From the NCBI GenBank assembly GCA_965214775.1, contig OZ243974.1, positions 2,368,001 through 2,432,000 on the forward strand: a DNA stretch of 64,000 nt, given 5' to 3'. Origin of the DNA: Nitrosopumilus sp. Lineage in GTDB: Archaea > Thermoproteota > Nitrososphaeria > Nitrososphaerales > Nitrosopumilaceae. Numbering within the stretch: the first letter of the stretch is position 1; every line of letters begins with the position of its first letter. Positions 1 through 64,000 of this stretch are shown here, piece after piece. Under the pieces are notes generated by a model, which saw nothing but the letters and a program-made list of their open reading frames with translations, was not told the DNA's origin and ran no database searches. Position numbers and translations under genes: made by a program.

Positions 1-112
1 TCCCAAAAACGACGTGGTGAATCACCTGCTCAAATCATTGCCCAAGACCGACATCGGCATGGCTGAGCAGATCGACATAATTGGTCGTATCGCGCATGAT
101 CACCTGAAGTAG
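1..112 (+). CDS. 3' end of a CDS entering the window (…PKNDVVNHLLKSLPKTDIGMAEQIDIIGRIAHDHLK*)
   Basis: Open frame from the window edge to TAG at 110-112; function not recognisable. Confidence 0.45.
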   Translation, partial: PKNDVVNHLLKSLPKTDIGMAEQIDIIGRIAHDHLK

Positions 113-257
113 CAGGACATGCCGGCGTCACGCTCTGATCCTGCCTAAAACTCACAAGGAATGCAAGCCGGGCTCCCAAGGTAGTAATGCCGTGCAAGGC
201 ATTGAAGTTGTTCCTAAAATCGAGTTTAGAAACATGTTATTTGGACGCTTTCATGCT

Positions 258-1325
258 ATGAATAAAATACAGGAAACGACTACGCCAACGTATTGCGTTT
301 TGGGCCGAGTCTGCGGGAGCTGTACTTTTACCTTCGAAAGTCCGTGTGTGTCACACACGGACTTGCGTCCTCGGCTAGATACTGCTATGCGACCTGGTTG
401 CACCACCTGGTCTGCGCCGACAGGCAGGGGCTGAATAACTTCCCGGAGGCCGTGGCCGAGGTTGGGCCCGGCAGCTCGCTGGGCGTTGGACTTGCCGCGC
501 TAATCTCTGGTTCGCATAAGTATTATAGCAACGGGCAGAAGTCTTTGAGTCAAAGTAGGTCATAACTACGCGTAAAAAACCTCAATTATTTCTGCTCGTT
601 GCTATATGCCCTTGACGACGTACGGCATGCGACACGAGGCACCAATTTGAAGGTATTTGACGAGCTGGTACGACTGTTCAGGCAAAGGGCATCGATTCCG
701 GACGGTGACGAGTTTCCGCGGTTGTCGGGGTGGCTTGACACACACGATTTTCCGGATCACATACTGGACAGAGATCGTATGCGTGATTCCCTGGAGCCGG
801 AGCGCCTCAAGAGGATCAGGGATCTGGTGGCAGGCACGCCCGCCGGAGACGTGGGGGGGGAGACAGTTTGAGATCAGGTACGAAGTGCCGTGGTTCCGCT
901 CCTGCATGTCAAGGGGCGCCGTAGACATGATCTTCTCTCAAGAGGTCATGGAGCATGTGGACCGTCTGTCTGATGCATACAAGATGATGGCAAGCCTGCT
1001 CAAGCCGGGAGGGTATGCATCCCACCGGATAAATTTTGACTCCCATGATCCTGCCTCCAAAAACTGGAATGATCACTGGACGATAGGATATGTGGCATGG
1101 AGGATGCGCTGGGTCAGGCTGATCTGGATGATAAACAGGGTGCCACTGTCCGGCCACGTGGATCTGATGAGGAGGCACGGATTCAGGATCGTATCCCTGA
1201 CCCGGCACAAGGATTCAAAGGGGTCGGTCCGGCAAAGCTTACTGCGTGGCAGGTTCCGCGGCATGTCCGAAGACGACCTGACGACTCGGAGGGCAAACAT
1301 ACTGGCAAGATTGGAAATCCTGTGA
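258..1325 (+). pseudogene. SAM-dependent methyltransferase pseudogene (MITE insertion plus frameshifts)
   Basis: Motif I 'AEVGPGSSLGVG' (ORF 293-565) and 'DMIFSQEVMEHV…LLKPGG' (ORF 657-1325). Removing the MITE at 524-606 restores SHKY-YALDD. Confidence 0.8.
524..606. mobile_element. IS630-derived MITE (TA-TAGCAACG…CGTTGCTA-TA)
   Basis: Terminal inverted repeats and TA duplication; ends match the IS630 at 12766-13870; other copies at 5805-5887 and 59690-59772. Confidence 0.92.
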
Positions 1326-1369
1326 GTTCGTGGATCAAGACTGTCCGACTTGATGATGCGCCACGTTTG

Positions 1370-1412
1370 AAAACATATGTTTCTAAATTCGAGTTTAGAA
1401 ATATGGATTTTT
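1370..1412. repeat. Short palindromic repeat (TTTCTAAATTCGAGTTTAGAAA core)
   Basis: Near-identical copy at ~2292-2335, degenerate copy at ~207-240. Confidence 0.7.
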
Positions 1413-1443
1413 AACAGCGGGCCCGGCAACCTATGCTTTGGAC

Positions 1444-1560
1444 GTAATAGGATAGCCCCTGCCTAAAGCTGGAGTACGTCCCTTGCCGGCCAGGCATGAA
1501 AATCACAACTGCAGGCAGATTCGTGCCTGATTGCTGCCTAGGCAGGGGCTATCCTGTTAC
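1444..1560. mobile_element. IS66-type MITE, family GTAA(T/C)AGG
   Basis: 22-bp TIR GTAATAGGATAGCCCCTGCCTA; perfect 8-bp TSD CTTTGGAC; other copies at 13919-14036, 16630-16750, 35080-35195. Confidence 0.9.
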
Positions 1561-1634
1561 CTTTGGACATTGTCCTAGCTTGCCCGCAAATTATTGGTGG
1601 GGAAAACACCGCGAGACTGCTGCTGACACCTGCA

Positions 1635-1898
1635 TCATGTATCATACCGATCGTAAACTCTTGATCTTTTCTTTACTTTGAGCATGTAAAGGATCAACTT
1701 GTCATTGATCACATCCACTATTATCCTGTATTTTCCTACCCTGTATTTGAAGAAATGAGAACTTTCAAGACGTTCGAGATATGAAAACGGATCTACTTCC
1801 ACATCCCCTGTCTTCAGTAGAACCCTTTTGATGTCGTCTTTTGGAAGCTTGTCTAGTTCTTTTCGTGCCTTGTTTGACCAGATGGCAGTCCAGGTCAT
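1635..1898 (-). CDS. relE: RelE/ParE-family toxin
   Basis: 87 aa, 'ARKELDKL…FKYRVGKYRII…KKRSRVY'; overlaps the upstream antitoxin by 4 nt. Confidence 0.88.
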   Translation of the reverse strand: MTWTAIWSNKARKELDKLPKDDIKRVLLKTGDVEVDPFSYLERLESSHFFKYRVGKYRIIVDVINDKLILYMLKVKKRSRVYDRYDT

Positions 1899-2134
1899 AG
1901 ACCGTACTTCTTCTTGAGATCTGCATTGGTGATAAACCTGCCAGCTTTGATCTCTTTTATGGATTGTTCAATATCCTGAATGTCTTTCTCTGTAAGCAAA
2001 TCAGAATCATCCTCGTACACGTATTTCAAAATACGATTAAACATGGCCTCATATGACTCGGAGGGGTGATTTTTGAAAGAATCCCACCGCTTCTTTGATG
2101 TTTTAGAAACTTGAATTGAGGTCATTGTATCCAT
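1895..2134 (-). CDS. Antitoxin (RHH-like N-terminus, acidic C-terminus)
   Basis: 'TSIQVSK…ESYEAMFNRIL…IEQSIKEIKAGR', directly upstream of relE. Confidence 0.8.
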   Translation of the reverse strand: MDTMTSIQVSKTSKKRWDSFKNHPSESYEAMFNRILKYVYEDDSDLLTEKDIQDIEQSIKEIKAGRFITNADLKKKYGL

Positions 2135-2446
2135 GGTTGCCTATAGACGACTATAATATTTAATGCTTGTTTTGACGTCCAGCCAAGTGAAACGTGCCAA
2201 AAAATCGAGCAAAAGCAGGATATCCAACACTTTTCGGAATAGGCGAACCGTTTGAGTCCTCACATCTGCTGTAGGGGGACGTACCGCGTATGAAAACATA
2301 TGTTTCTAAATTCGAGTTTAGAAACATGGATTTTTGACAGTGTGCTACCCAATATGCGCCTGCAACGGAAGAATAGGAGGATTCAAGACAGAGACATGGG
2401 ATTCACTCTCACTGGCATCACGACTGAATACGTGGCAGGAGGCTGG

Positions 2447-2537
2447 GTACGAGTTTACCCCTTGGGCGTCACTGCTGTCTGGAGTCTTCATGTTCACGCC
2501 TGCCACGCCGTATCTCAGGTGAGTGGTAAATTCCTAC
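2447..2537. mobile_element. MITE, family GTACGAGTTTACC…GGTAAATTCCTAC
   Basis: TIR and flanking direct repeat GGAGGCTGG; related copy at ~14410-14500. Confidence 0.75.
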
Positions 2538-2611
2538 GGAGGCTGGCGCGTTGTAAGTTTTGTGGACTCGAAACGAAAGATTGTTATGAGTCATTTGTAT
2601 AGCGCGTAACC

Positions 2612-2845
2612 ATGAAAAAAGAGCAGATGTTACCATCTCCGACATTGATTCCACACGCAAACGGCAGGAAAAAAATCAAAAGATGCCCGGATTGCGGCAG
2701 TGACGATCTTACGAGGATAGCCTACGGGTATATGGAAATAACCGACAAGATTGAAAGGGCCATCGCACGCAAAAAAATAACGCTTGGTGGTTGTTGCGTC
2801 GAACCGTACGATTGGCAATGCAACAACTGCGGTAATCGGTGGTGA
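2612..2845 (+). CDS. Small Zn-ribbon protein
   Basis: CPDC…LGGCC…WQCNNC. Confidence 0.7.
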   Translation: MKKEQMLPSPTLIPHANGRKKIKRCPDCGSDDLTRIAYGYMEITDKIERAIARKKITLGGCCVEPYDWQCNNCGNRW

Positions 2846-2869
2846 GGGCCCACTCCAACGGTGTGGTAT

Positions 2870-3000
2870 ATGAGACCAAACTCGGCATTGACATCACATG
2901 CATCCTGGCAAAAAGATGGAAAGGCGCAGTTCCAGTAGGCCATGTGAGGGACTTTGCAGGTGCAATTGACTCCAAAAAGGCAAAAAGGGTATGTTTGACA
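2870..3000 (+). pseudogene. Mrr-like restriction endonuclease fragment
   Basis: 'AKRWKGAVPVGHVRDFAGAI' resembles the Mrr catalytic-domain C-terminal half; no intact N-terminus. Confidence 0.5.
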
Positions 3001-3591
3001 TCACATCGGAATTTACAAATGCAAAAACTACAGCTATGTTCAAACGTTAGACGGGTTTACAATCCCTCCTCATATTTCCGAAATATCACAAGAGACTTTA
3101 CAATAATACCCTGTGCATGCAGTTGAAAATGGAATATTTTTTTGGCGAAATAGGCACGATGTGTCAAAATCATATCCCATTTTTTGATGTTGGTACTATG
3201 GCCGCCCAGACTAGAGTCATTCATGCCTTCCTGATAGGGCATCCTACCTTCAAAAAAACCCCCCCTTTTGGGGCCAAACACGGCTTGATCCTAGTCCATA
3301 TTTGTGCCTGTTTTCACCGATCCGATCTGGAAACAGGGGGGTTTAGCTCTCAGGCACAAAAATAAAACACCGCCAACACTTTGCCCAGCTACCGGGGTGT
3401 TTTGACGGTTGCCTGCCGTATCTACGAGCAGGTGCTAAACCCCCCCTGAAATCGGCGTTTTTTGAGAAAACGGCTCTGTGCCTGGGACGCGTGTCCGGGG
3501 AGGGGGGTTTAGCTCTCAGGCGTGGGATAAGGATCCGCATTTTTGCGGGTATTTTGCATCCTGCAAAGATCGGCACGCTATCCTGGTAACA

Positions 3592-4200
3592 GTATGAGGT
3601 CACCTATTCCCCCACATTAGGTCAAATATTGATGACGATGCCGATCCTTATACCATGATCGCGTATACTAGACATTATGAAAGGTCAACCCTCCACATAC
3701 TGTGAGATCGAGGCATCTATAGCATCGTCGACGGAGAAGATACAGAGTCTGGAAAAGGGAATCAAGGAACGTGACAACATCATCAAGGAACGTGACAACA
3801 TCATCAAGGAACGTGACACGACCATTGAGAAACTAAACAATATAATCAAGGATCAGGGCAGCAGGCTCCGATACTATGAGAACGAGAACTCGCCCCCGTC
3901 GGCAGACTCGCTTGCGTGGAAGGAGCAAAAGGCACAGAGGAAAAAGGAGAGGGCCCAATACGATGCTGTAGCCGGGAATGGCGGCACCAGGAATAACAGG
4001 AAAAAGCCCGGCGGCCAAAAGGGCCACAAGGGCGTATCGCGCGTCCACCGGCCCACCCGGGTACAAAGGCACTACTTTCCGGGCGGACAGGCGCCAGAGT
4101 GCTGGTGCGGCACCCCCACGAAGATCATGAACAGGTCGCAGACACGCGACATGATTGGATTTGAGATCAAGGCGGTTGAGACGCGCCACGAGATACAGAG
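3592..4200 (+). mobile_element. Truncated IS66-family element (left TIR GTATGAGGTCACC plus N-terminal transposase, ORF 3677-4228)
   Basis: Coiled coil with 3 x 21-bp repeat, 'NSPPSAD', 'KKPGGQKGHKG', Zn finger; cut by the MITE at 4201. Confidence 0.8.
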
Positions 4201-4292
4201 GTATGCGGTCACGCCCCCTGCTGGCTAGGCATGAAAATCATAGACATGCATGCCAACTCGTGCCTGATTGGCAGGGGTGGGTGACCTCATGC
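4201..4292. mobile_element. IS66-type MITE, family GTATG(T/C)GGTCAC…GTGACCTC
   Basis: Same family at 5728-5900 and 38591-38682; the latter has a perfect 8-bp TSD GTCTTAAT. Confidence 0.85.
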
Positions 4293-4344
4293 CAAGCTAC
4301 TTTGATCACAATGTTAAAATTTCATATTGGCGCAACATTGGCAA

Positions 4345-5204
4345 TTGACAAGAATCATCAGCAGATCAATCTCAAAGGCGGAGTGGGAAAAACCCAGACT
4401 GTAGTGGCCATTGCCGAATTTCTTGCCATGCAGCACAAGAAGAAAGTACTTGTAATTGATCTAGATCCGCAAACCAATGCTACCATGGCCTTGATCACGC
4501 AAGATGTTTGGAAGGACAAGAACGAGAAAGGCGAGACTATTTTTCAAATGTTCAAGGACAGGCTAGACAACACGTCAAAATTCAATATTAAAAACTCGAT
4601 AATGCAAAAAGTATCCAATGTGAATGACGGCATACCGAACTTGGATCTCTTGCCATCAAGTCTGGATCTGGTAGGAATACAGGATGAATTATCACAAATT
4701 ACTACGGGTCGCTTTCATCTGTTCAGCCCAGTTATGATTCTTAAAAGATCCATCTCGCCGGTGTTGCAGGATTACGATTATGTACTCATTGACTGTCCAC
4801 CAAACCTTGGAATAATAACGCTAAACGGCCTGTACATATCAGATTTTTATGTCATTCCCACCATTCCAGACATCCTTCCAACGTTTGGCATCCCACAAAT
4901 AATTAGTAGGATATCGGATTTTTCAAGAGAGGGCGATTTGACAATCAATCCCTCAGGAATAATAATCTCAATGTATAGAAAGCAAAGTACCACACACAAA
5001 ACCATGATGGAGTCCCTGAAAAACAGAGCACAAAGCGGCGAATACCCCCCGGTTTATGATACGGTGATTCCTTTGACCGTAAGAACCGCAGATGCGGCGG
5101 ATGTCAGTTCCGTATCGGCTACACTAAAACAAAAGTACGGCTATGTGACAATGTTTGACGTATATGACAAGCTTACAAACGAGTTTCTGGAGAGGATCCG
5201 ATGA
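4345..5204 (+). CDS. parA: ParA/Soj-family ATPase, probably with an N-terminal 1-nt frameshift
   Basis: Deviant Walker A 'NLKGGVGKT', 'VIDLDPQ', 'LIDCPP'. Expected start TTG-ACA-AGA-ATC-ATC-AGC (MTRIIS) is out of frame by one base; in-frame ATG at 4311. Confidence 0.8.
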
Positions 5205-5536
5205 GCCGGAATGACGAGCTGACGATTCCAGACATCCTGCGTCTGCTGGCAGACCAGATAGAAAAAAATCCCAAACTGCTGGATCCAAAACGGAAATCGG
5301 TCAGAAAAAGGCCCGACATTGACCTGTTTGGCCTGGTATCCAAAGGAGGGGAGGATCTTTTGCGAGAAGAGCTGGAAAAACTGGACATTGACACGCTAAG
5401 GCAAATTGTGCGTACAAGGGGTTTTGATACGTCCAGACTTGCAGGAAAATGGAAAAACAAGCAAAGACTGATCGATCTAATAGTCAAAAAGACGATGTAT
5501 CTGAGCACCAAGGGGGATGTGTTTCTGTATGGATGA
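5201..5536 (+). CDS. Small basic protein coupled to the ParA gene
   Basis: ATGA overlap with the parA stop; 111 aa, helical. Confidence 0.75.
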   Translation: MSRNDELTIPDILRLLADQIEKNPKLLDPKRKSVRKRPDIDLFGLVSKGGEDLLREELEKLDIDTLRQIVRTRGFDTSRLAGKWKNKQRLIDLIVKKTMYLSTKGDVFLYG

Positions 5537-5727
5537 GCACCAGAGTGACAGTCCGTGATTCTGAAGCTCAGGCGTGGTGGTGATTATGATGATTTTGATT
5601 CGTACATCCAGCCAAGCACAAAGTATCCAAGATTTGACGTCATGGAGTGGAGGGGGCTTGGGCTCCCTGTGGTAAACCGTCATGCCCTCCTCCTGAGAGG
5701 TTGTCCGGAATCAGAGACCGAACGCCA

Positions 5728-5900
5728 GTATGTGGTCACGTCCCTTGCTAGCTAGGCACGAAGATCACAATCATTCATGCTAATTCATGCCTAACTGATG
5801 ATGGTATAGCAACGAGCAGAAATAATTGAGGTTTTTTACGTGTAGTTATGACCTGCTTTGACTCAAAGACTTCTGCCCGTTGCTATAGGTGACCTCGTAC
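5728..5900. mobile_element. IS66-type MITE carrying a nested IS630 MITE (5805-5887)
   Basis: GTATGTGGTCAC…GTGACCTCGTAC with an internal TA-flanked TAGCAACG element. Confidence 0.85.
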
Positions 5901-7045
5901 GAACGTCCCGTCCGCAGCCGTTCAGCTGCCGCCACTCATTAGGCCGCAGCAGCGATTCTGGCCGGCGCCCTATCGTTGACCAGTCCGCACAGGATACTGT
6001 TTGCAAGGTCGCACTTTTTGAGTGGGTTTCGGTACCGGTCGCCCATGATCCTGTATGTTTTGACCCTGCGTATGGTGTTCCCCACGTACATGCGTATCTT
6101 TGAGTGCGTGATATTGTACTCTTTTTCCGCATCGGTGAGCTTGCCGCCCGGTTTTTTCTTGATTGGGAGTATGACTTCAGTACCTGCATCCACTGACTGT
6201 GCTCCCTGGTATCCGCGATCCATGTAGTGCCGCAGCTTTGTACTCTTTTGTTGTTGCTGCGGCGCATCACCATCCCCGCTGCCGCCGGGGCACTTTTTCT
6301 TTCTCTCTTTTTCTTTCTTTGGTCGTACCGGAACGTGGGATGCCTCATCTGGTACATCGTGATGTCGTTTACGCGTCCCGGAGAGTGGGGCGTGTCTTGT
6401 GTACCAAGTCCGTGGATGTTGGTGATATACTGAACCTTGACTGTGTGCGTGCCTGCCTTGCCTGAATAGTGCGATTTCTCCATGTCCTTTCTCTTGGGCC
6501 TGCATATCTTTTGTTCTGAGGCATCTGTCAGGCAGACAAGTTTCGGTAATACGTCCATTAGCTCCTCTACTGAGGATATTCTCTTGGTGCCCGAATAGAT
6601 CTTTTCGGGGATCGACAGGCACTTTTTGAGAACCGGCGCAATCCCGTCTATCGAGCGCGAGACTGATGCCTGTCCTATTCCGAACATGGCAGATGCCACG
6701 TCCTGCGTGACGTACGTCCTGTAGTAGAACAGGGACAATAGAAGACTCTCCTTTAGGCTGAGGGCAGTCGGACGTCCTGCACCGATGATGTCACGCTTGC
6801 GGTCTTTTTTGGCAGAAAGCAGAAAGCCTCTTTCTGTCCCTCTTTGGGTGTTTTTTTGCCACCTTTGCATACAACAAATCAAATTCGGGGGCAGTCATGC
6901 CGGCAAACATCTTCTTGAATGTCCGGGGTTTTTTTGACAATTTATCAAATAACTTCATGAATTGTACATTTTACTGGCATTTGGATCGGGTTGGTGTACA
7001 TTATGTGTCTGTTTGATCAAAATTTGCTAATTTCGAATCAACTCT
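5901..7045 (-). pseudogene. IS5-family (ISL2-like) element, frameshifted copy of 48770-49928
   Basis: Near-identical to the intact transposase at 48859-49869; TIR AGAGTTGATTCGAAA at 7031-7045; other end lost. Confidence 0.9.
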
Positions 7046-7090
7046 CTGAAGAGGTGAAAAAAGACTTGGAATAAATCCCCACTCCAAAAA

Positions 7091-7402
7091 TTATTCTATC
7101 TTGCTTGAAATTTCTGATATTTTTTCAGATTCGTTTTCAATCATCCCAACAACGTATGCGACTCCAAGGTTATCCAAATATAGCACTGCCATGCTTTTTC
7201 CATCATCTGAAAGCAGTTTGCGTTTTACAAGTTTCTGCGCAACAGACTTGAATCCTTTTTTTACCCTGTACGCAGATGAGATCTTTTGCCAGTTTATCAT
7301 CTTTGCAAACTTTTCAATGGCAACATATTTTGGCATTCCAATTATTCCCTTGCTGTATGCATGTAAAATCACTGCGATCTCATAGTCATGCATACTGTAC
7401 AA
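7091..7402 (-). CDS. Hypothetical protein, possible winged helix
   Basis: Clean AT-rich ORF divergent from 7447; 'KSVAQKLVKRKLL…LYLDNLG'. Confidence 0.6.
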   Translation of the reverse strand: MYSMHDYEIAVILHAYSKGIIGMPKYVAIEKFAKMINWQKISSAYRVKKGFKSVAQKLVKRKLLSDDGKSMAVLYLDNLGVAYVVGMIENESEKISEISSKIE

Positions 7403-7446
7403 TTATGCAATAATTATTATATAAGCATACTGTACAATTATGCAAT
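7390..7446. promoter_or_regulatory. Two identical 22-bp quasi-palindromic operators flanking a TATA-like box
   Basis: GCATACTGTACAATTATGCAAT at 7390-7411 and 7425-7446 around TTATTATATAA. Confidence 0.75.
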
Positions 7447-7980
7447 ATGCCCAGAACCGACCTTGCCAGTGCCACCTTGCAAATTATGAAGACACTCCAA
7501 AATGGAGAGTCATACACGCTAAACAAGATAAGCAGAGAAACGGAATTGAATTTTAGAACCGTTCAAAAGGTATTCAAGCTAATAGAGGCATTCCAGGAAC
7601 AGCTAGAATCAAAAAAGATCAATATAATCCGCCAGAACCACGTAATCCGCATACAAATGAAGTCAAAAAGTGGAATAACATCGATGCCAACTCCAATACA
7701 AAAAATGCTTATTCGCACATCATACTATCCAACACCTGGCAGAAACGAGGAACTGCTTGTGTATCTGTTACAAAACAACGCAACCAAAAATTCATCTGCA
7801 ATACAAATGAATTCAAACAAGCTGTTAGACGAGTTGGTTGCAGCAGAGCACGTAATCAAGAAAGGAAAAAAATATCACTTGTCTGAGATGGGTCAAATCG
7901 CCGCAAAGGGCGCAATGTCGCTTTATCCAGAACTAGTCCAGAGAGTTGATTCGAAATTAGCAGACTCTGATTATTTGTGA
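7447..7980 (+). CDS. Double winged-HTH DNA-binding protein
   Basis: 'YTLNKISRETELNFRTVQK' HTH; second wHTH-like C-half; last ~12 codons supplied by a MITE. Confidence 0.7.
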   Translation: MPRTDLASATLQIMKTLQNGESYTLNKISRETELNFRTVQKVFKLIEAFQEQLESKKINIIRQNHVIRIQMKSKSGITSMPTPIQKMLIRTSYYPTPGRNEELLVYLLQNNATKNSSAIQMNSNKLLDELVAAEHVIKKGKKYHLSEMGQIAAKGAMSLYPELVQRVDSKLADSDYL

Positions 7981-8079
7981 GCGAATCTGCATAAAACATC
8001 TCAAAATACCAGCAAAATGCCAGGTCATCTGCGAAACCGCTTGAGAGATTCGCACGGCTTTTGATTTCGGACCACCTCT
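7942..8079. mobile_element. MITE derived from the IS5/ISL2-like element (AGAGTTGATTCGAAATTAG ends)
   Basis: Ends match the IS at 48770-49928; further copies at ~9774-9908, 14109-14245, 38432-38570, 40400-40533, 44112-44222, 49932-49996. Confidence 0.85.
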
Positions 8080-8099
8080 CTGCAGCTGCTTTTGGGCGG

Positions 8100-8909
8100 T
8101 CAGAGATGCGGTCCAATCTTGCCTAAAATTTCCTTTGCTGCAACATCCCACCCCACTCGAAGACCCTTTGGAACATACGGGTTTGTCGAGCCGTGCAGGC
8201 CCTTCATTTTTTGCCCATCCAGAAATTTTTCCGTCATCCTTGCTCTAAAATCATCATATTTTATGTCAGCGGAGATTAGAACATCTTTCAAGATTTCGAT
8301 TATCGTACCTATTTCGCTCGTAATTTTGAGGCCAGAGTAGATGTCATAGACGTCTTTGCCCTCGTCTCTCTCGTAAAATGCCTTTAATTTTTTGGCAATC
8401 AGAGTGTGAAGTGAATAGACTGGAACCTTACCTACTGTCAGCGGAAGTATCGTGCTGCTTGCACTGATTACTTGGTCACTTCCAGTCATTGCTTCTCCCA
8501 TGTTGAATTCAAGAAACACGCTATCATCCATATTGATTTCGTTTTTGAATTTGCATGTAAAATGAATAATGTTTTTTCGCCGTGCCTCTTTTGGAATTGT
8601 GTAAGAGCTGCTCAATGGGGCAATAACGTTGTTTTTGATAAATTCTATTTTTTCATCTTTTGATCTGTCATCCTTGAAAAATATGTCCAGATCAATATCC
8701 TCTGAGAACCTCTGTATGTGGCCAAGATATACTTTGTTCAACGAGGTACCGCCTTTGCATACCATTTTGGCCTCAGACAAGACTGCATCAGACAACATGA
8801 CGGGACACGTCTTACTCCAGATGTCAAACACCCTTGCCTCCTTTAGGACATATTGCATCCTAATCCTAGTTCTTGCAGCTGCCTGCTGTGCCTCCCGCAG
8901 TTCAACCAT
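8100..8909 (-). CDS. abiEii: AbiEii-family nucleotidyltransferase toxin (type IV TA)
   Basis: 'KGGTSL…RFSEDIDL', 'KLKAFYER…KDVYD'. Confidence 0.9.
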   Translation of the reverse strand: MVELREAQQAAARTRIRMQYVLKEARVFDIWSKTCPVMLSDAVLSEAKMVCKGGTSLNKVYLGHIQRFSEDIDLDIFFKDDRSKDEKIEFIKNNVIAPLSSSYTIPKEARRKNIIHFTCKFKNEINMDDSVFLEFNMGEAMTGSDQVISASSTILPLTVGKVPVYSLHTLIAKKLKAFYERDEGKDVYDIYSGLKITSEIGTIIEILKDVLISADIKYDDFRARMTEKFLDGQKMKGLHGSTNPYVPKGLRVGWDVAAKEILGKIGPHL

Positions 8910-9723
8910 CGTACCACCACGAGAGAAGTTTTCTCTCCCCTATGTTGTCTGTCACCATCCATTCTTTGATGTACCTTCCGCCCTTCATGGCATAGTCAAG
9001 CTTTGCCTTGTTTTTTATCCTGCCCTCCAAATATTCCACAAAGTCTGCAGGGATGTCATATCCCGTCTCTTTGTGAAGCAGTGAAAGCATATAGCCAATC
9101 TTCTGGCACAGGCTAGACGATCCAAAACGGTCAAGATGTCCCTCCATTTCAACCCAGTCCATTCCCTCTGCCAGGTGCAGGGATTTTAAAACCTCAGAAT
9201 AGCCGCCTGCGTGACGCGGATGGCAGAAGCAGTCAAAGAACGTCTTTGCCTTTGTTGAGACCACGTACTTTCCCTTTTTCTCAAACCCGGCGAACCTCCT
9301 TCCCAGGTTTACGGCCCTTACCTCATAGTGCTCAAGCAACGGGGTCGTCTCCGACTTGTTTTTGGTCGCAACAAAAACTGTAAATGGCTCGTATTCGCTT
9401 AGCCCGTGTATTCTCAGTGCGCTTTGGAAGGCAAGGTACCCCGAGTACATCTTCAGGCTGACCTCGAAGGGATCCTCAAGGTATGCACGCCCCTCAAACG
9501 CGGTGCTGGCAGGAAGTCTCAGATATACACCCTTTCCCACTCCTGTTATCCAGCCCTTCTTTTCCAGCCTGCAGATTAGCACGTAGAGATAATCCCTGCT
9601 CAGCCCCAGTTCCTTGTCATCTATTTCAGATACCTTAAAGGAGTTCTTTCCCATGCTTTCCAGATACAAATAGAACTTTTGCTCTTCATGGCTGAGTGGC
9701 ATTGTGGAGAGATTTAAATCCAT
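8902..9723 (-). CDS. abiEi: AbiEi-family antitoxin/transcriptional regulator
   Basis: wHTH 'LEKKGWI…GKGVY', 'YLAFQSALRIHGL', 'AKTFFDC'; overlaps abiEii. Confidence 0.88.
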   Translation of the reverse strand: MDLNLSTMPLSHEEQKFYLYLESMGKNSFKVSEIDDKELGLSRDYLYVLICRLEKKGWITGVGKGVYLRLPASTAFEGRAYLEDPFEVSLKMYSGYLAFQSALRIHGLSEYEPFTVFVATKNKSETTPLLEHYEVRAVNLGRRFAGFEKKGKYVVSTKAKTFFDCFCHPRHAGGYSEVLKSLHLAEGMDWVEMEGHLDRFGSSSLCQKIGYMLSLLHKETGYDIPADFVEYLEGRIKNKAKLDYAMKGGRYIKEWMVTDNIGERKLLSWWYDG

Positions 9724-9965
9724 AATCTAACCATGGCAGTTAGATTTTAAATTCTTTTCTCACCAACTGCCACAGAGTTTATTCGAAATTAGCAGATTCT
9801 GATTATTTGTGGATGAATTTGCATAAAACGGCTCAAAACACCAGCAAAATACAAACTATCTGCGAAATCACTTGGAAAATTCGCACGACTTCTAATTTCG
9901 GATCATCTATCCTGTGGCCAAACATGAAAATCACAACTGCAGGCAACTCCTGCCTAATTGACAGA

Positions 9966-10054
9966 GTACAACATCATGTCCTCAACTTTCTAGGCGTAAA
10001 ACATTCATCCAATTCCTGTTCACACCTGATTTTACGGAGGACATGATGTTGTAC
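9966..10054. mobile_element. IS66-type MITE, family GTACAACATCATGTCCTC
   Basis: Near-perfect ~17-18-bp TIR; no TSD seen. Confidence 0.8.
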
Positions 10055-10105
10055 CAACAAACTATTGAATCCCAATCCTTTTTTTATGACGGAATAAAAC
10101 AAGAC

Positions 10106-10243
10106 ATGTCTGATACAAAACAGATGGAATCCCCTCCGTTATCTGATGAAGAAATCAGGGACATTAAAGAATTTTATGCACATCCTGAAGATCGAAAAAT
10201 CGTGACATTTGACGAACTGCTTGAAGAGCTGCACAGTGATTAG
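10106..10243 (+). CDS. Small acidic antitoxin
   Basis: 'LSDEEIRDIKEF…VTFDELLEELH' immediately before a RelE-like remnant. Confidence 0.7.
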   Translation: MSDTKQMESPPLSDEEIRDIKEFYAHPEDRKIVTFDELLEELHSD

Positions 10244-10246
10244 AAA

Positions 10247-10508
10247 TTGTGGGATTTGGACAGAAACAAAAAATTCATCAGACAGTACAAGAGACTTGAT
10301 TGTACAATATGACATCTTGCAGACAATGCAATATACGACATCATAACGTCGGCAAACCCTGCTGATCTTGGAGTGTACAAACAAGACATGAGAACTTTTT
10401 CTTATGAACTTGGCAGAAAGCACCGAATCATTTTCAGTACGATATAACGGCAGCGTCGTGGAGTTGCTTTGAGTGTGCGACCACAAGTCAGTCTACGGCA
10501 AGAACTGA
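10247..10508 (+). pseudogene. RelE-like toxin pseudogene
   Basis: LWDLDRNKKFIRQYKRL…*…SYELGRKHRIIF /frameshift/ …*VCDHKSVYGKN. Confidence 0.7.
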
Positions 10509-10599
10509 TGGTACAAACAACCAAATTCTTCCCTGACTGAAACTGCTTTACAACTTTTGTACCGTGACCTTGACTCGGATCCAGGATGTGCAAAATAAT

Positions 10600-10921
10600 C
10601 CAAAATTCAAAAAGTGTGCGAAAAAAAGCGTTCCTATTCTAGCGGGGTCCTCACCAACAGTACGTGGCATTTGCAACCAACCTCCCGTTCTCCAACACGC
10701 TGCACGAGATCGATACTGCCCCACCGGACTACCGGAAGAGGTGGGGAATAGAGACAGGATGCAGACAGATAGAGCAGATACGGGCCAAGACCATAAGCAG
10801 GAACCAGGACATCAGGCTACTTGCATTCTTTGTGTCTGTCTTTGTGTACGCCATGTGGGCCGTCGAGCGCAACAGGGACGACATATGGTGTGGTGGAAGG
10901 GACTACATTTTACAAACTTGA
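10600..10921 (+). pseudogene. ISH3/IS4-like transposase C-terminal fragment
   Basis: 'AFATNL…YRKRWGIETG…RAKTISRN…RL'. Confidence 0.7.
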
Positions 10922-11247
10922 CTAGAATTACTTCTCCATCCTATACGACGACATATGGTGTGGTGGAAGGGACTTTACATTATTGCGGGTTTCATACGCG
11001 ATTCTTATGGCTGCTAGAAGGAATCTTGCAGAATACGGGTTTGCCGGCCCACCACTGCTGCCGCAGGGTCGAGGTGGCCTTTGGGGGGGGTTACATTTCC
11101 GTCTACTGTTGATCGGTACATCCTAAAGTAATCCTTTGCAACCCTCTTCAAATTAGTTGCGACCTAATTTTCGTACAATCGAAGTCTGCCGTTGAAGAAC
11201 AAAAGATAAAATTCTGTAGAACCAAGATCAGTTGGGGTTATAACATC

Positions 11248-11739
11248 TTGATTTGTGTAGAAATCATGTCATCAGACAGTGAAATTGTAATGGAAATCGA
11301 TGAAAGTTTTCTGATTGAAACAAATGAAAAAGTCCTCTTGAGAGAAAAAGAAAGAACCGGCAAAGTGGTCTATATCGAGACTGTTCCTCAAAATCTTGCC
11401 CGGGTATTGCCCAAAGTGAGCGAGTATGGCAATTCAGGAAACATAACAGAAGACCTGATTCAAAAGGCATCTGCCATAATGGCGGCGATTCCTTGGCTTC
11501 AGGCGTTCTTTGATGGCAATAGAAGAACTTCGATTGTTGCTGCAGGAACGTTTCTGCGTGATAATGGCTATGAACTGTGTATCAGCTCAGAAGAGGAAAA
11601 CACAGAACTGAGAAAGATGTTGAGTGAGATCAAGAAACACAGGCGTGGTCTTGAGCCGGCTATTATGCAGAAGTTGTCTTTATATATCTCAGAAAGGATG
11701 AACAAATATGAGTCCAAAACACGAAAAGATCACGGATGA
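11248..11739 (+). CDS. Fic/Doc-family protein with a non-canonical motif
   Basis: 'WLQAFFDGNRRTS' (Gln in place of the catalytic His). Confidence 0.8.
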   Translation: MICVEIMSSDSEIVMEIDESFLIETNEKVLLREKERTGKVVYIETVPQNLARVLPKVSEYGNSGNITEDLIQKASAIMAAIPWLQAFFDGNRRTSIVAAGTFLRDNGYELCISSEEENTELRKMLSEIKKHRRGLEPAIMQKLSLYISERMNKYESKTRKDHG

Positions 11740-11791
11740 ACTCATCGAAAAGTATTCTAAAATCTTGGATGACCTTGCTACTGACGACTAG
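11708..11791 (+). CDS. 27-aa putative antitoxin peptide MSPKHEKITDELIEKYSKILDDLATDD
   Basis: Overlaps the 3' end of the Fic gene; resembles the Doc-neutralising C-terminal helix. Confidence 0.55.
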   Translation: MSPKHEKITDELIEKYSKILDDLATDD

Positions 11792-12320
11792 TTTCTAAAA
11801 CTGCACATTCTCATTTCCGCACTGAAAGGTAGCAGGCAGGACTGGATGTTCAGTTCTGAATCTTGTTATTGCTGAATACCGATCAAGTGGAAGCAAGAGT
11901 TTACCCCTTACCTATTTGGTGAATTCTTTCTGACCACCCGATCTATAATCTTATCGGTAGATTTCTGGAAAAATTCTAGACAACGCCCATCTAAGTGAAA
12001 GGTACTAAAAAATCGAGTAAAAACACAAGATGTACAGGAGACACGCTACCTGAATATCAGGACAAAACAACAAACTTCACTTACTTTTCGCTTAGCTGCT
12101 GTTGGGGGTTGCCCATATTTGGGTCAGGCTGGCACCGCATCCATGTTACGCCTTCTGCAATCGTTTGATCCTCCCGTCCAGTACAGTCATCATGGTTCTG
12201 ATTTTTCATGTGGTGTTGTCCGATCTTGTCACGCAGGCAAGCAGATTCCGGCGATCCAATCACCGGAATTTGGTAAAAACCCCGGATCCATTTTATATAA
12301 TTACAGTTCGTATGAGGCAT

Positions 12321-12530
12321 ATGAGTAAAAAGGACGATTATAGCGTTCTAGTAGAGAAGGACGGGAAATTCTTTGTTGGTTACTGTTTGGAGATTCCGCA
12401 AGCTAGGGGCCAAGGAGACACAAAGCAGGAGGCAGTGACAGATACAAAAAAAGCAATCAGGCTGTGCAGATCATATCTTGAAGATAAAAAGAAGGATCTG
12501 GCATCAAAGTTAGTTACCGTGTCGCTTTGA
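12321..12530 (+). CDS. hicB: Short HicB-family antitoxin
   Basis: 'YSVLVEKDGKFFVGYCLEIPQARGQGDTKQEA'. Confidence 0.85.
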   Translation: MSKKDDYSVLVEKDGKFFVGYCLEIPQARGQGDTKQEAVTDTKKAIRLCRSYLEDKKKDLASKLVTVSL

Positions 12531-12741
12531 GCCTTCCTGTTGTCGGGTATTTGGAGATGCTCAAGGCATTGCGAAAAAGAGATTTTTTCCCGGTCAGGCA
12601 AACCGGAAGCCATATCATAGTTGAGGATGGCGGGGACTATGGGCTTCGATTCCCAGAAAAAAAGAGCTGGGCAGAGGACTGACATTGTCAATAATTTCTG
12701 ATTGCGGATTGACAAAAAAGGAGTTTCTTGCGTTGTTGTAG
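12527..12741 (+). pseudogene. hicA: HicA toxin, frameshifted
   Basis: TTG start in a TTGA overlap; 'PVRQTGSHI'; frameshift in the G-run at ~12632; 'IPRKKELGRGL…FLALL*'. Confidence 0.78.
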
Positions 12742-12765
12742 CGTAGAGCAAAAGTTCCTGAAGAT

Positions 12766-13870
12766 TATAGCAACGAGTATAAGTCTTTGAGCCAAAACAA
12801 GGTCATTCGAAAAGTATAATGATCACGTAACTGGCGCAGTATGTATGGCAAAAGAAACAGACATCCTGTCAGAGGCCATGCGCAAAGAAAAGGATGCCAA
12901 AGTCTACAAAAAGATCATGGCGTTGATGTTTGTGTCAGAGGACGACATAGGCGTGCCCGAGGCTGCAAGGAGTCGGTGCAGTGAGAATTCCGTGCGCAAC
13001 TGGCTGGCGAGGTTTTCGGAGGGCGGCATAGACGGTCTCCGGGATCTTCCACGCTCCGGACGCAGGCCAAGGGTGGACAGAAAAAAGATTGCCGCCATAA
13101 TGGATCTGTCCATTGAATACAACAGTACCGATGTCATGACGGTACGCGATGACATAAGGAATGCCACCGGGATAGAATACAGCATAGAGCATGTCCGAAG
13201 ACTGATGTGCCAGCACGGCCTGTCGCGCCGCAAGGTGCAAAACATACATGTCAACCATGCCGCCCCAAATCCGGCATACCCATGGCAGCGATACCTTGAA
13301 AACGTGCGGTTCCGCGCCTGAAAAAAGACGGTTTTACGCTGGTGTCATCTGATGAGGCATTCTTCGTGCAGGGCTCATACGACAGATGCGCATGGGATCC
13401 GGTCGGCACCAGAGGTGTGGCCTCGTATTCGGGGAACCGCACAAAGGTGGCCGTGTTTGGAAGCATCGCAGAAGACGGCAGGAGGCTGTTCGGGACGTTT
13501 ACGGGATCGCTTGCGTCGGTGCAGTTCATGGAATGTCCGGGGCGCTGCGCGCCAAGTCTGGCAGGGTTGCAGTCTTTTGCGACAGGTGGAGCGTGCACAG
13601 ATCTGCTGCCGTCGCAGAATATCTGGCGGGCCATCCCGACGTCAGGCTGATAATGCTCCCAAAGGGATCGCCGTACCTCAATGTCGTGGAAGAATGCTGG
13701 AACCTGGGCAAGCCTATCGTTTTCAGTGGGATAGTGTACAGAAAGATCAGCGAATTGCGGCATGCTATATCCGAATATTACAGGACGGCGTCGCTTGCCC
13801 GCCTTTGCATGTACAGGTACATTTACAGATCGCCGGTCAAGGCCCTCAATTACTTGTGACCGTTGCTATA
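12766..13870 (+). mobile_element. IS630-family element with a frameshifted transposase
   Basis: TA-TAGCAACG…CGTTGCTA-TA; HTH 'GIDGLRDLPRSGR', 'DEA', 'LPKGSPYLNVVEECW' spread over three frames. Confidence 0.9.
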
Positions 13871-13918
13871 ACACAATGAGATCATCGATTTTTATTTTCT
13901 CTACATCAGACATGCTGT

Positions 13919-14036
13919 GTAACAGGATAGCCCCTGCCTAGGTAGCAATCAGGCACGAATCTGCCTGCAGCTGTGATTTTCATGCCTGATCTGCAAGGGA
14001 CGTAATTCCAACTCTAGGCAGGGGCTATCCTGTTAC
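13919..14036. mobile_element. IS66-type MITE, family GTAA(T/C)AGG
   Basis: 22-bp TIR; near-TSD CATGCTGT/CATGCTGC. Confidence 0.88.
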
Positions 14037-14570
14037 CATGCTGCCTACTCACCAATTCCTTGTCTTTCGTAGCAACGCCTGTCGTAATAGGTTTTGTTGT
14101 TGATCCAGAGAGTTAATTCGAAATTAGCAAACTCTGATCATTTGTGAACGAATTTGCATGAGACAGCTCAAAATATCAACAAAATACAAGCTATCTGTGA
14201 ATTCGCGTGAAAAATTCGCATGGTTTCTAATTTCGGATCACCTCTCTGCAAGGGTGATCTGGCACATGCTGACCGACGAGACGGAATACAGCACGCAGGA
14301 CAAGGAGCTCACGCAGAGAAAGCGTAAGGCGATGGAATGCCTGGCAGATGCGTCTGACTGAGAAACGCACACTCGCAGCGGCCCGTGCAGGGAACCGGAA
14401 TAATTTGATATGGGAGTTTACCCCCTAGGCGACACTGCTGGCCGGAGCCTTCATGATCACGCCTGCCACGCCGTATCTTGGGGGAGGGGCAAACTCTTAC
14501 CTAATTTCCATATGAAACATTCATAGACCCGATCTGTTACAATTAAATACTAATTTTATGTGTGGCAAGT

Positions 14571-14672
14571 ATGGTAAAAGGTGAGAAGATTCATCAAGAA
14601 AAATTAAGAGAAATCGCCATTAGAACCATAGACAAGAACAAGGCAGTATTTGAAAGACTGGCTGAAATTTAA
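14571..14672 (+). CDS. 33-aa putative antitoxin peptide (…IDKNKAVFERLAEI)
   Basis: TAATG coupling to the doc start; Phd-like C-terminal helix. Confidence 0.7.
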   Translation: MVKGEKIHQEKLREIAIRTIDKNKAVFERLAEI

Positions 14673-15298
14673 TGAAACAGTTATCCCAAGAAGACTTGTT
14701 ACAACTTCACACTATTGTTGAAGAGCATTTTAATGTATTTCGAGGTGTGAAAGATAAAGGGTTACTTTCATCTATTGCAGATAGACCAACTCAACAAATC
14801 GGTTCGTTGATGCCATATGACAATATCTTCAAGCAAGCAGCTAGTCTAATGGAAGGAATTATTAGAATGCATCCGTTCTATGATGGAAATAAAAGAACCG
14901 GCTTACTTGCAGCTATATGTTACTTGGAAATTAATGGATTTTCTACAATAATCCCTTTGGATTCTGTTAGATTTACTGTTTTAATTGCAAAGAACCAAGA
15001 TAACGATTCCGAATCAAATAAGGAATTAATTAACGAAATCTCAAAATGGCTTAGAAGACATTCATCCAAATCAAATAGCAGAATGTTAAATTTTAAAGAA
15101 TTATGGTATGTTAAACTTCCAGTAGCTGGACTATTGTATCTAGCACAATATGGTCGAATGACTAAATATGTTCATTCCATAATTTCTGAATGGTTGGCAT
15201 TTGATATTTATCCCGAATATGCAAAAGAGGTAAAAGAAATCGTGGAGTTTATTCAAGAATTACTAGAAAAGAAAAGTGTTTGGGATTTAAAGAAATAA
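14672..15298 (+). CDS. doc: Doc/Fic toxin with a C-terminal extension
   Basis: 'HPFYDGNKRTG'. Confidence 0.88.
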   Translation: MKQLSQEDLLQLHTIVEEHFNVFRGVKDKGLLSSIADRPTQQIGSLMPYDNIFKQAASLMEGIIRMHPFYDGNKRTGLLAAICYLEINGFSTIIPLDSVRFTVLIAKNQDNDSESNKELINEISKWLRRHSSKSNSRMLNFKELWYVKLPVAGLLYLAQYGRMTKYVHSIISEWLAFDIYPEYAKEVKEIVEFIQELLEKKSVWDLKK

Positions 15299-15499
15299 AA
15301 TGATGTGAAACTAATTTCTAGCAGATTTAGATATCTGTCATAACCCATCAAACACTAATGAATCATGTATCTTTGTGACAGTTCGTGTTTGTGAAGTGAT
15401 TTGTGATTCTAGGCATGATTTACATCCAAGACATCCTGTATTTTGGAATCAAAACCACGCCTGAGCTTCAGAATCACGAGCTGTTATGATTGAGGAATA

Positions 15500-15660
15500 C
15501 GGGCACCAGTCAAAGAGGGACATGCTTGGTCTCCGAGTACTATTCCGCGCTTGAGGCGATGAGGCGCGCGCTGTCAGAATATCTGAGAACGTCCAGCACT
15601 CAGCTTGATGTCAGAAGGTTCATCCGAAGGGGATCGATTTTATTCACGAACTTGTGATCG
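15500..15660 (+). pseudogene. IS630-like transposase C-terminal remnant
   Basis: '…EAMRRALSEYLRTSSTQLDVRRFI' parallels the end of the transposase at 13386-13859. Confidence 0.45.
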
Positions 15661-15713
15661 GCAGTATGCAAATTACTGCAAATTCGTGCCTAGTTGCTTA
15701 AGATGAGGTGACC

Positions 15714-15843
15714 GGGGTTGTTTCCTAATTCCACTTGCCTGATTCAATCTGTATGTTTTTCTGAATTTTCGCCCTTTTGCACGCCTGATCCATGTGGTAT
15801 CTCAACGGTTTTCAGGAATTCTGACGAATTAGGAAACAACCTC
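15714..15843. mobile_element. MITE derived from the IS at 28620-30594
   Basis: TIR GGGGTTGTTTCCTAATTC; 9-bp TSD GAGGTGACC; second copy at ~16501-16628. Confidence 0.88.
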
Positions 15844-16010
15844 GAGGTGACCTCTGCCCTCTCTTTGTCTGTGGGGGACAGGGGCAAGATTGCTACTTTC
15901 GTTTACGCATAAAATCTAGTAATGACTTCTTACCGCTTGCCATATTGAAGACATCAAAAATAAAAAAATTAGGAAAGGGGTTTTGAAAGCACCCCGGTAG
16001 CTTCCTGTCG

Positions 16011-16382
16011 TTATCGGTGTATGCGGCGCCGCCGTGGTGCCGCATATTTGCCTATGTTCGTATGTGCTATGATCTTGCCATTGATGATGTTTTTCTTGTA
16101 TTTGAGGGCGTGACACAGACCGTATGCGACCAGGAATTCAAACGGCTCGCCGTGTACTCTTACATAGTACATGTTGTACGTCATCATGTGATACCCATAG
16201 CAGAGGTATGGCCCAAACGTAATCGTACACTCCGTCGTCCTGCTCTTGGTTTCCTCACCGGTGCGAAAGAGAACGTTGTCTGGCTGCGAAAGGTCGCCTG
16301 GCATCCTAGCATCGGGGAGTGTCCCCCTATCTGTGACATTGATGTCACATCCGTCCAAAAACTCTTGGAATTCTTCATTCAT
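16011..16382 (-). pseudogene. Truncated paralog of 20938-21441
   Basis: High identity up to 'IIAHTNI', then diverges and stops. Confidence 0.7.
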
Positions 16383-16758
16383 ACCGCAAATCTGGCACTT
16401 TTATTTATTATCTGTTTTTTTAAAGATGCCGATGGTTATAATATATGAAGAGTAGGTCCACTAGTCATCTATGTCCTTCTACATTTTAGGTCTTTTTTCC
16501 GGGATTGTTTCCTAATTCCACCTGCCTGACTCAGTCTATGTTTTTCTGAATTTTTGCCCTTTTGCACGCTTTATCCGTGTGGCATCTCAACGGTTTTCAG
16601 GAATTCTGGCGAATTAGGAAACAACTCCAGTAATAGAAGGATGGCCCATGCCTAGGCAGCAATCAGGTGTATGTTTGACTGCAGCTGTGATTTTCATGCC
16701 TGTCCGGCAGTGGATCATGACTTCAATCTAACTAGGGGTTATCCTATTACATTTAAAG

Positions 16759-19410
16759 TCAAAACAAGGAGAAAAAGTCCAACGCATCCTGCTTTGACAA
16801 CTCTTTGTTCTTGGTTTGGCAGTAACTTGTGACAAACGTGCATTTGGGACATCCTCCCCATTGCTCACCATGCTTTACCTGCTGTCTCTGCTTTGAATCC
16901 ACAGGACACCTGCAATCAGACAGCAGGGAACGGCAGGTATCCAGAATCTTTTCAAATTCCTCAAAGACAATCTTGCTGCACCCGTTAAATCCATCTGACG
17001 AATTATCATACAGATAGATTACGCCATTTTCATAAAACGAATCAATGTCGTTTGATTCGGATTTCGTAATAATTTTTGCGGCATTAAGCAACACATGTGT
17101 TATGGTGTGTATTCCGGGATCTGATGCAATCTGGCTTTTAGAGGATGATTCAGACGTCAAAACAAACCCGGGAGGGACGGTAATGCCTACTGAGTAATGC
17201 TTTGACTTCCAGTTAAAATTTCTCCACGAGGGAATTGCATCTCCATTAAAGGTTTGGAAATTGTCAGTGGAATCGTTATAGTTCCCCTTCATGTAGCCAG
17301 TAATGATCCTGCTCAGCTCGACAAGCCCATACCTTAGAGAAATACTAGTCGATTTTTTAGAGATGCTTCTGCGAGCTGCATCCCTTTCGGATGTTTGAAG
17401 CATTGATGTTCTGACAATGGGCATCGTTCTTTTTTGCCCCTCGTACGATCTTTTCAGATAGGCTCTTGCACCGCCCTGTGATTTTATCAGGGAGGTTACC
17501 TCGTAGTTTTGCTTGTTGAAATGATAAATTGCATTTTGATGTAATTGATAGTACCCTACTGGAACATCGCGGGTGCCGATTTTTTTGGAATTAAAATAAA
17601 TTACAATCTCGCCTGAAGAGCCACGAAGGTTCACACTGCTTGCAAAATCAAAGAATCGGGACTTGTCATATTCGGCAGCTGATTCCTTTTCCACCCTGAC
17701 TGATTCGGCATGCCTGTCTGCAATGATTGTGTTTTTCTTGTTAATCGGTATCACGTGACTCTGAGTCAAATAATCATCAATGTGGCGCGCAAAATAGTGA
17801 CAGGAGGCATCATCTGGATCAAAAACGCAGATTGCATAGGATTTCTGGCCCATTCTGCCTGCACGACCAATCCTCTGCACAAAGGAATCAAACTCGTTTT
17901 TGAATGCAGAGATCACCACATCCACACGGCCAATGTCGATGCCCAGCTCCAATGTCGGAGTGCATGATAAAGCGTCTAGCTCGCCTGCCTTCATCTGAGA
18001 CTCGTACAGTTTTCTACTGCTCTGATCAAGGCCCCCGCGATGAACCTGGATGTGCATTCCGTTATTTGCAGATTCTACGTTTGATGCCAGGAATTCCGAA
18101 TCGTTGTGGGAGTTGCTGAAAATCAACTGTGTCGATTTATTCCTGTGACAGATGGATGCCAGCATCTCCATGGTGGTTCGCTGGCCAAACTTTCTTGGCA
18201 TGATAAAGAACATCTCCATGTTTCTTTTCCGCCCGGTTTTGCTCTTGATGTACGAAAAAGACTCCTGAGGCAGATCAAACATGTCTGAGAAAAATTCCAG
18301 GGAGTTATCCAGGGTTGCAGAAGATCCGACAAACTGGACGTCTTTCATGTAGCGTCTCATCCTCTTTAGAACGTGATACACGTTTGATCCGTGAAAACTG
18401 GTATACGAATGCGCCTCATCCATCACGATGATTTTTGCGTTTTTGAACAGTATGTTCCATTTTTTGTCTTGTAAAATCAGGTGGTAATTGATAAAATCAA
18501 AGTTTGTTGCAATAATTAACGACTTTTTAGAGGCATCTGAAATTATCATGTCTTTGTATTGGGAACTTTGTCCGCCGTGAATGGAATAGACGCCCACCCT
18601 GTCCTTCAAATCACACTTGTCTATCAGGTCTGATATTTTTGATACCTGGTCATCAATGAGTGCGTTTAGGGGGTATACAAACAGGGCAAACACCCCGGGC
18701 TCGGACTCTTGCAAAACTTTCTCTAAAATCGGTATGCCAAAGGCTTCAGTTTTCCCTGAACCGGTGGGCGCAGAGATGATGGAGTTTTTTCCGTCTAGAA
18801 TGGAGCGGACAGACTCGTCTTGGAAGGGCAGCAGTCCCGAAAAACCATACTTTTTAATTCCGTCTAGAATTTTTTGAGACAAGACATCGTTTAGGGATTC
18901 AACTGGAATTTTTTCAGGTTCGGGAGATGTCATGTTCTCATAATGGACTATCCCCAGGGATTTCTCTTTGTGGCCCTGAATAATCTCATGGACTATCAAA
19001 TCATCCTCGATGAGATGTTTTGGGATTTTCTTGATGTCAAATAAAATTTCTTCAGGTATCGGGATTTTTGATTCCGGCTTTTCTTTTTTCTCAGAGTGTT
19101 TTTCTGTCTCATCGGCAGGATGACGGGCATCCGTTGGTTCGGCCGGACCGCCGCATCGATGCGGCTCGTCGGTTCTGGAGTCAATTGGAATGAACTTGCC
19201 GCTGTCAGACTTGAACGAGTCGTCCCAATAGATCTCAGCGCCGCAACCCCTGGAGCAGGGTTTTGTTTTTCCAGAGCGGTTTGTTCCAAACGTCGGTCCT
19301 TTTGGGGTGATCATCTCGGGATTGCATATGGGGCATATTCCTGGACCCCCGACATCCTGAAGGTTTTGGGAGAGTCTTGTGTCACAAACAGTGCAGAATT
19401 TCATGAACAA
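16759..19410 (-). CDS. DEAH-box helicase with N-terminal Zn ribbons and a C-terminal 4-Cys domain (Hrq1/SftH/YprA, DUF1998-like)
   Basis: 'APTGSGKT', 'DEAH', 'SAT', 'LELGIDIG', 'QRIGRAGR', 'CRC…GCPKC…C'. Confidence 0.9.
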   Translation of the reverse strand: MFMKFCTVCDTRLSQNLQDVGGPGICPICNPEMITPKGPTFGTNRSGKTKPCSRGCGAEIYWDDSFKSDSGKFIPIDSRTDEPHRCGGPAEPTDARHPADETEKHSEKKEKPESKIPIPEEILFDIKKIPKHLIEDDLIVHEIIQGHKEKSLGIVHYENMTSPEPEKIPVESLNDVLSQKILDGIKKYGFSGLLPFQDESVRSILDGKNSIISAPTGSGKTEAFGIPILEKVLQESEPGVFALFVYPLNALIDDQVSKISDLIDKCDLKDRVGVYSIHGGQSSQYKDMIISDASKKSLIIATNFDFINYHLILQDKKWNILFKNAKIIVMDEAHSYTSFHGSNVYHVLKRMRRYMKDVQFVGSSATLDNSLEFFSDMFDLPQESFSYIKSKTGRKRNMEMFFIMPRKFGQRTTMEMLASICHRNKSTQLIFSNSHNDSEFLASNVESANNGMHIQVHRGGLDQSSRKLYESQMKAGELDALSCTPTLELGIDIGRVDVVISAFKNEFDSFVQRIGRAGRMGQKSYAICVFDPDDASCHYFARHIDDYLTQSHVIPINKKNTIIADRHAESVRVEKESAAEYDKSRFFDFASSVNLRGSSGEIVIYFNSKKIGTRDVPVGYYQLHQNAIYHFNKQNYEVTSLIKSQGGARAYLKRSYEGQKRTMPIVRTSMLQTSERDAARRSISKKSTSISLRYGLVELSRIITGYMKGNYNDSTDNFQTFNGDAIPSWRNFNWKSKHYSVGITVPPGFVLTSESSSKSQIASDPGIHTITHVLLNAAKIITKSESNDIDSFYENGVIYLYDNSSDGFNGCSKIVFEEFEKILDTCRSLLSDCRCPVDSKQRQQVKHGEQWGGCPKCTFVTSYCQTKNKELSKQDALDFFSLF

Positions 19411-19569
19411 TTACGGGGAACGGCGACCATTAATGAAGGTATGAAAAATCTGTTCTTTATGTCAGATCAAGACAGAATCAGCTTGTAACATGCCGGGTTC
19501 TGGAAGATCGGGCATGGATTTTTTTGTCATTGATGAATGCCGATCAAGATGGAACTTGTCAAAAACAAT

Positions 19570-19780
19570 GTTATTGCCAGTTGAGCGGCTCATACAATTC
19601 CAAGAGACACGGCAAAGAAATGTGGTTCATTTTACACGCAGGTTCAAAAACGAGATCAGCATGAACGATAGCGTGTTTTCTGAGTCTAATATGGGAGAAG
19701 CAGTGGCTGGAAATGACCAAGCGACCGGCGCAAGCAACAGCAGCAGCAGCAGCACGATACTTCCGGTACCGTTTTGCAAG
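19570..19780 (+). pseudogene. Internal fragment of a second abiEii
   Basis: 'NVVHFTRRFKNEISMNDSVFSESNMGEA' versus 'NIIHFTCKFKNEINMDDSVFLEFNMGEA' in 8100-8909. Confidence 0.75.
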
Positions 19781-19799
19781 CCGGCAGAAACGGTCTTGG

Positions 19800-20738
19800 T
19801 CAATCCTTGCCCATCGCAGTATATTTTCCAGAACGTGCCCTGAAGAAGAATACCGCAGCAGTTGCGCCAAATGTGATGACTGTAGCTGTGAACGCAGTGA
19901 ACACATACCACGAGTCAAAGAAAAAAGGAGCGTTTGGATCATGATCCCTGTCCATATAGGTGTCCCCGACTCGGCTATGCTGTATCTTCAGGGCCTCCTC
20001 CAGAGTGTTTTTGCCTGTCTCTCCGGTGTCTGGAACGTCCCCGAAATATGGTGCCGCATAAGCGACCCACGGCAATCCCATGCTGCCCAATACCACATCG
20101 GCGCATGGCCACGCCCACACCTCGTCGTGAAACTCGGATCGCGGGCAATAGTACTCGTTTATCCAGCCCAGCCCAAACTCCACCATCAGCTGGTTGAGTG
20201 ATGCGCCAGAGCAGTACACGACTGCAACCGTCCTGCCATACACGTCTACTGGCTGCATGTCATCAACGTCGTGATATGCCGGCAAACCAGCAGGGCACAG
20301 GATTCTGGCAAGGACGGCATGTGGGGCCTCCGTGTCCCCGCTGTTCTCTACGTCAACCAGCGACAGCCTTATTCTCGTGTTGTCTATGTGCACCGTGTTG
20401 CCGTCTATGACGCGCACCATCGTTCCCCTGGTCATCTTCTCTGGATTGTCAGCCTCTAGGGAATCTGTACTGCCGAAATCCATAATGCCTTTGTCCATCA
20501 GGTATGCCAGCGCCACGTCAAATTCGGCAGCGGTGATATTGCCATTATCAAACAACAGGGCAAGGTTGCGGACCCATGCGGGAACGTATTCTGAGTCCGG
20601 CTGCTGTGCAAGTGCCGGCGCCGAGGCAGAAAACAGGAATGTTAATAGAAACAGGGATGCAAAAAGGGTGCAGACGGCAACAGCATGCCTCCTGCCGACT
20701 ACCGTACTGGAACCTTGTCTGTCTGCACGGGCATTCAT
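19800..20738 (-). CDS. Secreted, membrane-anchored thermonuclease (SNase-like)
   Basis: Signal peptide, 'VPAWVRN' motif, 'VRVIDGNTV…IRLSLVD', 'DVYGRTVAVVY', C-terminal TM helix. Confidence 0.8.
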   Translation of the reverse strand: MNARADRQGSSTVVGRRHAVAVCTLFASLFLLTFLFSASAPALAQQPDSEYVPAWVRNLALLFDNGNITAAEFDVALAYLMDKGIMDFGSTDSLEADNPEKMTRGTMVRVIDGNTVHIDNTRIRLSLVDVENSGDTEAPHAVLARILCPAGLPAYHDVDDMQPVDVYGRTVAVVYCSGASLNQLMVEFGLGWINEYYCPRSEFHDEVWAWPCADVVLGSMGLPWVAYAAPYFGDVPDTGETGKNTLEEALKIQHSRVGDTYMDRDHDPNAPFFFDSWYVFTAFTATVITFGATAAVFFFRARSGKYTAMGKD

Positions 20739-20937
20739 GTGTATTATTGTGCCTGACAAGATAATATGTGTAGTGTTCCAAACGCACGTCTGGTGGATTG
20801 CGGCCTGGTCGTAGATGTGTTTCGGGCGGGAATGCTTGTACAAAGTGGATCGGGTGCGCACGTATGTGACCGATAATGCACATATCGTGTTGTGAAAGTC
20901 GTTTTCGATGATCTTATACACAAAACCGGATTTTTGC

Positions 20938-21441
20938 CTAGGTACTGGCCGTGATATTGGAATCGATGAACTCTTTGGCAATCTTTGTGAACTCTTTCTC
21001 GTACATCATGACTGCCTTTGGATCGTTCAGACGCAGGGACATTATGAAATCATTCAGTCTTTTGCCGTTTACCACGTCAAAGCTGATGTACTTGCTTCCA
21101 TCTTTCTCATCTATGTTTGTATATGCTATGATCTTGCCATTGGTGATGTTTTTCTTGCATTTGAGGGCGTGACACAGACCATATGCGACCAGGAAATCAA
21201 ACGGTCTGCCATGCGCACTGACATAGTATGTGTCAGGCATCATCATGTGATATCCCTGACAGGAGTATGGCCCAAACGTGATCGTACAGTTCGTCGTCTT
21301 GACCTCGGTTTCCTCACCGGTGCGGAAAAGGATGTTATCTGGCTGCGAAACGTCGCCTGGCATCCTGGTGTTTGGCATTGTCCCTCTTTTTGTAACCTTG
21401 ATGCCACATTCATCCAAAAACATCTGGAATTTTTGATCCAT
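20938..21441 (-). CDS. Hypothetical protein (duplicated family)
   Basis: 167-aa ORF with a paralog at 16011-16382. Confidence 0.75.
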   Translation of the reverse strand: MDQKFQMFLDECGIKVTKRGTMPNTRMPGDVSQPDNILFRTGEETEVKTTNCTITFGPYSCQGYHMMMPDTYYVSAHGRPFDFLVAYGLCHALKCKKNITNGKIIAYTNIDEKDGSKYISFDVVNGKRLNDFIMSLRLNDPKAVMMYEKEFTKIAKEFIDSNITAST

Positions 21442-21845
21442 CCTGCCAATCCAGTACTTTTTTAATTTTATATCTGTTTTTTATTAGACGTAATCGTGGA
21501 ATACGGCATGTCTGCTAGGATGCCTTTACAAAGCCGGTTAATCCGTTCTGTCATGAGGAATGATCCGAAATCAGACCGCGCAAGTTTTTCAAATGATCTC
21601 ACAGTCGATCCGTGTTTTGCCGGTATTCATTCTGCACCATCTGTCCTGTGCAATCACCCACATATAATCAGAGCCTGCCAATTTCGAATCAGATACGCGT
21701 TTGGATTTTTGTCTGCTTGATGAAAACCACGGAGCCGCACCGCAGTTGAACTGTCTGCGTCTGCCAGTGTTGTCAGGACTCTGACCTCCTTGGCTTTCTG
21801 CATGACCGGGGTACTTTTCACTTGGACGTATATGCAAAACTGCAT

Positions 21846-23089
21846 ACATATGCAAGATTGGATAGTGTGCGACAGGGCATTCCGTTTGTTGTAGGCAAAC
21901 CGGTTACCGGCAAGTATTTCATCGGCAGAAAGGAGGAATTGAAAAAGATCACCGTGCTACTGTATGGAAATGCGATAAACAACATTGCATTGTTGGCGCA
22001 AAGACGAACCGGCAAGTCATCAATTCTCTATAACCTAAAAGAGAGATACAGGCAAGATCCACGTCCTGTTTGATGCCTACGGCATATCCGCAAAGGAACG
22101 ATTTGCAAAATCATACATCAACTCCATCCGACATTGCTACAGAGAACACAGGCGACAAGACATACAATAAAAGAATCAAAGAATCACTTGTTGAGGGCGC
22201 AAACGTACTAACAGGCAAAATAAGCGACATCGGAATATCCGTGTCTGAATTTGTGAAATTTCAAGTAACGGTTAACAAAAAAGAAGCAGATCCTGATGAA
22301 TTGCTGGAAGACGCGCTGAACTATGCAGAGACACTTGCAAAAGAAAAGGGCGTCTCGCTGGTAATCATGATTGATGAGTTTCAGGAGCTGTTAAAATGGG
22401 GGGATGGCTTTTTGAGAACGTTCAGGAAAACCATGCAGTCTCAACAAAGGGTGTCTTTTGTCTTGTCTGGTTCGGCGCCCACTGCAATGCGCAGGCTGGT
22501 GTATGATTCAAAATCACCGCTGTACAGGCAGCTGGCAGATATACGATTGAGCAGACTGCCAAAAAGGGACGTGATCATGTTTGTCAAAAGGAGGTTTGCC
22601 GCAGCAAAGATTGGGGTTGATGACAGCGTGCCAGAATACATCTTTGAGCCAAGCCGCGGATATGCAGACTATGTACAGAGGATTGGAATGCACGTCTTTT
22701 GGATGTGCTTGGACCGTAACAAAAGCCGGGTTACAATACGCGATGTGAACGATGCATATGAGGACATGCTGGTTGGGCTAGATGCCGATTTTGGTGCAGG
22801 CTTTTCACGGCACATATATCTTGAAAAGGAGATATTGTTTGCATTGGCGGCTGGCAAGGCGTCGATATCTGCAATGGCCCTGGAAATCAGGACAGCTCAA
22901 AGCGCAATACCAAAAACCACGAACAGGCTGATAGCATCAGATGTTGTTGAGAAGCACCATGTTGGCAAATACCGCATCGTCGGTGGCGTCTTTTCAGACT
23001 GGATCTACAGACAGACCCATGTAAGGGTCACACGAAGTTTCAGGTCTTCATATGTGATGGAATGGCCTGCTGATCATGACCCGCAATAG
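21846..23089 (+). pseudogene. Archaeal ATPase (P-loop plus wHTH), broken
   Basis: 'FIGRKEEL…RRTGKSS' in one frame, 'IMIDEFQ…LSGS' in another. Confidence 0.8.
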
Positions 23090-23263
23090 GCAAGCTTGCA
23101 GGCAGATGTGCCAGAACTGCCATGCTGAGGATCTGAAGTGAACCAGTGAGACAGGCGGCATTGTTGCAGTTAAACGCCACCTGGCAATGGGATATCTTGG
23201 ATGTGCCATTCTAGTCGTACAAATGACTGTGTGTGTGCATGCAGGATGCAAACTGTATGTTTT

Positions 23264-23722
23264 TTAGAATGTTTTCATTAAAAATCTGGCGGTCTTTTCA
23301 TGCATTTCAGACACCTTGTCCATCGCATCAAAAAGTCCCTGTTGGTTTAGATGTTCCACCTTGTCTAACACTACATACACTCCGATATTTCGCTTCCCGT
23401 CCTCTGTGGAATTTTTGTTGATTGCCTGAATGGAATAACAATAGTCTGCCACTTTTTTCTCAAATCTTTCCCTCTCCTCCTTGCTGAATCCGAGATATCG
23501 TGCAGTCTGGTTGTTTTTCATCGTGACTTTGGAACCGATCACAAGAATTCCTTGCTGTGCTTTGGGCTCGAAAATCTCCACCAGAACCCCTGCCGGATCT
23601 GCATGTCTTGCCAAAATCTCAAACGTGTTTTCGGGATTTTCTCTCTCATCAAATGCCAATCCTTTATGAACCAGCCAGCGCTCTACATCGTCTCGCATCC
23701 TAGATCTCATATACCGAGGCAT
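23264..23722 (-). CDS. Conserved archaeal protein (DUF2299-like)
   Basis: 'RDDVERWLVHKGLAF…' typical of thaumarchaeal hypotheticals. Confidence 0.65.
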   Translation of the reverse strand: MPRYMRSRMRDDVERWLVHKGLAFDERENPENTFEILARHADPAGVLVEIFEPKAQQGILVIGSKVTMKNNQTARYLGFSKEERERFEKKVADYCYSIQAINKNSTEDGKRNIGVYVVLDKVEHLNQQGLFDAMDKVSEMHEKTARFLMKTF

Positions 23723-24089
23723 TCTTGCTTCTATATGATTCTAAACCATGTTTGCATATCTAAACCAGCGATATTCCCAAACTTGAACTTAAAAACAAGG
23801 CAAATGCGGCATGCAAAGCAACGGTCATGGAAAGAAGCAGGGGGGGGGGAGGAAAAGAAGACATTCACGACATGCTAGTTCGCTTATGGATGCAGCAGTA
23901 AACTGGCTAGCTTGAGAAGGCAGCCCCATAGAAGGAAGACGATAACTGTTGGACCGTGTTTGCTGCACAACCGTGCATCTAAAGGCATAAGGGCGGTCAA
24001 TCTCTTGTGCCTGAAATCAGGGTCATACAACAGACTTTGGCTGCAAATAAAAATAAGTTTTAATGCCAAAATTTTCTAACGGCTAGCAA

Positions 24090-25313
24090 ATGGTCTCAGA
24101 GTTTGATGTGATTCCGACACTTGTAGGAGTCTTGTTCTTGGTCCTGCCTGCACTGCTGCTCGGAAGACTCTGTTCTCATTTTAAAATCTCCGAAATCATC
24201 GGATTTGTATTTGCCGGAATTCTTATGGGTCCTGCCGCATTGGGCGGCATAATGGTCCCTGTCTTTGACAGGCCGACTGTGGAACTAGGCGACGTGATGT
24301 CTGCCTTGTGGCAGATCTCCGGAATCATCATCCTGTTTTCGGCGGGACTGCATTTTACGTTTCATGATCTGATCAAGGCAGGCCCAAAGAGTGCGATAAT
24401 CGGGTTCTTTGGGGTCGTGGTTCCGCTTGTTGCCGGATACGTCGTTATGTTGTCTATGGGATTTGACTGGACCGTATCAGTACTAGTTGGCGCAACGCTT
24501 GGGGCGACAAGCATTGCAGTCTGCGTGGTGGTCTTGGAAGAGCTCGGAAAGGAAAAAACCAGAGAGGGAAACGTCCTGGTAAATGCAGCCGTGATAGATG
24601 ACGTGCTTGGCCTTGCGATTCTCTCTGCAGTAATCTCAGTTGCCGCCTTGAACACGATTCCTGCAGCAGAGTCAATCATAATTACTGCCGTATCTGAAAT
24701 CGGGTTTTGGGTAATAATCTTGCTTGGCGCAGTGTACCTTTTGCCCAAGATAGTCCACATGGTTTCAAAGACACATCCTTCCACCCTGGAGGCCCGGGGG
24801 ACCAGGCAGGGCGTTGCGCTGGGCTCGGCGTTTGGCCTTGCTGCAATCGCATCCGGCCTGGGACTGAATCCGATCATCGGGGCATTTGCCGCAGGCATGG
24901 GGCTGGCAGGATCCAAGCTGGCCGTCCAGGTCCGTGAGTTTGTAGGCAGACTAAAGGTGATCGTCTCTCCGTTGTTTTTTGCAATAATCGGTGCACATGT
25001 GGATATCTCACAAATCCTTTCAATCAACTGGATTTTGTTTGTGGTGATCTTGGGCGTTGCAGTGTTCTCCAAGGTTGCCGGATGTGGAATTCCAGCATCC
25101 CTTTTACTAGGAAGCAAGAGAGGGGGGTTTTTGATAGGGTGTGGAATGGTTGCAAGAGGCGAGGTGGCCTTTATTGTTGCAGGAATCGGATTGGCCTTTC
25201 AGGTGTTCTCAGACGAGGTTTACTCTACAATTGTTCTTGTAATCCTGGCAACCATCTTCATTGCGCCAATGCTGCTAAGAAACGCGTTCAAGCGTCCGGC
25301 AGCAGGCAGTTAG
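24090..25313 (+). CDS. CPA2-family cation:proton antiporter (NapA/Kef-like)
   Basis: About 12-13 TM helices; 'ATSIAV', 'AAVIDDV', 'MVARGEV'. Confidence 0.92.
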   Translation: MVSEFDVIPTLVGVLFLVLPALLLGRLCSHFKISEIIGFVFAGILMGPAALGGIMVPVFDRPTVELGDVMSALWQISGIIILFSAGLHFTFHDLIKAGPKSAIIGFFGVVVPLVAGYVVMLSMGFDWTVSVLVGATLGATSIAVCVVVLEELGKEKTREGNVLVNAAVIDDVLGLAILSAVISVAALNTIPAAESIIITAVSEIGFWVIILLGAVYLLPKIVHMVSKTHPSTLEARGTRQGVALGSAFGLAAIASGLGLNPIIGAFAAGMGLAGSKLAVQVREFVGRLKVIVSPLFFAIIGAHVDISQILSINWILFVVILGVAVFSKVAGCGIPASLLLGSKRGGFLIGCGMVARGEVAFIVAGIGLAFQVFSDEVYSTIVLVILATIFIAPMLLRNAFKRPAAGS

Positions 25314-25706
25314 GGATTTGAAATGAGAACAGGACTTGGTCCTGCCTGCACGCCTGTTTGGATACAACATACAGCACGGAGAAATGAGATTTTTTGGCTC
25401 CGGGAAAAACAAGCCTGCTACTGCAGCTGCCGTATCTGTCATGGTGATAATGATGATAGTGGAAAGGCATGCGTGTGGGGGGTTGCAATCAGAACCACTA
25501 ATCCCGGGTCAATCAATCCGGTGGCATTCTGCTAATCCGCATATTCCTGCTTTCAAGTACCCGTATCATGCTTTCTTGCAATCTTTTGGAACTTATCGCA
25601 ATCATGTAGTTGAAAGTATCTCATGTATGGTGACACCCTTGCGTCCTCCTGATGAGGATGTTGGTTACATCTGCCTTCCTGCCGAATCGCAAACATCATT
25701 ATACCT

Positions 25707-27851
25707 ATGTCTTTTCTACTGATCATGGAAATATCGGATCTGAAACTGCCAAAAAAGGCCATAAAGTTCCTAAACTCCTCCGGATACGAGTCCCTTTATC
25801 CTCCGCAGGAAAAGAGCATCAGGGCAGGTCTGCTTGATGGCAGAAGCATCATGGTATCTGCCCCCACAGCAGGAGGCAAGACCCTGGTTGCCGAGATTGC
25901 CATACTGAACTATCTTATGGGCAACAGGCACGGCAAGGCGATCTATCTCAGTCCTCTCAGGGCGCTTGCAGCAGAAAAGTATCGCGAGTTCAAAAAGATG
26001 GGCAGAATAGACTCTAAAACAAAAATCAGCACGGTCATGTCTACTGGCGACTATAGCGCCCCAAATTCTGCCATGGCCAGGGCAAACCTGCTAGTCATGA
26101 CCAACGAAAGACTCGATTCCATAACAAGACACAAACCCGAATGGATTGATCAGATTGGGCTTGTCATAGCAGACGAGATACACCTGGTAGGAGATGACGT
26201 CAGGGGCCCGGCACTTGAGATAGTACTTACAAAGATGATGAGAATGCTTAAAACAAGGCCGCAGTTGCTGGGCCTGAGCGCCACGGTCTCAAACGCAGGC
26301 AAGATTGCAAGGTGGATGGGCGCCAAGCTGGTATCTGATGACTGGAGGCCGGTCCCGCTGATCGAGGGTACCTGTTACAAAACCTCCGTAACAATGAATG
26401 ACGGCAGCAAGTTCAAGATAAGCCGGTCTGCCCTTGGCACGGCAGCTGACCTTGGAATCGATGAGGTTTCTCAGGGGGGACAGGTCCTGTCATTTGCCAT
26501 GACAAGGGCGCGTTCGGCATCATTTGCAGAAAAGGTCGCCGATGCCATATCCAAGACGATCTCAGCAGAGGAGAAGAGGCACCTAAAGGGTATGTCTGAC
26601 TCGTTGCTGCAAAACAATGAGAAAACCTCCATGGTAAGAACGCTGGCAAGGCTGGTCGGCAAGGGCACGGCGTTTCATCATGCCGGTCTGAACCAAGACT
26701 GCCGGGAGACAGTAGAAGACGGATTCAGGAAGGGCATGATAAAGCTCATCTCGTCAACTCCGACGTTGGCTGCCGGCATCAACATTCCTGCCAGGCGTGT
26801 CATCATAACCAGTGCAAGCCGGTACGATGTTCGTGCCGGACACAACAAGCCAATCAGCATAGCAGAGTACAAGCAGCTGTGTGGCAGGGCAGGCAGACCG
26901 CAATACGACGATCACGGCGAGGCCATACTGGTGGCGGCAAGTCGTGAAAAAAGCAAGGATTTGCATGCCAGGTATGTTCGTGGCAGGCCTGAGCCGATCA
27001 AGTCAAAGATCAAGGGATCTGCAATGGGCATGCATGTTCTGGGCCTCGTGGCATCATCAGATACTGCCGCCGGAATGACCAAAGGTGACATTGCTGGATT
27101 CTTTTCCAAGACGCTTGGCGGCATCGAGTTTGGAGGGGCCAGAATCCGGCGCATCGTCGGCAATTCGCTGAAGCTTTTGGAAAAAGACGGTATGATTACA
27201 TCTAACAGAAGGAGGTTTGTGGCAACGGCGTTTGGCCAAAAGATCTCACTGCTGTACATTGATCCTGCAACGGCTGCCATGTTCCGCGACGGACTGCTGT
27301 CAACAGAGCCCGGATCCGGCGCGACGGACTTTCTTGCCATGGCGACAAGATCAGACGTGTTCTTTCCCAAGTTTTACATGAGGGACGGGGATTACGCACA
27401 TGCCTACAGAATTCTCGGGCGTTCTGTCATGAATGATGACACGGAGTGGGTATCACGCAGCCTGCTTGTACTCTACAACTGGATCTCAGAGATGCGGGAA
27501 TTGGAAATATTTGACAAATTTGCAATAGAGTCGGGGGATCTCTACAGAATGATTGAGACATCCGAGTGGCTGATCATGTGCATGGCGGTGATCTCAAGAC
27601 AACTGGGCAAAAGGGAGCTTGCAGCAGAGCTAAATACGCTGCGTAAAAGGATCAAGTACGGGGTAAAGACGGAGCTGGTCGATCTTGTCTCGCTAAAGGG
27701 CGTTGGCCGCGTAAGGGCAAGGCAGATGTACCGGCACGGAATCCGAACACGTGCAGATATACCGGGCATCCCGACTGCAAGGCTGGCCAGGATAGGCAGG
27801 ATTGGAACCAAGCTTGCCAAGAGCATAAAGTCACAAGTGCGTCAGGACTAG
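25707..27851 (+). CDS. hel308: Ski2-like helicase Hel308 (likely start ATG 25725)
   Basis: 'APTAGGKT', 'DEIH', 'LSAT', 'TLAAGINIPA', 'GRAGRP', C-terminal 'GVGRVRAR'. Confidence 0.92.
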   Translation: MSFLLIMEISDLKLPKKAIKFLNSSGYESLYPPQEKSIRAGLLDGRSIMVSAPTAGGKTLVAEIAILNYLMGNRHGKAIYLSPLRALAAEKYREFKKMGRIDSKTKISTVMSTGDYSAPNSAMARANLLVMTNERLDSITRHKPEWIDQIGLVIADEIHLVGDDVRGPALEIVLTKMMRMLKTRPQLLGLSATVSNAGKIARWMGAKLVSDDWRPVPLIEGTCYKTSVTMNDGSKFKISRSALGTAADLGIDEVSQGGQVLSFAMTRARSASFAEKVADAISKTISAEEKRHLKGMSDSLLQNNEKTSMVRTLARLVGKGTAFHHAGLNQDCRETVEDGFRKGMIKLISSTPTLAAGINIPARRVIITSASRYDVRAGHNKPISIAEYKQLCGRAGRPQYDDHGEAILVAASREKSKDLHARYVRGRPEPIKSKIKGSAMGMHVLGLVASSDTAAGMTKGDIAGFFSKTLGGIEFGGARIRRIVGNSLKLLEKDGMITSNRRRFVATAFGQKISLLYIDPATAAMFRDGLLSTEPGSGATDFLAMATRSDVFFPKFYMRDGDYAHAYRILGRSVMNDDTEWVSRSLLVLYNWISEMRELEIFDKFAIESGDLYRMIETSEWLIMCMAVISRQLGKRELAAELNTLRKRIKYGVKTELVDLVSLKGVGRVRARQMYRHGIRTRADIPGIPTARLARIGRIGTKLAKSIKSQVRQD

Positions 27852-28001
27852 TTGTGGGAACAAGCGTTTCTGAAAACACAATATCGCACGGTTGTCCCGT
27901 TCGCCTGAAATCAGATCAATTTCTGTGGTGACGATTAAAAGTTTTTGTGCACATGTGGGCATAAACTACGCAGTAAGGTGCTTTTTGATGATCAATGACT
28001 T

Positions 28002-28427
28002 TTAATCGTCACTATATGTGAATTTTAAATCAGGAACGCGAAATCTGTGTTTTTTATCATTCTCCACATGATGTACCCAAAGTTTTATCTTGTCATCTGG
28101 CGTACCATGATCCAAATTGCCGTTCAACAGGATGACAAAATTGTCGTTCTCTGGCATCAACCCGTTCCTTCTAAGCGCATCATACGCATGAGTGAACACG
28201 CTATCAACACATTCACTGGGGTACGAATAGTCAAAGGCCATAAAGTGCATGTTAAAATTGTGTTCTCTGTTGCAATTGCTGCATTTTGTCGTATATATGC
28301 TGCGTACAATCGAGGGTTGTTTTGAAGGTGACACCTCATCATTATTGCCGTCTTTGCTTTTCTGTTTGTTTGATTTTACGTTGGGATTTTCAAGTATTTC
28401 GCTGTCTGATCCGATCATGTGCATCAC
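28002..28427 (-). CDS. Hypothetical protein with a CxxC motif
   Basis: AT-rich 141-aa ORF. Confidence 0.45.
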   Translation of the reverse strand: MMHMIGSDSEILENPNVKSNKQKSKDGNNDEVSPSKQPSIVRSIYTTKCSNCNREHNFNMHFMAFDYSYPSECVDSVFTHAYDALRRNGLMPENDNFVILLNGNLDHGTPDDKIKLWVHHVENDKKHRFRVPDLKFTYSDD

Positions 28428-29287
28428 CAGTAACCGTCTGACTTGCAGTTTTTAGCGCAGGACATTACAATTGTTTGGACATGTGGCAATTATATGCTTT
28501 GTGTAATCGAGGAGGTTGTCCGGAATCCTTCCAGAAATTTACCGATAAGCGTATGGATCATGAGTGCAGGATGCGACAGCTTTGTGGATCACCGGATCGG
28601 CGTCTCTTCCCGTATCATGGGGGTTGTTTCCTAATTCACTTCATGCTGCCTCCACCGGTATCCCGAGATTTGCGGCACACTTGAGTCTGTTTAGCACCTC
28701 AAGGTTCCACCCTATTGCCTTGCACAAACCGAACCTTCGGCGGGTAGATGCCTTTCTGAACCTGCACATCAGCCTGTGGTTCTCTGCCTCCTCTGCACCA
28801 AAGATTCCCTCTATTGTTGCGCGCATCTTGTAGGATTCCGGATCAAACATCTTGGAAGCTTCCTTTCTGTGTTTCTTTTTGGTGTGGACTGCATTGGCCC
28901 TTAGTTTGATGTTTGGTTTCATTCCAGATTCCTTGAGGAGCCTTACGTTCTCATCTGAATCGTATCCCCTGTCGGCGTTGAAGATGCCGGAGAATCCTAG
29001 TCCGATCCTCTTGATCTTCTGCAACAGTGATCTTAGGACGGTGGTGTCTGCCATTTTGTCCGAGGTAATCTGGCATGCCAGGATTACCTGCAGGCCCAGT
29101 ACGGATGCCACATGCCACTTTAGGTACTGTTTGTAGGGCTTGGCCTTTCTCTTTCTTTCGGCCTTTTTTGCACCCGATTCGTGCGTAATATCGGCCTTTT
29201 TGTCCGTCTTTTTTGGCTTGAGATCCTTTCTCTTTTTGTTCTTGTCGTACCTGTCAGTAACGACGCCGGTGCTGTCGGCTGCAAGCT

Positions 29288-29368
29288 GTACAACTTCAGG
29301 TCCTATTTAAACCGCCTAGGAATCTAGGAAGTATTTGCTTGCCAGTATAAATGGGACCTGAAGTTGTA
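29288..29368. mobile_element. IS66-type MITE, family GTACAACTTCAGG
   Basis: TIR like the IS66 at 49997-52101; 8-bp TSD TGCAAGCT at 29280-29287 and 30116-30123 encloses MITE plus IS110; related copy at 40606-40687. Confidence 0.88.
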
Positions 29369-30114
29369 TCTATGTGTCGTGCTTATAAGGATTCCACGCG
29401 CAACGGTGTTGTGAAGTATGGCTTTGGCTGGGGGTCTCTTCCTGACAATCACAAAATGAAGGTCGGACACTTATCTATACGAGGATCTCCCTCAGTACCA
29501 TTCTTCATCCATTTGTCAGAACCGTTCTGCAGTTATCTATGTGTCGTGCTTATAAGGATTCCACGCGCAACGGTGTTGTGAAGTATGGCTTTGGCTGGGG
29601 GTCTCTTCCTGACAATCACAAAATGAAGGTCGGACACTTATCTATACGAGGATCTCCCTCAGTACCATTCTTCATCCATTTGTCAGAACCGTTCTGCAGT
29701 TACTAAACGAGGATCTCCCTCAACAACATCAACGCAGATTAAAGTTCTAACTGTAATGACAATAATAATGATGATGATGACGTTCGTTTCACACGCATGT
29801 CCCCTATGCACTGATTGAAGGCCATCTATTTCTTTAGCATACGAGGACTCCATGACGCACCTAGTGTTATCCGGAATCTTTGCAAACATCTCTCTTATCT
29901 CGCTGTTCCTGTTCCTTATTTTTGTATTCCTCAGGACCTTGTCGTCCTTGTCCATCACTGCAACCTGGATGGACTTCTTGTGCACGTCCAGACCGACATA
30001 CTGCTGCACCGCCTTTGATTTCACATATATCCTCTTTTTTGCGCTAATCTGTTTGTCTGCATTGCGATTTATCTTGGTACCATCTGAATTTTGTTTTTGA
30101 GACACATATGGTTA
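29367..30114 (-). mobile_element. Internally deleted IS110 derivative with a 167-bp right-end tandem duplication
   Basis: Ends TA-ACCATATGTGTC…GACACATAGA-TA; recombinase deleted after 'MESS'. Confidence 0.9.
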
Positions 30115-31142
30115 CTGCAAGCTTGAGTGCAGACATGTCAAATCCTGCAAGGCATCTGCGTGCAGTCTCTGATATCATCCCCTCAAGCCACTTGCCAGGA
30201 ATCTTTGGCAGGAACTTGCACAGGGTGACGTGGTCTGGCACCGGTTCGTCGTTCCAGCGAGGCAGTTTTAGAAAGTGCGCAAGACACTGCGTGTCACGGT
30301 ACGTCAGATCTAGGCAGACCATCAAAATGCACAGGCAGGCCAGCTTGTCACGGCTGTGGACTGTCGGCCGTCCCGGTCCGGAACTGACCTTCTTTACGGG
30401 ACATGGGTTCTCCACTATCAAAGAAACTATATTGGATAGGAGAAACACCATTTCTTGGGTGTGGGCAGCATGGTAATACTTCCAGTACCCATCGCGTCTC
30501 TTATGTTCCGTCATTAGAGAACCACGCCCGTTCTGATCAATATAGTGTAGACTCTAGAAAATTAGACTAAATTGCCGAATTAGGAAACAACCCCCGTATC
30601 ATGAGATCAAGGATCAAAAAAAAGGGGAATCAAAAGGTAACAGATCGATCTCTGCAAGTTCAGGCATGAATTCTGTCACTAATGAATGTCGATCAAATGG
30701 AATCTATGCCGAAAATCAGAAACGACTTCCAGAACCCGATCAGTTACGCCAAAAGACCGACGAGGAAAAAAAGTCAAAAAAGAAGTGCGCAAGACCTCTG
30801 GAATGTTTGCCAGGTGCGGGGGAAAAAGGGGCCTTGTTGTTGAGACCGCCTTTTTGTTGATAAAGGCCGGGCTTGACTCCACGATGTACGCATCGCCGCC
30901 ATGTCGCTTCTGTTGCAGTCACTCGGGCTGATCCTCAAGGCATTCTGCTACTATTACTACTATTACTACAAGACCTAGTCAACTGGGATTCAGTGCCGAT
31001 ACGGCGGAATCATCCGGCTGGCTGATGCCATGCAGTATGACATCAAAACACGGGTCATGGCCGTACAATGCGGGCCTGAGTGCGGATCCGTCTATATGTT
31101 TGCAGTCATTGCGCCGTGATTTTGCACAAATCACCCCGGAAA

Positions 31143-33332
31143 TCACACCCTAAAATCACGATTCCGGACAACGCCCTCTGTATTGCTATTGTTATTACCT
31201 TCCATGCAGTTTGTGTCGTTTTCGGTTCTGACAAAGTTTTCAAAATTTGATATGTGAAAATCCGACTTGTCATCCTTGGCTAATTTTTGATCAGAGAATC
31301 CAATACAGATCCTTGCTGCACCAACTGAATTACGAGGTTCTTCTGGAAGATACAGACGCTCATAAGCAAGAAGCCACTCTAGGGAATCAACCACCATGTC
31401 ATCAAGATACCCTAACGAGTCATACCCCAATTCGGCAATGCCATCTGCAAATCCTTTGATCGTGTTAGGGGTAGATTGCAGTCTCATGGGAAATCTCCAA
31501 CTCAGGTATGCCTCTACATTTTCCGGGGTTGCTTGCCAATCTCTGTAAGGAAAGCGGGGAATCTGGACGGGTGCCACAAAAACTTTTTTCTCCATGGTGA
31601 TTTTTTTGACAGCTTTCTCCCTTACTAATGCGTCAATTCTGTTTCTGATCATTTGTTCAGAAATGTCTCCCCCGATAAGCAAGGACACAATCTCCTTAAG
31701 ACGCTGTCTGCCGCCGCGAATCGTTCGTAAAATCAAACGTTCAACAACATGTCTCCCAAGTTTTTCAAGAATCGGCGCAACTATTCCGGTCTGTTCTGCA
31801 AGAACAGACATCTGCTCAAAAATCGGAATTGCTATTTCCCGTATCGGATTCATTTTTTCTTGATGGATAATTTCCCGCCATACTTCATCCCAATCAAACT
31901 TGTCATGCTCAAATCTTCCGGATTGATTTAAGGGGACTTGTGACAAGAGCGCCATGTCTTGAATATCTCCCTCTCTACTGGCTACGGCTTTTAGCAAAAA
32001 TACGTATTCGTTTCTCAATACCCCTACACGTAATTTGCCGAATTTAAGATAGTCTGCGGTTTGAATCATTACGTCAGATAATGACAAATCCTTCAACACC
32101 CTTTTTGTGAACAGATCAATTCTGCTTCCATTGGGATGGACAAGTATCTCGTCAGGATATAGACGCAAGTCTTCTTGCGAATATTCGGTTTCGATTATTT
32201 TTTCATACGCTAATTTTTCAGTAAGCACTTTACAAAGAATTTCAAAGTCCGATGGTTTTTCAACTATCAGGTCGCAATCCTTGGTGACTGCCTTTAGCTT
32301 TTTTAATCTCATATTTTCCCCGCCCATAAGAAATATCTGTAAGGGCTCGGCAAGACTGCTTCCTATGTCTTCAAATAGTGACGGTGCAGGTGTCGGTATG
32401 ACATACTGTTCGGGCTTTATCTCGTATAGTTCTGCCTTTGATACAAATTCATTCCATGGGAGAAATAGGCTTTCATTTTTTAATTTTTGTCTTCTAATAT
32501 ATCCTTCAACATCCAACCATGTGGATGATATCCCAAAAGACGATGCAGTTTCCCTTAGCCGCTTGACATCAACCCTGTTTTTATTATGGATATAAAATAC
32601 TGCAGACATGATTAAGCCCATTTTGTCATTGGCCTTGAACGATGCCAATACCGAATGAATGATTATGTCGTGAATGTCCAGGGGCTCATCTTGTTTGACA
32701 TAGTAATCATATGGGGATTCATACATTATTCCATTGTTCGTAAAAACAGAAAAAGCAGTCAGCTCTCCTTCGGTTATTTTTCCTTTTGTAACTTTTCTGA
32801 CAATTTTTTCCTTATCTGCATAGAGTACTTCCGCATCAGACTCGTAGAATCTTTCTCTTTCAGTTCTTAAGATTCTTGCAAAATCGACTAGTTCGGTTTT
32901 AGATGCGTCTATGTGCATTCTTTCAGGTGTTTTACCTGTGTGATTTTCATTCCTGCGGATTTCTTTTCGTATTATTCCAATTGCTTCAAGATCGGAGATT
33001 GCACGATAAACTGTAGATGTTGACAATCCCGTATTGGTTACAATCTCATTAATGGTCAGCGGGTCAATTAGATACGAAAATACAAGTTCATTGGAATCCC
33101 GCAAAAGATTTACCAAATTCCATTTCTGGGATATTTTTTTGAGCAGTATTGTTTTTGCACTTTCCTGTAATGCTATCGTCTTGCCTTCTTTTTTGATATA
33201 CCCGTCTTGAAGCAGTTTTTTTACTACCTCGTTGAATTGACATGTTTTTACTTTACTAATCTTCTTTAATGCTGCAATATCATGTGTGTTGTTGATGATT
33301 GCCTTGACTAAAGATATTGATGTACTATTCAT
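31143..33332 (-). CDS. Multi-domain wHTH plus nucleotidyltransferase (DUF6036-like) fusion
   Basis: HTH 'LTINEIVTNTGLSTSTVYRAISDL'; NTase 'GG…TKDCD', 'LKAVASREGDIQD'; further wHTH and a C-terminal domain. Confidence 0.75.
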   Translation of the reverse strand: MNSTSISLVKAIINNTHDIAALKKISKVKTCQFNEVVKKLLQDGYIKKEGKTIALQESAKTILLKKISQKWNLVNLLRDSNELVFSYLIDPLTINEIVTNTGLSTSTVYRAISDLEAIGIIRKEIRRNENHTGKTPERMHIDASKTELVDFARILRTERERFYESDAEVLYADKEKIVRKVTKGKITEGELTAFSVFTNNGIMYESPYDYYVKQDEPLDIHDIIIHSVLASFKANDKMGLIMSAVFYIHNKNRVDVKRLRETASSFGISSTWLDVEGYIRRQKLKNESLFLPWNEFVSKAELYEIKPEQYVIPTPAPSLFEDIGSSLAEPLQIFLMGGENMRLKKLKAVTKDCDLIVEKPSDFEILCKVLTEKLAYEKIIETEYSQEDLRLYPDEILVHPNGSRIDLFTKRVLKDLSLSDVMIQTADYLKFGKLRVGVLRNEYVFLLKAVASREGDIQDMALLSQVPLNQSGRFEHDKFDWDEVWREIIHQEKMNPIREIAIPIFEQMSVLAEQTGIVAPILEKLGRHVVERLILRTIRGGRQRLKEIVSLLIGGDISEQMIRNRIDALVREKAVKKITMEKKVFVAPVQIPRFPYRDWQATPENVEAYLSWRFPMRLQSTPNTIKGFADGIAELGYDSLGYLDDMVVDSLEWLLAYERLYLPEEPRNSVGAARICIGFSDQKLAKDDKSDFHISNFENFVRTENDTNCMEGNNNSNTEGVVRNRDFRV

Positions 33333-33550
33333 TTAATATCATTAAAACATAATTATATATAACGATTTATGATTTAATGATACTGATATAATAATACAAA
33401 ATAAACAGATGTGTTTGCTTTATCCACTTGAAAGCATTGGGCTGCCCTTCCTCACTTCCTCCTTTCCTACCACCATGTCTCCATATATGGCTGTTCTATC
33501 CCTCATCTCACGTCCAAACATTAGTCTGATGCGACCCACCGTAACCATAT

Positions 33551-34678
33551 GTGTCTCAAAAACAAAATTCAGATGGTGCCAAGATAAATGGCAATGCAAA
33601 CAAACAGATTACCGCAAAAAAGAGGATACATGTGAAATCAAAGACTGTACAAATACAACAACAACAGCAGTATGTCGGCCTGGACGTGCACAAGAATTTC
33701 ATCCAGGTCGCGGTGATGGACAAGGGCGGCAAGATGCTGAGTAACACAAGAGTCGACAACAATGACGACGAGATAAGAAAGATATTTTCAGGGATTCCAA
33801 AGAATGCAAAGTGCGTCATGGAGTCCTCTTCAGTATGGTACGGGCTGTTCAGGTTCATTTCAGACAGTCTCAAAAGGGACGTGATCCTCTCAAACCCGTT
33901 TGAGACCAAGGCCATTGCCACATCAAAGAAAAAGACAGACAAGGTCGACGCGCAGATTCTGGCAGATCTTCTCAGGGGAGGATACATATCTGCATGTTAC
34001 GTTCCCTCCGGCAAGACGGTACAGAACAGGCAGCTGACCAGGCACCGCGCAAAGACGATACAGTCAAGGACCGTACTAAAGAACCAGATACACGCAATAC
34101 TGCTGCAAAACAGGATACAGGTAAATGGGGATCCGTTCTCCAGACCGTGGATCTCAAGGGTGAGAGATCTGGACAACTTTAGGATAAATGACAAATTAAG
34201 CATAATTGACTCTATAAACGACAGAATAGTAGGCATTGACATGCGCATCAAGAGCGCAGTTGCCGACAATCCGGATGCAGTATTACTGCAGACGATTCCC
34301 GGGTTTGGCAGCTACACTGCACTGACCATGGCATCAGAGATAGACGGCGTTGACAGGTTTGCCGACTCACACAAGCTGTGCGCGTATGCCGGAATGGTGC
34401 CGTCTGTGAGAAACTCTGCAGACACCATCCACCATGGAAGGATAACAAAGAGGGGCAGCCCCATGATGAGGTGGCTCCTAGTGGAGTCAGTACACAGCCA
34501 CGTAAGACATGCGCCGTCAGACTCGCCGATATCTGTCTTTTACAAGAGGGTTGCAAAGAAGAGGGGAACGTCCAAGGCCGCAGTGGCTGCCGCATCCAAG
34601 ATGCTGCGCATATCATACTGGATGCTAAAGAAGAGGATGACCTTCAAGCAGTGCATAGGAGATGCGTGTGTGAAATGA
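33551..34678 (+). CDS. IS110 recombinase
   Basis: DEDD RuvC 'GLDVHK', 'MES', 'KTDKVDA'; C-domain 'IPGFG', 'PSVRNSA', 'GRITKRG'. Confidence 0.95.
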   Translation: MSQKQNSDGAKINGNANKQITAKKRIHVKSKTVQIQQQQQYVGLDVHKNFIQVAVMDKGGKMLSNTRVDNNDDEIRKIFSGIPKNAKCVMESSSVWYGLFRFISDSLKRDVILSNPFETKAIATSKKKTDKVDAQILADLLRGGYISACYVPSGKTVQNRQLTRHRAKTIQSRTVLKNQIHAILLQNRIQVNGDPFSRPWISRVRDLDNFRINDKLSIIDSINDRIVGIDMRIKSAVADNPDAVLLQTIPGFGSYTALTMASEIDGVDRFADSHKLCAYAGMVPSVRNSADTIHHGRITKRGSPMMRWLLVESVHSHVRHAPSDSPISVFYKRVAKKRGTSKAAVAAASKMLRISYWMLKKRMTFKQCIGDACVK

Positions 34679-34689
34679 ATGTTGGTATT

Positions 34690-34860
34690 ACCATTACAGT
34701 TAGAACTTTAATCTGCGTTAACCTAGTTGAGGGCGATCCTCGTTTTGTAACTGCAGAATGGTTCTGACAAATGGATGAAGAATGGTGCTGAGGGAGATCC
34801 TCGTATAGATAAGTGTCCGACCTTCATTTTGGAATTGTCAGGAAAGACCCCCAGCCAAAG
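34690..34860 (+). ncRNA. Predicted bridge/seek RNA (target loop ~34712-34757, donor loop ~34775-34828)
   Basis: Two GAGG-N5-CCTC hairpins flanked by matches to the target and the donor junction, each closed by a stem (TCTGC/GCAGA, ATGAAG/CTTCAT); boundaries approximate. Confidence 0.8.
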
Positions 34861-35079
34861 CCATGCCTCACAACACCGTTGCGCGTGGAATCCTTATAAA
34901 CGTGACACATAGATAACTGCAGAATGGTTCTGACAAATGGATGAAGAATGGTGCTGAGGGAGATCCTCGTATAGATAAGTGTCCGACCTTCATTTTGGAA
35001 TTGTCAGGAAAGACCCCCAGCCAAAGCCATGCCTCACAACACCGTTGCGCGTGGAATCCTTATAAACGTGACACATAGA

Positions 35080-35195
35080 TAATAGGTTAGCCCTTGCCTA
35101 GGCAGCAATCAGGCATGAATCTGCCTCTAGTTACGATTTTCATGCCTGAACAGACGGGGGTGTGACTTTAACTCTAGGCAGGGGCTAACCTGTTA
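35080..35195. mobile_element. IS66-type MITE with an IS110 inserted at both termini
   Basis: (G)TAATAGGTTAGCCC…GGGCTAACCTGTTA(C). Confidence 0.88.
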
Positions 35196-36570
35196 TCTAT
35201 GTGTCATGTTTATAAGGATTCCACGCGCAACGGTGTTGTGAGGCATGGCTTTGGCTGGGGGTCTTTCCTGACAATTCCAAAATGAAGGTCGGACATTTAT
35301 CTATACGAGGATCTCCCTCAGCACCATTCTTCATCCATTTATCAGAACCATTCTGCAGTTACAAAACGAGGATCGCCCTCAACTAGGTTAACGCAGATTA
35401 AAGTTCTAACTGTAATGGTAATACCAACATTCATTTCACACACGCATCTCCTATGCACTGCTTGAAGGTCATCCTCTTCTTTAGCATCCAGTATGATATG
35501 CGCAGCATCTTGGATGCGGCAGCCACTGCGGCCTTGGACATTCCCCTCTTCTTTGCAACCCTCTTGTAAAAGACAGATATCGGCGAGTCTGACGGCGCAT
35601 GTCTTACGTGGCTGTGTACTGACTCCACCAGGAGCCACCTCATCATGGGGCTGCCCCTCTTTGTTATCCTTCCATGGTGAATGGTGTCTGCAGAGTTTCT
35701 CACAGACGGCACCATTCCGGCATACGCGCACAGCTTGTGTGAGTCGGCAAACCTGTCAACGCCGTCTATCTCTGATGCCATGGTCAGTGCAGTGTAGCTG
35801 CCAAACCCGGGAATCGTCTGCAGTAAGACTGCATCCGGACTGTCGGCAACCGCGCTCTTGATGCGCATGTCAATGCCTACTATCCTGTCGTTTATGGAGT
35901 CAATTATGCTTAATTTGTCATTTATCCTAAAGTTGTCCAGATCTCTCACCCTTGAGATCCACGGTCTGGAGAACGGATCCCCATTTACCTGTATCCTGTT
36001 TTGCAGCAGTATTGCGTGTATCTGGTTCTTTAGTACGGTCCTTGACTGTATCGTCTTTGCGCGGTGCCTGGTCAGCTGCCTGTTCTGTACAGTCTTGCCG
36101 GAGGGAACGTAGCATGCAGATATGTATCCTCCCCTGAGAAGATCTGCCAGAATCTGCGCGTCGACCTTGTCTGTCTTTTTCTTTGATGTGGCAATGACCT
36201 TGGTCTCAAACGGGTTTGAGAGGATCACGTCCCTTTTGAGACTGTCTGAAATGAACCTGAACAGCCCGTACCATACTGAAGAGGACTCCATGACGCACTT
36301 TGCATTCTTTGGAATCCCTGCAAATATCTTTCTTATCTCGTCGTCATTGTTGTCGACTCTTGTGTTGCTCAGCACCTTGCCGCCCTTGTCCATCACCGCG
36401 ACCTGGATGAAATTCTTGTGCACGTCCAGGCCGACATACTGCTGCTGTTGTTGTTGTATTTGTACAGTCTTTGATTTCACATGTATCCTCTTTTTTGCGG
36501 TAATCTGTTTGTTTGCATTGCCATTTATCTTGGCACCATCTGAATTTTGTTTTTGAGACACATATGGTTA
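35194..36570 (-). mobile_element. IS110 element, second full-length copy (recombinase 35431-36561)
   Basis: Near-identical inverted copy of 33542-34915. Confidence 0.93.
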
Positions 36571-36609
36571 CAGTCCGTTTACACATCATCAAAATCTGCC
36601 AATCTCGAA

Positions 36610-38385
36610 TCAACCTTCTGCGGGGCTAACCTGCACCCACGCGCCGTCCCGGATCTGCCACACTGCATAGTCCGTACGCAGCCTGTCTCCTGCATCGTTA
36701 AACTCGATGTTGCTTCCGCTTGCACCATCGTACTCTTGCGCCACCGAGACGATCCCGTCTGCCACGTCCGGCGCAAAGCCGGTCTGGCCGTCAAGTACTG
36801 CCTCTCCTATCAGTCGCATGGCATCATACGCAAAGAACGCATACACGCTTGGCTGCCTGCCGAGGACCTCGACGAGCCGCGCCTCCACGTCTTCTGTCAC
36901 GTCGCCGTACGGAACGGTGGGCTGGACGGATGTAAACTCCACGGCCTCTGCAAACCGCAGTGCCTCCGCACTGCCTGCCGGTACCGTGTTGGCATCGGCG
37001 CCAAACCATCTGACGCCTGCCAGCACATCATGCTTTGTGGCCTCCTCTAAAAAGTCATAGGTCTCCTCAAAGCCTATAAACAGGACTGCGACCTTGTCTG
37101 CGCCATGGATGCCGACCTGTCCGGACACTGTCTCTGAGAGCATCCAAATGTGTTGATCAAACTGGCCTGATGCGTCATACAGCACAGGCTCTGAGAACAT
37201 AACTGTTCCTTCTCCATTCTCCTCCTCTACGTCTGCCATGTGTCTCTCATCGGACTCGGGTGATGTATCTGCCTCGACAAACGCCATACCTGTGTTGTCA
37301 ATGAGATCAGTAACCCATATGCCGTCCCTTCCTGCGGGAACCACGACCTTTATTCCCTCGATTGCCATCAGCCGGGCAAGCGCCTCGCCGTGGCCGCGGT
37401 GATCAGATATCATGCGCATCAGCGAGTCTCCCGCTGTGGCATAGTCTGTCACGACAGAGCAGCAACTAAAAAGCAGCATGCCGTTCTCATCGGCATAGTC
37501 TATGACATCTCTCTCAAAGATGTCAATTGAGGGGCCAACGACCAGCCGGACTCCCTGCTCCCTTAGCTCTGCCACGCCCTCCAGCTCCCTGCTGCCGTCT
37601 GTACCTGTATCGTAAACTATGACCTCAAGATACCACGGATGGCCGCCTGCCTCCAGCTTTGCGTTAAAGTCGTCGGCTGCCGTTTTTGCTGCATCTGTTA
37701 TGTCCTGGCCGTATCCTGCGGCGCCTCCGCTGATGGGTGCAAGCAGTCCCACTGTAACTGTGTGCATCTCCCAGTTCTGTATGGTCTCATAGGCTGCCAG
37801 ATCATAGCCTATCTCAGAGAGCGTTTCGTACGTGGAGGGCTTTAGACACGTGGGCATTGCAGAGTCCCTCAGAAACGGCTCCCTCGGCGCGTTGCACTGT
37901 ATGGCAGAAAGGAAGACGCCGTCCCTGTACTGCGTTGCCGGCGGGTCGTGTCGTACAGCATACGTGCCGCTGCCAAAGACGTACCCGTCATGCAGGACCA
38001 GCAGCGTGTGCTTGACCTCGTCGCGGCCGGTGGCCGGATTCAGGAACACATAGTATATCCTGGTCTCCCCGTCTGCATCAAGCTCCGCGTTTATCTGCTC
38101 TAGCGTCTTGTCCGGACGTATGCTGTCCAGCGCATTCGTACCAACAAGGGACGGATTGGTCCCGTGTGCCAGCACCAGGCCGTCCCTGCCAAGCACAAAC
38201 GGATAGTGCTCCCTGTCACTTTGCATTGTTATGGCCTCAAGTCCGGACTCTTTGTACGTCTCTATGGCAGAGATGATCTGGGCCCGCGCCGGATCCTGGT
38301 AGGCGTCTTCTGCATATGCAATGCCGCCTGCAGCAGGCATCAATGCCGCAAGTACTGCCAGCGCAACTATCACAGTCTTTTCCAA
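36610..38385 (-). CDS. Secreted Cache-domain plus LivJ-like substrate-binding protein
   Basis: Signal peptide; 'YPFVL…LAHG…NPATGRDEVK…VFGSG'; 'VGLLAPISG', 'AYDA', 'GASG…F…GDR'. Confidence 0.85.
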   Translation of the reverse strand: MEKTVIVALAVLAALMPAAGGIAYAEDAYQDPARAQIISAIETYKESGLEAITMQSDREHYPFVLGRDGLVLAHGTNPSLVGTNALDSIRPDKTLEQINAELDADGETRIYYVFLNPATGRDEVKHTLLVLHDGYVFGSGTYAVRHDPPATQYRDGVFLSAIQCNAPREPFLRDSAMPTCLKPSTYETLSEIGYDLAAYETIQNWEMHTVTVGLLAPISGGAAGYGQDITDAAKTAADDFNAKLEAGGHPWYLEVIVYDTGTDGSRELEGVAELREQGVRLVVGPSIDIFERDVIDYADENGMLLFSCCSVVTDYATAGDSLMRMISDHRGHGEALARLMAIEGIKVVVPAGRDGIWVTDLIDNTGMAFVEADTSPESDERHMADVEEENGEGTVMFSEPVLYDASGQFDQHIWMLSETVSGQVGIHGADKVAVLFIGFEETYDFLEEATKHDVLAGVRWFGADANTVPAGSAEALRFAEAVEFTSVQPTVPYGDVTEDVEARLVEVLGRQPSVYAFFAYDAMRLIGEAVLDGQTGFAPDVADGIVSVAQEYDGASGSNIEFNDAGDRLRTDYAVWQIRDGAWVQVSPAEG

Positions 38386-38590
38386 TAGATCATGTGGGAT
38401 GTGATCTGCTTTAAGTCTTAAACATCACAAAAGATGACCCGAAACCGTCAAAAGCCGTACGAATTTTTCAAGTGATTTCACAGGCATCTGTATTTTGGTG
38501 GTTTTTGAGATGATATTTTGTGCAAATTCGTTCATGCACGCACTCAGACTGCCAATTTCGAATCGATTCGGCAAAAACAAAAGTCTTAAT

Positions 38591-38682
38591 GTATGTGGTC
38601 ACGTCCCCTTGCGAGCTAGGCATGAAAATCATAGACATGCATGCCAACTCGTGCCTGATTGGCAGGGTAGGTGACCTCGTAC
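38591..38682. mobile_element. IS66-type MITE, family GTATGTGGTCAC
   Basis: TIR and 8-bp TSD GTCTTAAT. Confidence 0.9.
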
Positions 38683-38728
38683 GTCTTAATCAAACTTCGC
38701 TTGTCTGCCAATTGTGACCAGACTGCCA

Positions 38729-39013
38729 TCATTTCTGCGTTGCAAATTTCTTCCGTTCCTGGATGATCTCAATCTCTACTGTTTCAAGCGGATCCTCGAC
38801 TTGGTTTCTTTTGATCGAAAACATCTTTGGCTTTTCAAAATCATCAGTACAATCCGGACATGCATACACTAGCACCCTGTGTTCGTTTGGCGCTTTGGGA
38901 TTGGATAGTCTGGGATAGTACACCAATCTTGCCCCACAATCAACACAGTACCTGTTGGCCCTTCTGGTCCTGACCAATGCAAACCTCCTGCATTCTATAC
39001 TCTCTGCGATCAA
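38729..39013 (-). CDS. Small Zn-finger protein
   Basis: CVDC…CPDC. Confidence 0.75.
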   Translation of the reverse strand: MIAESIECRRFALVRTRRANRYCVDCGARLVYYPRLSNPKAPNEHRVLVYACPDCTDDFEKPKMFSIKRNQVEDPLETVEIEIIQERKKFATQK

Positions 39014-39510
39014 TTATTAGATCTATGTGGTCTAATTTGATACACAAAATAGTATGAATTGACAACTGATCGGACCGGGGGTTCAGGCATGAATTTTGTT
39101 ACTGGTAAATGCCAATCAAACGGATTTTACGCCTAAAACCAGAAACGGCTTTTAGAACCTGCTGCTCAGTTGTGCAAAACAGAGGGATGATCCAAAATCA
39201 GGAACGTGCAAGCCGTTGTCTTGGTTTTTCTGTAAATTTGTCAGGCAGTTTGCCACAGATGGTTTTGCGTTTTGCTTTTTTGTTTGATGCAGGTCCGTTT
39301 TTTATGGGCGATGACCGAACTTGCCAACTTTGAATCAACTTGGGGGTTTCTGCAGTGCATCACAAAGCAAGCTGGCCTGCCTGTCAATGAACGCAAAAGG
39401 CAGCACCGGCGCTGTTGTGCCCAGTATGGAGCCGGGTTTGATCGACTGCCTTGGTTCCTGACATCTTCTTTCTTTCTTTCTTTCGTTCTTCTTTGCATCA
39501 TCCAAACCGC

Positions 39511-40392
39511 ATCAGTTGGGTTTTGACATGCAACACCTTTTGTATTTTTTTTCCAGACCCGCACGGACACGGATCATTTCTGCCTCGTAGTGGTCATGTC
39601 GTATGGCATGTTGTCATACGGAATGTCTTTCTGCCTGTGGGGTTTCTAATCCCTATTGACAAAGATCTCAAGTGGATCCATTGAGACGCATCTTGTTGCT
39701 AAAATGCTTGAGTTGTTTGTGTGTTTTTCGATCAAATCATCATACTCGAAAAAGTCATTTGTGACAAACCCGCTTTCAAGCGATCTTATCAGATACTTTA
39801 AGGTGTCTGGGTCTCTCAAATCAGTCAAAGAGTCCATCAGAAAGGTTCTTTTGTCTATGTCCTGCTCTATTTGTATCGCATCACGTATCGTCTTGATGAT
39901 TTTTTGCTTTTCTTGCGGGTGTTCTAACGCGATTATGACCAGCGCACTGGCAGCACAGTATCTTGAATATATGCTGGCAGAGGACAGCGACACCACATGG
40001 CAGAGAGAATCCACTGCCTTTGGCCCCATGTATGCCAAGGCGTTTGGAATATTTTCGTTAACCTCGTTGCTATACGTTAACTTGGGATACTGAACAAGCG
40101 CCGAGTTTATTGCAGTCTGTGCCCTCTTTGTGCCAATTTTTGCAAGTATGTGCAATGCACATGTCGGGATCCCCGGCCAGTACGTACCCCAGTCGTCGTC
40201 ATGGTATCTTTGATACGTTGACATCTCTGCCAGCATCTCAAACGATCTGTCATCTTTTATTATGATCTCAAGGATCGGCCCGGGGGTACCTGTGCCGTGA
40301 AACTTTAGGTGGTCTATTGCCTCTTCCCAGTCCAATACAGAAAGATAATGTTGCAACGCTATTATTGGTTTTGATGTTGGTATCTTATTCAT
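39511..40392 (-). pseudogene. HEAT-like (DUF1186-like) plus SEC-C protein, SEC-C out of frame
   Basis: ORF 39646-40392; 'GRNDPCPCGSGKKYKRCC' downstream in another frame. Confidence 0.75.
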
Positions 40393-40738
40393 ACCCTGAA
40401 TGGTGATCCGAAATCAGAAACCGTACGAATTTTTCAAGTAATTTCACAGATAACTTGCATTTTGTTGGTGTTTTGAGCCGTTCTATGCAAATTCGTTCAC
40501 AAATAATCAGTCTGCTAATTTCGAATCAATTCTCTATCATGATCCTCATCATCGCGTTGTATCTGTTGTCAAGGTACACGAAACGCGATTTTATTATGAT
40601 TCCGAGTATAACATCAGATCCTATTTATGTTGGCAAGCAAATACTTCCTAGATTCCTAGGCGGTTTAAATAGAACCTGATGTTATACGATCAGGGCATCA
40701 CAGGTTAGAATATAACACGAACGCAGGAAAATCATGGC

Positions 40739-41056
40739 ATGCGGGCAGATGTTGTAAAGGGAGGTCCAAAATTTGCAAAGTTTTTCAAAGGGTTAGACAT
40801 AGAATCCAAGCGATACAAAGAGATCACAGGTTCGTTTGATCTTCTAAAGGAGGATGTGTCGCGGGGAAACAGAATACCCAAGGATAGATGGCCCAAGTGC
40901 TACATCAAAGCATATGACACCAATAATTTGTACAGATATTCCCTTACAGATGGATGGCGTATGATCTATTGCATATATTCACGAGGAGGCAACATCGTAT
41001 GCAATATTTTAGAATCATTCGATCATAAAGGGTATGACAGGCGGTTTGATTACTAG
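40739..41056 (+). CDS. RelE-like toxin
   Basis: 'NLYRYSLTDGWRMIY…DHKGYDRRF'. Confidence 0.7.
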   Translation: MRADVVKGGPKFAKFFKGLDIESKRYKEITGSFDLLKEDVSRGNRIPKDRWPKCYIKAYDTNNLYRYSLTDGWRMIYCIYSRGGNIVCNILESFDHKGYDRRFDY

Positions 41057-41057
41057 G

Positions 41058-41360
41058 CTATTTCAGAGTTACAGACGCATCGTCTAGGGCGTCGGTCTTT
41101 TCGTTGGAGAATATCCAAAATACCTCGTTATTGTCATATGTTATTTTTTTTGATGCCTCCAAATATTCCAAGACAGTAGTCAGAGTGCCGTACTGCATGG
41201 CCTTTGGAAGCCTCTTCCAGAGCTGTGTCTTTGAAAGAACCCGGTGTTCTAGAAGGACATCCTCCACCATGAGTATAGAATCCAAGGTGGGACTGTGCCT
41301 GTTTTTAATTTTGGAATTTGTTTCAGATATCGATTCCTTAGAAACACTGCCTTGGCTCAT
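41058..41360 (-). CDS. Small wHTH protein
   Basis: 'SPTLDSILMVE…KTQLWKRLPKAMQYGTL…LEYL'. Confidence 0.7.
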   Translation of the reverse strand: MSQGSVSKESISETNSKIKNRHSPTLDSILMVEDVLLEHRVLSKTQLWKRLPKAMQYGTLTTVLEYLEASKKITYDNNEVFWIFSNEKTDALDDASVTLK

Positions 41361-41408
41361 TATACACTGTTGTATGTACAAAGTTGTATATAACAATACT
41401 GCATATCA

Positions 41409-41548
41409 TAGTTTGTTGTATGACTTCCTTTTTCGTCAAAAAACTCCTGGTTTCGATCACAGATAGATCCGAAATCAACTGTGATTTTTATCTGGACTTA
41501 TAATTTAGGACGAATTCAAGTAAAAAAATCGAGTTATGCAACAAACTA
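41409..41548. mobile_element. MITE derived from the IS5 element at 45894-47133
   Basis: TAGTTTGTTGTATGAC…GTTATGCAACAAACTA. Confidence 0.8.
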
Positions 41549-41555
41549 GATGTTG

Positions 41556-42136
41556 TATCTATGTGTCGTGCTTATAAGGATTCCACGCGTAACGGTGTTG
41601 TGAAGTATGGCTTTGGCTGGGGGTCTCTTCCTGACAATCACAAAATGAAGGTCGGACACTTATCTATACGAGGATCTCCCTCAGTACCATTCTTCATCCA
41701 TTTGTCAGAACCGTTCTGCAGTTACTAAACGAGGATCTCCCTCAACTACATCAACGCAGATTAAAGTTCTAACTGTAATGACAATAATAATAATGATGAT
41801 GACGTTCATTTCACACGCATGTCCACTATGCACTGACTGAAGGCCATCTATTTCTTTAGCATACGAGGACTCCATGACGCACCTGGTGTTATCCGGAATC
41901 TTTGCAAACATCTCTCTTATCTCGCTGTTCCTGTTGCTTATTTTTGTATTCCCCAGGACCTTGCCGTCCTTGTCCATCACCGCGACCTGGATGGACTCCT
42001 TGTGCACGTCCAGGCCGACATACTGCTGCTCCGCCTTTGATTTCACACATATCCTTTTTTTTGCGCTAATCTGTCTGTTTGCATTGCCTTTTATCTTGGT
42101 ACCATCTGAATTTTGTTTTTGAGACACATATGGTTA
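41556..42136 (-). mobile_element. Internally deleted IS110 derivative, second copy
   Basis: Same deletion breakpoint as 29367-30114; inserted at G|TA-CAACATC. Confidence 0.9.
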
Positions 42137-42402
42137 CCCTTGTTTTGGCTCAGAGTAACAGCTCGGGCTCTGGAAGTTCAGGTGTGAGTTTTGCCACCTC
42201 GGAGGCCCATGACATATTCGTGCCTGAAATCAGGAACAGCTTCCAGAGCCCGAGCTGTTACCTCAAAGACTTATGCTCATTGCTATATGGATGTCAAGAC
42301 TGATGCTGTCTGCGTTTGGAATCTGTTGGACCATCAGTTACAAGGCTGGATGATCGCCGGTTTTGGATTTGTTATAAATAGGCCACCCATGATTTGTTTT
42401 TC

Positions 42403-42547
42403 AATATATAAAAAACTAGCAGCCAGCTTGCCTATGAATATATAAAAAACTAGCAGCCAGCTTGCCTATGAATATATAAAAAACTAGCAGCCAGCTTGCC
42501 TATGAATATATAAAAAACTGCCAACCAGCTTGCCTATGAATATATAA
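42403..42547 (+). repeat. 4 x 34-bp tandem repeat, each with TATATAAA
   Basis: AATATATAAAAAACTAGCAGCCAGCTTGCCTATG; ends ~25 bp before ATG 42572. Confidence 0.92.
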
Positions 42548-42571
42548 TGAAACTCATTATGATCACAAAGT

Positions 42572-44086
42572 ATGGCAAAAGAGTTGGATCTGCGCAATTC
42601 GAATCCCTGGTGGAGGAATCCTGCAAGTATTCTAGACGATAAAAAAATCATAGAGTGGGAAGAATCTCAGATAAAGTATGATCCAAGACTTGGGAATGCA
42701 ATTGAATATGATTTTGAGGCAGGTAATACCGTAGTTTACACCCTGCGCGGACCTCGACAGGTGGGCAAAACAACCCTGGTCAAATTACAGATCAGGGATT
42801 TTTTAGAAAAAGGAACAAACCCGTGGAATATCATGTACTATTCGCTTGATCTGGCAAATACCCCACAGGACGTAGTCGACGTGGTTGAGACCTATTTGAA
42901 AGTCAGTAGCAGGCAAAGAGGTGAAAAACGATCCTATCTGTTTTTAGACGAGGCATCATCTGTGGCAGATTGGCAAAAAGGCATCAAATGGTTGGTGGAT
43001 GGTGACAAGCTAAGGAATTGTACGGTTGTGGTAACGGGTTCACAGGCAACTAACATCCGCAATGCAGCAGAACGGCTACCGGGCCGCAGGGGGATCATAG
43101 ATGATGCCTATGACCGGGTTTTACTCCCAATGAAGTTTGCAGAATACGCATCGCTGCTAAACGAGGACGTGAGAAAACTAGTCGAAAAAAACGATTTGCT
43201 CCCATTTGGAAACAGGGAGGAAATTTTTAGAAAATTAGTTGCCGGAGAAATTGATGAAAGACTAGACAAGATAAACGCATATCAAAATGAAACAAACGAC
43301 CTGCTAATGGAATACATGATGACTGGCGGCACTCCCAGGGTAATAGATGAAAAGATGAAAACAAACACAATTCATGAAGGCATATACGCAAACTATTTGG
43401 AAGGGATTAGGGGACAATGGAGTGAACTCGGAAAAAATGAAACCATGTTAAAGCAATTTGCCGGTGCCATAATCAAAAGCATGACCGGTCATATCTCCTG
43501 GAACGGTCTTGCCAAAGAATCCGCGCTGGGAGGCGGGGGCACGGCACAGGAGTATGCATATGCCCTGTATGATCTGTCCGTACTGTCTGTAATCCACCTC
43601 TACGGGGAACAAAGGAAAATTCCCCTGATCCAAAAAGACAGAAAGTTCTATTTCCACGACCCGTTTTTTGCACACATATTCAACGGCTGGATGAGTCCGG
43701 GAGGGAATTTTGAGGCCAGCCTCCGATATCTTGAGGATGAGGCAAATCAAAGCAGGCTGATTGAGGGAATTGTTGCCGATCATCTTATCAGACTGGCCTT
43801 TTCGATGAGCAAAAAGAAGCAGACCCATGACTACTATAACCACGTTTTCTATTGGAAGGATGACAAGGGGCGTGAGGTGGACTTTGTACTTTATGACGGG
43901 GACAGGATGGAGGTTCCAATCGAGGTAAAGTTCAGAAACAAACTGAACCCAAGGGATCTGGCCCCGCTGGTGGGCTTTCTTGGCAAGACAGGCAGCAAAA
44001 AGGGATTGGTCGTTTCAAAGACTGCCTTGGATGAAAAGGCAGACTATGTTGTGGTTCCTGTCTCTGTGTTCTTGCTGCTGATTTGA
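42572..44086 (+). CDS. AAA_14 ATPase plus DUF4143 PD-(D/E)xK protein
   Basis: 'GPRQVGKTT', 'FLDE', 'VTGS', 'TGGTP', 'KFYFHDP', 'EVDFV…IEVK'. Confidence 0.92.
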   Translation: MAKELDLRNSNPWWRNPASILDDKKIIEWEESQIKYDPRLGNAIEYDFEAGNTVVYTLRGPRQVGKTTLVKLQIRDFLEKGTNPWNIMYYSLDLANTPQDVVDVVETYLKVSSRQRGEKRSYLFLDEASSVADWQKGIKWLVDGDKLRNCTVVVTGSQATNIRNAAERLPGRRGIIDDAYDRVLLPMKFAEYASLLNEDVRKLVEKNDLLPFGNREEIFRKLVAGEIDERLDKINAYQNETNDLLMEYMMTGGTPRVIDEKMKTNTIHEGIYANYLEGIRGQWSELGKNETMLKQFAGAIIKSMTGHISWNGLAKESALGGGGTAQEYAYALYDLSVLSVIHLYGEQRKIPLIQKDRKFYFHDPFFAHIFNGWMSPGGNFEASLRYLEDEANQSRLIEGIVADHLIRLAFSMSKKKQTHDYYNHVFYWKDDKGREVDFVLYDGDRMEVPIEVKFRNKLNPRDLAPLVGFLGKTGSKKGLVVSKTALDEKADYVVVPVSVFLLLI

Positions 44087-44306
44087 GCAATTTATGATGA
44101 TGACTGCTCCGGAGAGGCGACTTGAAATCAATTGTAGCACGAATTTTTCAAGTGATTTTATAGACGGTTGTATTTTGTTGGTGTTTTGAGATGTTTTACA
44201 CAAATTCGTTCATGCACACACGATCATTTGTCAACTTTAAACCAACACTCTTGGAAAACGACAGATCCTTTGAAGGATAAATTGCCGCCTTTACGACATC
44301 ACGTGC

Positions 44307-44501
44307 CTATATGCCTGTCAGTGAAAAGATCATGCTTGTCACGATGCCGATTCCTATCAGGGCGATTCCAAGATAGAGGCAGTTTTTGGCCTTTCTGGGG
44401 TCGTCATGCCGCAGAACAAAATACGCGATCAGCCCGCCGCACACATTCATGAATATCGGCAAAAGAAACCACATGTTGCTCCTTTGCTTTTCGGAATACA
44501 T
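44307..44501 (-). CDS. Small two-TM membrane protein
   Basis: 'WFLLPIF…GGLIAYFVLRHDDPRKAKNCL'. Confidence 0.7.
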   Translation of the reverse strand: MYSEKQRSNMWFLLPIFMNVCGGLIAYFVLRHDDPRKAKNCLYLGIALIGIGIVTSMIFSLTGI

Positions 44502-45002
44502 GGGAATGGTTTGTCCCGTATGCTCTTTAACCTTTAGGTGAAGTTGATTTGATGATCCTGTCAGCTCCGAGCAACTGCAGGTTTTGTGGAATCAGTTGTT
44601 CTCTTGAGAAATGAGATGGATTTGGCCGACTCGGGGATGCGCGTGGGTTGCTGGTTTACGGCTTGGTTCGGGCAGGCAGAGTGGGTGCTGAGGGGGAAAG
44701 GATGATCCGAAATCAGGAACCGTGCAAGCCGTTGTCCTGGTTTTTCTGTAAATTTGTCAGGCAGTTTGCCACAGGTGACTTTGCGTTTTGGTTTTTTGTT
44801 TGATGCAGATCCGTTTATGGGCGATGACCGAACTTGGTATCTTTGAATCAACCTGGGGGTTTTTGCAGTGTATCACAAAGGAGGCTGGTCTGCCTGTCAA
44901 TGAACGCAAAAGGCGACACCGGCGTTGCTGTGCCCGGTATGGAACCGGGTTTGATTGCCTGTCTTGGTTCTAGACGTCTTTCTTCCATTCATCTGAACCG
45001 CA

Positions 45003-45893
45003 TCAGTTGGGTTTTGGCATGCAACATTTTTTGTATTTTTTCCCAGACCCGCAAGGACACGGATCATTTCTGCCCGGTTTTTTGTTGTATGGGATGTCAT
45101 CATCATCATCATCATCCTCCTCATCATCATATATGCTGTCTCTTTGATTGGTGATTTTGTGCTCAACTGTGCCAAAGATCTCAAATGGATCCATTGAGAC
45201 GCATTTTGCTGCTACCATGTCTGATTTGTCTTCGTACGTTTTGATCACGTCCCCCTGATCGAAGAATTCATTTGTGACAAACCCTCTTTCAAGCGAGTCT
45301 GTAATATACTCTGATACGTCTGGGTCCCTCAGATCAACCAGGGAGTCCATCAGAAAGGTCCTATCGCCTATGTCCTGCTCTATTTGTACCGCATCACGTA
45401 TCGTTTTGATGATTTTTTGCTTTTCTTGCGGGTGTTCTAACGCGATTATGACCAGCGCGCTGGCAGCACAATATCTTGAGAATATGCTGGCAGAGGACAG
45501 CGACACCACATGGCAGAGAGAATCCACTGTCTTTGGCCCCATGTATGCCAAGACGTTGTGAATCTGCTCGCCAATACTGCTATCAGACATCATGTCAGGA
45601 TACTGAACAAGCGCCGAGTTTATTGCAGTCTGTGCCCTCTTTGTGCCAATTTTTGCAAGCATGTATAATGCATATACCGGAACCAACGGCGCGTAGGTTT
45701 CATTGGTGTTGTCATGGTATTTTTGATACGTCAGCATCTCTGCCAGCATCTCAAATGATCTTTCGTCTTTTACTATGATCTCAAGGATCCACTCCTGGGT
45801 GATTGTGCCGTGAAGCTTTAGGTGGTCTATTGCCTCTTCCAAGTCCAATACAGAAGGATGATGTTGCAACACTATTATTGGTTTTGATATTGA
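45003..45893 (-). CDS. HEAT-like plus SEC-C protein, 5' end cut by an IS
   Basis: 'PGRNDPCPCGSGKKYKKCC'; paralog of 39511-40392; original start replaced by the IS5 end. Confidence 0.75.
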   Translation of the reverse strand, partial: SISKPIIVLQHHPSVLDLEEAIDHLKLHGTITQEWILEIIVKDERSFEMLAEMLTYQKYHDNTNETYAPLVPVYALYMLAKIGTKRAQTAINSALVQYPDMMSDSSIGEQIHNVLAYMGPKTVDSLCHVVSLSSASIFSRYCAASALVIIALEHPQEKQKIIKTIRDAVQIEQDIGDRTFLMDSLVDLRDPDVSEYITDSLERGFVTNEFFDQGDVIKTYEDKSDMVAAKCVSMDPFEIFGTVEHKITNQRDSIYDDEEDDDDDDDIPYNKKPGRNDPCPCGSGKKYKKCCMPKPN

Positions 45894-47133
45894 TAGTTTG
45901 TTGCATAACCCTTCCTAAAATTTGAAATCTGACTGAAAATCACCGGAATGATCAACTAATCCTTGCCGAAAAAGTAATGGATCATGAGGATGCCTCGTAT
46001 GGTATACATTGGCACACACGGATAATGCAAAGTACGTAGAGAGAGGGGCAGGCCTGGTCGTCAAGTACGACCCCGGCTGGGAGAAGGATCTCAAGGCTGC
46101 CAACCGCCACAAGGAAGGCGCCCCGTTCCTGTATGCAGAAGGCATGATAATGGCCGCAGCCGCCCTCAGGACCGCATTCATGCTAAAGTACAGGCAGCTG
46201 TCAGGCATGCTCGGGGAGATGCTAAAGGGTGCGGACTCGCCGTGTTACACCACGATATTCAGAAGGATACAGAAGCTTGACGTAGATATTGCAGAGAACA
46301 TAATTACGGTGCGCGACAAGTCCTGTAACCTGGTCATGATAGCTGACGCCACGGGCCTCAAGCAGCACAACCGGGGCGAGTGGATATGCAAGAAATGAAA
46401 GGTAAGGTGCGGATTCGTCAAGATGCACCTGATGGTCGATGCAGACACCAAGCAGGTGCTTGCAGTATCTGTCACAAGTGATGCAGTCGGCGACAGCACG
46501 GAACTGCCGGCACTGCTTGAGGAGGCGGCCAAGAACATCAAGGAAGAGGAGGAGCAGCAGCAGGAACGCACCGACGGCGCAGATGCAGTCAAGATTTCCA
46601 ACATGCTTGCAGACGGGATCTCACCGATTACCCTGCTTGACACCGGCGCGAATCCAGATACACCGGGAAAGATCCTGCTTGCAGACGGCGCATACGGCTC
46701 GAGGAAGAACGTGGCCGAGTGCCACAAGCGCGGTATAAAACCACTCATACGGCTTTTGACAAGCTGTACTGCAAAGGGCAAGGGCACCGGCGACAAGTGG
46801 GGCATGCTTGTACGATGGCAGCTCGGGGGCGGCCCCGAGGTGCCTGTGGGTGATCTCTCAAAGGAGGAAAGACAGGAGAACCTGCGGTACTGGAAGAGCA
46901 CGGTCGGCTTTGGCAGCAGATGGATCGTCGAGATCGTGATATCGGCCATAAAGCGCATGTTTGGCGAGTGCGTAATGGCCCTCAAGTGATCCAATATAGT
47001 GCAGGAGGTAAAGCTGAGGATATGGCTGTATAACAAGTGGATTGCAGAGGCGGTGGCTACCGTGTAGGAACCGGGTGCCGGTCATGATCCGGGCGGACTG
47101 ACTTGGCTCTAGTCGGAGTTATGCAACAAACTA
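45894..47133 (+). mobile_element. IS5-family (IS903-like) element, transposase with in-frame stops
   Basis: TIR TAGTTTGTTGCATAAC; 'DATGLK…GEW', 'ADGAY', 'RWIVE…K'; TGA at 46396 and 46987. Confidence 0.88.
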
Positions 47134-47243
47134 GCATGGCCGGCTAGGCCCTCAAATTTTCAAAGGCTGCCTCCCCGGCCCTCCATCGATCCCAGAAGCG
47201 CCGCATAAACGTTTACAAGCGGAGGCGATCCTATACCTGCACG

Positions 47244-47660
47244 TTGAGTGTCAGCTTCAAGTACGAGAACAGGCTGTCCCGGTATGTCCTTGATAGCGAG
47301 GGCGGATACAGGCATGAGACGGTGACCGTCGGCGAGAATGCAGTGCCCGGCAGGGGAGAGATCATAGTCGACGTGTACGAGCCGGATCCCGGCAGGCGGA
47401 GGAGTCTGAGGCGTTTCCTGAGCAGCCGTATCATCCTGGGGGACCTGTATATGGAGGAGATGTACTGCGAGACGCTGGCGTGGAATGACAGGAAGGGGTC
47501 AAAACGAAGCGTGGGGGCGCTGTTTGAGCTGTACCATGGAAGCACGATGTCTGAAGGGAGAATGTACAAGCTGGCCGCGGCGTTTAAATCGGTGAGGGAG
47601 CAACGCCGCAGAAGCGGGGTCTCCGGGCATCGGCGCGTCGAGTGTGAGGCAGACCAGTAG
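47244..47660 (+). CDS. Hypothetical protein (GC-rich)
   Basis: 138-aa ORF with plausible codon usage. Confidence 0.45.
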   Translation: MSVSFKYENRLSRYVLDSEGGYRHETVTVGENAVPGRGEIIVDVYEPDPGRRRSLRRFLSSRIILGDLYMEEMYCETLAWNDRKGSKRSVGALFELYHGSTMSEGRMYKLAAAFKSVREQRRRSGVSGHRRVECEADQ

Positions 47661-48032
47661 GCGGAAGTACAAGACCCCCCGAAGCCACCCAGACCCTGCC
47701 GCGGACCGGCAAATCCGCATTCTGCACAATTTCTTCTGGATGCGGTGACAAGCGCTCCTGCGACCAGTCCCCCACATGCCAGCAGCTCGGGCTCGAGGCC
47801 ATCCATGATCCTGGGTATGGATGACGGCCGGCCGTACCTCACATGATCCGCATGAGCGGATCCGCCCGCCGCCGATGGCCTGATTCATGGGATTCATGCC
47901 AGAAGGGAGCCTGTCTCGGATTCACAGGGGGAGTCTGCCGGGCTGCACGGATCCGATGATCGGGGGCATGGCCAGGTGCATGCTGCCCGGGTCTAGGCGG
48001 CCGCGCCGGGCCGTCTTGCCCGGCATCCCCGC

Positions 48033-48704
48033 TCAGGAATGGCCCAGATCTGGGTGTATCTGGTTTAGCTCGTCCCGGTATCGGGGGTCTATCAAATCCC
48101 AATTGCTGTTGAGAAAGGTCAGGCACACGGGTTCTGCCATCCAGCTGCCGCTGATGTTGTCGTTCTCAAGAAACGCAGCGGCGACGTCATTGATCTGCTT
48201 TGGGGAGAATGCGGTGTGTTCAAACAGCACATAGGCTGCCGCGCCGGCGTCTTCAGCCGAGTCGGTGCAGCGCATCTCCTCTATCAGCATGTCGATCGCT
48301 TTTCGATCCTCGTCATGAATCGATCTCATGGCCCGTGCAAGCATCGACACCTCATCCGGATCAATCCCCGGATCAATTTTCTGCGAGTCCCCAAACCCGA
48401 ACATAAAGCCATAGGGCGTGACATGATCAAGGCTGACCGGAAATATCTTCCTGTCGTACGCTATGGCGATTCCGACCTCGTGATCCGTAAAGTCCGAGTT
48501 TTTAAAGTTCTCAGACAGCAGCGCCACGAACAGGGAGCACTTTTCGATTAGATCCTTTATATCGTCCTCCCAATCCTTCTTGAGCGCCAAATCATCGCCT
48601 GCTCCAAACACGTCAAAACCCTGCCCTGTCAGCATCTCTTCCAGGCGCCTGGCAGCAGTCCGGTCCTCTGCTGCATGACTCAGAAAGATCTGGATGCGCT
48701 CCAT
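48033..48704 (-). CDS. TIR-domain protein
   Basis: 'IFLSHA.ED', 'W…I…I…FVALLSENF..S…HEVG.A', 'IFPV'. Confidence 0.88.
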   Translation of the reverse strand: MERIQIFLSHAAEDRTAARRLEEMLTGQGFDVFGAGDDLALKKDWEDDIKDLIEKCSLFVALLSENFKNSDFTDHEVGIAIAYDRKIFPVSLDHVTPYGFMFGFGDSQKIDPGIDPDEVSMLARAMRSIHDEDRKAIDMLIEEMRCTDSAEDAGAAAYVLFEHTAFSPKQINDVAAAFLENDNISGSWMAEPVCLTFLNSNWDLIDPRYRDELNQIHPDLGHS

Positions 48705-48769
48705 GTTGATATGGCTGGGAAGTCCGGATTTTTAACGCTTGTGATGCGCATGTGGGGCCACGCCCCCTG

Positions 48770-49928
48770 AGAGTTGATTCGAAATTAGCAAATTTTGATC
48801 AAATGGGCACATATTGTACACCAACCCGATCCAAATGCAGGCAAAATGTACATAATTCATGAAGTTGTTTGATAAATTATCAAAAAACCCCCGGACATTC
48901 AGGATGTTTGCCGGCATGACTGCCCCCGAATTTGATTTGTTGTATGCAAAGGTGGCAAAAAAACACCCAAAGATGGACAGAAAGAGGCTGCTTTCTGCCA
49001 AAAAAGACCGCAAGCGTGACATCGGTGCAGGACGCCCGACTGCCCTGAACCTAAAGGAGAGTCTTCTGCTGTCCCTGTTCTACTACAGGACGTACGTCAC
49101 GCAGGACGTGGCATCTGCCATGTTCGGCATTGGACAGGCATCAGTCTCGCGCACAATTGACAGGATTGCGCCGGTTCTCAAGCAGTGCCTGTCGATCCCC
49201 GAAAAGATCTATTCGGGCACCAAGAGAATATCCTCAGTAGAGGAGCTAATGGACGTACTTCCAGAACTTGTCTGCCTGACAGATGCCTCAGAGCAAAAGA
49301 TATGCAGGCCCAAGAGAAAGGACATGGAGAGATCGCACTATTCAGGCAAGGCAGGCACGCACACAGTCAAGGTCCAGTATACCACCAACATTCACGGACT
49401 CATAGTGCACAAGACGCCCCACTCTCCGGGACGCGTAAACGACATCACAATGTACCAGATGAGGCATCCCACGTTCCGGTACGACCAAAGAAAGGAGAAA
49501 GAGAAAGAGAAAAAGTGTCCCGGCGGCGGCGGGGATGGTGATGCGCCGCAACAACAACAAAAGAGCACAAAGCTGCGTCACTACATGGACCGCGGATACC
49601 AGGGAGCACAGTCAGTGGATGCAGGCACGGACGTCATACTCCCAATCAAGAAAAAACCGGGCGGCAAGCTCACTGATGCGGAAAAAGAGTACAATATCAC
49701 GCACTCAAAGATACGCGTGTACGTGGAGAACACCATACGCAGGGTCAAAACATACAGAATAATGGGCGACCGGTACCGAAACCCACTCAAAAAGTACGAC
49801 CTTGCCAACAGTATCGTGTGCGGACTGGTCAACGATAGGGCGTTGGCCAGAATCGCTGCTGCGGCCTGAGTGGCGGCAGCAGAACGGCTGCGGACGGGGC
49901 ACTCGATTTCTAATTTCGGATCACCTCT
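48770..49928 (+). mobile_element. IS5-family (ISL2-like) element, intact transposase 48859-49869
   Basis: 'DASEQ', 'YSGK', 'DRGYQG', 'RVYVENTI'; TIRs; flanked by CTG. Confidence 0.92.
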
Positions 49929-49996
49929 CTGAGAGTTGATTCGAAATTAGCAGACTCTGATTATTTGTGAACGAATTTGCATAAAGCAGCTCAAAA

Positions 49997-52101
49997 GTAC
50001 AACTTCAGATCCTTTTTATACTGACTAGGGAACTTTTTGCCCGGAACTTTTTGATCCTTCCGCATCTGCTGTGACAGACCCGCTACATCACACCACACGT
50101 CCCTTGTATATGCAAGACCGGCAGCGCGCAGACAACAGATTATTGGCAGACAACAGATTATTGGCAGACGGCACCTGCAGGAAACCAGCATTGTCAGATT
50201 TGCCTGGCGTTGTTGACTGGCAGACTTGCCTGCACAGTCGGATTCTTTGACATGAAGCTACGGGTTACGCCGTCCCGTAGACGCCAGACGGATCATGTTG
50301 TTGTAGGAGCTGCTGCTGCTGGTACGACGGCCGTCCGGTTCCGGCGTACCGCTCCTCTGCTGCTGCCTGCGTCATCATCGACTACAGGCCGCCACACCGG
50401 CGGCGGCCCGGGACACTCAAAGACGCTGTATCTTGTACCGTCCGTATTGACAAGCAAGGACAGCAGGCGCGCATCATTATCATCATCTCTTGCATCTGCA
50501 AAGATATCCCAGACCGGATTCCGCAGGTATTTCAAGAGTCCGCCGGCAGGATGTATATTCTGCTTGCGACATGTCATCGAGAACGTCAGCAGCGCAGAAG
50601 CCGTCTTTCTTCCCCCGTCAGTTACGATCTTGTGGCGTGCATTGCGTTGTGGTATGATCCCGTCGCGTATGCACCGCTCCGTATCGTTGTTGTGCAGCGG
50701 CATTCCCCGATGCGCCAGACACGTAAACATGTTGGGCATGGCGTTTAGCAGGTGTGTACGCACGTGAACGTCCTCATACGGGTTGATTATTTTGTATACT
50801 TCCCTGGAAAGATCCATGTATGTAAGCGGCGCAAGCGTCTTGATTTTATCTATCTTCCTGTAGAATTCCAGCAGCAAGTCATACCTTTTCTCATCATCGC
50901 CTTCGGGCATCTTTACTGCAAGCTTTTCTGCATACGCCAGAAGGTGCCTCCAACACCTCTGGATTATATCAAAGAACAGCTTGTACTGGGCCAGTTCGTC
51001 TACGACTATGGGAGTCTTGGGATCCAGCCATCCAAAGTGCGTGTGCAGTACCTCGGAGGACCGGGAATCTGCAAAGACCACAAAGCACGCCCCCTCGCAG
51101 TTGAGCACCCAGACGTACCCCGTGTGCCCGTCGCCGCGCTTAAAGCCGGTCTCGTCCATCTGTATCCACGGCCTGCCCGCAATGAATGACTGTATGCGTT
51201 GTATCATGTTTTGTTGAATCGCCTCTGCCACTGTGTGCCGGGCGGCAGTCACGGTATTTGGGGCCATCCTGAATCCAAACATATACTGAAAGTACTCTGC
51301 AATGTCCTCGTCTGTGTTTCCCTTCTCAAAGAACATCATGATTAGAGAGAGTGAGACGGGCCCAAGTGACGTGCCGCTTAGAAACGGGGTGGCCGCTACA
51401 TGCACGGTATTGCACTGTGGACACACCGCGTTTTGGATGATGGCATTGGCAGTGAGCATGCGCATAAAACCGTCCAGGTCGTTGACAAGCTTGTGGATCG
51501 GCTTGAGCATCCGTAACTGGATGTTGCACCTTGGGCATATTTTGGAGCCAAGATCGTACCTTAATGTCATGGATGGCCGGTTGCCGTGCGATGTACCATG
51601 GTGTCCGCACGGAGGGCCGCGTTTCTTGCCCCGAGCAGCATCGCCTGGACTGCCGCCGGGATCCTCGCCCCTTTTCTCCCTGAACTTTCTTCTGGCATCA
51701 TTGTGTAATGACGGCGTGGACGTGGGCATGTTGGGACTCTCGTACAGGGCAAGCCTTGCCCGGAGCTCGGAGTTCTCCTCTTTGATGTCGGAGTTCTCCT
51801 TTTCCAGCTCGGAGATCTTCTCATCCCGCTCCTTGATCATGACAAGTGCCTTTGCAAGATCCATATGGTGTGCAGGCGTAGATTTGGAGTCCATGTGTTA
51901 CATCAAACAGGCATGATCAAAAAAGATTTCCATCGAAATTCTTTGACTAGGATGCCGATAATGGATCACCCCAGCAAATTCCAATCCTGCAATGACTGGT
52001 CACAAATGTCTGATGTTCAGCCATGTTCGCAGGGGCATCTGATCATAAGATGCTGCCCAAAAATGTTTGACTGTCAGTATAAAAAGGACCTGAAGTTGTA
52101 C
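49997..52101 (-). mobile_element. IS66-family single-ORF element, transposase 50293-51894
   Basis: 29-bp TIR GTACAACTTCAG(A/G)TCCTTTTTATACTGAC; 'MDETG', 'QRCWRHL', 'HNNDTERCIR'; no TSD. Confidence 0.92.
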
Positions 52102-52113
52102 CTTAAGTCCATA

Positions 52114-55100
52114 GTTTCAATCCTTGTTATGATGGATTAGTCATTACGACTTGTAGGGCGGCGCTAAAACTATCAAAGTCCATAGTTTCAATCCTTGTTA
52201 TGATGGATTAGTCATTACGACTACCTTTTTTCTTAGTATGAATTACTACGTTCACCGTTTCAATCCTTGTTATAATGGATTAGTCATTACGACCGTTTTT
52301 GGATCTGTTTGAAGGTGCATATTACGGGTTTCAATCCTTGTTATGATGGATTAGTCATTACGACGGCTGAACCATGATGTTATGCCTTCACGGTTAGAAG
52401 TTTCAATCCTTGTTATGATGGATTAGTCATTACGACAAAGAGATGGAAGGCAAGGACATACCAGCAATGGAGTTTCAATCCTTGTTATGATGGATTAGTC
52501 ATTACGACTAGCCCAAACCCAAATATCCCCGGAGGCTTTTTTGGTTTCAATCCTTGTTATGATGGATTAGTCATTACGACATTCCGGAGGCAGTTACAGA
52601 TCAGTGGGTAAAAAAGTTTCAATCCTTGTTATGATGGATTAGTCATTACGACAAACTTACAAGGTAACCCATGTGACAACGCATGAAAGTTTCAATCCTT
52701 GTTATGATGGATTAGTCATTACGACCTTCTGGAATTGTTCTAATTCCATTTTGTTGATAGTTTCAATCCTTGTTATGATGGATTAGTCATTACGACGGAA
52801 AAGCTGAAACTATTATCAGAAAAGGATAGACGTTTCAATCCTTGTTATGATGGATTAGTCATTACGACCTAACCTAGACATTTTTGGTGAGGAAATCGAG
52901 ACTGTTTCAATCCTTGTTATGATGGATTAGTCATTACGACTCGATATGACATTGACCACAATTAGGACAGTTATCCAGTTTCAATCCTTGTTATGATGGA
53001 TTAGTCATTACGACATTAGAAAAGAGTTTGAATTTCAAACTGTATTTTCCGTTTCAATCCTTGTTATGATGGATTAGTCATTACGACGTGTTTTTTCATA
53101 GTCGTTATATTCTAGTCTTAAGTTTCAATCCTTGTTATGATGGATTAGTCATTACGACAAACCAATATACCCAGAGGTATCAATCTGGTCTAAGTTTCAA
53201 TCCTTGTTATGATGGATTAGTCATTACGACATGCTCTGCAAATTTGCAGAGTTTTGCAACAACGGGTTTCAATCCTTGTTATGATGGATTAGTCATTACG
53301 ACTATCAAACAGTAAAAGCAAATAGGGCCATTTTGCTGTTTCAATCCTTGTTATGATGGATTAGTCATTACGACTTCGATCTGTGCTTTGCATTTCTCAA
53401 GTTGTTTTCCCAGTTTCAATCCTTGTTATGATGGATTAGTCATTACGACTGTTTTATGGTATTAAAATAGGCTGGCGGTTCCGCCGTTTCAATCCTTGTT
53501 ATGATGGATTAGTCATTACGACTGATTTTTGTTTTTTGAATCCGCCCTACTCACATTGTTTCAATCCTTGTTATGATGGATTAGTCATTACGACCTAACC
53601 ATAGACAACAACACGGACACGGCCCATCCGTTTCAATCCTTGTTATGATGGATTAGTCATTACGACCCGATAAGATTCAGACTTTTCAACTTGATGCTGA
53701 GGTTTCAATCCTTGTTATGATGGATTAGTCATTACGACTCGATGCAGCTCCTCGGCCTCTTGCTTTGTTGAGCGGTTTCAATCCTTGTTATGATGGATTA
53801 GTCATTACGACCAGCATTTCGGTTTTTCCAGTCCCCGCCGGGCCGCGTTTCAATCCTTGTTATGATGGATTAGTCATTACGACAATGGACACGCCGCAAC
53901 ATTGAAGGCTTTCTTGACTTGTTTCAATCCTTGTTATGATGGATTAGTCATTACGACAAGTCATCAGAATCGTGGCCTTTGGACTGGGAATGTTTCAATC
54001 CTTGTTATGATGGATTAGTCATTACGACTCACTTAGCATTCGGTGTATGGTTCTTAGACTAACTTTGGTTTCAATCCTTGTTATGATGGATTAGTCATTA
54101 CGACTGGCTTGTGGCCATATTCCTTGGTTAATGCATGAAAAGTTTCAATCCTTGTTATGATGGATTAGTCATTACGACCAGCCAAAAAAGAAGAATCTGA
54201 ATAATGCCCGAGCGTTTCAATCCTTGTTATGATGGATTAGTCATTACGACTTGCTCATGTCTAGTTATTCTCATGTACGTTATAGTTTCAATCCTTGTTA
54301 TGATGGATTAGTCATTACGACCGTTGCAATCCGGAAATATGACTTTGCCGAAATTGAGTTTCAATCCTTGTTATGATGGATTAGTCATTACGACGGTACA
54401 ACACTGTCTTCAATGTCGGGTATCGTATCGTTTCAATCCTTGTTATGATGGATTAGTCATTACGACATTAAATACCTGAAATGCAAACAATGTTCCTTGT
54501 AAAGTTTCAATCCTTGTTATGATGGATTAGTCATTACGACTGCTTTTTTCTGCTATTTCTTTTAGCAGTGTTCTTCGTTTCAATCCTTGTTATGATGGAT
54601 TAGTCATTACGACCTTTGACACAGACGCCGAGATCGTACAAGAAGTAAAGTTTCAATCCTTGTTATGATGGATTAGTCATTACGACTCCAGTTCTTCTTG
54701 TGAAGGGTTGAACATTTTTGGTTTCAATCCTTGTTATGATGGATTAGTCATTACGACGGGGATGGACATGACGGCGACCTGACCGTATCGGGTTTCAATC
54801 CTTGTTATGATGGATTAGTCATTACGACGGGAACGGAAGCGCAACGATGCCGAGCTGTATTTCCCGTTTCAATCCTTGTTATGATGGATTAGTCATTACG
54901 ACTCAAACTATCTGAAGAAAACAATTCCGTACAAGATTGTTTCAATCCTTGTTATGATGGATTAGTCATTACGACATTCGTTGGTCACGATATACGTTTA
55001 CTAGTCGTTCGTTTCAATCCTTGTTATGATGGATTAGTCATTACGACTCACTGATATTGTAACACATGTGTTACGTGACAAGTTTCAATCCTTGTTATGA

Positions 55101-57007
55101 TGGATTAGTCATTACGACCTAGCTGATACTGTGATAATGCAGTCGGGTTCGGTTTCAATCCTTGTTATGATGGATTAGTCATTACGACTCAAAAAGCACG
55201 GCTTTGCAGTCGACCCATGGCTGTTTCAATCCTTGTTATGATGGATTAGTCATTACGACCGAACAAATCCTTTAGTTCCGCTATCTTGGGATCAGTTTCA
55301 ATCCTTGTTATGATGGATTAGTCATTACGACAGAAAACTAGAAGAAGCCGTCGAGAACTTGAACAAGTTTCAATCCTTGTTATGATGGATTAGTCATTAC
55401 GACAAGAAAGATACAGTTTGATCTTCAAATGCGACTTGTTTCAATCCTTGTTATGATGGATTAGTCATTACGACATTACATCTATATACATAGATTTTTT
55501 ACAGCCCTCAGTTTCAATCCTTGTTATGATGGATTAGTCATTACGACCTCTTTTTTTGACTTTTTTGACTTTTTTTGATCGAGTTTCAATCCTTGTTATG
55601 ATGGATTAGTCATTACGACCGTCAATGAATTTCTGCGGGAGGTTTGCCGCCTGGGGTTTCAATCCTTGTTATGATGGATTAGTCATTACGACTCTGTATG
55701 AGCAGGGTACGGAAAACACCACGGTAGTTTCAATCCTTGTTATGATGGATTAGTCATTACGACCAACAACAACTAAGACAGCTAGACCCTGCCACCTTGT
55801 TTCAATCCTTGTTATGATGGATTAGTCATTACGACGGTCTCTAGTGCATTTACAATTTGGGTGCGTGTCGTTTCAATCCTTGTTATGATGGATTAGTCAT
55901 TACGACTGTTGTTTTAGCGTGCGTTTGGCCCATTGTGTTTGGTTTCAATCCTTGTTATGATGGATTAGTCATTACGACGTACGTGCAATACTGCTCAGAT
56001 TGCTGCGGGTCGTTTCAATCCTTGTTATGATGGATTAGTCATTACGACAAAGGCAGAAACGACACAACGTCTGTATGATATCTGGTTTCAATCCTTGTTA
56101 TGATGGATTAGTCATTACGACAGGATTATAGGGATGCTTTGCTGGATAGGGTAAAAGTTTCAATCCTTGTTATGATGGATTAGTCATTACGACTTTGCCG
56201 TTGACGTACCCCAACGCTTTCAAAATGTTTCAATCCTTGTTATGATGGATTAGTCATTACGACTTTTTGTTGTTGTGTCAATGGTTATACCGTGCCAGTT
56301 TCAATCCTTGTTATGATGGATTAGTCATTACGACAATACGGCCAGGGAGAAGTCAATTATGGCGAGGTGTTTCAATCCTTGTTATGATGGATTAGTCATT
56401 ACGACAGGGCAACAATATCAATCCAACCAAGGGTCAGCGGTTTCAATCCTTGTTATGATGGATTAGTCATTACGACCCAAAAATAGTTTCAATCCTTGGG
56501 AGATTAGTCAAAATTCAATCGTTTCCGCGAGGTGTTTCAATCCTTGTTATGATGGATTAGTCATTACGACTGGATCTCAATTTCAATTCATGGGTCATAG
56601 TTTCAATCCTTGTTATGATGGATTAGTCATTACGACTATAAAAATCGTTTTCCATGATCACCAGGTGTTTCAATCCTTGTTATGATGGATTAGTCATTAC
56701 GACTCATCGGCTCTTCCTGGATTTTATAATCATCAATGGTTTCAATCCTTGTTATGATGGATTAGTCATTACGACTGACTCTGAAACGGGCAGAGATCAA
56801 GTTTCCAGACGTCCAAATGTGGAGGGTTTCAATCCTTGTTATGATGGATTAGTCATTACGACGAACCAGGCGACAACTTTTATCCCGTCATACAATGGTT
56901 TCAATCCTTGTTATGATGGATTAGTCATTACGACAGATGACTTCAACAAATCTGCGGCTTTGAATCATACGTTTCAATCCTTGTTATGATGGATTAGTCA
57001 TTACGAC
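52114..57007 (-). CRISPR. CRISPR array, about 68 repeats of 37 bp (GTCGTAATGACTAATCCATCATAACAAGGATTGAAAC)
   Basis: Identical repeats apart from one SNP at ~52274; spacers mostly 33-38 bp; ATTGAAAC 3' end implies minus-strand transcription. Confidence 0.99.
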
Positions 57008-57090
57008 AGCCTGTATTTTGAGCGTTCAGGACATGAAATGACTTGATTTTTGACTCTTCCTCCGTGATGGTTTGCTGTTCTGTCCATTTA
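57008..57090 (-). promoter_or_regulatory. Probable CRISPR leader
   Basis: Between the cas4 stop and the first repeat in the inferred orientation. Confidence 0.6.
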
Positions 57091-57681
57091 TCAATCTATA
57101 TTTAAAAAACCCTCGGGGCACACCTTCCTGTAGCAGCAATTGAGACATCGATTGTCAAAGCTTGAGTCAGGCATAATTCCTGTACTGATAATTTTTTTTG
57201 TCTTGTGTAGCATATCTAGTGCAGTTTTTTTCACCGATTCGTCTATTGTAAACATGATCTCATCTCTTTTTTCCTTGTGAAATATTACAAACGCCTCGTT
57301 TACTGGCTTTTTCAAGTTTTCCTCCAGTAGGATGGCAAGAAGCCCGATCTGAACCCGAATTGTATCGTGCATTTTTGTATAATTAGAGAACTTCCTCTCA
57401 ATCAGCACTACCTGATCCTCCAACTCTATTGCCTCATCCACTATTCCAAAAAAATCATGGTATTTTGAATGAAATTTGACGGCAATTATCTTCTTGCCTT
57501 GCAGGTTTTTTGGCATAAATGCCCTGTTTGTTTTTTCATGTCTTTCATGAAACGCTTTACCGGCGGCTACTGTTCCTCTTTTTTCCTCGTATTGCAAAAG
57601 GCCAAGCACCTCTGAATAATATGTAAACTTTGGACAAAAAACATTTTCGACAACCGTTGTAACCGATATCATCGTATTCAA
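57091..57681 (-). CDS. cas4: Cas4
   Basis: 'FCPK', 'GIVD…IERK', 'RCLNCCYRKVC'. Confidence 0.93.
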   Translation of the reverse strand: MNTMISVTTVVENVFCPKFTYYSEVLGLLQYEEKRGTVAAGKAFHERHEKTNRAFMPKNLQGKKIIAVKFHSKYHDFFGIVDEAIELEDQVVLIERKFSNYTKMHDTIRVQIGLLAILLEENLKKPVNEAFVIFHKEKRDEIMFTIDESVKKTALDMLHKTKKIISTGIMPDSSFDNRCLNCCYRKVCPEGFLNID

Positions 57682-57983
57682 ATCACCTGCGAGGGCGTTT
57701 TGTCAGACACATAGTCTACATCAAAACTCTTTCCAAGTGTGGTTATTTTCCCAAAACACTGATTGCAGCTCATCATAAGATAGAAGGAATCCTCATCATG
57801 GGATATTATGGTTTTTATCTTTTCGATAAGATCTTTTTTTTGTTGCCCCGAGAGTTGGCCGCAAAACACGCTTTTTTGAATCCTGACTAGTCCTGCATCC
57901 TTTAGTACGTTTATCACTGCTTCCCTCACGGAGTTTTCAGTTATGTCATATACTGCATAATACATTACATGCTTTATGACAAC
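57678..57983 (-). CDS. cas2: Cas2 (start uncertain)
   Basis: 'VYDI', 'RIQKSVFCG'. Confidence 0.93.
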   Translation of the reverse strand, partial: VVIKHVMYYAVYDITENSVREAVINVLKDAGLVRIQKSVFCGQLSGQQKKDLIEKIKTIISHDEDSFYLMMSCNQCFGKITTLGKSFDVDYVSDKTPSQVI

Positions 57984-58984
57984 ACCACCTCCAAGTTTTT
58001 CTTTGTCAATTTTTCTATTATTTTTTTGCAATAGTTCCATGACGTCCTCTCTACTTCCTTGGAGTTTTCCTGTTTGTATGATGATAAAAGTGCGGCTCTC
58101 CCGCTCTTTGTAATTCTTATGCCAAGGTTTTCTGTGTCATCCATCTCATCCTCAAACCAGTCGTCTCTCACCATACGTTTGTTGAATAACGATACTAACG
58201 TCCTGTCTATTGTGGGTCTGCACATTTCTATTATGTCAAATGCAAGTGTAGGCTTGCCGTAAGAGTCTACGTGATAGAATCCCGCATTTGGATCAAGTCC
58301 TGATAAAATTATGGCTTTCTCAACCCCCGCATAGCCCATTCCATACATGTAGTTGAGTGATGCATTGAATCCGTCCAGTCCGGGATTTTGACTCCTTTTT
58401 TTAAATTGCCATTTTTTTGGCAGGCATGCAGATATGGTAGCAAAATACTCTGCGGCACACAGTCCCTCAAACCCCAGTAACCTCTGCTTGAAATTAAGCA
58501 ATTCGGACTCAAGATGTCTGACTTTTTGCCTAGTTTGGTCTATCAGATCTATTGAGCCATCAAGCTTTAAGAGTATTTCACTGCTTCCGGTTCGCTTCCT
58601 GTTGTTTTTGAGATCCAACAACAACTTTTTTTGTCCCTTGAGCTTTTCTAACACAATCTCTCTGGATATTTCTACTGCTGTTTTGGTGTCCGAGTTAAGA
58701 TACTGCATACGTCTGACCTCTGTAGTCTTGCCTGGGGTACTTGCCCACATTCGTGCATATGGCCTACCGCCATAACCTGCAAGAACCAACTGGATCTGTC
58801 TTTCAATGCACAGCTTTACAGCCTGTGTGCTTATCATTGCATTGGCAGTAACTATTATGGCCTCTATCTTTTCTGCAGGTATCTCTGTTGACTCCCTCTC
58901 GCCATCAGGCAGTTTGGTTTCTACCACAAAGCGTTCACGCTTGCGTCTTATGGCACTGCCGTGCGTAGATATCTCTAGTATCAT
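57974..58984 (-). CDS. cas1: Cas1
   Basis: 'LLGFEG..A..YF', 'NASLNYMY', 'GLDPNAGFYH', 'DIIE.CRP'. Confidence 0.96.
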   Translation of the reverse strand: MILEISTHGSAIRRKRERFVVETKLPDGERESTEIPAEKIEAIIVTANAMISTQAVKLCIERQIQLVLAGYGGRPYARMWASTPGKTTEVRRMQYLNSDTKTAVEISREIVLEKLKGQKKLLLDLKNNRKRTGSSEILLKLDGSIDLIDQTRQKVRHLESELLNFKQRLLGFEGLCAAEYFATISACLPKKWQFKKRSQNPGLDGFNASLNYMYGMGYAGVEKAIILSGLDPNAGFYHVDSYGKPTLAFDIIEMCRPTIDRTLVSLFNKRMVRDDWFEDEMDDTENLGIRITKSGRAALLSSYKQENSKEVERTSWNYCKKIIEKLTKKNLEVVLS

Positions 58985-59631
58985 GTCCTTCCTATTGCCC
59001 CGAATCCCTTTGATACGCTGTTACCTATGCCCATAAGATCTGGAAGGCTTAGGTTTGTGACAAATCGGGCGTAAAAAGAGCAGAACGGATTCTGATGTGC
59101 AACCACATATGTTGGTCTGAGTCTCTTTATACTGACATACAGCTTGTAGTCTATACTAATGCCTATTCCCTTCAACGCGCTGAGAAAGTTTCCAACCAAT
59201 ATATTCTCTAAAAACCTGTATTTCAGATCAGAACTTATCGTTTTGAATTTTTCATAGTTTTTAGAATTAAGTGCGATCCAGGGAGTCTGAAACTTGTATT
59301 GGGTTATGTCGTCTGTAATCTGATGCATGACGGTTGAAAACTCTATACTGGATACAGCTATTTTGCAGTTTGGCAACACGATTTCTTCCAAACTCGACAA
59401 TTTATCAAATACGATCTTGGCGTAATCTCCGATTCCGACCACCAGCAATTCGTCATTGATTTTTTTGTACTGCACAAGAGGATACCTGTACGGGTTTTCA
59501 TCATGGTGGTGAAATTCAGTATCCTGAAAGAATCTGTACCCAAGATAGCCGCGTAATTTAGAGGCCGAGATTCTTTTTTGCTCATGTATGTTAATCTTGG
59601 TATACGATATGGCTACGCTTTTTGAGTCCAT
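58981..59631 (-). CDS. cas6: Cas6 (Cas6b-like)
   Basis: 'KLRGY', 'YRYPLVQYK', G-loop 'GIGNSVSKGFG'. Confidence 0.9.
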   Translation of the reverse strand: MDSKSVAISYTKINIHEQKRISASKLRGYLGYRFFQDTEFHHHDENPYRYPLVQYKKINDELLVVGIGDYAKIVFDKLSSLEEIVLPNCKIAVSSIEFSTVMHQITDDITQYKFQTPWIALNSKNYEKFKTISSDLKYRFLENILVGNFLSALKGIGISIDYKLYVSIKRLRPTYVVAHQNPFCSFYARFVTNLSLPDLMGIGNSVSKGFGAIGRT

Positions 59632-59689
59632 GGTTCAAACCACATCTTTTCTACCATATAATTAATTGTGCGCCAATCTAATCCTATGC

Positions 59690-59772
59690 TATAGCAACGG
59701 GCAGAAGTCTTTGAGTCAAAGTAGGTCATAACTACACGTAAAAAACCTCAACTATTTCTGCTCGTTGCTATA
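59690..59772. mobile_element. IS630-derived MITE in the last codons of cas3
   Basis: TA-TAGCAACG…CGTTGCTA-TA; supplies the cas3 stop. Confidence 0.92.
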
Positions 59773-62002
59773 GTTTGCCATATGTAATCGTTGAGTCCTC
59801 AGACGAGTCATCGACAAGATGCCAGTCCAGACCCATCTTCTTGTGGTATATTTTTTGCAGGTGTTGTTTTTTTGGAAGCAGGATGTTCTTTTCCATTAGT
59901 TCATCATCAAACAACTCCGTGCCCACCTTCTCCAGAGGAATTGGAAGCATTGCAGTCATCTCCCCAAATCTTTTGACGATGCCCTGTGGTTTTTTTGTCT
60001 CAGCAATGCCAAGCAGTTTATTTCTAACAGAGTCCCATTCGTCCATGTCTGGCACAATTACAGTGTCCCTGTTGTCTTTTTCAGATATTAGTTTCCTAAC
60101 AAAATCCCATACATTTTCAAAATCCATCTCAGAGACAAGATGTTCTAGCTTGCTTGAATTGTTTATGTTGATTTGGTTCCTCTTAGAAATTTCCTCATAG
60201 TATTCTTTCAGAGCATCATAGATCTGTACGGAGTTTACCATGCCGCAGACTCTCTTTTCTGACTCTTGGAATTCTAACTGACTGTACGGCACGTGACTGT
60301 TGCCCTCTGTCGAGTATACTACTAACGTTGCATTTGGATTGTTGCCTTGTCTGTTGAGTCTACCCATGACCTGTATGATGTTGTCAAGCGGGGCCATCTC
60401 TCTGAACACGTGGGAAAAGTCAATGTCAACGCCTGCTTCTACTACTTGTGTTGCTACAAGAACATAGTCTGACATTTTTGGAAGATCTTTGATCAGATTT
60501 ATCCTGTCCTTTTTTCTGACTCCTGTGGAAATATACTCGATCTTTTTACCCCTGTTTGCCTGGCTGATCTCATTGTAAAGTCGTACGGCCTTTTTTCTGG
60601 TGTTGGCCATAACCAACGTGTTGTCGACTGGGATCGTTTTGATATCTAAGGAATCTACGACTGAAACATGCTTTTTCGTCAGATCAAGATATGAATCAAT
60701 CGTCTCCTCTGATATTTTCACACGCGCTACGTCACTGATCTCATGAGGTATCGTTGCGCTGACTAGGATGAACTTTGTTTTCATGTACTGACTCATTTTT
60801 TCAAAGATGTTTTTCAGGTTTGACAAGATCGGTTTTGGTATTGTCTGTATTTCGTCTACTATCAAAATCGAATTTCTAAATGATGCCATCTTCATTTTGT
60901 CCTGTGCCCTGTTTGAGTAGATTGTCATCAGGAGTCTTTGGGTCGTGGTAATGACGAATTTTTTATTAAATGACTCGTTTTCAAACACCCATTGATTGAT
61001 CCTGCCAAGCATTCCGTCGACGTGTTTGTCTTCCAGGGATGTTGAATGCAAGTGGTTGTAAATCAAAATGTCGTTTAGTTGGGACTGCTCTGACACCTCT
61101 AGGATTTTCTCCTCAAAATCTTCTGTCAGGGCAAGTAACGGGGAGAAGTAAAACACGCGCTCGACATCTTTGCGTTTTGAATAGTGGTTGATTATGTCTA
61201 AAAAGACCTTTGTCTTGCCGATTCCGGTGGGTGCATTGATTATTGATATGTTCTGCATGTAATCAAAATTATCCATGACCTGGCTTTGGAAGTCGGTGCG
61301 GAGTTTTGCAAGCGGACTGCTGGCGTTTCTTAATTTTTCAGTATTGAACTGCAGGTTGAATCTCGGCACGATCCAATCATTAAAACTGCCTCTATCGGCC
61401 TGAAGCAGGCACGAGAATGCATATGCCATTTCCAGATAGTCGTCAGGCGAGTTTTCGGATTTTAGTTTAAGATCAAAATCGATAGGGCGGCAGAACCTTC
61501 TTTTACCAGAGTCCCAGTTAAGCTTTGAAAATCCTGGTTTTTTAGACGCTTGCAAGGAAAATTCATCCATTTGCATGGCGATTTCATCCCTTGATTTTTT
61601 GATTTTTTGTTCGTTCCGTGAATTTTTTCCTAACTGTTGCCTGATTTTGGAGTGGTGTCCGTAGATGAGCACCGAAATCTTGTCAATCAGATCACGTTCT
61701 AACCCGGTTTTGTACAAGAGTCTCTGTGCGGCCCACGCAGAAAATATTGAATGCTCATGTGCATATGTTGACTCTGCCTCTTTCTCCGTGGTTGTTCCGT
61801 GAAAAACCGTCTGATAAAACGGGTTTATTTTTCCAAAGTCGTGTAGCAGTCCTGAATAAAACGCGAGTTTTGGGTTTCTGAAGAGTGTTTGTGAGAAAAT
61901 CTCTTCTGATTTTTCTGCGACTTCGATCAGATGCTCTATGAGGAGGTGCTTTTTTTCATGTATCGGATGCGAAAGAAATTTAGTACATGCAGACGACGTC
62001 AT
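59768..62002 (-). CDS. cas3: Cas3 HD nuclease-helicase
   Basis: 'LHDFGK', 'GHH', 'APTGIGKT', 'DEIQ', 'SAT', 'TQVVEAGVDID', 'GRLNR'. Confidence 0.96.
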   Translation of the reverse strand: MTSSACTKFLSHPIHEKKHLLIEHLIEVAEKSEEIFSQTLFRNPKLAFYSGLLHDFGKINPFYQTVFHGTTTEKEAESTYAHEHSIFSAWAAQRLLYKTGLERDLIDKISVLIYGHHSKIRQQLGKNSRNEQKIKKSRDEIAMQMDEFSLQASKKPGFSKLNWDSGKRRFCRPIDFDLKLKSENSPDDYLEMAYAFSCLLQADRGSFNDWIVPRFNLQFNTEKLRNASSPLAKLRTDFQSQVMDNFDYMQNISIINAPTGIGKTKVFLDIINHYSKRKDVERVFYFSPLLALTEDFEEKILEVSEQSQLNDILIYNHLHSTSLEDKHVDGMLGRINQWVFENESFNKKFVITTTQRLLMTIYSNRAQDKMKMASFRNSILIVDEIQTIPKPILSNLKNIFEKMSQYMKTKFILVSATIPHEISDVARVKISEETIDSYLDLTKKHVSVVDSLDIKTIPVDNTLVMANTRKKAVRLYNEISQANRGKKIEYISTGVRKKDRINLIKDLPKMSDYVLVATQVVEAGVDIDFSHVFREMAPLDNIIQVMGRLNRQGNNPNATLVVYSTEGNSHVPYSQLEFQESEKRVCGMVNSVQIYDALKEYYEEISKRNQININNSSKLEHLVSEMDFENVWDFVRKLISEKDNRDTVIVPDMDEWDSVRNKLLGIAETKKPQGIVKRFGEMTAMLPIPLEKVGTELFDDELMEKNILLPKKQHLQKIYHKKMGLDWHLVDDSSEDSTITYGKL

Positions 62003-62720
62003 TGCCTATTTCACAAAATTCAGACAGGTTTCTTTTCGAGTCTCTCGTAATTTCGATCCTAGAATCGTTTGTGGGGATCCAGTGTTTTAGGACACGTCCA
62101 TCAAATTTCCCCCCGTCAAAGAAATGGTGTATGTGCCTTTCTATAATAATTGAACCTCCATCCGTAATCATTTCGGGTTTGAACTGAAAATCTTGGTTGT
62201 AGGTTTCAGATTCGTCTAGTACCACGTACTGTGTTTCTTTGCCTTCGGCATCATTAACAATACCTACGTCAACCTCATTAAAGTCAGATATTATTGCGGG
62301 ACAGTATGCGTGTCCTAGGTACGGCGGATACATGAATTCATTTTTAGTTAGAGCTGATGAGATCGCGGCGTGGTTTTCCTTGTCCGCGTTAACGTAAATC
62401 GTGTATTTGGGACGTTCGACCACTTCAGTCTTGAACGGCTTTGTCTTGGCTTCTTTTAGAGAGCGGTGGTTTGTAAAGAAAGTCACTTTTTTCGGTTCAG
62501 ATTCTAACTTCAGACCAATCTTCACACTTTTAAAAAATTTCAGGTATTGCTTTCCATAAATCTCGTTTAGTGTGTTGGAGCGCTGGACTCCAATGATTGC
62601 GCCAAGTATACCTACTACCGCACTCTTTGACGGGATGTGGTAAACTGTCTGGTTGGTTGTAACAGATGGATCTCTAAACGCGGCAAAATCACCTGAAATC
62701 CTAAATGATATGAGTTTCAA
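61980..62720 (-). CDS. cas5: Cas5
   Basis: 'GDFAAFR…PSKSAVVGILGAIIG', 'PYLG'. Confidence 0.93.
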   Translation of the reverse strand: MKLISFRISGDFAAFRDPSVTTNQTVYHIPSKSAVVGILGAIIGVQRSNTLNEIYGKQYLKFFKSVKIGLKLESEPKKVTFFTNHRSLKEAKTKPFKTEVVERPKYTIYVNADKENHAAISSALTKNEFMYPPYLGHAYCPAIISDFNEVDVGIVNDAEGKETQYVVLDESETYNQDFQFKPEMITDGGSIIIERHIHHFFDGGKFDGRVLKHWIPTNDSRIEITRDSKRNLSEFCEIGNDVVCMY

Positions 62721-63640
62721 TCCGAAATAACTTCTACATTAAGCCCTTTATTTGCAAGATCTTTGGACAGATCTTCTATGTCTCCTGCGACGTCCTCAGC
62801 ACCCTTGATTCGTATCAATTCTACCTCTGACTTTCTTTTTGACATTACGCTTACAAGTTTTGAGAAGTCAAACGGATTCTTTCCTAGTTTCTTTGCCATT
62901 CCCTTTAATTCCTTATTTTCGTCAACTAGGTTTGGGAGATCATTGTATGTTTTGTCATTGTATTTTATGTCGATATACAGGATACTGCGCTGTGGGTATT
63001 TTGATCGAGTGGTTAGATTGTTTGTACCATTCCACATGCAGTCATGAATCATGGCTGACTTGCCTTCGAACTTTTCCATGATCTTTTTATCATCTGCATA
63101 CTTTGATAGGTTCCTTGGATTGAGTACGCCCTGTACTTTAATCAGCGCATACTCTACGGAATAAAACTTGCCGAATGTGGAAAATTGCTTTCCCTTTTTT
63201 TCCTTACCTACAAATCTTCCGACTATTGTCGGATTAATTATCTGCACTTTGTTTACGCTTTTTGATATTCCAAATTGCAGTGGACCTGTGAGTTTTTCTG
63301 ATCTCCCCTCGTCGTTTTCACCCTTTCTTATTGGCACCAATGCTCCAAACAGCGGCACGTCAAACGTCTTTTCCAGTAGCTTTGACATCACGTCTCCATT
63401 AAGGGATCCCGCTATCTCTTCAGCTTTGCCATCTGCAGCGATCGCCTCTCCTTTTTCATCATAATCGACAAACAGTGTTTCGCCTCTGACATCTCGTGCG
63501 TAATCTCGCATGGTTCGTTTGATTCGTACATCGGTCACCATTATGGTATCATCTGGCATCATTCGAGGTTGATTTTCAAACCCTGGATCTCCGTTTGGGT
63601 TCTGCATTGATTCGTAATAGAATAAAATCTCAGTACTCAT
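62717..63640 (-). CDS. cas7: Cas7 (Csh2/Cas7b)
   Basis: 'NPNGDP…N.PR', 'VTDVRIKR..RDY', 'LFG', 'TGPLQF'. Confidence 0.95.
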   Translation of the reverse strand: MSTEILFYYESMQNPNGDPGFENQPRMMPDDTIMVTDVRIKRTMRDYARDVRGETLFVDYDEKGEAIAADGKAEEIAGSLNGDVMSKLLEKTFDVPLFGALVPIRKGENDEGRSEKLTGPLQFGISKSVNKVQIINPTIVGRFVGKEKKGKQFSTFGKFYSVEYALIKVQGVLNPRNLSKYADDKKIMEKFEGKSAMIHDCMWNGTNNLTTRSKYPQRSILYIDIKYNDKTYNDLPNLVDENKELKGMAKKLGKNPFDFSKLVSVMSKRKSEVELIRIKGAEDVAGDIEDLSKDLANKGLNVEVISD

Positions 63641-64000
63641 ACCATCATCTCCATTTTACTATAGTATCCCTTGAAAAAGAAATACGAATAATCCTTTGAT
63701 GCGGCATCATCGGTAATTTCCTTGTCAGGTTGCAGAGATCTGATCTTATCAGTAGCATTTTTCTTTTTTTCATCTGAGGTTTTTGATAACTGCACACCTT
63801 TGCCTATCCGTGCTACGATAAAACGGAGTCTTTCTCGGTCATATTTTGAATATGTCAGGATATCCGACAGCGAATTATCCATTTCCCCAATGTTTTGTTT
63901 AAAGTCGATGTATGCCTTGGCAATCTGACCTATCTTTTCGGCAAACTCTTCGTTTTTATCCATGTATGAGTATGTATCTTTGCCCCTATTACATAAATGT
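63637..64000 (-). CDS. cas8b: C-terminus of the probable Cas8b large subunit (runs off the window)
   Basis: Open to the window edge, overlaps cas7, ends 'YFFFKGYY'. Confidence 0.7.
   Translation of the reverse strand, partial: HLCNRGKDTYSYMDKNEEFAEKIGQIAKAYIDFKQNIGEMDNSLSDILTYSKYDRERLRFIVARIGKGVQLSKTSDEKKKNATDKIRSLQPDKEITDDAASKDYSYFFFKGYYSKMEMMV

Follow-up and report, generated by a model that had tools for sequence, protein, structure and literature searches.

An IS1111-group member of the IS110 family, resident in an ammonia-oxidising (Nitrosopumilaceae-like) archaeon, very probably moves by bridge-RNA-guided recombination into the ends of IS66-type elements, with a guide hexamer choosing the repeat family that is entered. 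The element carries the anatomy of such an RNA, its guide covaries with its flank, and the ends that best fit the guide are preferentially occupied. The sequence-level predictions of an initial annotation of the window (the whole 64,000-nucleotide stretch that was analysed) are supported, with several of its particulars amended below.

Layout of the element and its recombinase

Four copies flanked by TA (A to D), with ends read directly, lie in the window, and the sequence ACCATATGTGTC (four occurrences versus 0.36 expected) and the scaffold TCTGCGT-N8-TTGAGG (four versus 0.08 expected) were found where the initial annotation had placed them.

33542..35081 (+): copy A, full element plus second right-end module; guide TAACCTAG, flank G-TA then ATAGGTTA
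33542-34915 and 34916-35081 (+): unit of copy A and its second, 166-bp right-end module; TA core at both junctions
33551..34678 (+): recombinase ORF, 375 aa, GTG start 7 nt inside the left end
34894..34900 (+): candidate archaeal TATA box TTATAAA, 16-22 nt before the element end including the core
35194..36570 (-; 36570-35194): copy B, full element; guide TAACCTAG, flank G-TA then ACAGGTTA
35431-36561, 35277-35413 and 35383-35390 (-): ORF, predicted RNA and guide (TAACCTAG) of copy B
29367..30114 (-; 30114-29367): copy C, 579-bp deletion derivative plus second module; guide TGATGTTG, flank G-TA then CAACTTCA
30114-29534, 29533-29367, 29618-29754 and 29724-29731 (-): derivative, 167-bp module, predicted RNA and guide (TGATGTTG) of copy C
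41556..42136 (-; 42136-41556): copy D, a deletion derivative of 579 bp whose site is not a repeat; guide TGATGTAG, flank G-TA then CAACATCT
41640-41776 and 41746-41753 (-): predicted RNA and guide (TGATGTAG) of copy D

The outer ends previously given for the copies stand, but A and C are not single units: both end in a terminal tandem duplication of the 166/167-bp right-end module, so that their unit lengths are 1372 bp (that of the full-element unit) and 579 bp. The 166-bp module is found tandem, solo or missing. Across the whole genome, 16 copies have a readable guide. TA precedes the left end at 27 of 28 junctions and stands after the right end of the listed copies, with no target duplication, as is characteristic of IS110/IS1111 elements, whose two junctions have one and the same core dinucleotide. 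Sub-terminal inverted repeats in copies A-D (TATGTGTC 4 nt inside the left end, GACACATA 2 nt inside the right end), a short left end and ~235 nt of non-coding sequence between stop codon and right end give the layout of the IS1111 group.

Domain matches assign the 375-aa ORF to the DEDD recombinases of the IS110 family (PF01548, DEDD_Tnp_IS110, E 2.7e-24; PF02371, Transposase_20, E 6.9e-22), and it resembles the solved bridge recombinases of ISCro4 (9t56, E 2.9e-11) and IS621 (8wt6, E 1e-9), which bears out the earlier identification of an archaeal IS110. Its reading frame is open from the same GTG in 19 of 23 orthologues. At the position of the TTATAAA box, an A/T run of at least 6 is present in 25 of 25 distinct right ends; this candidate TATA box would face the left end in a circle junction.

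A predicted bridge RNA in the right end

The 235 nt that lie 3' of the ORF are organised like an IS1111-type bridge/seek RNA, with two predicted loops.

34696..34832 (+): core of the predicted bridge/seek RNA in copy A, the target loop preceding the donor loop; 128.3 bits against the covariance model
34719..34726 (+): guide of copy A for the right target, TAACCTAG, whose bases 1-6 are complementary to flank positions +8..+3 (AGGTTA)
34743..34751 (+): left-target guide TTTTG-TA plus AC, the AC being the left end's first two bases; real left flanks match G-TA only
34781..34789 (+): 5' strand of the donor loop, AATGGTGCT; reverse-complemented, it includes the ACCAT of the left end
34803..34813 (+): donor loop 3' strand, GTATAGATAAG; contains ATAGATA, the right end plus core

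RNAalifold recovers 22 pairs, 10 of them with compensatory change. The covariance model gave 33 distinct hits, in which pairing extends to 88.2% of cells, versus 78.4% after shuffling (0 of 500 shuffles attain the observed value) and 33-44% when the alignment is slid. Helices 1, 2, 4 and 5 are 94-98% paired in these hits, and the target-loop hairpin is only 49.7% paired in the model alignment owing to register shifts; taken singly, every sequence folds this central hairpin except a truncated hit (L033) and two duplicated-module pseudo-hits. The donor loop also follows the element's own ends. In 32 of 35 elements its 3' strand is identical to the element's own right end followed by the core, with ATAGATA and ATGGATA covarying (A/G). 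Its 5' strand contains ACCAT in reverse complement; here L026, L036, L032, L050 and L061 show covariation, and about ten other elements have mismatches. A search of positions 29000-43000 against Rfam 15, with E up to 1, returned no relevant match, although Rfam may be without an IS1111-type model, and no RNA run was found to contain the sequence.

The 8-mer singled out by the initial annotation lies in the target loop, the first of the two internal loops of this conserved RNA 3' of a DEDD recombinase, and forms the 5' strand there. Its reading as the guide is supported, though its length was overstated: the effective pairing is 6 nt, between the guide's first six bases and positions +3..+8 right of the TA core, with +1 and +2 mostly mismatched.

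Guide and target covary

The proposal that guide and flank covary, and that collecting copies here and in relatives would reveal it, holds in the element's own genome, in a sister genome (G021) and in 32 orthologue pairs. Over +3..+8, the 16 copies of the own genome match at 6/6 in nine cases and 5/6 in four (13 of 16 at 5-6 of 6), while the remaining three score 4/6, 2/6 and 0/6. The mean match is 5.00, versus 3.05 when other guides are set against the flanks (n=176), and guide class splits with target class 6/0 and 0/8 (p=3.3e-4). In G021, guide TATCCTAG stands at ATAGGATA, and TGATGTAG, carried by a deleted copy, at CAACATCA. Among orthologues, 32 distinct guide-flank pairs have a mean match of 5.22/8 versus 3.33 (sd 1.08), a score of at least 6 in 18 of 32 true pairs versus 31 of 978, and an observed mean reached in 0 of 10,000 permutations. 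Of 214 8-nt windows of the non-coding end compared across 17 close relatives, that of the guide ranks first in variability (variable columns 5/8 versus 37/222 overall, p=0.004). The initial annotation had named copies at sites unrelated to their own 8-mer as counter-evidence; two of the 16 do not fit their guide in register: int_1533382 (guide TAAACTAG) scores 0/6 and has an atypical right junction (TC), while del_2797099 scores 2/6 and fits its guide after a 1-nt slip. A further element, L040, scores 4/8.

The guide has five variants, each answering to one of five IS66-type terminal-repeat families that all begin with GTA; this start is seen throughout F1-F5. The hexamers are AGGTTA for F1, ACATCA for F2, AGTTTA for F4, AGGTCA for F5 and, as a guide in the sister genome alone, AGGATA for F1b; those of the F4 and F5 repeats are exactly those of the two remaining guide variants. 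The earlier notion of a naturally reprogrammed guide is sound insofar as guide variants fit different repeat families, though 'reprogrammed' partly describes divergence between related lineages and not change within one element.

These correspondences make it scarcely credible that the protein, or hairpin structure of the inverted repeats, chooses the target and that the match of 8-mer and flank is coincidental. Such a choice would suit the fact that the occupied perfect-hexamer sites all lie in terminal repeats, and other IS1111-type elements are described as favouring palindromic targets, for example REP/BIME (PMC12288879). It would not account for a guide-flank match that 0 of 10,000 permutations reach, nor for each single-base guide variant being the hexamer of a different repeat family: AGGTTA has 18 single-step neighbours, of which three are repeat hexamers, and these are exactly the three single-step guide variants seen (1 in 816).

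Recognition on the left is much reduced. The left guide of the orthologues matches at 4.03/6 versus 1.54 (4-5 of 6 nt matched), whereas G+TA alone (3 nt) matches in the present element and the two relatives nearest to it, with positions -2 to -5 at background, so that recognition would be one-sided. One-sided target logos have been put down to mis-set element ends (PMC11187229); the one-sidedness of this element is real, because its left flanks are unrelated apart from G+TA (27/28 junctions).

IS66-type elements and MITEs as hosts

The window holds both occupied and unoccupied hosts, listed here without strand.

35082..35193: F1 MITE, 112 bp, both terminal repeats occupied (copies A and B)
29287..29366: F2-type MITE, 76 bp, entered by copy C; 8-bp duplication AGCTTGCA intact across MITE plus copy C
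49996..52101: F2 element, 2.1 kb, unoccupied, terminal repeat GTACAACTTCAGGTCC; transposase ORF 50293-51894 (-)
42155..42261: F3 MITE (GTAACAGCTCGGGCTCTGG...) adjoining copy D; family ends elsewhere in the genome carry solo right-end modules

IS66 elements typically have GTA starts and 8-bp duplications. The description of the element as a hyperparasite of IS66 ends is supported for F2, a CAAC-type repeat whose transposase matches PF03050 (DDE_Tnp_IS66, E 4.8e-18); the likeness of the F1 MITE to IS66 is confined to a GTA start and 8-bp duplications, and no autonomous partner for it was found. Partner elements of F4 and F5 were found by tblastn alone, at 22-26% identity to the F2 transposase. 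The 8-bp duplications were read from the flanks of F1 and F2 copies that are unoccupied, and two occupied sites confirm them. All right flanks had been taken for the starts of IS66-type terminal repeats, which fails for copy D, whose flank only resembles such a start.

Occupancy declines as guide mismatches increase. F1 ends with one mismatch are occupied in 3 of 5 cases versus 2 of 50 with at least two mismatches (p=0.0036), and F2 ends are occupied in 6/24 versus 1/66 cases (p=0.0012), differences that could partly reflect repeat sub-family age. The AGGATA MITEs at 1444 and 13919 (genome positions 2369448 and 2381923) are unoccupied, as reported earlier, but such ends are not immune, an AGGATA end being occupied at 634047. 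Occupied perfect-hexamer sites stand in terminal-repeat context in 10 of 10 cases, whereas 38 of 66 empty G-TA-NN-hexamer sites lie outside it; either a site must offer more than the nine specified bases, or insertions elsewhere are lost to selection.

The association could instead have arisen by descent, from a single entry of the IS110 into an IS66-type element followed by copying as a passenger, which we consider highly improbable. Several deleted copies do adjoin near-identical F2 repeats, and at only two of six testable sites does the insertion lie between the halves of the 8-bp host duplication. Yet the hosts differ (the 76-bp MITE, 2.1-2.4-kb elements and another MITE type ending TCCGTAAAATCA), two occupied sites, CAACATTC and CAACATCT, are without any repeat, one MITE is occupied at both ends (by A and B), and the junction rule is common to five repeat families and to distant orthologues at non-repeat sites.

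Deletion derivatives that keep the guide

Three independent internal deletions have removed the recombinase while keeping the ends and the predicted RNA. The deleted copies carry their own guides and sit at sites fitting those guides; two that have one common deletion junction differ in guide (TGATGTAG versus TGACCTAG), and the 579-bp form is never at sites fitting the guide of the sole resident recombinase-encoding element. Six 579-bp copies are 99.7-100% identical, closer to each other than the full copies are among themselves (98.3-99.9%), which indicates a very recent spread. They had been regarded as recent derivatives of the full copies, a view that is contradicted by their N-terminal remnant, only 68% identical in protein to the resident recombinase. 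Their donor ends match those of the resident element; the donor-loop 3' strand, ATAGATA, is identical and the 5' strands differ at one base, outside the ACCAT pairing. On the favoured reading, the deleted copies would be moved in trans.

A somewhat unlikely alternative accepts the guide as real but takes the deleted copies for inert relics, moved by a full-length master with the TGATGTAG guide that has since been lost or lies on unassembled DNA; there would then be neither trans-mobilisation by the resident TAACCTAG element nor a rule tying each copy to its own RNA. The genome holds no full-length copy with the TGATGTAG guide, the 68% identity of the remnant agrees with such a history, and separate histories would give perfect segregation of guide and target classes. 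The near-identity of the six copies over 579 bp speaks for recent spread and thus against relics, as do the presence of the same deleted form at another site in G021 and the donor ends and donor-loop 3' strand common to the deleted and resident elements.

Proposed mechanism and relation to known systems

In bridge-RNA-guided movement, the RNA would be made, bind the recombinase and direct insertion. The first six bases of the 8-mer (target loop 5' strand) would pair with the top strand at +3..+8, the target loop 3' strand UUUUG-UA-AC would have the sense of the left flank, core and left end's first two bases, and in the donor loop the 5' strand would pair with the left end (ACCAT), the 3' strand representing the right end plus core (AUAGA-UA). 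All IS66-type repeats in the genome begin with GTA, so that entry would fall between GTA and the repeat's fourth base, with the right end always facing into the victim and the hexamer setting the repeat family. The left DNA would be whatever adjoined the victim, hence a left-guide pairing reduced to G+TA, or half-site recognition. Derivatives with internal deletions retain, without a recombinase, the ends and the predicted RNA with their own guides.

IS4321/IS5075, like this element, belong to the DEDD IS110 family, have sub-terminal inverted repeats and insert at one fixed position and orientation inside another transposon's terminal repeat. They are bacterial, and their target lies well inside a 38-bp repeat, which leaves conserved sequence on either side; in the present element, crossover falls 3 nt from the repeat's outer end, so that only the right flank is specified. 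The hosts here, unlike theirs, are archaeal IS66-type elements and MITEs, and several guide variants for several repeat families coexist in one genome.

The seekRNAs of ISEc11, ISKpn4 and ISPa11 derive from the non-coding region 3' of the transposase, with a short top-strand match 5' of the bottom-strand match (Siddiquee et al. 2024, PMC11187229); the match order and the placement in the right end are the same here. Those seekRNAs co-purify with the transposase and are reprogrammable (PMC11187229), whereas the present RNA is a prediction from sequence. As in IS621 (Durrant et al. 2024, PMC11208160; structures 8wt6 and others), a two-loop RNA with target and donor loops would read both DNA strands around the core dinucleotide in each loop, and the recombinases are homologous. 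The IS621 RNA is in the left end and IS1111-group RNAs are in the right end (PMC11208160); this element differs from IS621 in its right-end RNA, its TA core and a left-guide pairing cut to 3 nt. In ISPpu9/MITEPpu9, parts bounded by repeated ends may be solitary, tandem or joined to the transposase gene, and units that are not autonomous depend on that transposase in trans (PMC12288879), an arrangement that the 166-bp right-end module resembles. The ISPpu9 module is described as carrying a hitch-hiking small RNA, dispensable for transposition (PMC12288879); the deletion derivatives here, unlike it, keep the predicted guide RNA itself, with their own guides.

We tentatively propose that guide RNAs evolve as the heritable means by which parasites without an enzyme gene of their own find their targets. 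If so, the RNA would act preferentially on the DNA molecule that encodes it, possibly because the conserved TATA-like box of the right end drives transcription through the circle junction towards the left end, each excised circle thereby making its own guide. One 6-nt target half-site plus G+TA would suffice for recombination, and point mutations in the guide would let a lineage hop between IS66-type repeat families.

Element and host genome

The window belongs to a single 2.83-Mb contig that encodes archaeal AmoA (E 3e-116), and the nearest relatives of the recombinase described here come from MAGs labelled Nitrosopumilaceae, Nitrosopumilus or Cenarchaeum; Archaeoglobi and other archaea hold more distant ones. 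Archaeal IS110 recombinases have already been catalogued (10.1101/2024.06.21.599552). The 375-aa ORF contains DEDD_Tnp_IS110 and Transposase_20 domains and matches the solved bridge recombinases ISCro4 and IS621. Of 23 orthologous elements, 19 have this frame open from a GTG at left-end position 8, leaving only 7 nt of non-coding DNA at the left end, while ~235 nt separate the stop codon from the right end; sub-terminal inverted repeats are present (TATGTGTC / GACACATA). In the IS1111 group, a short left end, a long right end and sub-terminal inverted repeats accompany a bridge RNA located in the right end (PMC11208160). The genome holds five intact full-length copies (98.3-99.9% DNA identity), one full copy broken by an insertion, seven 579-bp deleted copies (six 99.7-100% identical, copy C 96.4%), three other deleted copies and many solo ends.

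Both the ACCATATGTGTC terminal motif (four occurrences in the window vs 0.36 expected) and the scaffold TCTGCGT-N8-TTGAGG (four vs 0.08 expected) mark four copies, all bounded by TA/ACCATATG...GACACATAGA/TA. Direct reading bears out the junctions proposed for them in the initial annotation, which overlooked a tandem 166/167-bp right-end module in copies A and C. Its claim that each right flank is the start of a terminal repeat holds apart from copy D, whose flank itself is no terminal repeat.

Copies in the window, with reconstructed empty site and the 8-mer of the scaffold (the guide)
Copy A (full): G-TA-ATAGGTTA; TAACCTAG
Copy B (full): G-TA-ACAGGTTA; TAACCTAG
Copy C (deletion derivative): G-TA-CAACTTCA; TGATGTTG
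Copy D (deletion derivative): G-TA-CAACATCT; TGATGTAG

A single 112-bp MITE carries copy A at one tip and copy B, inverted relative to A, at the other (window 33542-36570). The outer flanks of the pair, GACCCACC and AGTCCGTT, are not a duplication, which suggests rearrangement between copies.

Guides matched to transposon ends

The genome is full of IS66-type elements and MITEs, examples in the window being found at 1444-1558, 13919-14034, 42155-42261 and 49996-52101. The highest content in a survey of archaeal insertion sequences, 14.95%, was in a Nitrosopumilus genome (PMC13343696). Every terminal-repeat family starts with GTA. The partners of F4 and F5 are distant tblastn relatives of the F2 transposase, and a search for an autonomous partner of the F1 MITE found none.

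Terminal-repeat families, with ends counted (GTA or occupied), flank hexamer and the guide that is its exact reverse complement
F1: repeat GTAA(C/T)AGG(T/A)TAGCCCC; 108-bp MITEs; 55 ends; AGGTTA; TAACCTAG
F1b (AGGATA-type F1): AGGATA; TATCCTAG, in the sister genome G021 at an AGGATA end
F2: CAAC repeat; 2.1-kb elements (DDE_Tnp_IS66 transposase, 8-bp duplications), also 76-bp MITEs; about 90 ends; ACATCA; TGATGTAG
F3: repeat GTAACAG(C/G)TCGGGC; 68 ends
F4: repeat GTANGAGTTTACCCC; 1.55-kb partners; about 200 ends; AGTTTA; TAAACTAG
F5: repeat GTA(T/C)GAGGTCACC; 1.63-kb partners; about 70 ends; AGGTCA; TGACCTAG

The reverse complement of guide bases 1-6 was compared with flank positions +3 to +8 in the 16 copies of this genome with a readable guide. 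It matched at 6/6 positions in nine copies, 5/6 in four, 4/6 in one, 2/6 in one (the deleted copy del_2797099, which fits after a one-base slip) and 0/6 in one (int_1533382); positions +1 and +2 seldom pair with the guide. CAAC sites hold all eight TGATGT(A/T)G copies and none of the six full copies of the TAACCTAG and TAAACTAG type (p=3.3e-4); one TAAACTAG copy adjoins an F4 end (TA/CGAATTTACCCC). No other 8-nt window of the right end varies as much as the guide in 17 close relatives (rank 1 of 214; 5/8 variable columns vs 37/222 overall, p=0.004), and the adjoining scaffold is invariant. Repeat hexamers account for three of the 18 single-step neighbours of AGGTTA, and the single-step guide variants observed are those same three, a coincidence with a chance of 1 in 816 by our own arithmetic.

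The one clear misfit to the guide rule is int_1533382 (genome 1533382-1535919), a full copy with guide TAAACTAG that an insertion of ~1.16 kb splits at element positions 938/937. Beyond its terminal ...ATAGA-TC comes unique DNA with a small basic ORF, and this odd right flank is not a repeated element (1 hit).

Occupancy of the ends follows guide match. F1 ends are occupied in 3 of 5 cases at one guide mismatch, 2 of 31 at two and 0 of 19 at three or four (one mismatch vs more, p=0.0036), and F2 ends in 6 of 24 at one mismatch vs 1 of 66 at more (p=0.0012). One of the six, entered as an occupied end, is a mere right-end remnant, and p is 0.004 without it. This 22-bp right-end-like remnant (…ACACACATAGA-TA; genome 924443-924466) adjoins an F2 repeat, directly after an unrelated coding region.

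Probable one-sided recognition of the target

Left of the TA core, conservation is confined to G (27 of 28 left junctions); base composition at positions -2 to -5 is at background despite a left guide of UUUU or UUUA. The left flank is merely the DNA beside the victim, and the pattern suggests that left-of-core pairing can shrink to three bases. At two sites, copy C and full_635534 (8/8), the 8-bp duplication of the victim is intact across victim and insertion, which shows simple insertion into a pre-existing MITE. It is not intact at four other testable sites, perhaps through later rearrangement between copies. All ten occupied perfect-hexamer sites have terminal-repeat context, vs 28 of 66 empty G-TA-NN-hexamer sites with the same two hexamers, the other 38 lying outside; this apparent bias could stem from a further determinant or from selection acting against insertions at other places. 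Two deleted copies whose hexamers are imperfect lie outside repeats.

Predicted bridge/seek RNA

An alignment of 18 diverse right ends, on which a covariance model was built, yielded 22 pairs with RNAalifold, 10 of them with compensatory changes. The model gave 36 hits in the window and related loci. In the 33 distinct hits, 88.2% of cells pair vs 78.4% in shuffles (0 of 500 reach the observed value), dropping to 33-44% with slid partners; pairing in helices 1, 2, 4 and 5 is 94-98%. In the first loop the central hairpin aligns poorly (49.7% paired) but folds in each single sequence except the truncated L033 and two duplicated-module pseudo-hits; examples of its stems are GAGG/CCUC, GGGG/CCCC, GUGG/CCAC and GGGU/ACCC. 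The RNA is thus predicted to form two hairpin-split internal loops in succession.

The 3' strand of the second (donor) loop holds AU(A/G)GAUA; in 32 of 35 elements this is the same sequence as their own right end plus core, its A and G covarying with the ends; by eye, Archaeoglobus-type relatives carry AUAGGAG, AUGGUAG and AUGGGAG with matching ends. The 5' strand contains the reverse complement of the left end ACCAT and covaries with it in L026 (ACCGT), L036 (ACTAT) and L032/L050/L061 (ATCAT), with a one-base mismatch in about ten other elements.

The 8-mer of the initial annotation is the 5' strand of the first (target) loop, whose 3' strand reads N5-6-TA-A(C). In orthologues, this 3' strand has the left-flank sequence (30 elements, 830 pairs; cognate 4.03/6 vs 1.54, sd 1.10, non-cognate), and the 5' strand is complementary to the right flank (5.22/8 cognate vs 3.33, sd 1.08; fixed geometry, offset at most 1). 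The latter score covers 32 distinct pairs, obtained from the 36 hits by dropping the two pseudo-hits and L033 and collapsing identical guide-plus-flank pairs. Scores of at least 6 occur in 18 of 32 cognate vs 31 of 978 non-cognate pairs. Several low scorers (L028, L029, L036 and L039) match perfectly over 6-7 nt once a larger offset is allowed. A first guide-flank statistic left out five of 35 rows (L032, L033, L034, L051 and L052) in which guide strand or end was not cleanly extracted; the model alignment recovered all but L033, with L032, L034 and L052 scoring 6-8 of 8 and L051 4/8. No extra RNA pairing with repeat bases from +9 onward was found by eye. The top-strand match lies 5' of the bottom-strand match, as in IS1111-type seekRNAs (PMC11187229 section 9). 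With 13 of 16 copies in this genome matching at 5-6 of 6 positions and 0 of 10,000 permutations reaching the orthologue mean, the guide-flank covariation proposed initially is confirmed; the finding is real and its first interpretation essentially right.

A sister sub-family (L112-L114 in G021, L028-L031, and genome 1100964-1101097) shows the mirror image of the right-guide pattern: here it is left guide and left flank that covary (GGGAAC with CGGAAC-TA; GGGAAG with AGGAAG-TA), and its right flanks have only CTG in common. The sequence CCTAGGAAG-TA-CTG, which looks like the tip of yet another MITE, is also found left of the deleted copy del_1198049 and, reversed, at the ends of an insertion within a solo module at genome 114990.

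Rfam searches of window 29000-43000 (E up to 1) returned only four chance microRNA/pseudoknot matches, on MITE hairpins. In 20 relatives, the covariance model detected the RNA in one (G007, weak) and added no close guide-flank pairs; it gave 22 hits in the genome itself and 10 in G021, six of which were parsed by pattern. Part of the element is contained in 20 rows of sequencing runs, none listed as RNA. Logan contigs from four runs, compared with window 40900-42800, were broken at repeats and held no empty site and no usable joint; variant letters inside the guide were dismissed as cross-mapping from other copies.

Enzyme-less derivatives and the right-end module

Alignment of deletion junctions distinguishes three independent deletions, none of which removes either end or any part of the RNA region.

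Deletions, in element positions
~290 to 1075: 579-bp form
247 to 1012: common to del_922784 and del_2797099
238 to 1019: del_1198049

Although del_922784 and del_2797099 share one junction and are 90.3% identical, their guides differ (TGATGTAG vs TGACCTAG). The 579-bp form is near-identical at six sites and present at a further site in G021. These copies are probably mobilized in trans by a resident recombinase and targeted by their own RNA. No full-length copy with the TGATGTAG guide occurs in the genome; that the deleted copies descend from a master element since lost is possible, if rather doubtful.

The last 166/167 bp (ACTGCAG...ATAGA-TA), comprising donor loop and right end, behave as a separate module.

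Right-end module and promoter-like features in the window
34750-34915 and 34916-35081: tandem modules, copy A
29700-29534 and 29533-29367: tandem modules, copy C
34894-34900: TATA-like box, copy A (GTG of the ORF at 33551)

The module is in tandem in copies A and C and mini_1166534, stands alone at three F3 repeat ends and is precisely absent from del_1198049; outside the window, the loci concerned are genome 69298, 114824, 2249425, 1166534 and 1197640. Its left boundary is the GTA/AC of the left-guide-encoding DNA, which mimics a left junction. Duplication through a guide-matched internal site was considered and rejected, since at GTA/ACTGCAGA only 1-2 of 6 positions agree with the guides; the tandem modules of A and C are therefore probably owed to the GTA-AC mimic. 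A different internal junction, CGTA/TAGATAA, is used in full_635534, and in L026 and L032 part of the right end is duplicated at internal TA sites.

All 25 distinct right ends have a TTTATAAA-like box 16-23 nt from the element end, core TA counted. At a circle junction the centre of the box would be ~26 nt upstream of the GTG, the spacing of archaeal TATA boxes, making a junction promoter for a leaderless mRNA in the circle possible.

Relation to known elements and significance

IS4321 and IS5075 are reportedly IS1111-group elements that insert into terminal repeats of other transposons (Tn21). RNA-guided targeting by IS110/IS1111 elements is established, including programmability, natural target diversity and the right-end RNA (PMC11208160; PMC11187229), and MITE-like modules that use an IS110 transposase have been described for ISPpu9 (PMC12288879). 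In the literature searched, supplementary tables excepted, no paper was found that links bridge RNAs with IS66 ends or Nitrosopumilus, or that describes targeting of IS66-type ends or one-sided target recognition by such elements, a within-genome guide series matched to several victim families, or enzyme-less derivatives that keep and vary the guide.

Bridge/seek-RNA recombinases are in development as programmable genome-insertion tools, and the natural rules of guide change and minimal pairing are therefore of practical interest. This genome constitutes a natural allelic series, in which one scaffold carries five hexamers 1-3 bases apart, each matching a different transposon-end family. That enzyme-less derivatives retain a guide of their own and diversify it would, if confirmed, be relevant to the question of cis or trans action by guide RNAs. 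Transposon-on-transposon parasitism now takes in archaea, here a very repeat-rich ammonia oxidizer, as well as IS66-type elements.

Follow-up and report, generated by a model that had tools for sequence, protein, structure and literature searches.

Among the systems described so far, those closest to the element analysed here are the IS1111-group insertion sequences ISEc11, ISPa11 and ISKpn4, which have a DEDD transposase and, downstream of its gene, a guide RNA known as seekRNA or bridge RNA (Siddiquee et al., 2024, PMC11187229; Durrant et al., 2024, PMC11208160). The group carries a subterminal inverted repeat, usually of 11–13 bp in the account of PMC11187229 and of 7–17 bp in that of PMC11208160, its RNA has a target loop and a donor loop, and insertion leaves no duplication beyond the core. 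In ISEc11, replacement of the flank bases on one side or the other put an end to both circle formation and transposition (PMC11187229), so an element in which the left half of the target is unpaired would be a real departure. In IS621, as Durrant et al. describe it, the bottom strand is paired by the left guide and the top strand by the right guide. The natural target spans 11 nt, with nine non-core positions, the natural right guide comprises 4 bp including the core, and reading extends over 7 nt on one side, as against 2 nt past the core on the opposite side (PMC11208160).

A further precedent concerns small modules attached to such elements. ISPpu9 is an IS110-family element followed by a small module, MITEPpu9/ssr9, which is found singly and in tandem arrays as well, joined at the core dinucleotide, and several minicircle types and tandem modules have been shown for it (Pares-Guillen et al., 2025, PMC12288879). 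In that description, MITEPpu9 is a hitch-hiker that brings along both end boxes in copies of its own and is dispensable for transposition. Excision and alternative pathways are treated in PMC13626964 and bioRxiv 10.1101/2025.10.25.684509.

In the window, by which we mean the whole 64,000-nt stretch of DNA analysed, the region 34699–34818 is best explained as the guide RNA gene (bridge RNA or seekRNA) of an IS1111-type element of the IS110 family in a Nitrosopumilaceae-like archaeon, a reading to which we assign a probability of about 0.8. The gene follows the transposase gene, in the non-coding 3′ portion of the element, within a gap of 235 nt that separates the stop codon (34678) from the right end (34913), a trait of the IS1111 group. 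The order of the guides, with the match to the top strand 5′ of the match to the bottom strand, is also that of the IS1111 seekRNAs and the reverse of that of IS110-type RNAs as set out in PMC11187229. In contrast to the IS1111 group, pairing with the left half of the target is limited to G-TA, the host is an archaeon and the target is the tip of an IS66-type repeat. A look for RNA runs containing the stretch gave none, which is no evidence for or against expression, and it is from DNA data that we infer the function of the RNA: it would be produced, it would bind the transposase, and recombination would tolerate an unpaired left half.

The comparison with IS621, as far as that system is set out in PMC11208160, shows likenesses and differences. 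Both RNAs have two hairpin-capped internal loops, and in both the target loop has its long guide on the 5′ strand and its short guide on the 3′ strand. However, the IS621 RNA lies upstream of the gene and its long strand is directed at the target's left half, whereas here the RNA lies downstream and the long strand reads the right half. The short strand here comprises 1 nt plus the core, and the core is TA rather than the CT of IS621. The core is included in all four guides of IS621, whereas here it is present in both 3′ strands and the 5′ strands do not cover the whole TA: the target-loop strand covers at most the core A and the donor-loop strand none of it (ATGGTGC, not ATGGTTA). A lopsided target loop is thus not in itself new, and the gain is limited because such loops are already known from IS621; what is new is how far it goes (1 nt plus core) and which side of the DNA is left unread.

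The transposase open reading frame contains the pair of domains characteristic of the IS110 family, an N-terminal DEDD (RuvC-like) domain (DEDD_Tnp_IS110, PF01548, E = 2.7e-24, 86.2 bits against a Pfam cut-off of 29) and a C-terminal Transposase_20 domain (PF02371, E = 6.9e-22, 78.1 bits against a cut-off of 21.3). Since both conservation and the Pfam domain start near residue 41, the true start is probably further downstream than listed. Relatives of the transposase with 41–90% identity were found in 18 of the 101 related genomes searched, the element's own genome included, and in many Nitrosopumilaceae and Nitrosopumilus metagenome-assembled genomes, where 497 of 595 candidate stretches were confirmed. 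The best 80 of these 497 were retained, and nearly all have the twin-hairpin region 3′ of the transposase gene.

The element lacks long terminal inverted repeats, and only TA is common to both junctions in copies A–D and genome-wide, as in the IS110 family. A subterminal inverted repeat is formed by TATGTGTC at 33548–33555 and GACACATA at 34904–34911, which are complementary over all 8 nt (100%) and thus make a repeat shorter than is usual in IS1111. Inverted pairs of 8 bp are common in the list of repeats (25 pairs), and it is the position of this pair that counts. In a circle of the whole element the junction would read CACATAGA-TA-ACCATATG.

Four copies of the element, designated A to D, lie in the window, and copies B and C face each other across a 112-bp palindrome whose two tips they occupy. 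BLAST across the genome gave some six complete and some nine deleted copies, together with three stand-alone 166-nt 3′ modules and numerous short stubs of the left end. The solitary stubs are 51–88 nt long, and three of them belong to a separate composite repeat.

Table 1. Features of the element, its RNA and its copies in the window, with positions counted from the first nucleotide of the window.
Feature	Coordinates	Strand	Description
Transposase ORF	33551–34678	+	375 aa as listed
Left junction of copy B	33541–33543	+	G (−1), then core dinucleotide TA
Left end	33544–33555	+	ACCAT 33544–33548 (read by donor loop) and subterminal arm TATGTGTC 33548–33555
RNA core	34699–34818	+	P1 34699–34705/34762–34768; P2 34713–34717/34752–34756; P4 34773–34777/34814–34818
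Hairpin 1	34728–34742	+	TGAGG-GCGAT-CCTCG, caps target loop; GAGG-GCGAT-CCTC at 34729–34741
Target loop, 3′ strand	34743–34749	+	TTTTG and core TA, sense of left flank plus core
Donor loop, 5′ strand	34782–34786	+	ATGGT, reverse complement of left end ACCAT
Hairpin 2	34789–34803	+	TGAGG-GAGAT-CCTCG, caps donor loop; GAGG-GAGAT-CCTC at 34790–34802
Donor loop, 3′ strand	34805–34811	+	ATAGA and TA, sense of right end plus core
Module, first copy	34750–34915	+	3′ halves of P2 and P1, donor loop, right end CACATAGA, TA
Module, second (tandem) copy	34916–35081	+	Ends CACATAGA 35072–35079 and TA 35080–35081
Right target of copy B	35082–35090		ATAGGTTAG
Palindromic IS66-type MITE	35082–35193	none	112 bp; two tips occupied by copies B and C
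Copy A	29367–30114	−	Internally deleted, two modules; RNA 29612–29761; guide TTGATGTTGT; left flank TTGCAG
Copy B	33542–35081	+	Full length, two tandem modules; left flank CCACCG
Copy C	35194–36570	−	Full length, one module, 99% identical to B; RNA 35271–35420; left flank GGACTG, G at −1 being position 36571
Copy D	41556–42136	−	Internally deleted, one module; RNA 41634–41783; guide TTGATGTAGT; left flank CAAGGG

The original prediction had placed a twin-loop RNA with two hairpins at 34712–34828. Every motif that it listed was found where it had been placed, and the boundaries were refined to the core given in Table 1, with the outer stem starting 13 nt upstream. A consensus fold of five helices was obtained from a MAFFT alignment of 26 diverse representatives, made blind to structure. 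In this alignment 91.9% of the cells pair, compared with 35–44% when the 3′ partners are slid by 1–3 columns; both sides change in 16 of the 27 pairs, and the observed covariation score was reached by none of 500 shuffles. Among 66 distinct homologues the corresponding values are 94.7% against 37–43% for slid partners, with compensatory change in 20 of 27 pairs and changes on both sides in all five pairs of hairpin 1 (helix 3), in an alignment that was fitted to the structure and so leans towards it. The stems, for which the original prediction had proposed folding and a covariance model across homologues as a check, thus covary, and the two internal loops framed by conserved covarying stems are a trait of bridge RNAs and seekRNAs that is present here.

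A covariance model built from the 26-homologue alignment recovered four full copies (137–142 bits) and two half copies (76–79 bits) in the window, 22 matches in the genome (16 full, 115–142 bits, and six with the donor loop only, 65–79 bits) and 90 matches among 92 sources. Of four low-scoring matches examined in the closest relative genome, two were full RNAs (L111, of another subfamily, and L114), one showed the right end only (L113), and one (L112) may be a solo module. Folding of the single sequence was uninformative by itself (z = −1.79, with 11 of 200 shuffles as stable), and in the minimum-energy fold the guide strands pair with one another. A lower stem of the donor loop, GATGAAG/CTTCATT, was replaced by GGATG/TGTCC after the alignment fold. 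Searched against Rfam, the RNA matched no family; two sub-threshold chance matches, to mir-980 (23.5 bits against a cut-off of 47) and to a viral pseudoknot (22.1 against 38), lay on the MITE palindrome at 35079–35196.

The donor loop matches both ends of the element, as had been predicted: ATGGT is the reverse complement of the left end ACCAT, and ATAGATAA at 34805–34812 consists of the right end ATAGA, the core TA and the next base. Across elements these matches are kept as the sequences change. The left end (+2 to +5, reverse complement) is matched by the 5′ strand in 23 of 27 distinct combinations of guide and end, with covarying variants CCAT/ATGG, CTAT/ATAG, CCGT/ACGG and TCAT/ATGA. The 3′ strand keeps the last five bases of the right end in 25 of the 27 combinations, ATAGA and ATGGA covarying.

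The 5′ strand of the target loop occupies 34718–34727, and the 8-mer noted in the original prediction, TAACCTAG at 34719–34726, precedes hairpin 1. The reverse complement of this strand was scored from the core A against the right flank over 9 positions. Copies A and B match at 8 of 9 positions and copies C and D at 7 of 9; the match in copy B consists of 7 contiguous nucleotides (TAGGTTA) and the core A, with a mismatch at +1. Among the 15 genome copies tabulated, 13 match at 7–8 of the 9 positions and two, at genome positions 2796570 and 923158, match poorly (3 and 6 of 9); non-cognate pairs, in which a guide was set against a flank of the other subfamily, reached at most 6 of 9 (98 pairs).

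Furthermore, the right-guide sequence switches with the type of target. The group 1 guide (reverse complement ACTAGGTTA) sits at TA-A(T/C)AGGTTA, in its longer form TA-A(T/C)AGGTTAGCC, and the group 2 guide (reverse complement AC(A/T)ACATCA) sits at TA-CAACATCA, in its longer form TA-CAAC(A/T)TCAGG. Two subfamilies with two targets in one genome are a natural reprogramming experiment.

Both targets are uninterrupted elsewhere in the genome, where they read nnnn-GTAACAGGTTAGCC.. or nnnn-GTACAACTTCAGG.., and they identify the target as the edge of a transposon next to arbitrary DNA, as had been proposed. The 24 AGGTTAGCC sites are preceded by GTAAC in 12 cases, by GTAAT in one, by the element itself in four and by other sequence in seven, and GTAC precedes 43 of 59 AACTTCAGG sites. 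A 2.1-kb element with GTACAACTTCAGG.. ends, bounded by GTACAACTTCAGGTCC.., encodes a DDE_Tnp_IS66 transposase (E = 1.2e-19), and short versions of the target repeats, 80–110 bp long, are flanked by 8-bp duplications. IS66 repeats may in general start with GTA, which the original prediction called universal; here this is shown only for the repeat families of this genome. At copy A the 8-bp duplication AGCTTGCA, present at 30116–30123 and 29280–29287 around the neighbouring MITE, stands immediately to the left of the G and, at the far end of the MITE, immediately to its right; the G is therefore nucleotide 1 of the repeat and TA nucleotides 2–3. The element thus inserts at nucleotides 1–3 (G|TA) of the terminal inverted repeats that bound IS66-family elements and the miniature forms derived from them. 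Because this is the outermost tip of the repeat, the DNA left of the G is arbitrary, and specificity can come only from the guide on the right-hand side, from the core and from one G at most.

Other IS1111-type elements are likewise aimed at the terminal repeat of another transposon and are alike in the kind of target (Partridge and Hall, 2003). In the present element, by comparison, the crossover lies at nucleotides 2–3 of the repeat. The insertions of those earlier elements are said to lie inside a 38-bp repeat, so that both halves of the target are repeat sequence. In the sister family of the present element (L033–L037), an inverted-repeat partner of the right flanks was found within 400 nt in none of seven cases.

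On the left-hand side the 3′ strand of the target loop, which is TTTAG-TA or TATAG-TA in the deleted subfamily, matches the flank only at G-TA, and pairing with the left half of the target, a trait of bridge RNAs and seekRNAs, is otherwise absent here. The original prediction had noted that the left flanks of the four copies in the window share only their final G. This holds genome-wide, with G at −1 in all of 28 junctions, namely 25 left junctions with an intact end and three solo modules; four degenerate ends among the 29 BLAST matches to the left end, three with G and one with A at −1, were left out of this count. A strong left-half motif was sought across the insertions and found to be absent: no base preference was seen at −2 to −10 among the 28 junctions, which look random there. 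T, the base that the guide would want, occurs at −2 to −5 in 9, 10, 5 and 7 of the 28, close to a background of 0.26, and pyrimidines, sought as a sign of wobble pairing with the U-rich strand, were not enriched left of the G in the same 28 junctions. The insertions are not all independent, since many copies are non-autonomous and four copies of group 2 lie in one type of MITE. Moreover, as G at −1 may be present merely because it is the first nucleotide of the targeted repeat, even the single left base pair is unproven.

Relatives with other 3′ strands behave differently. In 26 of 43 rows they match the left flank beside TA over at least 4 contiguous nucleotides, and 10 of 21 distinct 3′ strands have a median of at least 4 matched nucleotides, examples being CTTGC-TA, found at ..TTTGC-TA in a genome with about 20 copies, and GGAAC, TCTGG, ACGCA and TTATG. 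In contrast, the U-rich strand ending in G has a median match of 1 (13 rows, comprising this window, L031, L082, the sister family L033–L037/L091 from two other genomes, and L074). In this clade, then, a reach of 4–5 nt is normal for the short strand, whereas in this lineage it reads one. The original prediction spoke of a left guide that had decayed; decay is not established, as the U-rich TTT(T/A)G is common to elements whose transposases are 54–59% identical (L033–L037, L091 and L074), and the strand may owe its form to inheritance or selection and not to drift. Relaxed half-site recognition, as the same prediction termed it, is what we infer from natural insertions only.

The one-sided target might arise if recognition were two-sided as usual and the boundary of the element had been misplaced, leaving a conserved left half of the target inside the called element. 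The seekRNA authors did ascribe one-sided target logos to wrong ISfinder ends (PMC11187229), and GTAAC is common to the left junction and the target-loop 3′ strand. However, the boundary is fixed by the uninterrupted targets, which read nnnn-GTA-AC/CA.. when empty and nnnn-G-TA-[IS]-TA-.. when occupied, and both the duplication abutting the G at copy A and the donor-loop match to the left end ACCAT.. (23 of 27 combinations) point the same way, making a misplaced boundary highly improbable. It would seem less far-fetched, while still rather unlikely, that the left half is recognised without base pairing to 34743–34747, by the transposase or through the shape of the IS66 tip, or that the U-rich strand serves excision or self-regulation. 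Retention of TTT(T/A)G or CTTTG together with transposases 54–90% identical, in at least four genomes and matching no flank, would fit such a role, as would the G-TA at all joints, two internal ones included. Yet with no preference at −2 to −10 in the 28 junctions a protein would have no sequence-specific feature to read there, and pairing of the same strand with the flank is plain in relatives.

The flanks would say little on tolerance of the left half if the element had inserted into few MITE tips and composites of MITE and insertion sequence had then been spread by the IS66 transposase. Four group 2 copies (genome positions 915399, 1166885, 1210886 and 2666586) do adjoin one type of MITE, CAACATCAG.TCCTTTTTATACTGACAAGCC, and copy A and its MITE are enclosed by one 8-bp duplication. 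Nevertheless, the left end of such a composite retains only GTA of the IS66 repeat, so that the IS66 transposase would lack one end, and both tips of a single MITE are taken by copies B and C. The right flanks fall into at least nine different contexts, and these, with six more flanks ending only in G in the sister family L033–L037/L091, also speak against composite spread, which we regard as improbable; moreover, one insertion with an unmatched left half already shows tolerance. That the two hairpins are mere terminators, or palindromes derived from repeats, after the transposase gene is suggested by the form of each, a short G+C-rich stem following an open reading frame. However, hairpin 2 is not followed by a run of T, the outer stems P1, P2 and P4 covary, and the loop strands covary with the element's ends and its insertion sites, so that this explanation is close to refuted.

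The guide RNA gene, on our preferred reading, also contains a site at which the element itself appears to be rearranged. In copy B the last 166 nt are present twice, the two units being 100% identical, and the covariance model gives a half match in the tandem region (34859–35004, 76.2 bits). The two units of copy A are alike by eye and differ by about 6% from those of copy B, and a third two-module copy lies at genome position 1166885. Solo modules occur at three sites, where G-TA precedes each of them and the tip of a GTA-type repeat comes next; at 634161 a partial extra unit starts with CCTCG-TA inside the donor loop; and in a copy without the module (1197640) TTTTG-TA abuts a flank that matches the copy's own guide at 7 of 9 positions. 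The tally is therefore two modules in three copies, a partial extra one in one, solo modules at three sites and no module in one copy. The joints are always at G-TA, the internal one being G-TA|ACTGCAG within 34743–34749, and the G-TA site inside the RNA gene is, as judged from these arrangements, a putative recombination joint that gives tandem, solo and missing 166-nt donor-loop modules. The left border of the module, TA-ACTGCAGAATGG, has only TA-AC in common with the left end of the element, TA-ACCATATGTG, and its right end is the element's own.

ISPpu9 is the nearest precedent for this arrangement. In contrast to MITEPpu9 as described in PMC12288879, the module here carries the element's own donor loop and right end, is without end boxes of its own, and has its left border inside the target loop.

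That these forms arise from action of the recombinase on the internal site is possible, at odds somewhat worse than even. By one route a 166-bp circle would be excised and then re-inserted; by another, a circle would insert into the internal site, and the duplicated body would then be lost by homologous recombination. Since the TTTTG-TA DNA at 34743–34749 is, by construction, a perfect left half-site, it would form a self-target inside the element. We therefore put forward, tentatively and as a somewhat doubtful idea, that in this clade either half of the target loop alone can carry recombination: normal transposition would use only the right-hand guide and G-TA, so as to hunt any IS66-type outermost tip, and the DNA of the left guide would serve as the self-target. 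Recombination at the self-target would split the element into a part with the transposase and target loop and a 166-nt part with the donor loop. If true, this would be a built-in shuffling of bridge-RNA target and donor modules.

Bridge (seek) RNA recombinases are under development for programmable DNA insertion, for which the length of target that each guide strand must read is a limit. A natural family in which one strand is down to one base plus the core, and which still lands precisely, offers a test case for the minimum length of the short strand, and it could supply recombinases that may accept targets whose left side is free. It also presents a transposon specialised in the tips of other transposons in ammonia-oxidising archaea, a group whose mobile elements are little studied. 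Our literature search found no description of bridge RNAs in ammonia-oxidising archaea, nor of IS1111-type elements targeting IS66 ends; related archaeal elements could already be contained in Supplementary Table 5 of PMC11208160, which gives predicted bridge RNAs for ISfinder entries.

The borders of the element and its modules recur in the assemblies of four DNA runs, whose contigs break at element ends. No joints were reported there, and these breaks add nothing independent; the same is true of loose contig ends at 33540/33541, 34747 and 34749, which agree with the borders of element and module. One loose contig end (run X4) represents a copy that stops at G-TA and continues into CGAATTTACCCC.

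The G-TA within the RNA gene (window 34743-34749), that is, within the predicted bridge/seek RNA encoded 3' of the transposase gene of the IS110-family element, is a recurrent joint. Such joints were also present at genome positions 69302, 114827, 2249427, 634161 (which carries a partial extra module) and 1197640 (a copy without the module). The joint gives rise to tandem, solo, partial and missing states of the donor-loop module of 166 nt, which forms the last part of the element.

Some relatives (L074, L095, L085, L080 and L007) have extra stem-loops of 15-40 nt inserted at the apex of hairpin 1 or of hairpin 2, within the apical loop; these hairpins cap the target and donor loops, respectively. 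The guide strands and framing stems are retained. Several relatives (L002, L005, L007, L020 and others) display TG or TT as the right-junction dinucleotide, as against TA at the left junction, and in L007 the TG is also found in the 3' strand of the donor loop, the strand carrying the core. The core may differ between the two sides in some elements, or the copies with TG or TT may have mutated.

The sixteenth full match to the RNA within the genome (positions 1100957-1101103, 115 bits) belongs to a different subfamily, with GGGAAC-TA as its 3' strand, and no left-end motif was seen in the 3.2 kb scanned upstream of it. Furthermore, three genome positions (548985, 808482 and 1299348) carry a left-end stub of the element, 68 nt long and joined to a common 35-nt tail (CGCTATATGAAATCTTATCTGTATCCTGTGAT..); this combination looks like a separate small repeat derived from that end.

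Several other repeats were identified, as listed in the table. The palindromic MITEs of ~110 bp are flanked by 8-bp duplications, and the two tips of one of them are filled by copies B and C of the IS110-family element, arranged head-to-head. The IS66-family element is present in several genome copies, its ends are common to 80-bp MITEs, and its tips also occur at window 52017-52097. The tandem 34-nt units lie directly upstream of the left flank region of copy D, and the CRISPR array is large, with a period of ~72 nt.

Coordinates and features of the repeats, the CRISPR array and the IS66-family element
Feature	Location	Details
Palindromic MITEs, ~110 bp	window 35082-35193, 13920-14035, 16634-16749, 1475-1560	IS66-type tips GTAACAGGTTAGCCCC..
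IS66-family element, 2.1 kb	genome 327371-329476, outside the window	539-aa protein with DDE_Tnp_IS66; ends GTACAACTTCAGGTCC
Second palindromic repeat family, 83 bp	window 524-606, 5805-5887, 59690-59772	TATAGCAACGGGCAGAAG...CTGCTCGTTGCTATA
Tandem 34-nt unit	window 42360-42563	..AATATATAAAAAACTAGCAGCCAGC, five units
CRISPR array	window 52107-57000	37-nt repeat (GTTTCAATCCTTGTTATGATGGATTAGTCATTACGAC), 68 repeats

Follow-up and report, generated by a model that had tools for sequence, protein, structure and literature searches.

Why is the right-hand part of an insertion element doubled in divergent copies, each time from the same internal base onwards? The question arose in a stretch of 64,000 nucleotides of the Nitrosopumilus sp. 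genome (GenBank assembly GCA_965214775.1, contig OZ243974.1, positions 2,368,001 to 2,432,000 of the forward strand), here called the window. Tandem Repeats Finder detected two perfect arrays, one at 34748-35082 with a period of 166 and one at 29367-29702 with a period of 167, both with 2.0 copies and 100 % matches. Both duplications were recovered as self-matches when the element was compared with the window by BLAST. An initial annotation of the window had interpreted them as footprints of an element that recombines into the DNA encoding its own guide; its repeat units (34750-34915 and 34916-35081) and TA positions (29367, 29534 and 29701) were correct according to Tandem Repeats Finder, BLAST and direct reading. 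BLAST of the region against the window yielded four copies of one element, termed A to D, which are given here with the recombinase gene and the target of copies A and B:

33542..35081, plus strand: copy A, full-length IS1111-type element with duplicated right-end module, TA bounds at 33542-43 and 35080-81 (BLAST and end alignments)
35192..36570, minus strand: copy B, full-length, single module, unduplicated control, left target guide TA at 35360-35361 (sequence, BLAST)
29367..30114, minus strand: copy C, internally deleted non-autonomous derivative with the 167-bp module duplicated (Tandem Repeats Finder, BLAST)
41556..42136, minus strand: copy D, non-autonomous type as C, single module, control (BLAST)
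33551..34678, plus strand: transposase/recombinase ORF, 375 aa with the start codon as listed (ORF list, Pfam)
35082..35191, no strand assigned: 110-bp palindromic MITE, the termini of which (TA-A[T/C]AGGTTAGCCC) are the targets held by A and B in opposite orientation (sequence; empty sites e1-e7)

The 375-aa ORF contains the Pfam domains DEDD_Tnp_IS110 (PF01548, E 2.7e-24, 86.2 bits, cut-off 29) and Transposase_20 (PF02371, E 6.9e-22, 78.1 bits, cut-off 21.3). A long non-coding stretch follows the gene, with about 400 bp after the stop at 34678 in copy A and about 240 bp in the single-module copies; the right end is thus longer than the left end, where the listed ORF begins after few bases. 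A 7-bp subterminal inverted repeat is located a few bases inside each end (left TA-ACCAT-ATGTGTC, right GACACAT-AGA-TA). Both junctions carry TA, no target duplication extends beyond this shared core, and the empty sites read G-TA-(MITE terminus). Because of the domains, the downstream non-coding region, the subterminal repeats and the TA junctions, the host element is assigned to the IS1111 type of the IS110 family, the group traits of which are set out in parts of PMC11208160 and PMC11187229. Copy C is not a full element; its left approximately 290 bp are fused to the right approximately 300 bp, and the modules of C and A share about 94 % identity (BLAST).

Comparison of the element with the whole genome (2.83 Mb, one contig) revealed six full-length copies, one of them interrupted, seven copies of one deletion derivative (M1), three of another derivative (M2), three solo right-end modules and assorted fragments. 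Every sub-lineage targets the extreme terminus of a MITE family, and dozens of empty termini read (variable)-G-TA-(MITE).

The non-coding region 3' of the transposase gene is predicted to encode a bridge/seekRNA with two loops. A motif census found one unit twice in this region, namely a 5' strand, a GAGGGNGATCCTC hairpin and a 3' strand ending in TA. The RNAalifold consensus consists of two internal-loop modules with 20 pairs, 4 of them with compensatory changes; the stems are a basal CUGCG/CUGCAG and GGAUG/UGUCC, each enclosing an inner hairpin. The alignment comprised two copies from this genome and six from relatives (n=8), and the support by covariation is modest because of this small sample. 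The single-sequence fold of the 249-nt 3' region had a z of -1.68, a value that says little by itself. For the guide region no Rfam family reached the gathering score in a scan of 33300-36800 with E up to 1, which returned just two sub-threshold matches (mir-980 and a viral pseudoknot), both on the palindromic MITE; the mir-980 match was rejected as spurious, reflecting the hairpin-like fold of the MITE. The predicted loops of copy A have the following parts:

34712..34757, plus strand: target-binding loop DNA with basal stem TCTGCG/CTGCAGA (RNAalifold, co-variation of guide and flank, left flanks of relatives)
34718-34728, plus strand: right target guide (RTG), 5' strand of the target loop, TTAACCTAGTT
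34729-34741, plus strand: target-loop hairpin, GAGGGCGATCCTC
34743-34747, plus strand: left target guide (LTG) in the target loop 3' strand G-TTTTG-TA, followed by the core TA at 34748-34749
34773..34818, plus strand: donor-binding loop DNA, copy 1, with stem GGATG/TGTCC
34782-34786, plus strand: right donor guide (RDG) ATGGT, reverse complement of the left end ACCAT
34790-34802, plus strand: donor-loop hairpin
34804-34811, plus strand: left donor guide (LDG) TATAGA-TA, matching the right end ATAGA-TA
34803-34805, plus strand: G-TA in the donor loop, the site type used by the F1 duplication elsewhere in the genome

Both strands of the donor loop correspond to ends of the element itself: ATGGT, as reverse complement, to the left end ACCAT, and TATAGA-TA to the right end CATAGA-TA. 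In the target loop the 5' strand follows the pattern TT-NNNN-TAG. Its variable block comes in five variants, each reverse-complementary to a block of the right flank:

RTG AACC, flank GGTT: full-length copies, context TA-A(T/C)A-GGTT-AG
RTG GATG, flank CATC: M1, context TA-CAA-CATC-AG
RTG AAAC, flank GTTT: M2c, context TA-CGA-GTTT-AC
RTG GACC, flank GGTC: M2b
RTG ATCC, flank GGAT: relative L028/L094

Because the variable block tracks the right flank, the 5' strand was assigned as right target guide, and changes in this 4-nt block redirect the sub-lineages to termini of different MITE families. The 3' strand of the target loop, G-TTTTG-TA or G-TTTAG-TA, is written in the sense of the left flank. 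It was assigned as left target guide because in five relatives with insertions in unique DNA the corresponding strand agrees with the left flank (L030 AGAA-TA, L032 CATC-TA, L033 AAAAA-TA, L038 TCAC-TA and L042 ACGCA-TA). In this genome the left flanks share just G-TA with the LTG, since each sub-lineage inserts at a MITE terminus. The guide that matches the top strand comes 5' of the one that matches the bottom strand, which is the reversed order described for IS1111 seekRNAs in parts of PMC11187229, and inclusion of the core in the guide is described for IS621 in parts of PMC11208160. The internal site TTT(T/A)G-TA-ACTGCAG, which the initial annotation had taken for the DNA of the left target guide, is indeed the target-loop 3' strand with its core, as supported by the co-variation with the right flanks and by the left flanks of the relatives.

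With the guides assigned, the duplications can be placed in the element. Read directly, the junction of copy A is ...CGTTTTG-TA-[ACTGCAG...GACACATAGA-TA]-[ACTGCAG...GACACATAGA-TA]-ATAGGTTAGCC, with TA at 34748-49, 34914-15 and 35080-81. In copy C, on the minus strand, the TA positions are 29367-68, 29534-35 and 29701-02. The duplicated unit starts at the base following the terminal TA of the LTG, two bases ahead of the 3' strand of the target-loop stem:

34748..34749, plus strand: internal crossover TA (site S), the final two LTG bases and start of the duplication
34750..34915, plus strand: module copy 1, 166 bp, made up of the basal-stem 3' strand of the target loop, a complete donor-binding loop, the subterminal repeat and the right end with TA
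34916..35081, plus strand: module copy 2, the same 166 bp once more; its donor loop, the second, is at 34939-34984, and it terminates in right end and TA

The unit holds a whole donor-binding loop plus the right end and is in this sense the extra donor-loop module that had been proposed. Defined, after the preprint bioRxiv 10.64898/2026.08.14.744561, as adjacent units on one strand, 50 bp or longer and 95 % or more identical, at a locus of the IS110 family, tandem expansion describes these 166- and 167-bp units, which are 100 % identical. Only the left donor is matched at their boundaries: the units end in right end and TA, and the unit start ACTGC has no match to the right donor ACCAT. The sequence thus establishes the anatomy, which strand is which guide, and the exact points at which the breaks recur.

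The motif census of the genome counted 16 target-loop hairpins and 21 donor-loop hairpins. The excess of 5 donor loops equals three duplications and three solo modules minus one deletion. At the LTG TA, a duplication is present in 3 of the 16 target-loop copies (A, C and M1b, the latter at genome 1166944-1167279), all with right end and TA joined to ACTGCAG, and the matching deletion in 1 of 16 (M2c). M2c (genome about 1197660-1197639) lacks the module and reads ...GATCCTCG-TTTTG-TA-CGAATTTACCCC; its guide TA abuts a MITE terminus of the exact type that its own RTG specifies. The solo modules (genome 69302-69470, 114827-114995 and 2249427-2249597) all start with G-TA-ACTGC(A/G)G. Two of the three join a MITE terminus through a normal right junction; in 114827-114995 the right end is degenerate. 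A different internal site was used in a fifth copy, F1 (genome 634160/634049), which has a 112-bp duplication with the internal site CTCG-TA-TAGATAA inside the donor-guide DNA. A break of F1 at the core TA of the donor guide with 8 bp of homology was considered and rejected; the break is at the preceding G-TA, at the start of the donor-guide DNA, and the junction shares TA alone.

Replication slippage or unequal crossing-over at short direct repeats, independent of any recombinase, commonly yields tandem duplications with few shared boundary bases. The bases shared at the junctions are indeed TA, TAA or TAAC, and relatives of the element have TA-bounded duplications at other places. Yet a microhomology of just 2-3 bp would have to account for at least four separate rearrangements on a single TA in sequence-divergent copies, the duplications of A, C and M1b and the deletion of M2c. 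TA occurs 59 times in the single-module element, and 22 of these dinucleotides fall within its last 400 bp. The chance that three further events meet the TA of the first event is (1/22)^3, approximately 1e-4, in our own arithmetic, in which the breakpoints are restricted to the TAs of the last 400 bp and the events are assumed to be independent. Moreover, all junctions are on the core dinucleotide of the element, and one partner is always a true element junction. We regard slippage as very unlikely. That one TA is shared by three duplications, one deletion and three solos speaks for the recombinase of the element itself and against chance.

The two units are identical within each duplication and bear copy-specific variants. 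The combination of variants in the copy A units occurs in no other copy, and in one column both C units have G where the other M1 copies, both M1b units included, have A. Identical units with copy-specific variants indicate that the partner of the exchange was the same copy, on the sister chromosome or on the same molecule, and not another element. Judged from these variants, the duplications in A and in the M1 lineage are certainly separate events, those of C and M1b probably so; C and M1b could also derive from one ancestral duplication homogenised by gene conversion.

With about 20 module copies in the genome, and perfect tandem repeats being a known failure mode of assemblers, the tandem units might have been mis-assembled from a multi-copy repeat. 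This is hardly credible, since the same structure is present at three loci with different unit sequences and the matching deletion and three solos exist as well. Public sequencing runs, all of them contigs of DNA or of unknown type, add short pieces; among the contigs listed, none covers the full stretch compared. Run X9 has a 56-nt contig identical to window 34888-34943 (zero mismatches, depth 340) with 28 letters on each side of the A junction, which is less than the 31-letter bar of the read tool, and X9 may be the assembly's own source; we take this contig as a weak sign that the A junction is real. The F1-type junction was present in X9 (joint of 34913 to 34970, depth 500) and in X10 as a loose end of 12 letters, again in pieces below the 31-letter bar and in runs that may include the source of the assembly, so that they are possibly not independent of it. 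Among the pieces listed for runs X1 and X12 there was no duplication junction. Contigs of this kind cannot separate a minicircle from a tandem junction.

How could the recombinase use its own guide DNA? Family excision is described in parts of PMC13626964 as recombination of a left-half junction (left target-core-left end) with a right-half junction (right end-core-right target). In the layout described above, the 5' strand of each loop is the reverse complement of the right half-site, and the 3' strand past the GAGGGNGATCCTC hairpin is the left half-site plus TA core. Because of this layout, the LTG DNA (TTTTG-TA or TTTAG-TA) is a perfect copy of the half-site that the guide recognises, and the right junction of the element (right end-TA-target) follows just 166 bp downstream. 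The guide site mimics left target and core perfectly and then continues with AC, the first two bases of the left end. The recombinase may occasionally pair the right junction, which carries the left-donor half-site, with the guide-encoding half-site and cross over at the TA. The expected products would be right end-TA-ACTGCAG, as duplication junction or 166-bp circle, and TTTTG-TA-target, the deletion. Both predicted junctions are present in the genome. Between sister copies, one product would gain a tandem module, as in A, C and M1b, and the other would lose the module, as in M2c. Within one molecule, the deletion would be accompanied by a 166-bp circle able to re-integrate, and crossing of the guide site with the true left junction would yield a solo module. 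A reciprocal TA crossover of the guide-DNA site with the right junction would account for duplication and deletion together. We consider it probable, with some reserve, that the recombinase crosses over at the core TA between the right junction and the half-site mimic in its own guide DNA. The recombinase as agent and the route, by unequal exchange or via a minicircle, are inferred from the junction sequences.

Several observations weigh on this mechanism. A crossover in cis would be sterically awkward, as the sites are 166 bp apart for synapsis. The match of LTG and left flank is limited to G-TA in this genome, hence the pairing of the LTG may contribute little in this lineage, and a G-TA close by may be all that the site provides. 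Its right half (ACTGCAG) agrees with the expected right target in about 4/9 positions for the F type and 1/9 for the M1 type in our own comparison.

The initial annotation had envisaged another route to the same end sequence: a circular copy of the element integrates into the guide site of a resident, and homologous recombination between the left parts removes one of them, leaving an extra module. Such an insertion would give the junction of right end, TA and right side of the site, and the F1 site G-TA-TAGATAAA is near a full target, with 6/8 matches to the reverse complement of the RTG, one base off the usual register (own comparison). The intermediates are however missing, with 0 LTG-TA-left end and 0 right end-TA-left end junctions in the genome. 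Two steps would be required at each of three or four loci, and the invading circle would have to derive from the same copy, as the units bear that copy's own variants. The deletion product TTTTG-TA-target, seen in M2c at a MITE terminus, is unobtainable by this route, which we consider unlikely. Of the earlier proposal, self-recombination at the guide DNA is retained, since the recurrent LTG TA points to the element's own recombinase, and the insertion with homologous collapse is not.

The solo modules suggest a further possibility, in which the 166-bp module is a hitch-hiking mobile unit similar to MITEPpu9/ssr9 of ISPpu9 and its minicircle re-inserts beside a resident right end or at empty targets. 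A resident right end leaves the right half of its target untouched, and left flanks are not read in this lineage, so an occupied site retains most of the target information; the two solos with normal right junctions at MITE termini would also fit. According to parts of PMC12288879, the right-hand sub-module of ISPpu9 occurs attached, alone and, in some strains, in tandem (ssr9), crossovers are located at the core dinucleotide, and the sub-element minicircles are transposase-dependent. The ISPpu9 module is, in the same account, a dispensable passenger between copies of both IS ends (A'/B' boxes), whereas the module described here carries the donor loop and the sole right end of the element; it is an integral part of the element, and its left edge is guide-encoding DNA instead of an end copy. 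This edge shares AC alone with the true left end (ACTGC against ACCAT), and 0 of the 21 donor loops have a right donor guide matching ACTGC. Full-length tandem dimers are absent (0 right end-TA-left end), though occupied sites, were they good targets, should have produced them. The guide-DNA TA would still be needed as excision site, so that a hitch-hiking module overlaps with the crossover at guide DNA; as an explanation of its own it is quite improbable.

The crossover at guide DNA can be compared with rearrangements of better-known elements. ISEc11, ISKpn4 and ISPa11, as described in parts of Siddiquee et al. 2024 (PMC11187229), resemble the present element in the DEDD and Transposase_20 recombinase, the downstream non-coding region, the subterminal inverted repeats, the lack of target duplication past the shared core, the top-strand match 5' of the bottom-strand match and a target in repeated sequence. 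Here, in contrast, the host is an archaeon, the sub-lineages are aimed at the termini of different MITE families, the left flank is unread past G-TA, and breaks recur at guide-encoding DNA. No description of guide-DNA breaks in IS1111 seekRNA elements was found in the covered parts of that paper, in the main text of which the word tandem occurs 0 times. IS621 (Durrant et al. 2024, PMC11208160; Hiraizumi et al. 2026, PMC13626964; both in part) likewise has two internal loops, a left guide that pairs with the bottom strand including the core and a right guide that pairs with the top strand, and its excision recombines left-half and right-half junctions. In the archaeal element the predicted RNA is located at the 3' end, the order of guides is reversed and the core is TA rather than CT.

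The closest counterpart is in the preprint bioRxiv 10.64898/2026.08.14.744561, which reports in the sections available initiation by half-matches, tandem non-coding IS110 units with boundary matches to the left donor only, and partial circles in which a terminal boundary serves again; for the other boundaries it calls the recognised sequences 'yet to be defined'. The present duplications agree in the match to the left donor (right end) alone at the unit boundaries, in a proposed half-match start and in recurrent internal endpoints. They differ in that the other boundary is LTG DNA, or lies in donor-guide DNA, and in that a matching deletion and solos occur in the same genome. The terms 'guide-encoding', 'IS1111' and 'archaea' occur 0 times in the main text of the preprint, and its supplements might bear on this. 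In the searched literature on IS110, IS1111, bridge RNA, seekRNA, tandem duplication and self-targeting, no statement was found that names guide-encoding DNA as a rearrangement boundary. The guide-DNA boundary appears to be new. IS110 tandem units, sub-element circles, tandem ssr9 in ISPpu9 (PMC12288879) and half-match initiation are already in print, as the parts covered of these sources document.

The rearrangements bear on how natural bridge/seekRNA elements are excised, expanded and diversified, an open question, and the genome records the natural history of an archaeal IS1111 lineage. As a tentative generalisation, guide-encoding DNA may be an intrinsic self-target of RNA-guided recombinase elements, the ends of which would recombine with their own guide DNA. 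If this is true, it supplies the undefined second boundary of IS110/IS1111 tandem units and partial circles, and guide DNA as half-site for its own enzyme would be a testable rule for where such circles and units begin. The element would be split exactly between target and donor loops, a built-in route for shuffling modules between elements. Bridge/seekRNA recombinases are under development as programmable genome-writing tools. A plasmid or locus that encodes an engineered bridge RNA would carry perfect left-half mimics of both programmed sites, and such DNA constructs are predicted to be off-target substrates. IS4321 and IS5075, of the IS1111 group, insert at one set place within another transposon's terminal repeat, a habit similar to that of the archaeal element, the targets of which are instead the termini of several small MITE families. 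We know of no self-rearrangement in IS4321/IS5075.

The rearrangements were also sought in related DNA. The 3' non-coding region of the element, searched as DNA among 40 relatives, had weak matches in 2 other genomes; neither in these 2 nor in three more genomes reached through their loci was a duplication present at the LTG TA. An exact scan of metagenomes with a 20-nt IUPAC pattern for the duplication junction gave 2 matches, both unrelated and attributed to chance. Tandem Repeats Finder on 63 related loci returned 11 rows with a period of at least 40, of which those of L028, L039, L040, L072 and L079 were left out of inspection. The repeat of L047 was rejected as an element duplication, being a coding repeat, and that of L038 looks unrelated to the element. 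A repeat of 288 bp in two copies is present at the 3' end of the distant relative L090, the element ends of which were not located. Three relatives have duplications next to an element end. L036 has a 51-bp right-end duplication at a TA outside any guide, where the site resembles the right target of L036 (TA-CATGT compared with TA-CTTGT). In L033 and L058 the left flank is duplicated next to the left end, over 53 bp and 101 bp respectively, with TA at the bounds. Together with F1 these events count against an exclusive use of the LTG TA. Breakpoints away from this TA had been named beforehand as evidence against self-targeting; they do occur, in F1 and L036, whereas A, C, M1b and M2c all break at the LTG TA. 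As other TA sites are used, the general rule may be that a true junction recombines, at the core, with a half-site mimic in its vicinity, and under this rule the guide's own DNA may be the best and closest mimic in this genome.

The palindromic MITE of 110 bp at positions 35082-35191 of the window carries the element at each terminus; these are the full-length copies A (33542..35081, plus strand) and B (35192..36570, minus strand), which lie in opposite orientation, tail to tail. Genome-wide, at least four MITE families with termini of the form G-TA-(terminal repeat) were present, e.g., at window position 2450 (genome position 2370450). Each of these families serves as the target of a separate sub-lineage, and a block of 4 nt in the right target guide distinguishes one sub-lineage of the element from another.

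Terminal repeats following G-TA in four MITE families
First family: A(C/T)AGGTTAGCCCCTGCCTAG
Second family: CGAGTTTACCCC
Third family: ACAGGTCGGGCTCTGGAAGTTCAG
Fourth family: CAACATCAGGTCC

Tandem duplications were also observed among relatives. In two of them the left flank was present as a perfect tandem duplication adjoining the left end of the element, with a unit of 53 bp in L033 (2304-2412) and of 101 bp in L058 (2253-2457); a TA was present at every junction, and the arrangement mirrors the right-end duplications. The right end was duplicated in locus L036 (3729-3838, 51 bp x 2.2, bounded by TA). The internal site of this relative, TGCCA-TA-CATGTCGG, is located outside the guide DNA and is similar to the right target (TA-CTTGTTC), and its target-loop hairpin appears damaged. 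A distant relative with 28 % identity in a Methanocellaceae record (L090, 3201-3780) had a twofold duplication of 288 bp, with 281 of 288 positions identical, that covers the 3'-terminal part of the transposase gene together with the non-coding DNA behind it. Some relatives (L034, L035 and L055) had a short internal duplication, GAGGGATTGCCTCtgtgATTGCCTC, in the donor-loop hairpin.

Within the genome, copy F2 (1533376-1535918) is full-length, but approximately 1.16 kb interrupt the transposase at residue ~310. Its right guide is mutated (AAAC) and its right end reads ...ATAGA-TC, not TA. The element's left end has its first ~68 bp in common with a different type of element (genome positions 548985, 808483 and 1299347; alignment rows sL1, sL3 and sL5), in which the sequence then runs CGCTATATGAAATCTTATCTG; the transposase following this common left end at genome position 549256 is only ~32 % identical.

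Two further repeats were located in the window. A unit of 34 bp is repeated 4.3 times with 97 % identity at 42403-42547, just past the left end of the internally deleted copy D (41556..42136, minus strand). A long CRISPR-like array extends from 52185 to 56776, with a repeat of 37 nt (GTTTCAATCCTTGTTATGATGGATTAGTCATTACGAC) at a spacing of ~71-73 bp.
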